Source: Eledone cirrhosa
Taxonomy: Eukaryota
Assembly (NCBI GenBank): GCA_964016885.1
Contig: OZ024740.1
Location: 371,628,001-371,692,000 of the forward strand
Direction: 5' to 3'
Length of the DNA: 64,000 bases
Part shown: positions 1 to 64,000 of the stretch, piece after piece
Layout: each line of letters starts with the position of its first letter
Position numbering within the stretch: the first letter of the stretch is position 1
Made by a program: the position numbers and the translations under genes
Notes under the pieces: model-generated
What the model saw: only the letters and a program-made list of their open reading frames with translations
Databases searched by the model: none
What the model was told of the DNA's origin: nothing

Positions 1-3000
1 TATATTCCATCTTTCATTTTATTCCACTTTTCACTATATTCCATCTTTCACTATATTCCATCTTTCACTATATTCCATCTTTCATTATATTCCATCTTTC
101 ACTATATTCCATCTTTCACTATATTCCATCTTTCACTATATTCCATCTTTCACTATATTTCATCTTTCACTATATTCCATCTTTCACTATATTCCATCTT
201 TCACTATATTCCATAATTCATTATATTCCACCTTTCACTATATTCCATCTTTCACTATATTCCATCTTTCACTATATTCCATCTTTCACTATATTCCATC
301 ATTCACTATATTCCAACTTTCACTATATTCCATCATTCACTATATTCCATCTTTCACTATATTCCATAATTCATTATATTCCATCTTTCACTATATTCCA
401 TCTTTCACTATATTCCATCATTCATTATTTACCATCATTCAAGGGCGGTGGATTGGCAGTATCGGTAGAGGGTCGGACGCCATGCTTTCCAGCATAGTTA
501 CGTCCCTTTACGATCTGAGTTCAAATCCCGCCGAGGTTGACTTTGCCTTTCATCCTTACGGGGTCGATAAAATAAAGTACCAGTAATGCACTGGGTAATT
601 GCTGGCCTTGTGCCTAAAGTAGAAACAATTATTTACCATCATTCACTATATTCCATCATTCATTATATTCCATCTTTCACTATATTCCATCTTTCACTGT
701 ATTCCATAATTCATTATATTCCATCTTTCACTATATTCCATCATTCACTATATTCCATCTTTCATTATATTCCACTTTTCACTATATTCCATCTTTCACT
801 ATATTCCATCTTTCACTATATTCCATCTTTCATTATATTCCATCTTTCACTATATTCCATCTTTCACTATATTCCATCTTTCACTATATTCCATCTTTCA
901 CTATATTTCATCTTTCACTATATTCCATCTTTCACTATATTCCATCTTTCACTATATTCCATAATTCATTATATTCCATCTTTCACTATATTCCATCTTT
1001 CACTATATTCCATCTTTCACTATATTCCATCTTTCACTATATTCCATCTTTCACTATATTCCATAATTCATTATATTCCATCTTTCACTATATTTCATCT
1101 TTCACTATATTCCATCTTTCACTATATTCCATCTTTCACTATATTCCATCATTCACTATATTCCATCTTTCACTATATTCCATCTTTCACTATATTCCAT
1201 CATTCACTATATTCCATCTTTCACTATATTCCATCTTTCACTATATTCCATCTTTCACTATATTCCATCATTCACTATATTCCATCTTTCACTATATTCC
1301 ATCATTCACTATATTCCATCTTTCACTCTATTCCATCTTTCACTATATTCCATCTTTCACTATATTCCATCTTTCACTATATTCCATCTTTCACTATATT
1401 CCATAATTCATTATATTCCATCATTCACTATATTCCATCTTTCACTATATTCCATCTTTCACTATATTCCATAATTCATTATATTCCATCTTTCACTATA
1501 TTTCATCTTTCACTATATTCCATCTTTCACTATATTCCATCTTTCACTATATTCCATCTTTCACTATATTCCATCTTTCACTATATTCCATCTTTCACTA
1601 TATTCCATCTTTCACTATATTCCATCTTTCACTATATTCCATCTTTCACTATATTCCATAATTCATTATATTCCATCTTTCACTATATTTCATCTTTCAC
1701 TATATTCCATCTTTCACTATATTCCATCTTTCACTATATTCCATCATTCACTATATTCCATCTTTCACTATATTCCATCTTTCACCATATTCCATAATTC
1801 ATTATATTCCATCTTTCACTATATTCCATCTTTCACTATATTCCATCTTTCACTGTATTCCATAATTCATTATATTCCATCTTTCACTATATTCCATCAT
1901 TCACTATATTCCATCTTTCATTATATTCCACTTTTCACTATATTCCATCTTTCACTATATTCCATCTTTCACTATATTGCATCTTTCATTATATTCCATC
2001 TTTCACTATATTCCATCATTCACTATATTCCATCTTTCACTATATTCCATCTTTCACTATATTCCATCTTTCACTATATTCCATCTTTCACTATATTCCA
2101 TCTTTCACTATATTCCATCTTTCACTATATTCCATCTTTCACTATATTCCATAATTCATTATATTCTATCTTTCACTATATTTCATCTTTCACTATATTC
2201 CATCTTTCACTATATTCCATCTTTCACTATATTCCATCATTCACTATATTCCATCTTTCACTATATTCCATCTTTCACTCTATTCCATAATTCATTATAT
2301 TCCATCTTTCACTATATTCCATCTTTCACTATATTCCATCTTTCACTGTATTCCATAATTCATTATATTCCATCTTTCACTATATTCCATCATTCACTAT
2401 ATTCCATCTTTCATTATATTCCACTTTTCACTATATTCCATCTTTCACTATATTCCATCTTTCACTATATTCCATCTTTCATTATATTCCATCCTTCACT
2501 ATATTCCATCTTTCACTATATTCCATCTTTCACTATATTCCATCTTTCACTATATTTCATCTTTCACTATATTCCATCTTTCACTATATTCCATCTTTCA
2601 CTATATTCTATAATTCATTATATTCCACCTTTCACTATATTCCATCTTTCACTATATTCCATCTTTCACTATATTCCATATTTCACTATATTCCATCATT
2701 CACTATATTCCATCTTTCACTCTATTCCATCTTTCACTATATTCCATCTTTCACTATATTCCATCTTTCACTATATTCCATCTTTCACTATATTCCATAA
2801 TTCATTATATTCCACCTTTCACTATATTCCATCTTTCACTATATTCCATCTTTCACTATATTTCATCTTTCACTATATTCCATCATTCACTATATTCCAT
2901 CTTTTACTATATTCCATCTTTCACTATATTCCATCATTCACTATATTCCATCTTTCACTATATTCCATCTTTCACTATATTCCATCTTTCACTATATTCC

Positions 3001-6000
3001 ATCTTTCACTATATTCCATCTTTCACTACATTCCATCTTTCACTATATTCCATCTTTTACTATATTCCATCTTTCATTATATTCCAACTTTCACTATATT
3101 CCATCTTTCACTATATTCCATCTTTCATTATATTGCATCTTTCACTATATTCCATCTTTCATTATATTCCATCTTTCATTATATTCCATCTTTCACTATA
3201 TCCCATCTTTCAATATATTCCATCTTTCACTATATTCTATCTTTCACTATATTCCATCATTCACTATATTCCATCATTCACTATATTCCATCATTCATTA
3301 TATTCCAACTTTCACTATATTCCATCATTCACTATATTCCATAATTCATTATATTCCATCTTTCACTATATTCCATCTTTCACTATATTCCATCATTCAT
3401 TATTTACCATCATTCACTATATTCCATCATTCATTATATTCCATCTTTCACTATATTCCATCTTTCACTATATTTCATCTTTCACTATATTCCATCTTTC
3501 ATTATATTCCATAATTCATTATATTCCATCTTTCACTATATTCCATGTTTCACTATATTCCATATTTCATTATATTCCATCTTTCACTATATTCCATCTT
3601 TCATTATATTCCATAATTCAATGTAGTCCATCTTTCACTATATTCCATCTTTCATTATATTCCATCTTTCACTATATTCCATCTTTCACTATATTCCATC
3701 TTTCACTATATTCCATCTTTCACTATATTCCATCTTTCATTATATTCCATAATCCATTATATTCCATCTTTCACGATATTCCATCTTTCATTATATTCCA
3801 TCTTTCACTATATTTCATCTTTCACTATATTCCGTCTTTCACTATATTCCATATTTCACTCTATTCCATCTTTCACTATATTCCATCTTTCACTATATTC
3901 CATCTTTCATTATATTCCATCTTTAACTATATTCCATCTTTCACTATATTCCATCTTTCACTATATTCCATCTTTCATTATATTCCATCTTTCACTATAT
4001 TCCATCTTTTATTATATTCCATAATTCAATATAGTCCATCTTTCACTATATTCCATCCTTCACTATATTCCATCTTTCACTATATTCCATCATTCACTAT
4101 ATTCCATCTCTCACTATATTCCATCTTTCACTATATTCCATAATTCATTATATTCCATCTTTCACTATATTTCATCTTTCACTATATTCCATCTTTCACT
4201 ATATTCCATAATTCATTATATTCCATCTTTCACTATATTTCATCTTTCACTATATTCCATCTTTCACTATATTCCATCTTTCACTATATTCCATCATTCA
4301 CTATATTCCATCTTTCACTATATTCCATCTTTCACTCTATTCCATAATTCATTATATTCCATCTTTCACTATATTCCATCTTTCACTGTATTCCATAATT
4401 CATTATATTCCATCTTTCACTATATTCCATCATTCACTATATTCCATCTTTCATTATATTCCACTTTTCACTATATTCCATCTTTCACTATATTCCATCT
4501 TTCACTATATTCCATCTTTCATTATATTCCATCCTTCACTATATTCCATCTTTCACTATATTCCATCTTTCACTATATTCCATCTTTCACTATATTTCAT
4601 CTTTCACTATATTCCATCTTTCACTATATTCCATCTTTCACTATATTCTATAATTCATTATATTCCACCTTTCACTATATTCCATCTTTCACTATATTCC
4701 ATCTTTCACTATATTCCATATTTCACTATATTCCATCATTCACTATATTCCATCTTTCACTCTATTCCATCTTTCACTATATTCCATCTTTCACTATATT
4801 CCATCTTTCACTATATTCCATCTTTCACTATATTCCATAATTCATTATATTCCACCTTTCACTATATTCCATCTTTCACTATATTCCATCTTTCACTATA
4901 TTTCATCTTTCACTATATTCCATCATTCACTATATTCCATCTTTTACTATATTCCATCTTTCACTATATTCCATCATTCACTATATTCCATCTTTCACTA
5001 TATTCCATCTTTCACTATATTCCATCTTTCACTATATTCCATCTTTCACTATATTCCATCTTTCACTACATTCCATCTTTCACTATATTCCATCTTTCAC
5101 TATATTCCATCTTTCATTATATTCCAACTTTCACTATATTCCATCTTTCACTATATTCCATCTTTCATTATATTGCATCTTTCACTATATTCCATCTTTC
5201 ATTATATTCCATCTTTCATTATATTCCATCTTTCACTATATCCCATCTTTCAATATATTCCATCTTTCACTATATTCTATCTTTCACTATATTCCATCAT
5301 TCACTATATTCCATCATTCACTATATTCCATCATTCATTATATTCCAACTTTCACTATATTCCATCTTTCACTATATTCCATCATTCATTATTTACCATC
5401 ATTCACTATATTCCATCATTCATTATATTCCATCTTTCACTATATTCCATCTTTCACTATATTTCATCTTTCACTATATTCCATCTTTCATTATATTCCA
5501 TAATTCATTATATTCCATCTTTCACTATATTCCATGTTTCACTATATTCCATCTTTCATTATATTCCATCTTTCACTATATTCCATCTTTCATTATATTC
5601 CATAATTCAATGTAGTCCATCTTTCACTATATTCCATCTTTCATTATATTCCATCTTTCACTATATTCCATCTTTCACTATATTCCATCTTTCACTATAT
5701 TCCATCTTTCACTATATTCCATCTTTCATTATATTCCATAATCCATTATATTCCATCTTTCACGATATTCCATCTTTCATTATATTCCATCTTTCACTAT
5801 ATTTCATCTTTCACCCTATTCCGTCTTTCACTATATTCCATATTTCACTATATTCCATCTTTCACTATATTCCATCTTTCACTATATTCCATCTTTCACT
5901 ATATTCCATCTTTCATTATATTCCATCTTTCACTATATTCCATCTTTTATTATATTCCATAATTCAATATAGTCCATCTTTCACTATATTCCATCCTTCA

Positions 6001-9000
6001 CTATATTCCATCTTTCACTATATTCCATCATTCACTATATTCCATCTTTCACTATATTCCATCTTTCACTATATTCCATAATTCATTATATTCCATCTTT
6101 CACTATATTTCATCTTTCACTATATTCCATCTTTCACTATATTCCATCTTTCACTATATTCCATCATTCACTATATTCCATCTTTCACTATATTCCATCT
6201 TTCACTATATTCCATAATTCATTATATTCCATCTTTCACTATATTCCATCTTTCACTATATTCCATCTTTCACTGTATTCCATAATTCATTATATTCCAT
6301 CTTTCACTATATTCCATCATTCACTATATTCCATCTTTCATTATATTCCACTTTTCACTATATTCCATCTTTCACTATATTCCATCTTTCACTATATTCC
6401 ATCTTTCATTATATTCCATCTTTCACTATATTCCATCTTTCACTATATTCCATCTTTCACTATATTCCATCTTTCACTATATTTCATCTTTCACTATATT
6501 CCATCTTTCACTATATTCCATCTTTCACTATATTCCATAATTCATTATATTCCACCTTTCACTATATTCCATCTTTCACTATATTCCATCTTTCACTATA
6601 TTCCATCTTTCACTATATTCCATCATTCACTATATTCCATCTTTCACTCTATTCCATCTTTCACTATATTCCATCTTTCACTATATTCCATCTTTCACTA
6701 TATTCCATCTTTCACTATATTCCATAATTCATTATATTCCACCTTTCACTATATTCCATCTTTCACTATATTCCATCTTTCACTATATTCCATCTTTCAC
6801 TCTATTCCATCTTTCACTATATTCCATCTTTCACTATATTCCATCTTTCACTATATTCCATCTTTCACTATATTCCATAATTCATTATATTCCACCTTTC
6901 ACTATATTCCATCTTTCACTATATTCCATCTTTCACTATATTCCATCATTCACTATATTCCATCTTTCAATATATTCCATCTTTCACTATATTCCATCTT
7001 TCACTATATTCCATCTTTCACTATATTCCATCTTTCACTATATTCCATCTTTCACTATATTCCATCTTTCACTATATTCCATCTTTCATTATATTCCAAC
7101 TTTCACTATATTCCATCTTTCACTATATTCCATCTTTCATTATATTGCATCTTTCACTATATTCCATCTTTCATTATATTCCATCTTTCATTATATTCCA
7201 TCTTTCACTATATCCCATCTTTCAATATATTCCATCTTTCACTATATTCCATCTTTCACTATATTCCATCTTTCACTATATTCCATCTTTCATTATATTC
7301 CAACTTTCACTATATTCCATCTTTCACTATATTCCATCTTTCATTATATTGCATCTTTCACTATATTCCATCTTTCATTATATTCCATCTTTCATTATAT
7401 TCCATCTTTCACTATATCCCATCTTTCAATATATTCCATCATTCACTATATCCCATCATTCACTATATTCCATCATTCATTATATTCCAACTTTCACTAT
7501 ATTCCATCATTCACTATATTCCATCTTTCACTATATTCCATAATTCATTATATTCCATCTTTCACTATATTCCATCTTTCACTATATTCCATCATTCATT
7601 ATTTACCATCATTCACTATATTCCATCATTCATTATATTCCATCTTTCACTATATTCCATCTTTCACTATATTTCATCTTTCACTATATTCCATCTTTCA
7701 TTATATTCCATCTTTCACTATATTCCATCTTTCATTATATTCCATAGTTCATTATATTCCATCTTTCACTATATTCCATCTTTCACTATATTCCATCTTT
7801 CATTATATTCCATCTTTCACTATATTCCATCTTTCATTATATTCCATAATTCAATATAGTCCATCTTTCACTATATTCCATCTTTCATTATATTCCATCT
7901 TTCACTATATTCCATCTTTCACTATATTCCATCTTTCACTATATTCCATCTTTCACTATATTCCATCTTTCATTATATTCCATAATCCATTATATTCCAT
8001 CTTTCACGATATTCCATCTTTCATTATATTCCATCTTTCACTATATTCCATCTTTCACTATATTCCATCTTTCACTATATTCCATATTTCACTATATTCC
8101 ATCTTTCACTATATTCCATCTTTCACTATATTCCATCTTTCATTATATTCCATCTTTAACTATATTCCATCTTTCACTATATTCCATCTTTCACTATATT
8201 CCATCTTTCATTATATTCCATCTTTCACTATATTCCATCTTTCACTATATTCCATCTTTCACTATATTCCATAATTCATTATATTCCATCTTTCACTATA
8301 TTTCATCTTTCACTATATTCCATCTTTCACTATATTCCATCATTCACTATATTCCATCTTTCACTATATTCCATCTTTCACTATATTCCATAATTCATTA
8401 TATTCCATCTTTCACTATATTTCATCTTTCACTATATTCCATCTTTCACTATATTCCATCTTTCACTATATTCCATCATTCACTATATTCCATCTTTCAC
8501 TATATTCCATCTTTCACTATATTCCATAATTCATTATATTCCATCTTTCACTATATTCCATCTTTCACTATATTCCATCTTTCACTGTATTCCATAATTC
8601 ATTATATTCCATCTTTCACTATATTCCATCATTCACTATATTCCATCTTTCATTATATTCCACTTTTCACTATATTCCATCTTTCACTATATTCCATCTT
8701 TCACTATATTCCATCTTTCATTATATTCCATCTTTCACTATATTCCATCTTTCACTATATTCCATCTTTCACTATATTCCATCTTTCACTATATTTCATC
8801 TTTCACTATATTCCATCTTTCACTATATTCCATCTTTCACTATATTCCATAATTCATTATATTCCACCTTTCACTATATTCCATCTTTCACTATATTCCA
8901 TCTTTCACTATATTCCATCTTTCACTATATTCCATCATTCACTATATTCCATCTTTCACTCTATTCCATCTTTCACTATATTCCATCTTTCACTATATTC

Positions 9001-10838
9001 CATCTTTCACTATATTCCATCTTTCACTATATTCCATAATTCATTATATTCCACCTTTCACTATATTCCATCTTTCACTATATTCCATCTTTCACTATAT
9101 TCCATCTTTCACTCTATTCCATCTTTCACTATATTCCATCTTTCACTATATTCCATCTTTCACTATATTCCATCTTTCACTATATTCCATAATTCATTAT
9201 ATTCCACCTTTCACTATATTCCATCTTTCACTATATTCCATCTTTCACTATATTCCATCATTCACTATATTCCATCTTTCAATATATTCCATCTTTCACT
9301 ATATTCCATCTTTCACTATATTCCATCTTTCACTATATTCCATCTTTCACTATATTCCATCTTTCACTATATTCCATCTTTCACTATATTCCATCTTTCA
9401 TTATATTCCAACTTTCACTATATTCCATCTTTCACTATATTCCATCTTTCATTATATTGCATCTTTCACTATATTCCATCTTTCATTATATTCCATCTTT
9501 CATTATATTCCATCTTTCACTATATCCCATCTTTCAATATATTCCATCTTTCACTATATTCCATCTTTCACTATATTCCATCTTTCACTATATTCCATCT
9601 TTCATTATATTCCAACTTTCACTATATTCCATCTTTCACTATATTCCATCTTTCATTATATTGCATCTTTCACTATATTCCATCTTTCATTATATTCCAT
9701 CTTTCATTATATTCCATCTTTCACTATATCCCATCTTTCAATATATTCCATCATTCACTATATCCCATCATTCACTATATTCCATCATTCATTATATTCC
9801 AACTTTCACTATATTCCATCATTCACTATATTCCATCTTTCACTATATTCCATAATTCATTATATTCCATCTTTCACTATATTCCCTCTTTCACTATATT
9901 CCATCATTCATTATTTACCATCATTCACTATATTCCATCATTCATTATATTCCATCTTTCACTATATTCCATCTTTCACTATATTTCATCTTTCACTATA
10001 TTCCATCTTTCATTATATTCCATCTTTCACTATATTCCATCTTTCATTATATTCCATAGTTCATTATATTCCATCTTTCACTATATTCCATCTTTCACTA
10101 TATTCCATCTTTCATTATATTCCATCTTTCACTATATTCCATCTTTCATTATATTCCATAATTCAATATAGTCCATCTTTCACTATATTCCATCTTTCAT
10201 TATATTCCATCTTTCACTATATTCCATCTTTCACTATATTCCATCTTTCACTATATTCCATCTTTCACTATATTCCATCTTTCATTATATTCCATAATCC
10301 ATTATATTCCATCTTTCACGATATTCCATCTTTCATTATATTCCATCTTTCACTATATTCCATCTTTCACTATATTCCATCTTTCACTATATTCCATATT
10401 TCACTATATTCCATCTTTCACTATATTCCATCTTTCACTATATTCCATCTTTCATTATATTCCATCTTTAACTATATTCCATCTTTCACTATATTCCATC
10501 TTTCACTATATTCCATCTTTCATTATATTCCATCTTTCACTATATTCCATCTTTCACTATATTCTATCTTTCACTATATTCCATAATTCACTATATTCCA
10601 TAATTCACTATATTCCATCTTTCACTATATTCCATCTTTCACTATATTCCATCATTTATTATATTCCATCTTTCTCTATATTCCATCATTCACTATATTC
10701 CATCATTCACTATATTCCAATCATTCATTATATTCCATCTTTCACTATATTCCATCTTTCACTATATTCCATCTTTCACTATATTCCATCATTCATTATA
10801 TTCCATCTTTCACTATATTCCATCTTTCACTATATTCC
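1..10838. repeat. 17-bp tandem satellite (consensus CACTATATTCCATCTTT), begins before the window
   Basis: Hundreds of near-identical 17-mers with recurrent variants (CATAATTCATT, CATCATTCAC, ATTATTTACC). The + strand is almost G-free. The long ORFs here are translations of the repeat. Confidence 0.98.
442..627 (+). mobile_element. tRNA-derived SINE inserted in the satellite with an 18-bp TSD
   Basis: A-box-like TGGCAGTATCGG and B-box GAGTTCAAATCC. Core GCCTTTCATCCTTACGGGGTCGATAAAATAAAGTACCAG is Nin/Deu-domain-like and resembles octopus OR SINEs (from memory). TSD ATTATTTACCATCATTCA at 424-441 and 628-645. Confidence 0.92.
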
Positions 10839-11056
10839 AAGGAATTCATTTTTGTTCCAGTCAATATATTTTTGTGGTTATTCAGCCATATATTTATTTG
10901 TTGCACCTCATATTGTTGATTCCGTATTCCATTTGCTCTGCACATTGGCGATTTGAGTGAATATGGAATACAACTCTGCTGCCTAGTTTTCTAACACCAA
11001 TAACCAGTGGCGGACTGGCCAGGTTGCCAGGTTACCCAATGGCAAGTGGGCCCAAG

Positions 11057-11893
11057 GGGTAAATACTCTATTGGTCTCTCCGCGACGAGGCCGCTTTCGG
11101 TTATTTATCAAATATTTCTTCATAGGAACCTTTATTCTTATAGCCTTGTCTAATTGATTTTTTATATGGTTAATTATGCTAATTGGGAGAGGAAATGGTA
11201 TATATTTTATCTAATAATTCTAAGGACATGACTTATGATATATTGCTCTGAATATTTAATTTATTAATTCTTCATTGAGCCACAACGTGACCGGTTGCCA
11301 CATATATATCTATGACTTTATGTATATGTAAATCTTTATATTTAATAATCTCCCGTTGGGTTGAGATGCAATTGGGCGATATTGGGCTGCGCTTTCTAGC
11401 AAGCATCCTACCCGCCATAAGCAACTAATCACATTCTTTCTAACTTGACCACTGCCACGTCACGATTCTTAGCCATTTTTGAATCTATTTTTAGCGCGAT
11501 TGCTTTGGAAAAATTAACTGTCCAACAGAGTTTGTCTCCTGATGAGTCTGTTACTCTAGGTTTATCCTTAACAGTAGGATATCTAAAAATACGGACGAAA
11601 CCATGGTAGAGATGTAATTACGGTATGTACACGTTTCTTCAAAGTTTGAATTTACACCTAATTGTGTATGGTTGACGGTATATTTAGTCAGTTTCTACAT
11701 TCTGTTGAAATGTTGGGTAAATACTCTATTGGGGTCACCGCGAAGAGGCCGCTTTCGGTTATTTATCAAATATTTCTTCATAGGAGCCTTAATTCTTATA
11801 GCCTAGTCTAATTGGTTTTTTATATGGTTAATTATGCTAATTGGGAGAGGAAATGGTATATATTTTATCTAATAATTCTAAGGACATGATTTA

Positions 11894-11900
<7 letters not shown>
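11057..11900 (+). mobile_element. Non-autonomous PLE pseudo-LTR / retrozyme-like unit: ~180-bp direct repeats around a hammerhead ribozyme
   Basis: GGGTAAATACTCTATTGG...GGACATGA is repeated at ~11057-11240 and ~11716-11900 (period ~659 bp). A hammerhead lies between them and the unit ends in (AT)n. Confidence 0.7.
11535..11612 (+). ncRNA. Minimal type I hammerhead ribozyme
   Basis: TCTC-CTGATGA-GTCTGT...ACGGAC-GAAA-CCATGG-TA-GAGA: stem I TCTC/GAGA, intact core, stem II GTCTGT/ACGGAC with a long loop, palindromic stem III, GUA cleavage site. Confidence 0.82.
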
Positions 11901-11954
<54 letters not shown>

Positions 11955-12749
11955 AAAGAACACAAGAGCGTCTACAACATCAAAAGATTTTTATTGGCTT
12001 ACAATGTTTCTTCCTTATATAGCCGTAGGATTCTTCAGAGCTATATGATTGGTGTTATGGACTCTACCAACCAAACATTCAAGAACAAAGAATTTAGGGA
12101 GTAAAGAGCAAAAGCAGGGGACGATAAGTCTAATTTTGGTGCGGGAGGGTGGGGTGTGGGTCCTTGTTTACTAGCTGTGGTCATATTCATTCCCGGGAGT
12201 CGAGTGGTTAGTGGAGCCATAGATGGGGTTGCGTCGATAGTAGGGTGCAGAGGGTGTGCAGAAGCTACACACACACAAAGGGCATACAATATATATATAA
12301 CGGAGGAGAAAGTATATGAGGTAATTAGAAATGGGATAAGAGTAATATAATCTATAATTAATAATGTATAATAAGGCATGGGGAAGATTACACTATAATA
12401 AGGTATAAAAGTAAGAATAAGGTAAAATATAAAGGAGGATAAGAGTGAAAATAAGAATAAAGATTAAAAAAAAATATATATATATATATATAAAAAATAT
12501 ATAGAGAATATATAAAAAAATATAAGCAAGTATTAGAAGGGAAAAATACAATGTAAAAAAACCGATTTTGTCAAGTAAAAATATTATAAATATGGGGGGA
12601 GAAAACGGGATAGAGAAATATAATCAAATGTGATTAGTTGAGAGAATATAAGATGATAATAGTTATGTCAAGTTTATACATCTTAATAATAGATAATCTG
12701 TATATCAGAGTTACACATCCTTCAATTCACTTGCAAGTTCAACCCACGT

Positions 12750-13130
12750 GGCATGGTCCATTGCTCATCTGTGCGGTCGTGTGCGTTTGTGTTTGACAAC
12801 ACAGCAGATGTACAAGTTCGTAAATTTCAATGCAGATAGAAATCTATTTTTGCTCACCCAGACATTGACGGAGGATCCAATATTCCTAGTTCATTGCCGA
12901 CCCAATATGTGTGTGGTGTTATTTTGGTCGCACAAATCAATCACTTGGTTCAATATTATGGAGTATGGTTTTCAGGTTGTATATCTCGAAATCACAAGGA
13001 TCACAGTACTCCGGTTTGGTGTGATTATCGGTCATCCAACTATGTTGTCGGTGGTTGGATTCAATTCTATTGCCCAGAACGTAGAACTTTGGTGTTGATT
13101 GAACATTAACGAGGCAGAGTGAGATCGCAT
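12750..13130 (-). pseudogene. Highly degraded Penelope-like RT relic
   Basis: Minus-strand fragments TPKFYVLG, VG*PIIT (GRPII-like) and FTNLY resemble PLE RT motifs; multiple stops and frameshifts. Confidence 0.4.
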
Positions 13131-13793
13131 CTGTGGTACAAAACGGTACGCAAGGAAATTTTTCGTCTTCGTTTCATAAGGGGCTAGCAGTCACGTGCAA
13201 GAACCGCTACGTAGTAATTGTGAGGGTAAGCGGTCAAGATAGTAACTGACCGAAAATTTTCTTGGGAATTCAGACAGGCATGACAGGTACATTTAGGTCA
13301 GCAGTTTCTTCATGTGTACGTGTGTCCGATACACACAGACACATATTTATATGTATTTCAACTCAAAATTATATCTCTGTTGCTCCGATGTGCATGTTGT
13401 GATGTTCAGGTCGTGTTTACCATTCACTGTGTTTTGCCATTACCTTGGAATGTGATGTTATGGTCATCAATAGTCCGGCAAGCGCATTCCTCTCTTATAT
13501 TGTGGAGAATGGTGTTCTGGTCCTCAGTAAATATTTGGGTCAGCAGGAGGGGTGGTGGTTCTCAGTTTCAACTGCGACAATACATATGTGTTACTCTACA
13601 TATCGTGCTCCTCTCAAAGAAGAGTATTATAGGAGGAATTCATGCCAAATACCACATATAGAGAATACTTCTACAGAAAAAATATATATACATACACACA
13701 TATACACATATCATACACACGCATACACGTATACACACATATACATACATATATATGTACATATCATATATACACACACATACAATATACATG

Positions 13794-13852
<59 letters not shown>

Positions 13853-14122
13853 ATACATGTATACAATATACACACATATGCATGCATGCATGTACACATG
13901 CACACACATATACATACATATGTGTGTGTGTATGTGTGTGTGTGTGAGAGAAAAGGAGAATACACACACACACACACACACACACAGACACAAACACCAA
14001 CCTTGTAGGGGACTGTTCCACCCATAGGCTACCTATCTATCTGGGTTATGGGTTGGGGGGGGGGGGAAGTTATAGTCAAGGAGGGGTACGTCTAGGTGGG
14101 GGTTGCGTAATATATGTTACGT

Positions 14123-14430
14123 CTATGTGCTAGGTTTAAAATAGAAGAAGGAACTCAGGATTTTGTGTTGGCAAGAGGAGACAATTTCCGATTTCCTGTT
14201 AAGCAGGTTCAGTTTAGAGTGTATTATGGCATGGCATTCTAGTAAACACAGGTCACAACTCCCGCTCTGCGGTCGGTATGGCGTGGATCTAGTAAGCTTC
14301 CTCCAAAAAAGTTTGTATGGGGTATTATTATTTTTTAAAAAGGAGATGTATCCCGCCAGTGAGGTGGCATTCTTATGTTTATCGTGTCTAAATGTGCACA
14401 TATGCGCGTTATATCTCGTTTTAAATATAT
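14123..14430 (-). pseudogene. C-terminal half of a PLE GIY-YIG endonuclease
   Basis: TSLAGYISFLK...W...CDLCLLECHAII...LLNRKSEIVSSCQH aligns with the ends of the PLE ORFs at ~26.4 kb and ~29.5 kb. Confidence 0.8.
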
Positions 14431-14502
14431 ATACTGAAGTAAAAGTTAAATGGAAATATCCAAGAGTAAGAGCACTCAGTCCATAGGACGAGTTTAGTAT
14501 AA

Positions 14503-14597
14503 ATAATTATAGCAGTGACATAAACAGGTACTCAAGTTTCATTGGATTCTGGACCCCAAATTCTTCGAGTACCTGTTTATATCACTGTTTTAATTAT
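14503..14597. repeat. Imperfect inverted repeat (~30-bp arms)
   Basis: ATAATTATAGCAGTGACATAAACAGGTACTC pairs with GAGTACCTGTTTATATCACTGTTTTAATTAT. Confidence 0.8.
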
Positions 14598-15037
14598 ATA
14601 CATATATCTATCCTCTATGTCTCATCCTCGAATCATTATTTTTTATTCTCTATCTTTTTATTTTTATACTTTTTATTTTTTATTTTAATCCTCTGATATT
14701 TTTTTGTACGTTTTGCATTTTTATTTCGCCAATTCATGAACTCAATACACTACATTTCGCCTATCATATATCGTATTTCTTTTCATGTTATTGTTATCAT
14801 TACTGTCATCAGTATTTTCCACATCCACTTACTCACCAATATAATTTCCACTACCACCACCACTACTACTATTATCAGTAACCGTATTTTTTACTTATGT
14901 TTTGCTTGTTGATCATTTTTATTTTTTAATACTTTTTTTAATCATTTTTTAATTATCTTTTATTATTGGTGTTATTGTTTTCATTCACTTGATTCTCCGA
15001 TGTATCTATAAATACCAGTGCTATGTGTTACACCCTC

Positions 15038-15152
15038 CAGTATTCCGATGATTTGATCAGAGACGCACACCTTATTAAAGGTCGAGTGACGCAATTTCGA
15101 GTGATCAGCGTCCTTTAGAATCACCTGATCAATGAAACAATTGTTATTACTG
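15038..15152 (+). ncRNA. Degenerate hammerhead ribozyme-like motif
   Basis: CAGTATT-CCGATGA-T-TTGATCAG...CTGATCAA-T-GAAA-CAATTG-TT-ATTACTG; one core substitution (CCGATGA). Confidence 0.55.
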
Positions 15153-15238
15153 TAAAGAAAAGCCTTTTTGTACAGCCGACCATGTTATTCTTCCCTCTTT
15201 AATTATATATATATATAGTAATAATGAATACAAAGACC

Positions 15239-15290
<52 letters not shown>

Positions 15291-15681
15291 TATATATATA
15301 TATAATAATAATGAATACAAAGACCATATATATATATATATATATATAAATTATATATATATATATTGTGATTGCTGTTATTTATTGAAATCTTAATAAT
15401 AAATTATATGCATATTGCTAGTTATTTATAGAAATATTTATTATGTTATATATATTGTGCTTGTTGTTATTTATAGAAGATTTTTCTCATGTAAGAAACA
15501 ATTAGGTGAGAACTCTTTTCGATTATGGTATTGGTGACTTGAATTCTCAAATTGTTTGTTGATGTCGAAACCTCTAAACTGACAGTTATAATACTCCCGG
15601 AAAAAGCAAGAATTATAAAGTTATCCCCTTCCAATTTTCACGGTCTAGTTTGCACACATTTAACCTAAGCTATCAATGTAA

Positions 15682-15985
15682 TCTATATATATAAAAGTGA
15701 GGATGTCTGTCTGTGTGTGTGTGTGAGTTTGAATCCCTAAAACTCAAGAACCACCCAACCGACTGTTTCCAAACTTTACACATATAATACTTATGTTTCA
15801 GGGAGTGTTCTGAGCAAAAAAAAAATGTTCAATGCCATAGGGACCGCATTAGGCGATTTAGCGATCTCTCTATATAATTCTTAGTCTTTCTCTTTTTAGA
15901 TAGATACATATATATAACGTCGCGCCCTTATAATATCTGTCTGTATGTCTGCCTGTCTGCATTACGTCACTTCCCTGAGGATGTC

Positions 15986-16027
<42 letters not shown>

Positions 16028-16461
16028 TGTGAGTTTGAATCCCTAAAACTCGAGAAGTACCCAACCGACTTTTTTCAAACGTTACATGTGTATTGCTTAT
16101 GTTTCAGGGAGTGTTATGCACATACATTTTTTTGAGTCATTACGTCAGACTGATTTCCTTGAAATTGTAACTATGTATTAGTCAGTCTCTTCTTCATACC
16201 GCGAGCAAAGAAAATCCAACTTTTTTATGTAGGGCTTTTTTGAGGCATATTATACACATAAAAAATTCATCTTCTTGATCCCCTAAGTCCCGCATTAGGT
16301 GAAAACCTCCATTTTTACTGCTTCATCGAGGAAAATCTTAAAGATTATCCAGCCATCAGAGTATTCGGTTTATTTTCTTTACATATTGTCCCCGATTAGG
16401 TCTGTTGGCAGCCCGCGTTCCAAAATACCTTATCTCGTGCAACGACGAGTACCACTGCTAG
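15682..16461 (+). mobile_element. Non-autonomous Helitron
   Basis: Starts A|TCTATATATATAAAA and ends with hairpin CTCGT-GCAACG-ACGAG then CTAG|T. No TSD; internal ~140-bp duplication and (GT)n. Confidence 0.78.
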
Positions 16462-16950
16462 TAGTTTCATAATTGGGAATAGCAGTGTAAGACATCCACA
16501 TAATGGTGAATAATTTTATCCGTTGTGAATGCTAATGTGCAATGAATCATGATATAACAATCATCACACAGAGCATGTATGAAATCTTGACCCCGAATAC
16601 AATGTTACGATGATTCGAAAATCTGGTTAAAGGTAGAATATTTTCAATACATTTCAAAATATCTACCCAGCCCCGATGGGGGGCTCTGAAATAGATTTGA
16701 AATCTGCCAAAATTGTCATCATATACAGATATTCTGTTCTATATAGCAACTAGAGAGCTACTGATTTAGAATACATATTTCTAGCTAAGTAGACTGAATT
16801 AAACGGGAGATAAGTCATTATTTGACACGTCGCAGTGAGGAATGACTAAATAAGAAAGCAATATTATTTAGTTATCTATTTGTTCATTTCAATAACTGTA
16901 TGTTCTATATTTTGTGTCTGAGTTGCTTTTTTTTCATCCGCTTTTCACAG

Positions 16951-17043
16951 ATTGTCCTGATTAGTGGTGTCTTCTGGTTTCGAACAAAAGTTTTATATTT
17001 CCAAGATTATATTACTTCAAGCATTTCTCCCAAGTATATTAAG
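16951..17043 (+). other. Candidate 93-bp host exon
   Basis: Polypyrimidine tract + CAG acceptor and AAG|GTAAGT donor. One open frame (IVLISGVFWFRTKVLYFQDYITSSISPKYIK); no homology recognised. Confidence 0.35.
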
Positions 17044-17428
17044 GTAAGTGTCTTTCTTACAACATTGCAAAATATTTTTATTTGATTACAAGCGAATATT
17101 CGGAGATAAAAAATAATACAAGGAAATCTATGATTTTCGAATACGGACTAACTGTATTTTCTGAATGCCAAAGAAAAAATAGAATTGGAAAAATGAAAAA
17201 ATGTATATAAATAAATATAAATATTTTTCATCTGCTACAAAGTTACATTAAAGAATACTGTTATTTTCACTGAAATATAAATAACAATAGTTTTATATTC
17301 ACCGGCGTCGACACATTTTCTTTATTTGATTCGATCAAATTACAAAATAGATTTGTGGAAACAAGTGTCTACACATTGCCTTCTTTCGCTACCCTTCTCC
17401 CTCTCTCTGTTTAGTCATACATACGTAT

Positions 17429-17467
<39 letters not shown>

Positions 17468-17606
17468 AACACATATGTATATGTGTTTGTGTGTGTACGT
17501 ATATATATATACGTGAGCACGCGCGCATATATGTTTGAAAGCGTGTGAACTGTTTCACCATAAGTTCTTTTTGACTATGAAAATAGTCGAAAATGTGACG
17601 AATATA

Positions 17607-17655
<49 letters not shown>

Positions 17656-17764
17656 ATATATATACACAGACACAGACCGACACACAAACACACACACACA
17701 GACACACACATACATACATATATATATATATACATGTATTCGTGAGTGAATAATATTATAATAA

Positions 17765-17952
17765 CTGTCTCTACTTTAGGCACAAGGCCAGCAAATACCC
17801 AGTGCATTACTGGTACTTTATTTTATCGACCCTGTAAGGATGAAAGGCAAAGTCAACCTCGGCGGGATTTGAACTCAGATCGTAAAGGGACGTAACTATG
17901 CTGGAAAGCATGGCCTCCGACCCTCTACTGATACTGCCAATCCACCGCCCTT
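17765..17952 (-). mobile_element. tRNA-derived SINE, same family as 442-627
   Basis: Reverse complement is nearly identical to 442-627. Confidence 0.92.
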
Positions 17953-17975
17953 TTCGCCAATAACATCATAATATT

Positions 17976-18164
17976 AATTGTTTCTACGTTTGGCACAAGG
18001 CCAGTAAATACCCAGTACATTACTGGTACTTTATGTTATCGAACCCGTAAGGATGAAAGGCAAAGTTAACCTCGGCGGGATTTGAACTCAGATCATAAAG
18101 AGACGTGACTCTAAGCTTCAAAGCATGGTGTCCGACTCTCTACCGATACTGCCAATCCACCGTC
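17976..18164 (-). mobile_element. tRNA-derived SINE, more diverged tandem copy
   Basis: Same family and orientation, ~25 bp from the previous copy, flanked by TAATATTA-rich sequence. Confidence 0.88.
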
Positions 18165-18450
18165 TAATATTATTAATATTTGGTTTGTTTACAAGTAAAC
18201 ATGAACACCGCGTGGTAGATGGTAACGTCAGCCTTTTGTTCCAGCAGCAGCCGAGAGACAACAGTCAATCGACAAATGACAATTGTTTCAGAGTGTCTTG
18301 GTCCTTGCCAAGATTGTGTATTCTGTTCGTCGCTACCCGCTGGAACTGCTGAGAATACATAGTATTCTCAAATGTGTACATCGACGGATTAGCGTCATTA
18401 TATATATATATATATATATACACACACGAATACACACCAACACACACACT

Positions 18451-18483
<33 letters not shown>

Positions 18484-18625
18484 TTCATTTAGTCCAGAAT
18501 TAGCCGTCGAAACGGCTTGAGCTCAGCCGTCGGGTCTTACTGGTTCCTATTACCCACTCTACTACCCCAAGTATTGAGTACTTTGGTGCGTTATGGTCCA
18601 CCTGGTTCCTTACCACATTTCCTTC

Positions 18626-18689
<64 letters not shown>

Positions 18690-18787
18690 GCGATGAAATA
18701 CCAATGATGGTTGGCAAATCACTGATGAGGGACTAATTTTATAATATGTAACCCATGTGCAACCACGCAGTTTTCCTCTTTCTTCCC

Positions 18788-18826
<39 letters not shown>

Positions 18827-18828
<2 letters not shown>

Positions 18829-18885
18829 AATAGGATTTCGCTTCGAGCATAATGTATAAAGCTATGCTCGAAGCGAAATCCTATT
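18827..18885. repeat. Perfect hairpin (~25-bp arms)
   Basis: AAATAGGATTTCGCTTCGAGCATA pairs with TATGCTCGAAGCGAAATCCTATTT. Confidence 0.9.
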
Positions 18886-19015
18886 TATTTTTTATTATAA
18901 GTTGAGCCCACTTATGCAGCTACATATGCAAATGAGATTAATCATCTCATTTACACAGACGAGAAATGTATATATTCTCGACTGTCTTCTAGTCCAGCAG
19001 TCGCAAGCGGTGGGA

Positions 19016-19068
19016 GGGACCGTCCTGACGAAGGCCAGTTAAGCCTGAAATGCATAGACGGTTGTCCC
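19016..19068 (+). ncRNA. Minimal type I hammerhead ribozyme (canonical)
   Basis: ACCGTC-CTGACGA-AGGC-cagttaa-GCCT-GAAA-TGCA-TA-GACGGT; stem I can extend with GGGAC/GTCCC; palindromic stem III. Confidence 0.88.
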
Positions 19069-19161
19069 CCTTGCTTCTGCTGGACATCACCAGAGGGCGT
19101 TAGCCCCGGGTGTTTGCATAGCTACGGCTTCCTAAAACCGTATTTCCTTGGAGATACGAAA

Positions 19162-19199
<38 letters not shown>

Positions 19200-19607
19200 T
19201 TCTTTTCTTTCGCACCCTTGGTCAGGCAGGTCGCTTTTTTTCTCTCTCTCGTCTACGATTTCACAGAACTTTCGTTCACCGAATTTACAGACTAGATCCC
19301 TTCTTCCTCCCGTTAGACCTGTACGGAATTCCTTCCTTGCTCACATTCCAACCAGGTTTGATGGTCTTTATTCTCTCTCGTTCACGAATTCACCGAACTT
19401 ATATTCATGGAAATTTGGGACTTGACTCCTTCTTCCTCATTTTTCGTTGCTTCACCATCTTTGTTTGTTTACACTCTCGTGTCTCCTTTATTTACGTGAC
19501 CCAACGACTTCTTTTAGCCGTTGCTCGCACCAACCGGAGGTATATGGTCTTTAAAGCGATGAAATACCAATGATCGTTGGGAGATCACTGATGAAGGACT
19601 AACTTTA

Positions 19608-19646
<39 letters not shown>

Positions 19647-19647
19647 A

Positions 19648-20017
19648 AGTTTAAGTAAAGAATCGCTGCTTTCACCCTTAACGGGATCTTCTGAAACTAA
19701 AAATATCAATCTGTGAACGCAGAAGTAAATATTTCGAAAAACGTTGCAACCGAAGGAAGACAGGAAGACGATACTTTGTTTCGTGGAAACGTTCCTGGCA
19801 AAGAACGAAAAAAAAACGAAAATAATACGTCATAATTAGGAGCGGTGAAAACAATTATACGCAAAGACAAAACCACGTTTATGGTATAAATGAAGTCGTA
19901 GACTAATATTCTATTAGATGGTTCGTGGAGACGTTCTCTGGCAATGAACGGAAAAAACGAAGATAATAGGTGATTATGTGGAGCGTTGAGAACAATTACA
20001 CGCAAAGACAAAACCAC

Positions 20018-20020
<3 letters not shown>
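19648..20020. repeat. Single-arm copy of the repeat forming the 41.6-42.5 kb foldback, with ~125-bp subrepeats
   Basis: AAGTTTAAG(T/C)AAAGAATCGCTGCTTTCAC... matches 41658 onward; flanked by (AT)n on both sides. Confidence 0.8.
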
Positions 20021-20048
<28 letters not shown>

Positions 20049-20139
20049 CCCTCTGTGTAACAGCAGACAACCTTTGCCATTATATAGAAAAGTAAACTGT
20101 ACTACTGGAACTGAGAAGTGTTTTGCTTATTTGCATATA

Positions 20140-20906
20140 TCTATATATATAAAACTGTGGTTGTCTGTCTGTCTATCGATTTTTGGCACACATCTCCTCT
20201 TAGAATCTCTCACGGAATTGCACCGAAATTGCTATACTTGTACATTGAGCCCTAGCGAAGACATCGGAAAAAAAATTTTCAAATTGACCCACCCTATGTG
20301 ACGAAATCGAATATAATGTATCGATTTTTGAGCGTAAGTTATCAGTTATTTCCCTTTGTTCTGTTTACATTGAGCGTCTTACGTAAAAAATTACGCTGGC
20401 TTTCTCAGCGTTTAAAATGACATTAACACAATACGTTCGAACACTAAGCTTCCGTTTCGCTTCATTTCCATTTAAAAGCATTTTAAAACAATATTTTTAC
20501 TTGAAAACAAGTCTATTTAAAGACTACGTAAAACAAGCAAATATTTCAGGCGTGCAGACAGACAGTCGTGCAGAGAGGTGATATAGGCGTGCAGACAGAC
20601 ATAACTGATAATTTGGTTACGCTAATGTTTTTCTCTGCGTTGCAGTGTTTACATTTTCGATCTTTGTTAATAAATAACCAGTGCAGTTTCTATCCCCAGC
20701 ATCCTCTTTTGCTATAACATTCGGGTTATCGTTATGTTTTCTTAACTTCATAAGGCATATTGTTGGTTGAGGGAATATTAATCAAAAACACCATATGCAA
20801 GTCTGCACAGTAGACACTACAGTTTTTAAGCCAAGAAAGAAACTTAACATTGTAACTTTAACACAGCTACTGAGCGACCCCGAGCAACGCCGGGCTTTAC
20901 TGCTAG
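20140..20906 (+). mobile_element. Non-autonomous Helitron
   Basis: A|TCTATATATATAAAA 5' end; 3' hairpin CCCG-AGCAACGC-CGGG then TTTACTGCTAG|T. Termini resemble those of 15682-16461. Confidence 0.78.
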
Positions 20907-21428
20907 TAAACGATAAATGCAGCAGCAAAAAGCTGGTCAATTTGGTTCATATTAACTCATATAGTCAACATCCTTGCTCTATACACAGTAAGGCTTATTA
21001 AACAAAAAGTCATAATATGGCACAACTACAAATTCACGATTTTAACATAACATTTTCATACTTCTCTAGATTTTGAGCCTCAAGCAAACCTTTCCTTTTC
21101 CCCCATTCCACACTCTCTCATATTACGTACACTGAAAACCTCGAATGCGACAACTTACAACCAATATAATCGAGTATTTCCATTGAAAAAAAACGCAATA
21201 AAACCAAACAAAACAAGTATTTCTGTTCAATAGGTAAATGCAAGGTTATGCAAGTAAAGTTTAAGATTCAATTAAATTTCCTATCACACTACGCCGCATC
21301 GTTAGGACATTTTCTTGTATTTCTATGCACTGATTGCACGCATTGTATACATATATATAAATATTTCAAGAGTAAAAACGACAAATACAGAGAAGAAAAA
21401 CCCCTATAAGTTTCACGCTTAGGGGAAA

Positions 21429-21517
<89 letters not shown>

Positions 21518-21522
<5 letters not shown>

Positions 21523-21757
21523 TGAATGTATGTATAGTATATTTGGCAATATACTGTGTTTAATTAAAAACATTTAGAAGACCATTCGCTATGAGTTTCA
21601 AAGTAGTGACTATGTCACTTAATTAATCTCGGCAAAAGTAACAGAGATTAAGTAAGTGACATAGTCACTACTTTAAAACTCATAGCGAATGGTCTTCTAA
21701 ACGTTTTTAATTAAACACAGTATATTGCCAAATATACTATACATACATTCATGTATA
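21518..21757. repeat. Foldback hairpin (~112-bp arms, ~13-nt loop) next to (AT)n
   Basis: 21518-21630 is the reverse complement of 21644-21757 with few mismatches. Confidence 0.9.
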
Positions 21758-21807
21758 CATCGCTATTTCAGAGTACCAATACTAATACCTATTATATATA
21801 TATATAT

Positions 21808-23193
21808 CTATCTATCTAGGGCGGGTAAAATTCCCGAGATCCATGGACGAGTTTTCTCCAGCGGTCTCTGTCCCTCATTATCGCTGCCATGTCCTGCGTC
21901 TCAAACAGACCAGTGTCTGTCCTTAGGACATCAACATACGTTAACCTTGGTCTTCCCCTTCCAGTGTGTCCATGTAGGGGCTCCCACAGGAGCACTGAGT
22001 GCAATGTCAACTCTGGATGTCGGTGAGCATGTCCAGCTAACCTCAGTCTCCTCTGTGTCACTTTTGAGCTGACTTTTGGGAGGCTCCCGTACAGCTCTGA
22101 GTTTTTCATCCTCAGTGTATACTGATTAATGTTCAGAGCCATTCTCAGCATTCTCGTGTAGCACCCATCCACCATCTGAGTGAGTTTCTTGGTCAGTGTC
22201 CAAGTATCAGACCCGTACAGCAGCACAGACTCCACTACAGCAATGAAGAGGCGGATTTTCAGGTCTTTACGAAGGTTCGACTTCCACACCGATCTCAAGC
22301 TGTGGTACGCCGCCCAGGCTTTGCTCTTCCTCTCAACCACATCATCTTCCGTATTCCCAATCTTTGCTCCCAAATACAGGAAGTCCTCAACCAATTCTAG
22401 CGGCTTCCCGCCTACATTAGTGATCCCCTCTGGCTTCTCAACATTCTCTACCAGATATTTTGTTTTAGTCTATCTATAGAGCAATCTATGACTGGGGAGC
22501 TTTCAAGGAATATGAGAAGCTACAGGAGAGGTTCACAGTGGAAGTGAGGAACAGGTTCAGTGCTCTATGGGGAGAGACAGAGGAGAGAGAGACTGGATGG
22601 ACTGAGGAGAGTGTGACGAGGAGGTACGGGCACTTCACCAATGCAGTGGCGGAAGCAAGTGAAACCCTGGTGCCGAGGAAAAAGAACAAAAGGAAGCACG
22701 TCAGTTCTGCAAACCCAAAAGTGTGTGTAGCCAGAGACCACCTGAAAGCTAGCTGCCAAGGACCAATTTTATGCTGATCCTACGGAGGAGAGGATGGAGA
22801 CTGTGGAGATGATGAGGGAAGAAATTCTGTACCGCTTACACTGAGGCCAGAGAGGAGGCGCTGATAGAGAAGATCAGAAGTGTGGAGAGAGCGGTTGACA
22901 GATCTGGATGTAAGGAGAGCTGGATGATCATCAACGAGATCACAGGGAGGAAGAGAACGTGTTCGAGTCAGATCCAGGGAACGGGGCCCGAGGATAGGAA
23001 GAGGAAATAGCTAGACCATTTTACGACCCTACTAGGAGAGCCACCCTCCACAGCCCAGAGCACTGGGGAGATCAGGCGGCTGTTTGAGGAACTGGATATT
23101 GAGACAGAGCCCTTCACCAGAGAGGAGCTTCAGAGAGCCAAGAAGAGGATCAAGGACGGCAAGGCTCATGGAGATGATGGAGTGGCATCAGAG

Positions 23194-23198
<5 letters not shown>
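21808..23198 (-). mobile_element. 5'-truncated, 5'-inverted RTE-clade LINE in an (AT)n tract
   Basis: Minus 21816-22470 encodes the RT end and C-terminus (FLYLG, ESVLLYGSDTW, RLRLAGH, GRGRPR, DRDRWR) with an (ATAG)/(AT) tail. Plus 22478-23198 encodes the upstream linker to the RT start (VRNRFSAL, EPFTREEL, KAHGDDGV). Confidence 0.85.
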
Positions 23199-23240
<42 letters not shown>

Positions 23241-23251
<11 letters not shown>

Positions 23252-24329
23252 CATGAATAATCACAGGAGATAATTTTTACAAGTGTGTAACAACCACACA
23301 TAGCTAGGTAGGTAACTAAATAAAGTTGACCAGAACTTCAAAAATAGATACCTTATAATACGATTAATCTTCCCTTTATATATTCTATTAAAGAAATATA
23401 TTTCACCAATTAATCAGATGGTAAACCACAGAAGTGGATACTTTGATTTTCAACAAGGAAGAAGTTCCAGCAATCCGTGTTTACACTTCAAGTTCAAATC
23501 AGCGACTGGCCAGCACGTGTTGTATTTACTAGAAATACACACATCGTACTAGCTTCGTCCCAGTGGCGTAAATAGGGTTATCGACAACTTTTAGTAAATA
23601 CAACACGTGCTGGTCAGTCGCTGATTTGAACTTGAAGTGTAAACACGGATTGCTGGAACTTCTTCCTTGTTGAAAATCCAAGTATCCACTTCTGTGGTTT
23701 CCCATCTGATTAATTGGTGAAATATATTTCTTTAATGGAATATATATAGGGAAGATTAATCATATTATAAGGTATCCATTTTTGAAGTTCTGGTCAACTT
23801 TATTTAATTACCTACCTAGCTATGTGTGGTTACACACTTGTAAAAATTATCTCCTGTGATTATTCATGTTTATTTATATGTTAATCAATCTCTAGTTATT
23901 ATAAAATGCTCGGACCTACTCGTTAGAATCTTAGAGCTTATTTTGCGGGTGATATGACGCATGTCTTTCTGGCATGACACCCATAATTTTGATTTAGATT
24001 AAATTCATTTGATTTATCTTAATTTTGGATATAGATATATAAATACGGCTCCTTAATTGTAGAGCTAACTCTGTTGAAAGGGCTCGACTGCTGTTTCTAG
24101 TTGTCGATAACCCTATTCACGCCACTGGGACGAAGCTAGTATGATGTGTGTATTTCTAGTAAATACAACACGTGCTGGCCAGTCGCTGATTTGAACTTGA
24201 AGTGTAAACACGGATTGCTGAAACTTCTTCCTGTTGAAAATCCAAGTCTCCACTTCTGTGGTTTCCCATCTGATTAATTGGTGAAATATATTTCTTTAAT
24301 GGAATATATACAAGGAAGATTAATCATAT
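23241..24329. repeat. Inverted + tandem pseudo-LTR-like repeat array
   Basis: 23241-23531 is the reverse complement of 23592-23879. 24158-24329 repeats 23592-23768 directly (period ~566 bp). 23532-23588 is the inverse of 24100-24157. Confidence 0.88.
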
Positions 24330-26520
24330 TACAGGGTTATATCCGGACTCGGCATAGAGGATAGGACGGCCCCATACCAACCAAGGGTGCTGCGGATTAC
24401 CCTTAAGGACCACAAGCCAAACTTTGAGTCCGACCTCCCGGTTAGACTAATATCCTCCTCCAGATCAGACCTAGGGATCGTCAGTAAAAACATACTGGAT
24501 AGGATTTTGCCCAAGCTTCGGAAAAAAACTAGATTACAGCAATGGTCATGCACGGGAGAGGTAATAGTATGGTTTAAGATACTACCTGCGAAAAGTAGGA
24601 CCAGATTTATCCAACTGGATATTGCAGGCTACTACTCCTCAATCTCGCCCATAGTACTCAATAAGGCCCTTATTTTAGCGATGCCCAATACGGACCTAAC
24701 ACGCGAGGAGGTGGGCATCATCCACGCCGCCCGAAAGACCCTGATCAGTTTCGGTGGAGATCTTTGGACCAGAAGTGATACGGCCAAATAACTTTGACAT
24801 CCCGATGGGCTCCAGCGACTCCGCACAAGTAACGGACCTGGTCGGGCTATTCCTGCTGAAGCAGATAAAAAATGAAATCCCCTGCCTGGGCGGCGGACTG
24901 TATCGTGACGATGCACTCTTCACAGTCTATGACAAACCACAGCACCACTATGGTGGAGAGAATGAAGAGGTGCATTCGGCATTTCTTTAAGAACCATGGG
25001 CTCAATATCGAACTAGACCCAAATAAAAAGGTAGTTAACTTCCTAGACACCACCCTAAACCTGAACACCGAGCAATACTACCCCTATCACAAGCCCAACG
25101 AGAAACTGGTATATGTTAACGCCAAGTCAAACCACCCTAGATCCATAATTAAGGCCGTAGTGAAGAGTGTCTCGGACAGGATCTCCAGCCTGTCCGCAAA
25201 TAAGGAGATCTTCGATAGCAACGCGGAATATTACAATGCAGCTCTAAATAAGGCGGCGCATGGCCAAAATATATCATATAATCTAAGGCACCATGACGGG
25301 GATAGCCCAACGGATACCCCGACCCACGGAATCTGGGACGGGGGAGGGAACCCTAACAATACAAGCAGAGTAAAAACAACTAAACACCAGGAACCCGCAC
25401 CACCACATTGGTGAGGGGCACGCGTACACATAACCATGGGAGGAAACCCGGTACGAGTAGCGGTCTCAGGGGTGATATCAAACACCCCGTGCCCGACGCC
25501 CCCAACCGCACGACACGAAGCGGGACCGATGGAAGACCATCCTACCGTAGAACTCCCAGCATGGGTAACAACCACCCCAGAGATACGGGCCGGGAAGTTA
25601 GCAGAACACATAGCGCCCAAAGGGGAAGCAGCAACGCGGGAACCACTAGCAGCCCAACAACTCCCCAACAGCCCACGACACGCTCAACCCACCCACATAG
25701 GAGTAGACACAGCAAAAACACGTGTTACAACCCACAATACTCAGCGGCCCTAAAGAACAGCATGGCCCGCTCATTCTTTAGAGCACTAGATAAATGCTTC
25801 TCGAAGGACCATAGATACCGCAAGTTCTTCAACAGACACACTTTAAAGCTCTCATATTCTACCACGCGAAATGTGGCCCAGCACATAGCTAGCATTAATA
25901 GGGGTAGACTTAAAAACCACACACAACCGGAAGCTGGCAATGTAGGCACCCGGCAGAACCATGTGGAGGGAAAGAAGGGTGGACCCAGTAACCCAAACAG
26001 ACCCAGGGACCCCCCCCACCGGGCCCGGGGGAGGACCACCCTATAATACGCAACGGGAAACCCACATTAGGCACGCGGAGATCGACCACTTCCTGCAACT
26101 GCAGAAACCCACCATTATGCTCCCTTAGTAATGAATGCCTAAGGAAGAACTTAATATACGGATGTAGAGTAAAAACCCCCAACTCTGAACACCTTTACAT
26201 AGGAGTCATATCAACGAGCTTTAAGGACCGATGGTATAACCATCGCCCTTCCTTTAACAGGGAGGACAAAAGGAAAAGTACGGCTCTTTCCGAACTGATC
26301 TGGAAGCTCAAGCTGGACAAGACCCCGTACTCTCTGGCCTGGTCCCAAATCAGGGAAGTACCACCTGATAAAGGGGGATCTGGCATCTGCAAACTATGTC
26401 TGAGCGAGACCCCCGAGATACTCAGCGGTGGAAGCAGCCTGATAAACCTCAGGACTGACTTCTTCGGAACATGTAGACACCTCAGGGCCGGCACCTTCCT
26501 CAAGCTATATGGACAATAAC
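24330..26520 (+). mobile_element. Penelope-like element, RT + C-terminal GIY-YIG endonuclease (frameshifted, 5' truncated)
   Basis: ITLKDHKPNF, FIQLDIAGYYSSI, FDIPMGSSD, GLYRDDAL, VNFLDTTLNL, SNHP; then CNCRK..CSL..CL..LIYGC..YIG..FKDRWYNH..CKLCL..CRH. Confidence 0.9.
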
Positions 26521-26660
26521 AACACACTGGGAGGGGAACTTCCCTCAAGCTATAGGGACTTCCCCGGGACATGTAGACACCTCAGGGCCGGGACCGTCCT
26601 CTAGCTATATGGGCAACAACAACGCATTGGGAAGGGAACTTCTCTCAAGCTATAGGGACA
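26468..26660 (+). repeat. ~100-bp tandem duplication of the PLE ORF 3' end
   Basis: ACATGTAGACACCTCAGGGCCGG...CTCAAGCTATAGGGAC occurs twice. Confidence 0.8.
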
Positions 26661-26815
26661 GTAGCCCCGCCACACCGAGCCCACGGTAAACCACCCCCTA
26701 CACTTTCACCACCCTTACCCCTGCCTCGATCGACGCCTATGGCAGCACAGGCTTATGCATATGTCCATACATAGATCCTGTTATTTAAGATTGTACATGC
26801 ACGGATACTTACATA

Positions 26816-26846
<31 letters not shown>

Positions 26847-27944
26847 GTGTGCGAGTATATATATACATATATATATGTGGGTGTGTGTGTGTTTGTATAA
26901 TCTGTGTGTGTGTGAGTGTGTGTGAATATGGGATGCACCTGGGCCAGAGTTGGTGCGTGTGCGCTTGCAACGATGTGGGTTGACATACACACATATGTAC
27001 TCTATGCCGAATTAAAAACTGTAGTCTTTTGCATTTCCGGATTTTGACACTCAGGTTATGGTGTTTTACACTCCACTCTTGCCTCATTTGCTCTTAAAAC
27101 GCACCACCCCATGATAGCGTAAAGATCGCAATCCTTTGCATTTCCCGATTCTGACACATAGCCTTTATACTTCAGTCAATATTTTCCAAATCTTTCAAAC
27201 TTTAATATTGGCTATAACATATACGCAATTTATTCTTCTTTGATATTTGATATTGGCTATAACAAACACGCATTTTATTCTATTTTATTCATTTATTTAT
27301 TTATTTTTTTACTTCTTCATTTTATTTTTTACTTCTTCATTTTATTGTATCGTATCTTATTATTTTATTATTTATTTTATCTTACTTTTTTATATTTTAT
27401 TTCTTCATTTTACCTTATCTTATTCCATATCTGTTTGGCAGCCCCCACCACGTGAAAGGGTGGTAGGATTGATACCAACCCACACACACTCATTCTTCTA
27501 AAGACATCAGCAGTAGAACTAAGGCTGACCTGCCATCTGACCCCCTAACACCAATAAACACAAGGGAGGAGGTCAGCTGTACTTAACAAAAACAACCACA
27601 ACAGATTGTCTTGCCTCAGAAAAAAATTTCGATAGACTTTTGACTGAGGAATGTTCTCACAACTGACCAATGGGAGGAGAGAGTGTCCTATGATGCCGAA
27701 ATTCGTTTGTTCGAATTCATATGATTCCAGTTCCTCAGAGAAATAACAACCCAACCAGGAGCTGGACATATCGGAGTAGTGACGGAGTAAAACACTTTAA
27801 CAACATGTGTACCTATCTCTACCACACCAATTCGAACTGCCCTGAAGAGGTCACAGCAGTACATCTTTAATAAACGAAGCCAAATCTTAAATGTTTGACT
27901 TAATTACTTTATTTTATATATATATTATATATATATATATATTT

Positions 27945-28062
<118 letters not shown>

Positions 28063-28101
28063 AGAGAGTATTGAAGTTTGCTTGAAGCATTGTGGAATAA
28101 T

Positions 28102-28550
28102 AAGATTTATTTTCTTTTGGTCATTTTGGAAGCCCCAACGATGCAGATGGGTAATTCTCCGGGTAACAAGATCCGGTGGTGAAGAGAGAGATGTAAGTGA
28201 ATGTAGAATGAGATGTATAGTGTGTAGAAGAAAGTAGGAAAGAGTGTAAAAAAACCTAAAAAAACCCAGTTATTCAAAACAACGAACAGCAAAGGACACG
28301 TACCGCTCCTCTCCGACAGATAACCCTCCCCACCCCAAAATATAGGGAAATTAAATCTCTCCCAAGGTAACTCTATCTCGTCTTATTATTTTAATTTTTT
28401 AATTTTTTACACTCTTTCCTACGTTCTTCTACACACTATACATCTCATTCTACATTCACTTACATCTCTCTCTTCACCACCGGATCTTGTTACCCGGAGA
28501 ATTACCCATCTGCATTGTTGAGGCTTCCAAAAGGACCAAAAGAAAATAAA

Positions 28551-28553
<3 letters not shown>
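28102..28553. repeat. Foldback element, ~150-bp inverted arms with a ~150-bp spacer, between (AT)n tracts
   Basis: 28102-28254 is the reverse complement of 28403-28553. Confidence 0.88.
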
Positions 28554-28600
<47 letters not shown>

Positions 28601-28930
28601 CACTTCACTGCTCGCAAGTGTTTTTTAAGCTTCATATCATGTCTCCCTATTTTATCTGATGAGAACGCAAATACCATCCCATGATGATATTTGTTTTTGA
28701 AATGCGCATAATAAAATACTTGGAACTCTTTTAACCATCTTTTGATCTTATATTATATATATATATACAGTATTTACGTATCGAGAGAGAGAAAAAAAAG
28801 GGGAGGATAGGTGATACATATAGTTATTTGCCAAGTAACGTATGCAAAAGGTGCTCGATACTAGTGCCGGCAGTATTAAATATTTGAAGTGTTAATATTT
28901 AGTGGGCTAGAGAGTTAGCAGAGCGTAAGC

Positions 28931-31090
28931 ACGTAGGAAAGTAAGAAATCGGAGAATAGACCGTTAAAACATGTTTATTTAAAACAGCACCTACGTACGT
29001 TTCGCCCAGTTGGGCTTCTTAAGGGCATAAATAACCAAAAGTGTTCCTTACATTGCTCGGAAAGATTTTTTTGGGTTAAATTCACGTCAGGTTTCATTGC
29101 TCGCAAAAATAGCTTGTTTTGATTTTGCAGCAGGTCAAGGGAGGTAACTCTGGCCGGTGTTAGGGCAGTCTTTCCTGGGCAAATTTTTATCCGCTACAAG
29201 ATGAGGTTACAACCTTACCATTGTCGATACGCACAGGGTCATGTATCCAACGCTTATTTTGAGACGTTTGTTTTTCCGCATCTGTTTGTCTGAGTCGTTT
29301 GAAGCTGGGTCTGGTATGCAAGGTTAGTTTTCTGGGTGTTATTTTGCAGCGCCTGCCCGCCGGGGTGTTAAGACTTGTTGCAGGGAGATCCGGTGCACGG
29401 TTTCACTCCTCATCCTTAACCCATCTGAAGAAGGATATTTTTAAGCGATGTGTACAACTCATCGCTGTTTCAGCTCTGCTGTTGATGAGCTCGTGGGGTG
29501 CAGTTATGATGTGGTAGAGCTCCATGAGGCAAAGATCGCATTTCCTCTTGAAGTTGTACGGTGCAGCCCTGCCGAAAATATCCATGTGCGTGGAGAAGCT
29601 GATGTTTAAGTCCTTTAGTGATGTGATGTAGTCCGCGAGCGAAGTGGAGTGTCTTAGTTTTTTTTATTTGTGAAAGAGTGGAGATGTGTTCGAAACCTAA
29701 TTTTGAATGGGCCGGAGGTAGCCCCTATATAATGTTTATAATTATTGTGGCTAGTTACAGTGCATCTATATATGACCCTATCAGTCAAGCAGTCTCCTCT
29801 AAGGGCGCAGCGTCCTCTGTCGCTGCAGTTGCAATTTCTGTCGCGGTTCCATCTATTTCCCACGGTAAGGCTATCATTGTTGCTGCCTACGTTGTTACCT
29901 ACGCTCCCGCAGCTGTCGTTAGCACCATTACAACCCACAGCACGCGGGGTGGTGTGATTGTTATTCCGCACGTCATGTCCTGCATGTTCCCCAGTGATTT
30001 CGCGGTTATGCTGGCTGCGTCTGCGGAGGCCGTTGCCAGCACTATTGGATGCTTCTAGGGAGTTGCTAAGGCCGATATAGTTATTGTCAGGTGTAGGTGC
30101 GTCTGTGTCGAGGTGCTGTGTCTTAGTGATCTTACTGTGGTTCGTTGTTCCTATGATGTCTGCAAGGTTACGGGTAGTAGAGAAGGATATTTTTATATTG
30201 TTGCTATTAAGAATTTTTCTATACCTATGGTTGGGCGGGAAGTTCTTCTCTAAGGCTTCGAAGAACATCCGAGGTACGTTGGAGGCCACACTCCAAGAGT
30301 AGGGGTGGGGGGTGGGGGTGGAACCATAGGACGTTACGGTGGCGATTACGTGTCCTTGTACGTTTGCTACGGGTGGTTCCATCTAGGTGACCGCTCTTAT
30401 GTGTGTTAATGCGCCGTAGCCCGTTAGGTGCCCATTTCATTTTATGCTCGGGTGCACTCTTCTTCTCTCTTTCATGTTTATGTATAGGAAGATGTTGGTT
30501 GGCCGTCGCCTTTGTTGGTTTTGTAATAGGGGAATAGTTCGAGTAATCTACAGTGGTCACCGTCGCCGGGTTCGTGATCTTTAGTGCGATTATCTATTCT
30601 ATTATATCAGACTTCAACGAGGTCGCCGCGTGATTGGTTATAGGTATGGCTTACTATAACGTTCGTTTTATGAGGGAAGTGGTTTCTAGAGCTAGCGTTA
30701 GGGATGTAGGAAATTCCTCGGTTAAAGCCGGCGCTTATCAGGGCCCTATTGTAATACTCTGCCGCTTGGTTGAAGATATCCTCATTGGCGGATAGCCTCG
30801 AGATTCTATGTGAGATACTATAGAGTATGGAGTTGAGAGTCTGCTTAGGGTGGTTGGAGGCATAATTAATATAAGAGAGGCACTCTCCAGGCTCATGGTA
30901 TGGCTTGTATAAGCCCGTACGAGCAATGAACCTTGACGTGAATTTAACCACAAAAAATCTTTCCGAGTAATGTAAGGAACACTTTTGGTTATTTATGACC
31001 TTAAGAAGCCCAACTGGGCGAAACGTACGTAGGTGGTGTTTTAAATAAACATGTTTTAACGGTCTATTCTCCGATTTCTTACTTTCCCAC

Positions 31091-31092
<2 letters not shown>
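28931..31092 (-). mobile_element. 5'-truncated Penelope-like element with an inverted pseudo-LTR
   Basis: Minus-strand ORF pieces 30945-29403: YKPYH..YASNHP, KISFSTTRN, CNC..CALRGDCL..VIYRC..YIGATSGPFKIRFRTH, CDLCLME..CTH. The 3' terminal 28931-29102 is repeated inverted at 30920-31092. Confidence 0.9.
28988..29027 (-). ncRNA. Hammerhead-like motif in the PLE pseudo-LTR (second copy on + at 30996-31035)
   Basis: TGCC-CTTAAGA-A-GCCC-aact-GGGC-GAAA-CGTACG-TA-GGTG; the core is CTTAAGA instead of CTGAAGA in both copies. Confidence 0.65.
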
Positions 31093-31144
<52 letters not shown>

Positions 31145-31165
31145 TATATATATATATATATATAT

Positions 31166-31395
31166 ATATTTAATATTATTCAAAATACTAAATGAAAAAT
31201 ATTCTCATAATCAAAATATATATTTTATTATACATATTTCAAAGGTACTATGGTGTTTAAGTACGTTTTCATCAAACAATTTGTCTGATGAAAACGTACT
31301 TAAACACCATTGTACCTTTGAAATATGTATAATAAAATATATATTTTGATTATGAGAATATTTTTCATTTATTAACATTTTGAATAATATTAAAT
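31166..31395. repeat. Foldback hairpin (~108-bp arms) next to (AT)n
   Basis: 31166-31274 is the reverse complement of 31286-31395. Confidence 0.88.
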
Positions 31396-31473
31396 ACTCC
31401 AGGAAAATCTTGTCGAGTGCTTCTAATCTATTGTAAAATTGTATTCGTTGATTAATCAACGAACCACTTTGGG

Positions 31474-31507
<34 letters not shown>

Positions 31508-31596
31508 AAACATATATATATATATATAGATATATACGTACATATACATACATATATATACATACACACATATATATATGTATATATATATATAGC

Positions 31597-31639
<43 letters not shown>

Positions 31640-31888
31640 CTTTCTTTATTAACCACAAGGGTCTACATAAAGTAGACATTAAGGACAGTACAGGACAATA
31701 CAGGGCGGTACAAAAGGGCATTTCTGCGTATAAAAAACAAGAAACAGAGGATGTAATAATAGAACAATGAAAAATTTTCCCAATAGGGGGGAGAGTTCCG
31801 AGGGACATTCGTGGCGAAAGCCCATTAAAAAGCCACAGTGACCCTGACCACCAGGGCAAGTGCCCTCTCCCAGTTTTCCACCTTTAAT

Positions 31889-34800
31889 TTACAGACACAT
31901 ACTCAGAGTAGGCCCATGCACTCGGGCCATTCTTGCCTCTCTCACCCATCTTTCAACAAAATGCTGGGAAGAGAGCACTTCCCTCTCTACCCTGATTTTC
32001 CTTTTCAAATGAAATTTGAAAAAGTTAATCAGGGCATCACCGAAGAGGTAAGTGCTCGTCTTCAGCCCTTTCAAACGTGTCCACCATACTATCTCTTTCG
32101 CCATGGCCACCAGACAGATAAAAACGGCCTGCCCTTCCCGGCTAAAGGAAGAGGGCGGGGCAATCCTCACGATGGACTCAGCTGATAGCTGGATCCGTCC
32201 TACACGTGACAGCAGGTGTTCGACATAAACCCACAAGTCAGCAATGCTCGGAAACTGGACGAGTGCGTGCAGGACGGTTTCGTCGCCCTGCTTGGACATG
32301 CCCGGCTGAGGGCACCTCCATGCCTGTAGAGTTTATCCCGAACTGGCAAAGCTCCTCGGTAGCACTTCCAGGCCAGGGATTTCTGGAAGTTGTCCATAGG
32401 CCCTGGCCCGAAAGTTCTTCCGAAGAGATTGGCTAGTTGATTTTCGTCGACGCCTAGAGTTTCCCCAAGTACGTCGTCGCTCTTCCCCTCCACTATTCCT
32501 CTATAGAACGCCAAGGTGGAGTTTCCACCGATCACATTGCCCGATTGGTCGAGGGCTGTGAACGCCTGAAGACATTCCAGTTTCCAATCGCTCCCTCTCG
32601 GTCTTCGCTTGACCCAGAACAGCAGATCCGTCAAGGAGACGAGCTAGGGAAAGACGAGTCTAGCAAACGGCGACCACACCTGAGTACCGTCGAGGAAGAG
32701 GTGGAGATGTTGTAGCCTGAGCGCGTGTCTGCGCATCATCAGCCACGGCATGCCCAGTCCTCCACGTAGCGGGTGTTGACAGCAGATGGACCGCCTGACC
32801 ATCGGAGCGCGTCCCTTCCACAAAAAGCGAAAGAGCAAACGCTCCAGCGCAGTCAGGCGGGGCTTAGGACAAGGTACGACGGTCAGGCGGTAGTAGATGA
32901 CGGACGCGATGTACGCGTTAGCCACCTCCGCTCGACCTTTCAGGGATAGCTACCTCTCCGCCCATTTCTGGGTGAGAGAAGCCACCCTGCTCGTCACCTC
33001 GTCCCAGTTTTTGTCCGTCTGAAGGTCCGGACCGAACCAGACCCCTAGCAATTTAACCGGTCCGTCCGTCCAGCGCCCGACGACGCTGTTGGACGGCATG
33101 GACCTGCCTCTCCAGGTGCCGAGCTGAAGGCCCACTGACTTTTTCTGGTTGATCATTGCTCCTGTCACCGCTTCGTATTCTCTTAATGTAGTGTCGATCG
33201 CCTCTGAAGACGGGCCGAAAGCCAGCTGCCCTCAGGGCTGCCGCTAGGTAACGATGGTCGACCCTATCGAAATCTTTCGACTGATCTAAATTGATCAAGG
33301 ACCCACCCGTGCCAGGTTCCCTACCTACCCTCTCTACGATGTATCGCATGAGGTGGAGGTTGTCGTGGATGGATCTGTCGGGAATGGCGCATGTCTGCGC
33401 CTCTGCCACCAGACCACCAACGACAAGCGCCAACTTCTTTGCTAGCACCATGGCTAAAATCTTGAACTCTGTGTTTAGCAGAGTTATGGGCCTAAAATTA
33501 TCTATGTTATCCCCCTTGTTCGGATCCTTTCTCAGCAGCGTCACAACTCCTCGGCTCACAGAGCTGGTAATTCTCCCGTTCTGTTGCCAGTTGCAGTAGA
33601 CGTCCACCAAGAGGCATCCGTACGTAAAGTTCATAGGGCAGACCATCCAAACCAGGCGATTTACCCCTTGTGCAGCCAGTCTTTGCCTCCCGTACTTCAG
33701 CGGCTGTTATCGGCTTTTCGCAACACTCTGCCTCAGTGGCCGAGAACCGCGGCATTCCGTCGAGGTAGACACTAAAGTCCATCCTTCGATCCGGCCCGCC
33801 GCTGCCCCCGAACAGCTGTGCGAAGTGTCGCTGAAAAGCTTCACACATTTTCCCGGGATCGAGTAGCATGCGCTCGTCGTGGTCCACCAAAGACCGTATC
33901 GTGGCTTTGTTGCCACGACGCGTCTCCGCCTCTCGGGCCCATTGAACGGCTTTCGTCCCCTCGTGTCTGAGAACACGCACCCTAGCTCTGACAACGCAGC
34001 CTTCGTGTTTTGCATTGAAGAATTGGTCAAGGGCCAATTTTGCCGCAAGTACGTCGGTCGCGATGCCTTTGCTAAGCGCCTCGTCTAATTTTCTAACTAA
34101 TTCTCCCTCTGCTCTATTTTTCTCTATTGCTAAAGCCTTACTAAACCTAATGGACTCTATTACAATCGCTCTTTTCAGAGCAAACCACCACTTTTTGTTG
34201 ACGATGGCCCCCGTCAACGCCCGCTTAACTAGTTCCCTAATCCTGTTTCTGTAGGCCTTGCGCGCTGGTAAGGACGTGTTTAGCTTCCAGTAGCCGGGTC
34301 CTCGTCTATGAAGCCTATCTAAGTCAAGCACACCGATCACGAATTTGTGGTCCGTGTAGCTGACTGTCTTGAATTGTGGACAGCCTATGCTAGACCTATC
34401 TATTTCCCTACAAAATACTCTATCTAGATATGATCTGGATGACCCTATGCGATTTGTCCAAGTCCACATTGGCACATTCGGGAAATCCAATCGGTACCTG
34501 TCAGACAGTTCAAAACGCCTGAGCAGGTTGGTGAGGCTCTTGCACCCTCCTCCCCTATCCGCTAATCCCACACAGTCCCAGCGTGCATCTAAGATCCCGT
34601 TCCAGTCGCCCACTAACACTAAAGAGCGGGACGTTCCAAGAAAGGTCTGCAGACGTTGGAAGAAATCAGGCCGCCCTGCTCCTGTCGGGGCATAGACGGC
34701 CACTAGCCTGAAAGCTTGCCCGTCACCGCTGGTCACGTCCAGCACGACCAACGTACCCTCTGGGTCCAGGAAGATGGCCCGTATGGCAAGATCCAAACCT

Positions 34801-35027
34801 CTCCGAAAAAGCACAACAACTCCTCTCCCCGATCCAGGACGGCTGAGAGATGCGTACACATCGTAGCCGCCGAAGATCGGTGCGAAGGCCCGTGCTTCGG
34901 AGATTCTGGTCTCGCTGATGGCCACTACATCTATGTTTAGTGACCTGAGGTCGTTGAGCAGGTGACCTTGCTTCCATGACGACCCCAAGCCACGCGCATT
35001 TATGCTGCCTATTCTGAGTGAGGTCAT
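31889..35027 (-). pseudogene. Element A ORF2: APE endonuclease, RT, CCHC (disrupted)
   Basis: SINARGL, VAISETRI, VGDWN, SYLDR, YTDHK, GPGYWKLN, KSPGLDGLP, NFRPITLLN, LDQSKDFDRVDH. The QGCPLS/YADD region is deleted near 33200. Confidence 0.9.
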
Positions 35028-35061
35028 GTTGAAATGGAGTGGAAAAGATGGGAAAGACCAC

Positions 35062-37024
35062 TTACCTTACTTCTCGTAGAGGAAGGATGGTTTCTCCATC
35101 CTTTTCACTGCATCTAGCCTCCTCCGGAAGGATGTCCTTATAAATCCTCCTGGAGAGTGCTTGTCGGAAGTCTCCGATGTCTTTGGGGAATTTTTGTTTT
35201 AGTGTCGTGTACGTTTTCTGTGTGATGCGAGTGATTTGAATGTGTGGAGGTGGTGTGAACTTTTGGGTTGTTGTGTAGTCTGTTTCTGTGATGCTGGTAT
35301 TGTGTTGGATGTAGTGTAATAATTGGTTGTTGTTCAAATTTATTGCTGTGTAGTGTGTATCGTTTTGGTTATTTTGTTTTGCTTGCGTTTGTTGTGGGTT
35401 TGTTTCTATTTCGCTTTTTCGTGACTTTTGTAGTGTTGGTGATGGTGGTGTTGGGGTTAATGATGGTGATGGTGTTGGTGTTTGTGGTGATGGGGTTGGT
35501 GATGCTGGTGTGGATGGTGGCATAGCTGTCCTAACTTTTTGTTTGATAGCTTATTTGTTTCCCTCTGTCTTTTGTTTTTGGAGGGGGAAGGAAGGGGATT
35601 TTTTCTTTTTTGGTTTCTTTTTCTTTTTTTCTTTTTTCCTGATACCGTTTCCCACTCCTCGTCGTCACAATCTGTCTCCAGTTGCGATAGGTCGGGGAGT
35701 GGAAAATCCTCCACAGGCGTTGGTTTTGGTTGTGGCGTGGTGGATAGTGTAGGCGCTGGTGCTAGTTCTTGCACGTTGGGTGGTGGTGGTTTTGGATTTG
35801 CTACTGTTGCTGGGGTTGTTGCTGTTACAGTTGCTTCTGTTGTTGCTGCTATAGTTGTTGCTGCCATTTCTGCTGCTGGTTGTGTTGATGTTGAGTCACT
35901 GGGGTGGGTAAGACAGGTGGCCTCAACCTTTTAGCCTGAGGGCAGAAAGCCCTTAGGTGGGTTCCTTCACCACAAACGACACACCTAGACCTTCTGCCCT
36001 CGACGATTACGGTGAGGTGGCTGCCGTCAGTGAGGTCTATTACCTCTGGGATCTCCTCAATGCTTTTTTGGTCCGCTTGGATCAGGAGCTCCATCCCAGA
36101 TCCGGACCAGTTCTCCTGCTTTTCTTTCGCTATTTCGATTATCTTGGTGTTGGCTTCGATGCCGGCGAGGACGCCAGCCATTAGTCAGGGAATTTCGATG
36201 GCCGGTGGAACGTGGGTCACCCTGATCTTCACGAGTCTCTAGCCACAATAGCTTGGGACCAGTGTGAAGTCGTCACTTCTTACTGGGGCCATGGAGTGTT
36301 CTCTGGCCTCCTGTGGTGTTTCAAAGAACACGTCCACGGTTCCATATTCCTGCCCACGTCAGATGTGGTTTTTATTTGCCCACACATGTCCCAAAGCTTT
36401 TTGGATTTGGGATTCGGATGCCCGTTCCACTCGGCGCGATTTTATGTTAATCGTCCGATAAGACACGGTGCATAGGCGCCGATGCGCCATTTTATTAGGT
36501 GGGGGGCGGGTGGTGGGGGTGGTGAGGCTGACCCTGTACCCATCTTTCTTTACCATTTTTTTGGCTTCTTCTAATTCCTCCTGAGTAACCTTGAATGCTT
36601 CGATCTTTTTTGCTACTCTGGCAAAAGACAGGGCTGTTTTCTTAATTTCATTGTTGCTGTTGTTGTTATCGTTATTTTTGTTATTGTTAATTTTAGTTTC
36701 AGATGTGGTGGTGGTGGTGGCGTCAGATGTGTTTGGTGTGGAAGAGTTCATTTTGGCTGAATTCGTTTCGATATCACGAGATAATTTATTTTTTTCTTTT
36801 GTTTCTGTTGTCGCTGTGGTGGTGGTGGGAGTGGCGGCTTCAACACCTGCAGTCATTGGTAATGGCGAAAAATGAATGTCTGCCTGAGACAAATTTAAAA
36901 TATTGCTACTGCTTATATTTTTAGTGTTGGCAAACGTAGTAATATTTACAATGGTGGTGTCGGTGTGAGGTGTTAGTTTGTGCGGAAGGCTCTCAGCTAC
37001 TGGGTTCAGCTGTGAGTCGGCCAT
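35062..37024 (-). pseudogene. Element A ORF1 (gag-like, CCHC zinc knuckle)
   Basis: VEGRRSRCVVCGEGTHLRAFCP, basic KKKKRKR stretch and Thr/Asn/Pro low complexity; stops and frameshifts. Confidence 0.82.
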
Positions 37025-37225
37025 GATTTTTCAAAGAAATATTTTTGTTTGTTTGATAATTATAAAAGTTTAAATTTTTGGCTCAAGGCCCCAATCTTTT
37101 TGAGTGTCCTTTTCAGAAAACAATGTATGTGCACTTATATACAGTTAACAATAAAATTTTCCAATAATGGCAATTTTAAACAACTGAAAATAACAAACCT
37201 TTGCGGAGCTCACGATAATACGATT

Positions 37226-37282
<57 letters not shown>

Positions 37283-37284
<2 letters not shown>

Positions 37285-37410
37285 ATAATAATAATAATAA
37301 TGATTTCTTTATTGGCCACAAGGGCTGACATCAAGAAAAACATTACAGACGGCACAGGACGGTACAGGACGGTACGATGTGGGTTTTGTGCGTGTAAATA
37401 TGTTTATCAT
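37283..37410 (-). mobile_element. Short 3' fragment of another Tx1-like element with an (ATT)n tail, tandem to element A
   Basis: Reverse complement GCCCTTGTGGCCAATAAAGAAATC(ATT)n plus GTCCTGTAC repeats like the 3' UTR of element A. Confidence 0.75.
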
Positions 37411-37959
37411 AAGAATAATAATAATACGCACATGGTGGATAGGGTGTTTTGGAATCGGTCCCGTACGTCTTTGATTTTTCACATATTTAAAACAATTGTG
37501 ATAGAATAATTTTTGATTTTTTACATATTTAAAACAATTGTGATAGAATAATTATTACAAATGGAACGCAAGATATCAGTCATTACTCTCAGGAAGTGGC
37601 AACGCATCACATTACGGCATAGGGCTCCAATATTTAATATTTAATTTAATATTTAATTTTGTACCAGAAATTTTATTGTCAGAAAAGAAAATGGCTAGAA
37701 AACAACAGCCAAATAACTTCACCACCAGCACCACCACCACTGCCGCCGCCACAATCACCATCACCACTACCACAAAAAATCTAGCCAAATACAAACCAGC
37801 ACCATCTCTATAGTACTGCTGTCCCATCACCACAGCCACCACTGAAAAACAAAAAAACAAACAAAAAAACTAAGTCAGACATTCAAACATTACAATGAAA
37901 CTTATGTTTATTTTTGTTTTTTTAAGTTTTTATCTATTTATTTGTTTATTTATTTATGT

Positions 37960-40900
37960 TCGTCTACAGCGTGATGGTGCCACGCTAAAATCACCGGGGG
38001 TGATGAAATCACCGGTAGTTATGTAACCATACATTCACCAATCCTCGATATGAGTGTTTAAATGTCGAACCTAAACAGTTCGAATAACGGTGAAGTGGAA
38101 ACTGGAATGTCATGTGACAAACTCTCACCCAACAGGTGCTCCCCTGCCCCAGCAACAGGGACCTGGCTGTCATCCAAATACTGCTGGTGTTGGAGGAAGA
38201 AGAAGGAAAGGGACCAGAACCAACTGGACGAAAGAATTGAATAGAACTGTTATGCAATGTTACCTGAAGAGTAACCCCATGGAAAAAGGCTATAGGAAAC
38301 GGATGCATAACATCTGGAACGAGATTGGTCTATGTAATTAGATGAACAAAAATTGGCCGGGCAGGATCCGGTAATAAGAACTAATGGGTGGATAAGCGAG
38401 CTGGAACTGGAGGAACTGAGCAGAGAGATTAGGTTGGAAATGGAGAGTGGAGTATGCTAGGCAAACGAGCCAGTGGGAAATGAAGGTGAAGAGGTTGAGA
38501 GAACGGAGGAAGCATCCGAAGCAGACAATAATCTGAATGCTGAAATAAATAATACCTAGAACAAAGATACGGCCATTGAGGAAATGAATGCTGACGGGCT
38601 AGGACAAGATTTGGTTGATATCCTAAACTTGGTAGATAAAATAAACAATGATAGTGGGAAACCTATGAACCTAAGATTTGTAGACAGGAAAAAGTTAAAA
38701 GAAACAACAGCTAAGGTAAACAAAGTCATCCCATACCTTGAGGCGAGGATCCTTCACCAGTGCAACAATATCCTCAAAGCAACAGAAAATGCGGTGAGGA
38801 AATTACTTGGCATAAAAGCGAGAGGAAACAACAAACAAGAAAGATCAGAACCTTGGTGGAAGAAACGACTGAATGGTCAAATCAGGGAAATGAGAAATGA
38901 CATTGGAAAGCTTGAGTCCCTACTGAATGGGACACTAAAAAACATAGACACTAAAAATAGACTGGAAATAAAGTACAAAACTAGGAGGAAAAAGCTAAAT
39001 ATTATCATAGAGGAACTGAAGCAACGCATTGTAGCAAAGAGTGCAAAGATTAGATGATACGTGAGCAGAGTCAGTCAGTATAGACAGAACCGCATGTTTG
39101 ACAACAACCAGAAGATGTTTGGACAGCTTGAAGGGAAAGAAAGAGGCAACGACTTGATCCCTGAGGCGGAACAAACTAAGACATTCTGGAGAGGAATATG
39201 GGAGCAGGATGTTAAACATAATGATCAGGCAGTGTGGATTGAAACAGTACAAAAGGAGATTAGTGAATAGGCACACCAACAAACTGATTTGAGTATCACA
39301 GTTGAAACTCTTAAGGGGCAGGCGAAAAAACTAACCAACTGGAAATCACCAGGCCCAAATGGTGTGCAGGGGTATTGGATTAAAAATATAACATCCCTCC
39401 ACCCTAAACTGACAACCATGTTCAATGATTGCTTGATGTCAGGTGAGGTACCAGAGTGGTTGACAAAAGATACCACAGTTCTGGTAATGAAAGAGCGAAT
39501 CAAGGGTAATGATGTTACCAACTATAGACCTATCATATGTCTGTCTGTAATGTGGAATCTGTTAACAAGCATTGTGTCTGAGGAAATTTACCATCACCTC
39601 CACACAAACAACTTGTTACCGGACGAACAGAAAAGATGCCGAAAGAAGTCCCGTGGTACAAAGGACCAGTTACTTATTGATAAGATGGTAATGAGGAATT
39701 GCAAAAGGAGACACACTGGTCTTGCCATGGGATGGATAGACTACAAAAAGGCATTTGACATGGTACCTCATTCTTGGATCACCAAAAGCCTAGAGATATT
39801 CAAGGTGGCAGATAACATCAGACAGTTGATGAGCAAACGTATGAAGTCCTGGAAAACAGAGTTAACATCGGCTGGAGAATCCTTGGGATGCGTGAAGATC
39901 AAGAGAGGTATCTTACAGGGAGATAGTCTGTCCCCTCTGTTGTTTGTCCTTGCCCTGATGCCCCTGACCATTATACTGCGAAAAGTGAGAGCAGGATACA
40001 AGTTGGGAAAGGGAGAGCTTGCCATAAATCACCTCCTCTTCATGGACGATCTTAAGCTCTTCGGGAAGAGTGAGAAGGAGTTGGATGTGCTTGTTGACAC
40101 TGTCCGTATTTTCAGCAATGATATATATATTCAATTTGGTATTAGTAAGTGTGGAGTCCTTGTGATGAAGAGGGGTAAAGTGAGCAGAAGCAACGGAATC
40201 CAGGTACCAACAGGTGAGATGATAAAGGAAATTGACACTGAAGAAGGATACAAATATTTAGGTGTTCTGGAGGCTGATGACACCAAGAACAAAAAAATAA
40301 AGGAATTGATAAGATCTGAATACATTCGGAGAGTAAGGAGCGTATTAAAATCACATCTGAACAGTAGGAATGCCATAAGTGCAATAAATTCCAGAGCTGT
40401 GTCTATTATTAGGTAGAGTGCGGGAATTCTGAGATGGAATGTTGCTGAACAAATAGAAATGGATAGGAAGACTAGGAAGCTATTGACTATCTACAACATG
40501 TTCCACAAGAGGAGTGATGTCGATAGACTCTACTTAAGGAGATCAGAAGGTGGAAGAGGTCTTATCAGCATAGAGGACTGTGTTCAGATGGAGAAAAACT
40601 ACCTACACAAATACGTGACTGATAGTAGGGAGCCAATGCTCAGAATGTACTGAAGGAAAGAACAATAGACCAAGGGATGTCCAAGGAGGAAATAACAACA
40701 AGGAGAAAGTGCAACCTTCATGAAAAATCCCTTCATAGTACTTTCTTTGAGAAAACTGAATTTAGAGATCCACAGACATGGAACTGCTTGAAAAGAGGAG
40801 ACATTAAAAAGGCTACAGAAGGAATGCTAATGGCTGCGCAAGAGCAGGCCCTCAAAACGAAGTGGCTGAAACACCATATTTACAAGGAGGAGGCTAGCCC

Positions 40901-41557
40901 ACTGTGTAGGATCTGTGGAGAGAGAGAGGAGACTGTGGCTCACATTGTATCCGAGTGTAAACACCTACCCCAGACTCACTATATAGGCTGGAGACATGAT
41001 GTGATGGGCAGGGTGATCCACTGGCACCTATGCAAAGTAAATAATTTACCATATTCGGAGAAGTGGTATGAGCATAAGCCAGAGTCGGTGATAGAAAACG
41101 ATCAGGTGAAGGTGCTGTGGGATTTTAGGATACAGACGGACAAGAAACTAAAACACAATAGACCTGACCTGGTGGTTTTGGACAAGGAAAAAAGATCGTG
41201 GATGTAGCCTGCCCATTCGACACAAGAGTGTAAGAGAAGGAGAGGGAGAAAATTAACCGATACCAGGTCTTAAAGTGGGAGGTAAAAAGGATTTGGAACT
41301 GCCATGAAGTCAAAGTGGTCCCGATTGTCATAGGCGCACTAGGTACTATCTCAAAGAGTTTCCAAGGATGGTTAAAGAAAATTGGTTCCGCCCCGCTTTT
41401 TGGAACAATTCAAAAGGCATGCTTGCTGGGAACAACAAGAACCTTCCGATACGTCCAGAATATCTGAGGTTGCAGGTAGTGGCTTGATATTCATTTCAAC
41501 AAACTTTCCAGTCGAATAACATCAATGACTGAGACTCAAAGAACAATAATAATAATA
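37960..41557 (+). mobile_element. R4/Dong-like RLE non-LTR retrotransposon (degenerate), (AAT)n tail
   Basis: WTKELN..GYRKRM, EPWWKKRL, YRPIICL, DYKKAFDMVPH, GILQGDSLSPLLF, HLLFMDDLKL, CRICGEREETVAHIVSEC, RHD, NRPDLVV; ORF ends ~41467, then AATAATAATAAT. Confidence 0.9.
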
Positions 41558-41637
41558 AAAAATTTGAAGACTAAAATCCAAAGAGGGCTCGATAAGGATA
41601 AATATATATCAAATATATAAGAACCGTAGGGCAAATA

Positions 41638-42451
41638 TTTATTAAAATAACAGATTAAAGTTTAAGCAAAGAATCGCTGCTTTCACTCTTAACAGGATCT
41701 TCTGAAACTAAAAAAATCAATCTGTGAACGCAGAAGTAAATATTTCTGAAAACGTTGCAACCGAAGGAAGACAGGAAGACTATACTTTGGTTCGTGGAGA
41801 CGTTCCCAGGCAATGAACGAAAAAAAAACGAAACTAATACGTCATTATTTGGACTGAGTGAACAATTACACACAAAGACAAAACCACGTTTATGGTATAA
41901 ATGAAGTCGGGGACTCATATTCTATTTAGGTGGTTCGTGGAGACGTTCCCTGGTAATGAACGAAAAAGAAACGAAGATAATACGTCATTCTGTAGTCGTA
42001 GACTAAAATTCTATTTCGGAAACCGAATGATTCTCGGCTTCAGAGTTAAGAATAATGTAAATATATTACAGAGGTTATTGAAATCAACAAAAATTTGATT
42101 TCAATAACCTCTGTAATTTATTTACATTATTCTTAACTCTGAAGCCGAGAATCATCGGTTTCCTAGATAGAATTTTAGTCTACGACTTCCTTTATACCAT
42201 AAACGTCGTTTTGTCTTTGCGTGTAATTGTTCCCTACGCTCACATAATGACGTATTATCTTCGTTTTTTCCCCGTTAATTGCCAGGGAACGTCTCCGCGA
42301 ACCAAAGTATCGTCTTCCTATCTTCTTTTGGTTGCAACGTTTTTCGAAATATTTACTTCTACGTTCACAGATTGATTTTTTTTAGTTTCAGAAGATCCCG
42401 TTAAGGGTGAAAGCAGCGATTCTTTGCTTAAACTTTAATCTGTTATTTTAA

Positions 42452-42455
<4 letters not shown>
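41638..42455. repeat. ~820-bp foldback element centred at ~42092
   Basis: Inner arms (~41996-42088 / 42096-42187) and outer arms (from 41638 / to 42455) are reverse complements; followed by (AT)n. Confidence 0.88.
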
Positions 42456-42540
<85 letters not shown>

Positions 42541-42542
<2 letters not shown>

Positions 42543-42783
42543 AGGGCGGGTAAAATTCCCGAGATCCATGGAGATGGACGAGTTCTCTCCAGCGGTCTCT
42601 GTCCCTCATTATCGCTGCCATGTCCTGCGTCTCCAACAGACCAGTGTCTGTCCTTAGGGCATCAACATACGTTAACCTTGGTCTTCCCCTTCCAGTTTGT
42701 TCATGCATGGGCTCCTACAGAAGCACTGAGTGCAGTGTCAACTCTGGATGTCGGTGAGCATGTCCAGCTAACCTCAGTCTCCT
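42541..42783 (-). mobile_element. 3' fragment of the same RTE family as 21808-22470, with an (AT)n tail
   Basis: CTAGGGCGGGTAAAATTCCCGAGATCCATGGA... is nearly identical to 21816-22052. Confidence 0.88.
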
Positions 42784-43178
42784 GACACTAATTATATATT
42801 ATCTAAATTAGAAAATGTTAAATTTCATAAGAAGTATTTACTTTGTTTCATCGATAATATCATGAAATAATTCACAATTGCTAACAATTTGAAATGTCGC
42901 CTTATTCCATACAACTTAAAATCAAATTTGTCAGAATTATCCACTCGGTTGCTTCAAAAGATGCCGTGGCACTTCAGCTGGTAGAATAGGAAAAACGTTT
43001 TCCTTTAAATCGCTAAATTTCACAATCTCCACTGCTCTGTTGCTCATTCTCATCCAACCCAGAAAGAGCCAAACATCTTCAGAATTATACGCTTTATTGC
43101 ACCCAAACATGTTTAAATATTTTACTTGTTCTTAGATAATTTTTAACTTTCTGAAATATGAATAACTCCCTTTACCTA

Positions 43179-48985
<5,807 letters not shown>

Positions 48986-51900
48986 TGATAGAGTAAGACA
49001 CGCTTCACATCGGCTCCGCTATTCCATCGGGATTTACCCTTACTATGTAAGTACCGGATAAATTTTTCAGTGCAACACATTTGGAACACTAACCCCTGCC
49101 CCTGTTATTTAGGGAAACATTTTTGCATTTACCCCCTTTTTAGGGGGTAAAATAAATATCTAATTTTGCCGAAAAATTTCGTTCTTGGCAGCATGGCGGA
49201 AAAGATGGCAGACATGTCTGCCATTAGCTCTGCCACGCCCCCCAAGTCTGAAGAACAAAAAATAATTACAACAAAATTAGACAACGAAACAAACAAAGAA
49301 AATGAAAAAACAAATGTTAAGGAAAATGAGCAAACGGAAAACAAACAAACAGAAAATAATACAAATAACAACAGGGCAACTTTCGCCCAGAAAACAAAAC
49401 AATCCATTACATACACACCAATTGACCTAACGGCCGCCAGAGAAAAACTGGCCGAAGCAAAGAAACACATTGTTTTGGGGGAAAACGGAATGTTTTCCAT
49501 TAACTCCCCCCCCAGAATTCAAGAAAGCGAGAACAGAGAACACAGTTCTCTTCAGAACAATCCTAAACCAAACAAGAAAGCCAGCACAGCCCAGCCAAAT
49601 GGAGATAGAGTTGGTCCTAAAAGACTATATGAAGAATATTCTCTTCATACGAAAGGACCGACTCTATGGCAGCATTTCGGTCCTAACAAAAGACAAGGAA
49701 ACGGCGGAGAAGCTTTCCATAAGCCCACTCTAATCGACAACATACAGCTTCTATCCCTCCTACATGGGTAGAAGAACACAGAGAGTAAAAATACAAACAA
49801 TGCTGCCCACAATGGACTTCTGGTGGGCTATTGCTGGCTTCATAGACATGGGCGAGGACACAGTGCTGTCAATGGGGAAGGCATCCGGAGATGCGTTCCT
49901 GGGAATGGGCCTCGACCTACTAGTCCAAATGAGGCCCGAAAGAATAGCACAAATCCCCGATCGCATCTGGCTGGATGAGCTCACCCAATAGATATAATTG
50001 TAGAGGGGAGAAGACCAGCATGCTATTTATGCACGGAAAGGGGACACATTAAGGCTAACTGCCCGAAACGTATCCCCCAAAAAGGACTATTGCCCACACC
50101 CATCACAAACAGTACACCAACACCACCCACCTCCAAAAATACACTAATACCACACACAGAAAACAAAATACAAACACCACCAAGCACAACACAAACATCA
50201 CCACCACCAGCACCAACACAAACACCACTACCACCATTACCAACCACAAGCACGACACAAACAGCAGCACCACCACCACAAAACGCATTCCAAACAAATA
50301 ATAAAAAAAACAGCAACAAATCTACCCCTCCCGCAAAAAAAAACAACCAGACACGACGTCCCTCCCACCTAGCGCTGAAGAGTTTCCCCCAACTTCTGAA
50401 GAAGAAGGAGAAGCCTTCAGACAAGTTAAAAGAAAAAAAAGAAAGCACACACCCAGCACACCACAAATAACCCACACACAAACACCAACTCCAATAAAAA
50501 ACACCCCACCCTCAACAAACAAAAATAAATCTGCGCCTCCCCTCTCCGAAACATTGACAGCATCACAAAAAAAGACATTGCAATACACATATATAAATAA
50601 AGAAAACAAAAAACTGTTTAAATTAATAAACAATAGCCCTTTGGTACAAACCGAAGGGCCAAACTTTATCTCAACAGAGAACTTCACCCATTTAAAAATG
50701 ATAAAGGTCCCTCTGGACCTTTATCGTTCCTTAAAAGAACAATTTAGACAGGACGTGAGCCCCCCCTGTTTAAAACCGTTAAATCGCGTCCTCTTGAAAG
50801 ATTTCCCCATAACCTCCCCTCTCCCCGACACAACTCCAAACACCCCAACCCCACCACACTCGGGCACCCCCACACCACCACAAAACATCCCTCCACCCAA
50901 CACACCTGACGCCATGGAAATTACACAGCCCGGAGAGGTAGGTGCTTTTCTTTCTTCACTTTCAACACCAAAATAGATCAATTGAGAGTTGGCTGTTTGA
51001 ACGCGCATGGCCTGGGATCAGCTTGGAAGCAAGCAAAGCTACTAAGTGACCTCAGGTCACGAAGTATAGATGTAATGGTTGTTTGCGAGAGTCGGATCAG
51101 CAGCGTGCGACAGCTGGCTCCCGCCTTCGATGACTTTGAGATGCACGCATCTCTCTGTCAACCCGGAGGCGGGGGGGGGGGAGTTGCCGTACTGCTGGAT
51201 AAACGTCTGGCTCTCGACGTACAGATTGTTCACTCGGACCCGGGGGGTCGATTACTGGTGCTGGACGTCGGAGGCGGTGAAGGCGGGGCTTTCAGACTGG
51301 TCGGTCTTTATGCCCCCTTCGGGGCTGAAAGAGCCGACTTCTTCCAGCGACTGGAGACTTTTCTAGGAACGTCGCGTTCCCTGCTTTTTGTGGGGGACTG
51401 GAATGGAATCCTAGATGCGCGTTGGGACTATGCAGGGGAATGTCCCGATAGAGGGGGTGTAGCAGCCTCAAGGGGTTACTCGATCGATTCGACCTGGTCG
51501 ATAGATTTCGACTAGATTGTCCAACTGCGCCAACCTGGACCTGGGCAAACCGCAGTGGACAATCTAGATCGTACCTAGATAGGTTTTTGGTTAGGAGTAA
51601 GGATAGGGACGTATTTAGTTGTCCAGAATTGATCATGGTTGGCTATTCAGATCACAAATTAGTGACCTGCGTGGTCAACCTTGATAGAACGCATAGACAG
51701 GGTCCCGGTTACTGGAAGATGAACTTGTCCTTGCCGGCAAAGAAAGATTACAGGAACCGAATTAGTAGCTTAGTTAAGATGCGGTTGACGGGAGCGATCG
51801 TCAACAGTAGGTGGTGGGTATCTTTAAAGAGAGAGATTAGAGTAAGTTCGATAGGTTACAGTAAGGAACTAGCGGCGAATAGAAATAGGAAGGAAAGGGA

Positions 51901-54662
51901 GTTAACAGATAAACTAGAAGAGGCGATTAGGAGCGGAGACGTAGCCAGAGTGTTAGCGGCGAGAACGGCGTTGAGCCAGTTCTTTGACGCGAAGCACGAA
52001 GGCTGCGTTGTCCGAAGTAAAATACGTGCTTTAGGAAACGAGGGGACCAAAGCTGTTAGCTGGGCCCGCGTGACAGAAGCCAAGAGTGGGATTAAATCCA
52101 CCATTCGGTCTTTGCGAGACCAGGATGGACGGGTGATCCTTGAACCTGAGCGGATGTGCGAGGCCTTTCAAAGGCACTTTGCTCGACTGTTCGGAGGGGG
52201 CGGGGGGCCGGACGGGGATGTGGACTTCGGTCCATACCTCGACGGTCTACCGCGTCTTTCGAGCGGCGAAGCGGAGTGCTGCGAAAGGCCAATCACAGCC
52301 ACTGAAATCGGGGAAGCGCTCAGCCAATGCAGCAGACGCAAATCTCCGGGTCTCGATGGTCTACCATACGAACTTTATTTAGCTATGCCGGTCTTGTTCT
52401 CCGAACTCCTCGAGGCTGTCTATTCCAACTGGCAACAGAACGGGAGAATTCCCTGTTCTGTGACCAAGGGCGTGGTCACGCTAGTGAGGAAGGACGAGAG
52501 CAAGGGGGACGACTTAAGTAACTTTAGGCCCATAACTCTGCTGAATGCAGAGTTACAGATTTTGGCCAAGGTGTTGGCGAAGAGGTTGGCGCTTGTGGTG
52601 GGTGGTTTGGTGGGAGACGCGCAGACATGCGCTATCCCGTCCAGGTCCATTCACGACAACCTCCACCTCATGCGATACATCATAGAGAGGGTTGGCAACG
52701 AACCCGGCTTTGGTGGGGCCCTGATCAACTTGGATCAATCTAAGGCGTTCGATAGGGTCGACCATGATTACCTGGATGCGGTGCTAGCGGCGGCGGGCTT
52801 CGGACCCGTTTTCAGGGGCTGGATTTCTGCCATGCACAGTGGCAACATCTACTCTAGGATTAAAGTAAACGGCTACTTCTCGGAGCCGTTTCAAATCACC
52901 CGGTCCATCAGACAGGGGTGCCCCCTCTCCTCCCTTCTGTACGTATTGACTCTCGAGCCACTGCTGCGGAAGTTGGAGTTGCTGCGGGGCATACCCCTGG
53001 AACCGGGATTGCACAAAGCGGTCTCGGCCTATGCCGACGACATAACAGTAATGGTGGCGGACGCCTCGGAAATCGGGGCGATCGCCACCCTACTGGAGGA
53101 ATACGAAAGGCTGACGGGGCTAGGCTGAACCGGGACAAGTCAGTCGGTTTGCAACTCGGAACGTGGAGGGGCAAACCGATGCCGTTAGACGGTGTCGTCG
53201 GGCGGTGGACGGAGGGCCCGGTGAAGCTGCTCGGGGTCTGGTTCGGACTGGACCTCCAGGTGGAGAAGAATTGGGGCGAGGTGACGAGCAGGGTGTTTGC
53301 GCTGACCCAGAAGTGGGCCAAGTGCAAACTATCACTGAAAGGTCGGGCGGAGGTGACGAACGCTTACATAGCGTCCGTCATCTGCTACCGCCTGACCGTC
53401 GTGCCTTGCCCCAAGGAAAAGATCACCATCATGGAACGCATGCTCTTCCAGTTCCTCTGGAAGAAGCGGCCTCCCATGGTGAGGAGATCCATCTGCTGCC
53501 AGCACCCTTCGAAAGGAGGGCTGGGTATGCCGTGGCTGTTGATGCGTAGGCACGCATTGAGGCTACGGCATCTACAGGTATTCCTCACCGGTCAGCCGGT
53601 GTGGGCCCCGTTTGTGAGGCGAGCCTTCCCACAGCTCGTCTCGCTCACCGAGCTGCAATCCTGGGTGAAGCAAAGACCGAGAAAACTGGGCAACTGGCAC
53701 ACCGAGTGTGCCCAGGCGCTCACGGCTATCTGGCAAGCGGACCCGACTGTCAGTGGAGAATCCACCTCGACATTCTATAGAGGGCTGGTGGCTAGCAGGG
53801 GCGACGACACCCTTGGAGAGTCGCTAGGCATGGAGGAGGACGAACTGGCCAGCCTGTTCGGTAGAACTTTCGGCCCGGGACCCATGGACAACTTCCAGAG
53901 GTCCCTAGCCTGGCAGTGTTACGGGGGGGCTCTGCCCGTTCGAGAAAAGCTCTACAGACACGGGCGCCCGGGCAGGGATCCAGCGAAAAAGATCTGTCCC
54001 AGATGCGTGCGCGACGAGGAAACCGTTGCGCATGCACTGGTACACTGCCCGGGCGTTGCCGATCTGTGGGGCTACGTCGAACGACTGCTGTCGCGTGTGG
54101 CGCCGATTCGATTAACCGCCGAGTCTGTGGTGAACATCAAGCCGCCGCCTCCCTTCAGAAACGAAGCAGAGGCGGTCTTTCTGTGCGTAATAGCCATGAT
54201 GAAAGAGGTTGTGTGGTGGACGCGCCTGAAAGGTCTGAGGTCGGGTGACTTTCTCTCCGGCCATCACCTGGTTTACTTCTTCCGATACCATTTCGGAAGA
54301 AGGATCAGGATGGAGAGAGAAGTGCTTGGCCCCAGACAGTTTTATGAAAGGTGGGTGAAAGAAGCGAGAATGGCTCGTGTAAATGGGCCTTCTCTCTACA
54401 TTGTTCTGTAGGTGAAGAAGTGAAGAGGAAAGGGGGAGCGCCTCCTCTCTGGGCTTCCCCCGCGAAAAGGGTTGCACACTTTTCGGGGGTATGTGCAATC
54501 CCGAACACGCCCCCTCCCTTTTGAGGACTTTTTATTATTATATTATTATTGTTATTCCTTTTTCTTTACTCGATTTATGTAAACTTCCCCACTGTGTATT
54601 TGTCCCCTTCTTTTGTGCCCTCGTGGCAAATAAATAGAAATTTATCTATCTATCTATCTATC
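48986..54662 (+). mobile_element. Tx1-like element C, full length, most intact, (TATC)n tail
   Basis: ORF1 49193-~50976 (CYLCTERGHIKANC), ORF2 ~50973-54411 with all RT motifs, 3' end CCCTCGTGGCAAATAAATAGAAATT(TATC)n. Confidence 0.93.
50973..54411 (+). pseudogene. Element C ORF2 (two frameshifts; start codon reads ATA)
   Basis: LDQSKAFDRVDH, IRQGCPLSSLLY, SAYADDI, CPRCVRDEETVAHALVHC; frameshifts near 51475 and 53118. Confidence 0.9.
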
Positions 54663-57600
54663 GACGGACGTGCAGTAGATCGTCGGTAAGTTTTTGTAAA
54701 ATTTTCTATACATAAACAGAATTTAATGTGAAAATTTATATTGTTTGATAGATTAACACCTAGGCTGAATTGTCAGCTGGGTGGTAACCTCAGTTTTCAC
54801 CTCACAGGGGCGGAAATTTTATTTGAAAGATTTTTAAAAATTTAATATTTTTGCTATCGATAATGGCTAGCTTAGTAGAAGCAACGCTACCGAACGCTGG
54901 CGAAGAAAGTAGAGAGAGAAATGCAGAGAGTAACGTTACCGCAACTTCTGCATACATAGGCGTCACTATGGAGACAAATAGTGACGACAAAGTTTTGTTT
55001 TGCCAAGAAGCCGAAAATGCAACTTACAAGATGGACCACACAGCTTACAACAGACATCAAAAACCACAAAAAATGAAACAATAGACACAACTACAAACGG
55101 AAAAACTGACAACCACAACAACAACAACAACAAAAAAATAACTTTTACAGAAACAGTCACAAATAATAATAACGTTACCTCTAACTCCGCATATATAGGC
55201 GTCTCCATGGAAGCCAATATGGACAACAAAAATAAAAACAAGATCGAACCACACAGTGTACAACAGAAAAAACAACAGAAAATAAAACTATTGACACAAC
55301 TACAAACGGAAAAACCGACAACCACAACAACAACAATAACAACACCAAAAAAACTTTTGCGCAAACAGTCATCAAGACTCAAGAATTCAAGGATCTCGAT
55401 ATCTCCAATGCGAAACAGATGCTCTTTGAAGCAAAGGAGTTTATCACTTTCGGTGAAAACGGTGAATTTCAAATAAACTCAGCCCCAGAAATTCGCCTGG
55501 AAACATTTCGAAGGACAATTACCATCAGAACTGTTTTTCAAATGAAACAAAACGACCAGCATTCCTCAGTCAAGGGGAAATTGAGGCAACCTTGAAGGAG
55601 ATATTGCCAAACATTGACTTTATGCAGAGGGCCAAACAGTACGGGAGTATTTCAGTACTCCTCAAAAGCGAGGCACTTGCACAAAGATACTCAGTGATGC
55701 CAATACTGTCAAAAAAGACACCTTTTTCCCTACATACCTGGGAAAAAGGACACAAAAAATCGGAATTACAAAACATACCACCAAATATTAATATTTGGTG
55801 GATATTGGCAGGATTTTTAGAGGAGAGAAAAGACACCATTCTCTCCATCAAAAGGTCAACCAGACACACGTGGTCGGGTACAAATTTGGAGATTCTGGTG
55901 CAAATGAGCCCGGAAAGAGTCTCCAAAATACCAGAAAAAGTGCTGATGGACAACAACAACCACATAAGCATTTCGGTTGAGGGACGAAAACCACATTGCT
56001 TTCGTTGCAATAGCACCACACACCTAAAGGCCTCCTGCCCTTTACAAACATGCCCAACTAAAACAATACAAAAGAAAACACTGTTACCAACACTAACACC
56101 AAAACAACCACCACCACAACAACAACAATAACTACACACGAAACAAGCAAACACACCAAAACAAACAGCCACTCAACCAACAACAACAAAAAAACACACA
56201 GACAACACCCCTGAAGAACACAGCCCCATCCCATCCCACTCCATCAAACACTACCACATACACACACCGAAACACCACCACCACCACACAACAAACCCCT
56301 ACCCCACACTCCTGACGATGATTATTCATTAACAGATGAGGCTGCTTCTCCTTCTTTAAGTGAAGAAGAAGGAGAACCGCGGAAATCCAAAAAACAAGAA
56401 AAAGAGACACCACAAAACCCCCGAAACTCCAATCACCAACACCAACACACAACCACAGACACAAACAACAACACAAACAACACCACAGTCAAACATCCCC
56501 CTACCAGCAAAACCAACACCAACACCACCCCAAAGAAGCATCCACCATAAAAAGAAAACTCCCGAACGAACAACAAACAATAACAACACAACAAAAACAC
56601 AAACAACAATACGCATACATCAACACAAACAACAAGAGTTTGATGGAGGTCATCTCCCAAAATCCCAAGGTGGAGACGGAGGGCAAATCTTTCGTTAAAG
56701 CAGAATCGTCTCCACACCTTAAACTTATAAGTGTTTCTATGGAGACCTATATTGACCCGAAGAAAAAATGTTCGCAGATTGTGGGCAACCCCTGCCAGAA
56801 ACCCATCAACCGCGTCCTGTTAAAATGATTCCCCACCCCACCCAACACTTCCTCCAGCACCCAAATGGAGATTGAACAACCCGATCTCCAGGAAACGAAA
56901 AGGTAAGTGTACCTTTTCGTCCCTTTTCGCCAACTCTTCTCCACCAACATGGCTGACTTACGAGTTGGAAGCGTGAATGAGCGTGGCCTAGGGATGCCCT
57001 GGAAACAGGGCCAACTTTTAAACGACCTTAGGTCACACGGTATGGATGTGATAGCCATCACCGAGTCTAGGATCCACAACAGGCAGCAACTAACCCCCAT
57101 TTTGATTGACTTTGAGATCTACGCATCTCTCTGTCAGCCAGGAGGTGGAGCTCAGACTGGTGGCCGTTTATGCTCCGACCGGGCAATCGCAATCACGGCC
57201 AGACTTCTTTAAGCGTCTAGAGTCTTTTCTGGGAACGTCTCGCTCCTTACTTTTAGTGGGGGACTGGAATGGTATCCTAGATGCCCGATGGGACTATGTG
57301 GGAGCATGTCCCAGTAGAGGGGGGTGCAACAGCCTAAAAAATGTAATCGGCCAATTCCAACTGGCCGATAGCTATCGACTAGATTTCCCGACTGCACCAC
57401 AGTGGACGTGGGCAAACCGCAGCGGGACATCTAGATCGTATTTAGATAGGTTTTTCATTAGAGAGAAGGACAAGATGTTAAGCTGTCCACAAATGCACAT
57501 GGTTGCCTATTCAGACCACAAACTAGTCATCTGCATTGTCAACCGTGATAGAATACATAGACAAGGACCCGGATACTGGAAGCTGAACGTGTCGCTACCG

Positions 57601-60530
57601 ACACGTAAAGCCTACAGTGAACGGATAAGTAGATTAGTTAAGCAACATTTGACGGGAGCCATCGTCAACAACAGATGGTGGTACCCCCTCAAGAAAGCAA
57701 TTAGAGTAGAGTCGATAGACTTTAGCAGAGAGTTAGCCTTAGAGAGAAACAAAACAGAAACGGAACTAGTAGCCAAGGTAGAGGAGGCGCTTAGGAGTGT
57801 CAACGTAGCTAGAGTGCTAGCAACGAGAACGGCCCTGGACCAGTTCTTCGACGCGAAACACGAAGGCTGCGTGGTCAGAAGTAAATCACGTGCTCTAGGA
57901 AACGACGGAGCGAAAGCTGTTAGCTGGGCACGAGTGGCAGAGGCGAAATGTAGCAGCAAGTCCAGAATTCGGTCTTTGAAAGACCAAAACGGACGCGTGT
58001 TATTTGACCACAAGCGGATGTGCGCGGCCTTTCAGCGGCACTTTGCGCAACTGTTCGGGCAGAGTGACGGTGCGTCGAACGGAGCAATGGACTTCGGTTC
58101 ATACCTCGACGGCCTGCCGCATCTCTCGAGCATGGACGCCGAGTTCTGCGAAAGACCGATCACAGCCACTGAGATACGGGACGCTCTGGGCCGCTGCGGG
58201 AAATGCAAATCACCCAATCTAGATGGTCTACCCTATGAGTTTTACACAGGCATACCGGACTTGTTCACTGGCGTCCTCAAAGCCGTCTACTGAAACTGGT
58301 AGCAGAACGGGAGAATTCCAAGTTCTGCAGGCAGAGGCGTAGTAACGCTGATCAGGAAAGACGAGAACAAGGGGGACGGACTAAGCAACTTTAGGCCCAT
58401 AACTCTGCTCAACACAAAGTTAAAGATTTTGGCCAAGGTGTTGGCAACGAGGTTGGCGCTTGTCGTCGAGAACCTGGTAGGGAAAGCGCAAACGTGTGCA
58501 ATCCCGACCAGGTCCATACACGACAACCTCCACCTCATGAGATACATTATAGAGAGGGTGGGGTGTAAACCCGGCCTTGGTGGGGCTCTGATCAATTTAG
58601 ATCAGTCTAAGGCGTTCGATAGGGTCGACCATCGATACTAGGAAGCGGTTGTCAAGGCGGCCGGTTTCGGATCCGTCTTCAGAGGCTGGATCGCTGCAAT
58701 GCACACCAACATCTGCTCGATGGTCAAGGTGAACGGCTACCTATCGGAGCCGTTCGCAATCACGCGTTCCATCCGACAGGGATGCCCTCTTTCCTCCATT
58801 CTGTACATACTGAATCTAGAGCCACTATCGAGGAAGCTGGAGCTGCTGCAGGGCATTCCGTTGTAACCGGGACTGCGGAAAGCGACGTAACGGTAATGGT
58901 GTCGGAAGCCTCCGAAGTCGGGGCGGTCGGCAACTTACTGCAGGAATATGAAAGGCTCACAGGAGCAAAACTGAATCCGGACAAGTCTGTCGGTTTGCAA
59001 CTCGGAACGTGGAGAGGCAAACCGATGCCGTCCGACAGCGTCGTCGGACGCTGGACGGACGGACCGGTGAAATTGCTCGGGATCTGGTTCGGTCCAGACC
59101 TCCAGTTGGAGAAAAACTGGAACGAGGTCACGGCTAAGGTATTTGCGCAAACTATCCTTGAAAGGTCGAGCGGAGGTGGCGAACACTTTCATAGCGTCCG
59201 TCATCTACTACCGCTTGACCGTCGTGCCTTGTCCCCGTGAACACCTCACTAAGATCGAACGCATGCTCTTCCAGTTCCTTTGGAAGAAGCAGGCTCCACT
59301 GGTGAGGAGATCAGTCTGCTGTCAGCACCCTTACAACGGAGGGCTGGGAATAATGCCGTGGCTGATGATGCGCAAGCATGCCCTGAGGCTACGGCATCTA
59401 CAGGTATTCCTCACCGACCCCCAACCGGTGTGGGCACCGTTTGTGAGACAGGCCTTCCCGCAACTTGTCTCGCTGACGGAGCTGCAGTCCTGGGTCAAGC
59501 GAAGACCGAAGAAGATGGGCGCCTGGCACATTGAGTGCGCTCAGGCGCTCACAGTCCTCTGTCAAGCGGGCACGGTAATCAGTGGAGACTCCACTTCGGC
59601 ATTCTATAGAGGGTTAGTACGTCACAAGGGCGACGACGTGCTCGAAGAGACTCTAGGCGTCAAAGACGACGAACTCACCAGTCTGTTTGGTAGGACTTTC
59701 CGCCCGGGACCCATGGACAACTTCCAGAGGTCCCTGGCCTGGCAGTGCTACCGAGGAGCCCTACCAGTTCGTGACAAGATCTACAGGCACGGACGCCTCG
59801 GCAGGGATCCTTCCAAGAGGACGTGTCCAAGATGCGCGAAGGACATTGAAACTGTCTTGCACGCAATTGTACACTGCCCGGGCGTAACCGATCTGTGGAA
59901 CTACGCGGAACAACTGCTGTCGCGTATGGAACAAATCCAGTTGACTTCCGAGTTCATAGTAAGGATCAAACTACCAACTTCTTTCAAAAACGAAAGAGAG
60001 GCGGTTTTCCTCTGCATAGTGGGTATGGTGAAAGAGGTTATATGGTGGACCAGTTTGAGAGGACTAAGGACAGATGTCTTTCTCTCCGGACAACAACTCA
60101 TTCCCTTCTTTAGATACCACTTTAGAAGGAGAATCAAAGTGGAGAGAGAGGCACTGCACCCCAGTAAATTTACTGAAAGGTGGGTGACTGTGGCAAAAAT
60201 GGCCCGTGTGATTGGGCCTTCTCTGTATATAAACCTGTAGGTTGAAGAAGAAAGCAAAAGGAAGAAAGGAGCACTTGCACAACACGCTCCTGAAGTTGAG
60301 GGTTGTTCTATCGACGGGGTATTAAACAACCCATTTGTGGCGCCTCCCTCCTATTGGGGATTTCGATTGTTGTAATTGTTTGTTTTATATTTTTTTACAC
60401 GATTGTATGTAAAATCCCCGACATGTCTTTGTTTTGTCCCCTTTTCTTGTGCGCGTTTGTGGCTAATAAAGAAATATATCTAACTATCTATCTATCATAT
60501 CTCTCTTTCTCACTATCTATTTATCTATTA
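54663..60530 (+). mobile_element. Tx1-like element D, full length, degenerate (TATC)n tail
   Basis: ORF1 54863-~56906 (CFRCNSTTHLKASC), ORF2 56949-60240, 3' end TTTGTGGCTAATAAAGAAATA-TATC... Confidence 0.92.
56949..60240 (+). pseudogene. Element D ORF2
   Basis: MADLRVGSVNERGL...LDQSKAFDRVDH...CPRCAKDIETVLHAIVHC...GPSLYINL*; the YADD segment is deleted near 58885; stops. Confidence 0.9.
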
Positions 60531-60562
60531 ATTCTTAGATTTCATGTAGGAACAGATGGCCT

Positions 60563-60706
60563 GTATGTATGTATGTATGTATGTATGTATGTATGTATGT
60601 ATGTATGTATGTATGTATGTATGTATGTATGTGTGTGTGTGTATGTATGTACGTATGTATGTATGTATGTATGTATGTATGTATGTATGTATGTATGTAT
60701 GTATGC
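60563..60706. repeat. (TATG)n microsatellite upstream of the RTE element
   Basis: Direct reading. Confidence 0.95.
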
Positions 60707-63700
60707 ATCATTGGCAATAAGGGCAGGGGCCCCAGGTTATCACAGCCTGGGCCCGCTCGTCATCGTGCCATTGTAATAGAGCCAAACAAGGCAATTAGTC
60801 TTGGCTGCTGGAACGTACGGACGCTGCTTGACAGGGATTCCTTGGGGCGTCCTGAACGAAGGACCGCTCTTGTTGCAAAGGAGCTTCGACGTTACGATCT
60901 TGACATCGTGGCTTTATCTGAGACGAGGCTAGCTGGAGATGGTCATCTTACGGAATTTTGTGGAGAATATACATTCTTCTGGAAAGGAAGAGATGAAGGA
61001 ACCAGAAGAGAGGCTGGGGTAGGATTTGCTGTTAAGACTGTGCTTGTGAACAAATTAGAGGAATTCCCAGTAGGGATTAGTGAGCGTCTTATGTCCATGA
61101 GAGTTCCGATGGACAAGGGAAGATATGCTACCCTGGTGAGTGTGTATGCTCCAACTATGAGTTCTGTCGATGAGGTAAAGGTGTCCTTTTACCATGCCTT
61201 GAAAGGTGTTTTAAGAAATATCGGGCAGACAAAGTCATCGTGCTTGGTGACTTTAATGCCAGAGTGGGTAGGGATTTTAACACATGGAATGTAATCGGAA
61301 GGCATGGGGTGGGAAAGTGTAACGGCAATGGTATGCTCCTGCTGCAGATGTGTGAGGAGCTGGATCTGTGTGTTACCAACACCATGTTCCAACAAAAGAA
61401 CAAATTCAAGACCACATGGATGCATCCTGCATCTAAGGAATGGCATCTTTTGGACTACGTCCTAGTTAGGATGCGTGACAGACAGGATGTGCAGTGTGTT
61501 CGTGTTCTTCGTGGAGCTGAGTGCTGGACGGACCACGGCCTGGTACGCGCAAAAGTGAAACTAATCACTAAACGTAAAATCCGGGCTCCTGGTGTTGCCC
61601 TGCCCAAAAGATTGAATGCTACTCGTCTTAAGGATAAAAATGTGAAGAGGACATTGGAAGAAGAGATGCAGGCTGCAGATCTTGGTGAGGATTGGCCGAC
61701 CCTTAAAAAGTCGGTTTATGATGTGGGCAGGCGTGTTCTGGGATTGGCGCAGAGGAAACATCAGGACTGGTTTGATGAGAATGATGTACATGTAGAAGAC
61801 TTGATGGCTGATAAGAGGCGTGCTCTGTCACGCTACTTGACGGCAAAACCACAGGAGAGAAATACGTTGCATGAGGAACTCAGGGATGTAAAATCACGTG
61901 TTAGGCGGAGTCTTTCTCAGATGAAGGATCAGTGGTGGAGTGAGAAGGCTGGTGAGATACAAACTGCGTCTGATTCCAATAACACAAAGCTGTTGTACAG
62001 TCTCTTGCGTGAGGTTTATGGACCGTCTTCTTCTCTGGTGACACCGCTTCGCAGCAAGGATGGCAAAGAATTTCTTCGTGAATCACAAGGAATTCTACGA
62101 AGGTGGCGAGAGCACTTTGATGATCTTTTGAATCAGCCGTCTGTCGTCAGTGAAGATTTCCTCAATCTCATTCCAGAAAGTCCTGTGAAAGTAGCTCTCG
62201 CAGAACCTCCGACGCTTGTGGAGGTTGCAGTGGCTATTTCGAAGCTTAACAGTGGAAGATCTCCAGGTATGGATGGCATACATGCTGAGCTCCTACAATA
62301 TGGTGGTGAGAGACTCCTGCAACATCTTCACTCTTTGTTTGGCAGGATATGGGCTAATGAATCCGTACCTGAGGACTGGAGAGATGCAGTAATGGTGGTC
62401 TTGTACAAGGGAAAGGGTAACAGGAACGATTGTGGGAACTACAGGGGTATATCATTGCTTTCTGTCGTAGGCAAAGTTTTATGTAGGGTGCTTCTGGACC
62501 GTCTGCTGACACACATTGCAGATTGTGTTCTTTCTGAAAGTCAATCTGGTTTTCGTGCTGGACTACTGATATGATCTTCTCAGCTAGACAGCTCCAGGAG
62601 AAGTGCATGGAACAAGGCTTGGATCTGTATCGGGTTTTTGTCGATCTGACAAAAGCTTTCGATACTGTTAACAGAGATGCATTATGGAAGGTTCTCCAGA
62701 AACTTGGTTGCCCTGATAAGTTCCTTGCCTTAGTTAGGTCTTTCCATGACGACATGAAGGCTTGGGTTAATGTCGGGGGTAACATGTCGGAGCCTATCTC
62801 AGTAAAAAATGGAGTGAAACAGGGGGATATTCCAGCACCGACCCTGTTTGCCATATACTTTGCAATGGTTTTCTGTATTGCATTCAGGAATTGCGAGCAT
62901 GGTGTTTACATCCGATATCGAACCTCAGGCAGCATATTTAACATCAGGCGCTTTGCTGCGAAGACAAAAGTATTTACATCAATCATAAGAGACCTCTTGT
63001 ATGCAGATGATTGCGATCTTGTAGCGCACACAGAGAGTGATATGCAGCACATTTTGAATGCATTTTCTGACGCTTGCACTGCCCTAGGTCTGACTGTCAG
63101 TCTCAAGAAAACCGTCGTCATGTACCAACCTGCCCCTGGTAAGCAGTACACTGAACCAAACATCTATGTGTATGGCAAACGACTTGGAGTGGTTGATCAG
63201 TTTGTCTACCTGGGAAGCACTGTCAATCGATACAGCAACCTTGACAGTGAAATCTCACTTAGGATTAGGAAAGCAAGTGATGCTTTCGGAAAGCTAGAAA
63301 GGCGACTCTGGGGTCGGCGAGACATATGCAGGAGGACAAAGGTAAAGGTGTACAGGGCATGTGTGCTCTCTTGTCTTCTTTATGCCTGCGAGACCTGGGT
63401 CACATATCGACACCACCTTAAGCAATTGGAGCGTTTCCATCAGATGTGTCTCAGACGGATCCATGGCGTTCACTGGAGGGACCACATCAGTGATGTAGAG
63501 ATTTTGGAAAGCTCGATGTGTGACAGTATAGAAGCTCTTGTGCTTAAGCAGCGACTTGGAGTGGTCACCTTGCCAGGATGAAGGATTCTAGAATACCAAA
63601 ACAACTCTTTTATGGAGAGTTGGTTAAAGGAAAACGACCGCCACATAAACCGAAAAAGAGGTATAAGGATTCCTTGAAAGCCTCTCTGAAAGACGCTAAC

Positions 63701-64000
63701 ATCTCTGCTGATACATGGGATAATATTGCTGCTGATCGTAATAAATGGAGAAAGACTGTATATGAGGGAAAAGTTGCCTTTGAGGCATCTCGAATCGCAT
63801 ACGAGAAAGTAAAACGGGATGTGAGGAAGGGCATTGCTGTTGCACTTCCAGACGGCGAGGGTCCTCCTATGGTGCTGACATGCAGCGTATGTGCGAGACT
63901 CTGCCTAAGCAAAGTTGGACTCGAAAGTCATCTTCGCAGTCATAAAGTAAGACCAGTGGTTGACTACCAGGCTGCTGTTGGAGATGCTACTCATCATGCT
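60707..64000 (+). mobile_element. RTE-clade (BovB-like) LINE, APE-RT with C-terminal C2H2-like finger; runs off the window
   Basis: WNVRTLLD..RPERRTALVAKELRRYDLDIVALSETR, LGDFNARVG, TWMHP, CWTDH, NYRGISLLS, VDLTKAFDTVNR, GVKQG, LLYADD, CSVCARLCLSKVGLESHLRSH; a few frameshifts. Confidence 0.93.

What the first reader, a model, noticed from the sequence alone, without database searches (positions are those of the whole stretch)
50936..60245. ORF2 appears enclosed in an intron: splice donor at the ORF1 end and acceptor at the ORF2 stop
Seen donors: AAG|GTAAGT in D (56902/3) and A (minus, 35066/5), each overlapping the ORF1 TAA in the same phase, and GAG|GTAGGT in C (50937/8); B is degenerate here. 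Seen acceptors: pyrimidine-rich stretch + TGTAG|GT using the ORF2 stop codon in B (48727), C (54411) and D (60240), followed by GAAGAA-type purine-rich sequence; A has AAG|GT just after its stop (31882/1). The surrounding ORF1 and UTR sequences are poorly conserved, so the retention of these motifs stands out. Inference: splicing would give an ORF1-only mRNA that keeps the 3' recognition tail. This could set ORF1p:ORF2p stoichiometry (as copia gag splicing does) and could generate HAL1-like ORF1-only retrocopies.
Basis: partly seen in the sequence, partly recalled or inferred. Interest (0 to 1): 0.82.

Follow-up and report, generated by a model that had tools for sequence, protein, structure and literature searches.

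The report
LINE with ORF2 likely inside intron
Four decayed copies of a microsatellite-targeting LINE retrotransposon, probably from an octopus relative, include three with a splice-donor motif at the end of their first gene, which likely lets them splice out the reverse-transcriptase gene and make an mRNA for the RNA-binding protein alone, but no spliced RNA has been seen.

Summary
All motifs are at the stated coordinates. The four elements are decayed L1/Tx1-type LINEs in microsatellites; ORF2 is 61% identical to an Argonauta hians protein. The donor half is strong: best GT of 268 in A and of 272 in D, second of 254 in C (shuffle p 0.001, 0.0005, 0.0025), absent in B. It sits in phase 2 (A, D) and phase 0 (C); 2 of 11 database ORF1 tails end in [E/Q]GK, as a phase-1 donor would encode. 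The acceptor half is weaker: best of 124 AG sites shared by B, C, D, but barely above coding-driven sites, built from conserved ORF2 codons plus the stop, and poor in A. New: B, C, D also carry a likely 97-122 nt intron in the 5' UTR (p 0.007-0.015), and the predicted splice keeps one reading frame in A, C, D. The decisive test failed to run: no genome, no RNA run listed, 15 of 6085 joints shown. Verdict: likely a three-exon ORF1 mRNA from a LINE, copia-gag-like, about even odds, unproven.

The parts
31639..37225 (-). Element A, decayed L1/Tx1-type LINE between (TAG)n/(TTA)n and (ATT)n runs
35060..35068 (-). A: donor AAG|GTAAGT over the ORF1 TAA (phase 2)
31881..31884 (-). A: weak AAG|G acceptor candidate 7 nt after the ORF2 TAA
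   Evidence: rank 55 of 410
31723..31744 (-). A: strongest acceptor-like site of the element (CAG|A), in the 3' UTR; alternative partner, not shared by B, C, D
   Evidence: rank 1 of 389
43297..48960 (+). Element B, in (TATC)n
43340..43446 (+). B: predicted 107-nt 5' UTR intron (GTAAGA ... CCTACAG|G)
   Evidence: p 0.015
45422..45449 (+). B: pyrimidine-rich inter-ORF spacer ending in CAG, 7 nt before the ORF2 ATG; B has no donor at the ORF1 end
   Evidence: (acceptor rank 2 of 361)
48705..48728 (+). B: acceptor candidate on the ORF2 TAG
48986..54641 (+). Element C, in (TATC)n
49047..49143 (+). C: predicted 97-nt 5' UTR intron (GTAAGT ... TTTTTAG|G)
   Evidence: p 0.011
50935..50943 (+). C: donor GAG|GTAGGT, phase 0
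50938..54411 (+). C: predicted 3474-nt intron holding the spacer and all of ORF2
   Evidence: inferred, no RNA
54412..54641 (+). C: predicted last exon (purine-rich start, three hairpins, AATAAA)
54662..60476 (+). Element D, in (TATC)n
54686..54807 (+). D: predicted 122-nt 5' UTR intron (GTAAGT ... CTCACAG|G)
   Evidence: p 0.007
56900..56908 (+). D: donor AAG|GTAAGT over the ORF1 TAA (phase 2)
56903..60240 (+). D: predicted 3338-nt intron holding the spacer and all of ORF2
   Evidence: inferred, no RNA
60241..60476 (+). D: predicted last exon (purine-rich start, hairpins, AATAAA)
60180..60188 (+). Coding-driven donor-like AAG|GTGGGT 61 nt before the acceptor; same site in B (48667) and C (54351), absent in A

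Best explanation
These are decayed copies of a microsatellite-targeting L1/Tx1-type LINE that carry a conserved splice-donor motif at the end of ORF1, and the family likely makes two RNAs: an unspliced one that encodes ORF2p and is copied into the genome, and a spliced one that would lose the 3.2-3.5 kb ORF2 and encode ORF1p alone. Shown: the two ORFs, the donor motifs (A, C, D), the acceptor-like sites, the 3' hairpins and AATAAA. Inferred steps: (1) U1 binds the ORF1-end donor, helped by the 72-78% pyrimidine spacer behind it; (2) the spliceosome joins it to the AG at or just after the ORF2 stop; (3) because the donor lies on or before the ORF1 stop, ORF1p gains a short C-terminal tail read from the 3' UTR (lysine/arginine-rich in B, C, D) and its stop falls in the last exon; (4) in the B/C/D lineage a second 97-122 nt intron in the 5' UTR is also removed, giving a three-exon, host-like mRNA; (5) this supplies the excess of ORF1p, as spliced gag RNA does for copia elements. 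The introns persist because a spliced RNA copied back would lack ORF2 and perhaps promoter sequence, so only unspliced RNA founds new active copies.
For: Donor is the best GT of 268 (A) and of 272 (D), second of 254 (C); local shuffle p 0.001, 0.0005, 0.0025. A and D share a 10-nt word there although their ORF2 fourfold sites are only 56% identical and A lies outside the B/C/D clade. The motif falls in phase 2 in A and D, phase 0 in C, so it is not tied to the stop codon. Of 11 database ORF1 homologs that I inspected because they reach the C-terminal domain, 2 end E-G-K-S-stop (P0014, Argonauta hians) and Q-G-K-stop (P0026), which is what a phase-1 AAG|GTAAGT would encode; a third has L-G-K eight residues from the end; background [EQK]GK is 46 in 28,790 positions. 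The ORF2-stop AG has the best mean score of 124 AG columns shared by B, C, D. The predicted splice reaches a conserved 3' UTR motif in the same frame in 3 of 3 copies with a donor (A, C, D), C offsetting its different phase. Best 5' UTR donor-acceptor pair beats shuffles in B, C, D (p 0.015, 0.011, 0.007). The last exon keeps three hairpins, 8 of 22 pairs with a change on both sides.
Against: Only four copies, all broken, three of them one clade (100/100), so B, C, D are not independent. B has no donor. The acceptor scores are modest (C 6.5, B 2.9, D 0.8, A -1.8) and two sites inside ORF2 that exist in all four copies for coding reasons score almost as well (means 2.8 and 2.5 against 3.4); the pyrimidine tract is the P-S-L codons of the conserved ORF2 end and A has TAA, not TAG. 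A coding-driven donor of score 5.5 is kept in B, C, D 61 nt upstream of the acceptor, showing that such motifs can persist without splicing. 8 of the 11 ORF1 tails show no G-K near the end, their DNA was not seen, and that test was devised after seeing them. The 5' UTR donors do not align in one column and A shows no such intron (p 0.36). Frame agreement in three copies has about 1 in 9 odds by chance. In human L1, conserved splice sites are mostly unused and are kept for other functions (PMC5860796, Discussion).
Confidence: 0.52

Rival explanations
1. The donor is a real, selected U1-binding site but is not normally spliced to the ORF2 end: it would guard the RNA against early cleavage or help processivity and export, or it overlaps a signal for ribosomes to stop and restart at ORF2; the acceptor is a by-product of ORF2 codons and a TAG stop.
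For: Donor much stronger than acceptor; 2-5 AATAAA words lie in the ORF1 half of each copy; the pyrimidine spacer before the ORF2 ATG is kept in all four copies, also in B which has no donor; human L1 keeps a donor for a transcription-factor site (PMC5860796, Discussion).
Against: No AATAAA lies in ORF2 downstream of the donor in any of the 4 copies, so there is little to guard there; a translation signal would be expected to keep its phase to the stop, which C and the G-K tails do not.
Confidence: 0.22
2. The donor is spliced, but to another partner: a downstream 3' UTR acceptor (as A's site at 31723), a host exon after read-through, or varying partners between subfamilies. ORF2 would still be lost, but the 3' recognition hairpins might be lost too, so no HAL1-like copies would arise.
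For: A's proposed acceptor ranks 55 of 410 while its 3' UTR CAG ranks first. B lacks the donor but has a strong acceptor just before the ORF2 ATG (rank 2 of 361), which with its 5' UTR donor would give an ORF2-only RNA instead.
Against: C and D have no AG at the place of A's 3' UTR site or of B's spacer site; no in-frame ORF1-ORF2 fusion acceptor is shared.
Confidence: 0.14
3. All motifs are chance plus shared ancestry: Arg-stop and Leu-stop codon pairs followed by GT.
For: Few copies, post hoc choice of sites, recalled matrices; B lacks the donor; coding-driven motifs of similar score exist.
Against: Given a TAA stop, the five other donor bases have probability 0.0012 (A) and 0.0003 (D) from local composition; rank 1 in two divergent lineages; a non-stop phase in C; a separate 5' UTR set in three copies.
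Confidence: 0.12

Closest known systems
Tx1 clade LINEs that target microsatellites (Kibi, Koshi, crocodilian Tx1; PMC4494074 passages) and the L1-Tx1 families counted in Octopus vulgaris (13 recently active families, 421 insertions; PMC13282606 passages)
   Same: Two ORFs, APE endonuclease, RT, C-terminal zinc motif, ORF1 with a CCHC knuckle, insertion in microsatellites.
   Different: Targets here are (TATC)n and (TTA)n-type runs, not (TC)n or (TTC)n; no splicing is mentioned in the passages seen (0 hits for 'splic' in PMC13282606 and PMC9115989).
Ty1/copia spliced subgenomic gag RNA (Drosophila copia, Arabidopsis EVADE; PMC7197481 passages)
   Same: Splicing removes the enzyme-coding part to make an abundant mRNA for the structural protein.
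   Different: LTR elements with one gag-pol ORF; shown by experiment. Here a two-ORF non-LTR element, predicted only.
Human L1 splicing and SpIREs (PMC5860796: abstract, Introduction, first part of Discussion)
   Same: A LINE with conserved donors and acceptors, including a 5' UTR intron; spliced copies are dead ends.
   Different: In the sections read, donors lie in the 5' UTR and splicing damages the promoter or ORF1p and is rare and harmful; no donor at the ORF1 end and no ORF1-only product.
HAL1 (half-L1), ORF1-only non-autonomous elements (PMC5753468 passage; Bao and Jurka 2010 not held)
   Same: Has the structure that a retro-copied spliced RNA would have.
   Different: All four copies here hold ORF2; no ORF2-less copy was seen; whether any HAL1 arose by splicing could not be read.
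Penelope-like elements (PMC4209133, search listing only) and TART (PMC1636488, abstract)
   Same: Retroelements that keep spliceosomal introns.
   Different: Penelope is another class with one ORF; TART introns are in antisense RNAs.

Membership tests
L1/Tx1-type non-LTR retrotransposon | ORF2 with N-terminal APE endonuclease and RT | tested here: met
   PF03372 in A and B pieces, PF00078 in B and C pieces, above cut-off; nearest solved protein is human L1 ORF2p, E 5e-33, against 1e-21 for R2
L1/Tx1-type non-LTR retrotransposon | C-terminal zinc-binding motif in ORF2 | tested here: met
   PF13966 in C and D at E 2-4e-5, just under the curated cut-off; present in 7 of 9 homologs
L1/Tx1-type non-LTR retrotransposon | Separate ORF1 with RNA-binding region and CCHC knuckle | tested here: met
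   C-x2-C-x4-H-x4-C in 4 of 4 copies; PF00098 E 0.001 in C, under cut-off; Atlas neighbours of homolog P0014 are mollusc and arthropod CCHC clusters
Tx1 clade in the strict sense | RT tree places it with Tx1 rather than L1 | not testable with these tools
   No named Tx1 reference sequence was available; trees hold only window copies and database homologs
Tx1 clade in the strict sense | Target preference for a repeat | tested here: met
   B, C, D are head to tail with (TATC)n at all four borders; A lies between trinucleotide runs. Four copies only
HAL1 | Encodes ORF1p only | tested here: not met
   4 of 4 full copies hold ORF2
U2-type spliceosomal intron (ORF2) | Consensus 5' splice site | tested here: met
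   3 of 4 copies
U2-type spliceosomal intron (ORF2) | Pyrimidine tract and YAG acceptor | tested here: inconclusive
   YAG|G in 3 of 4; strong only in C; confounded by ORF2 codons
U2-type spliceosomal intron (ORF2) | Removal seen in RNA or as a precise ORF2-less DNA copy | tested here: inconclusive
   One search showed 15 of 6085 joints, from contigs of runs not on record as RNA; no genome

The most novel reading that the evidence does not exclude
A LINE lineage of octopods is built like a host gene: a 5' UTR intron and a second intron that is ORF2 itself, so that regulated splicing switches between a three-exon ORF1p mRNA with a new basic tail and the unspliced transposition template, and precise ORF2-less retrocopies (HAL1 made by splicing, not deletion) exist in the genome.
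Probability: 0.3. Interest if true: 0.8.

Novelty: new variant of a known kind. Interest (0 to 1): 0.6.

Why it matters
LINEs are generally held to make both proteins from one unspliced bicistronic RNA, with splicing an accident that harms them (PMC5860796). A lineage that had evolved to treat ORF2 as an intron would give a second answer to how LINEs make far more ORF1p than ORF2p, converge on the copia gag strategy, offer the host a splicing-level control point, and give a precise, testable route to ORF1-only HAL1 elements. The exact junction coordinates make it a one-afternoon test for anyone with the genome and RNA-seq.

Tried and rejected
No whole genome was held, so no consensus and no search for ORF2-less copies. 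Run search: no RNA holder listed among 13 runs. Contigs of 4 runs laid on 44200-60470 at 80% likeness: 15 of 6085 joints, 24 of 15,102 loose ends and 40 of 7064 letter differences were shown, none at a proposed donor or acceptor; this says nothing either way. In that call one contig of run X5 (kind unknown, 88 million letters) crosses C's acceptor without a gap (54043-54525) and one of X6 crosses C's donor; unspliced forms are expected under every hypothesis. X5 depth is higher over C's ORF1 end than over its ORF2 start, but contig depth cannot rank parts of a gene, so I did not use it. 3'-end motif scans: 7 of 7 metagenome loci were chance matches, 0 viral. ORF2 scans: none in GTDB, none viral, 2 distant RT matches at 27-32%, not used. 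ORF1 word-index searches: 0 hits and 1 hit. Cluster members and names of the ORF1 homologs could not be looked up. An ORF1-ORF2 fusion splice was rejected: no shared in-frame acceptor near the ORF2 start. Internal deletions of A and B in ORF2 do not have GT..AG ends. The first tree had A in the wrong frame and was redone. The short 3' fragment at 37262-37398 has no ORF1 upstream in the stretch read. Earlier-finding look-ups gave nothing on this family. Ten paper searches listed no paper on a LINE whose ORF2 is spliced out; Bao and Jurka 2010 and Belancio 2006 were not held, Repbase reports are not searchable, and no supplements were read; any of these could already note such a splice.
Full report
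What is there. The window holds four near-full copies of one LINE family: A (37225-31639, minus) and B, C, D (43297-48960, 48986-54641, 54662-60476, plus), the last three head to tail with (TATC)n at every border and A between trinucleotide runs. All are broken by stops, frameshifts or deletions. ORF2 has an APE endonuclease, RT and a C-terminal zinc motif, human L1 ORF2p is the nearest solved protein, and ORF1 has a CCHC knuckle in all four. Homologs include Argonauta hians proteins for both ORF2 (61%) and ORF1, so the host is probably an octopod (inference). B, C and D form a clade (100/100) that excludes A; fourfold-degenerate ORF2 sites are 52-59% identical between A and the others and 62-71% among B, C, D. 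This fits the microsatellite-targeting Tx1 type described in PMC4494074 (passages), though I could not place it on a tree with named Tx1 elements.

The observation. Every motif is at the stated position. With approximate, recalled splice matrices the ORF1-end donor is the best GT in the sense strand of A (1 of 268) and D (1 of 272) and second in C (2 of 254); dinucleotide shuffles of the region give p 0.001, 0.0005 and 0.0025, and 0.69 for B, which has none. A and D share a 10-base word here in otherwise barely alignable sequence (16 of 2000 shuffles). The acceptor side is weaker: ranks 1 of 377 (C), 11 of 365 (B), 18 of 393 (D), 55 of 410 (A). It is the best of 124 AG columns shared by B, C and D (mean 3.4), but two coding-driven sites in ORF2 reach 2.8 and 2.5. 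Its pyrimidine tract is made of the last codons of ORF2, whose end is conserved at protein level in the homologs, so part of its retention needs no splicing.

Evidence added here. First, phase. The donor overlaps the stop in phase 2 in A and D but lies in phase 0, 39 nt before the stop, in C. A profile search of ORF1 cores found 376 proteins and listed 150; I inspected the 11 that reach the C-terminal domain. Two end in [E/Q]-G-K plus Ser-stop or stop, the reading of AAG|GTAAGT in phase 1, a third has L-G-K eight residues from the end, and eight show nothing; background for [EQK]GK is 46 in 28,790 positions. Their DNA was not seen and the test is post hoc, but a motif that stays at the ORF1 end in all three phases is an RNA signal, not a codon effect. 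Second, frame. The predicted splice enters the 3' UTR in one frame relative to a conserved hairpin motif in A, C and D and adds a short tail, basic in B, C and D; chance odds are about 1 in 9. Fourth, the predicted last exon of 210-240 nt starts purine-rich, keeps three hairpins (8 of 22 pairs with two-sided changes) and ends in AATAAA.

Mechanism. The most likely reading is alternative splicing: unspliced RNA encodes ORF2p and is the template for new copies; spliced RNA lacks ORF2 and supplies ORF1p, its stop codon in the last exon. That U-rich sequence after a donor helps U1 recruitment, and that a stop in the last exon avoids nonsense-mediated decay, is general knowledge recalled, not tested. 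I put this at about 0.5. The donor as a selected site is firmer (about 0.85, the sum of the first three readings); its partner is the open point. Rivals are a U1 or translation signal that is not spliced (0.22), splicing to other acceptors (0.14; A's best acceptor is further into the 3' UTR, and B has an acceptor before the ORF2 ATG in place of a donor), and chance (0.12). Against the main reading: three of four copies are one clade, a coding-driven donor is equally well kept in B, C, D 61 nt before the acceptor, and human L1 keeps splice sites that it seldom uses (PMC5860796, Discussion part 1).

What could not be tested. No genome was held; the run search and read-laying gave no answer (see tried and rejected). 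So neither spliced RNA nor an ORF2-less copy has been seen, and the stoichiometry and HAL1 ideas remain predictions.

Comparison and novelty. It works like the spliced gag RNA of copia elements (PMC7197481, passages) but is not an LTR element; it is not HAL1, since all copies hold ORF2 (definition from PMC5753468, passage); it differs from human L1 splicing, which in the sections read starts in the 5' UTR and harms the element. Penelope elements (PMC4209133, listing only) and TART antisense RNAs (PMC1636488, abstract) keep introns of other kinds. Ten searches listed no LINE with ORF2 as an intron, and two octopus repeat papers do not mention splicing in their main text; two key older papers were not held and no supplements were read. 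I rate it a new variant of a known kind, interest 0.6.

Noticed in passing
window 43340-43446, 49047-49143, 54686-54807: Intron-like GT..AG stretches in the 5' UTRs of B, C, D; each has a second conserved AG 31 nt upstream of the main acceptor in B and C (43415, 49112).
   Followed up: partly
window 45422-45459: B lacks the ORF1-end donor but has a strong acceptor 7 nt before the ORF2 ATG; with its 5' UTR donor this would give an ORF2-only RNA.
   Followed up: partly
window 48667-48727, 54351-54411, 60180-60240: A donor-like site in the R-W-V codons of ORF2 lies exactly 61 nt before the ORF2-stop acceptor in B, C, D; both are absent in A. Could be a mini-intron that changes the ORF2 end.
   Followed up: partly
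window 43180-60528: Three different subfamilies (75-81% alike in ORF2) are stacked head to tail in one (TATC)n locus, each new copy using the tail of another as target; A likewise sits at the (TTA)n tail of an older 3' fragment (37262-37398).
   Followed up: partly
window 48740-48860, 54425-54530, 60255-60370, 31770-31870: Three conserved 3' UTR hairpins with compensatory changes, likely the ORF2p recognition signal.
   Followed up: partly
window 50581-50811, 56607-56825, 35125-35358: A conserved 75-residue C-terminal domain of ORF1 after the low-complexity linker, with no Pfam match; shared with database homologs P0011, P0014, P0026, P0057.
   Followed up: partly
window about 570-10950: About 10 kb tandem array of a short unit that opens long repetitive frames; a satellite.
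   Followed up: no
window 24324-26519 (+) and 29654-31179 (-): Two decayed elements whose translations look like Penelope-type RT plus GIY-YIG (by eye, recalled; no Pfam hit for the one piece tested).
   Followed up: no
window 38560-41470 (+), 60740-63970 (+), 21816-22469 (-): Other LINE remnants with RT matches; by eye an R4/Dong-like and two RTE-like elements.
   Followed up: no
window 41680-42440: Two long inverted arms around a short centre, MITE-like or fold-back.
   Followed up: no
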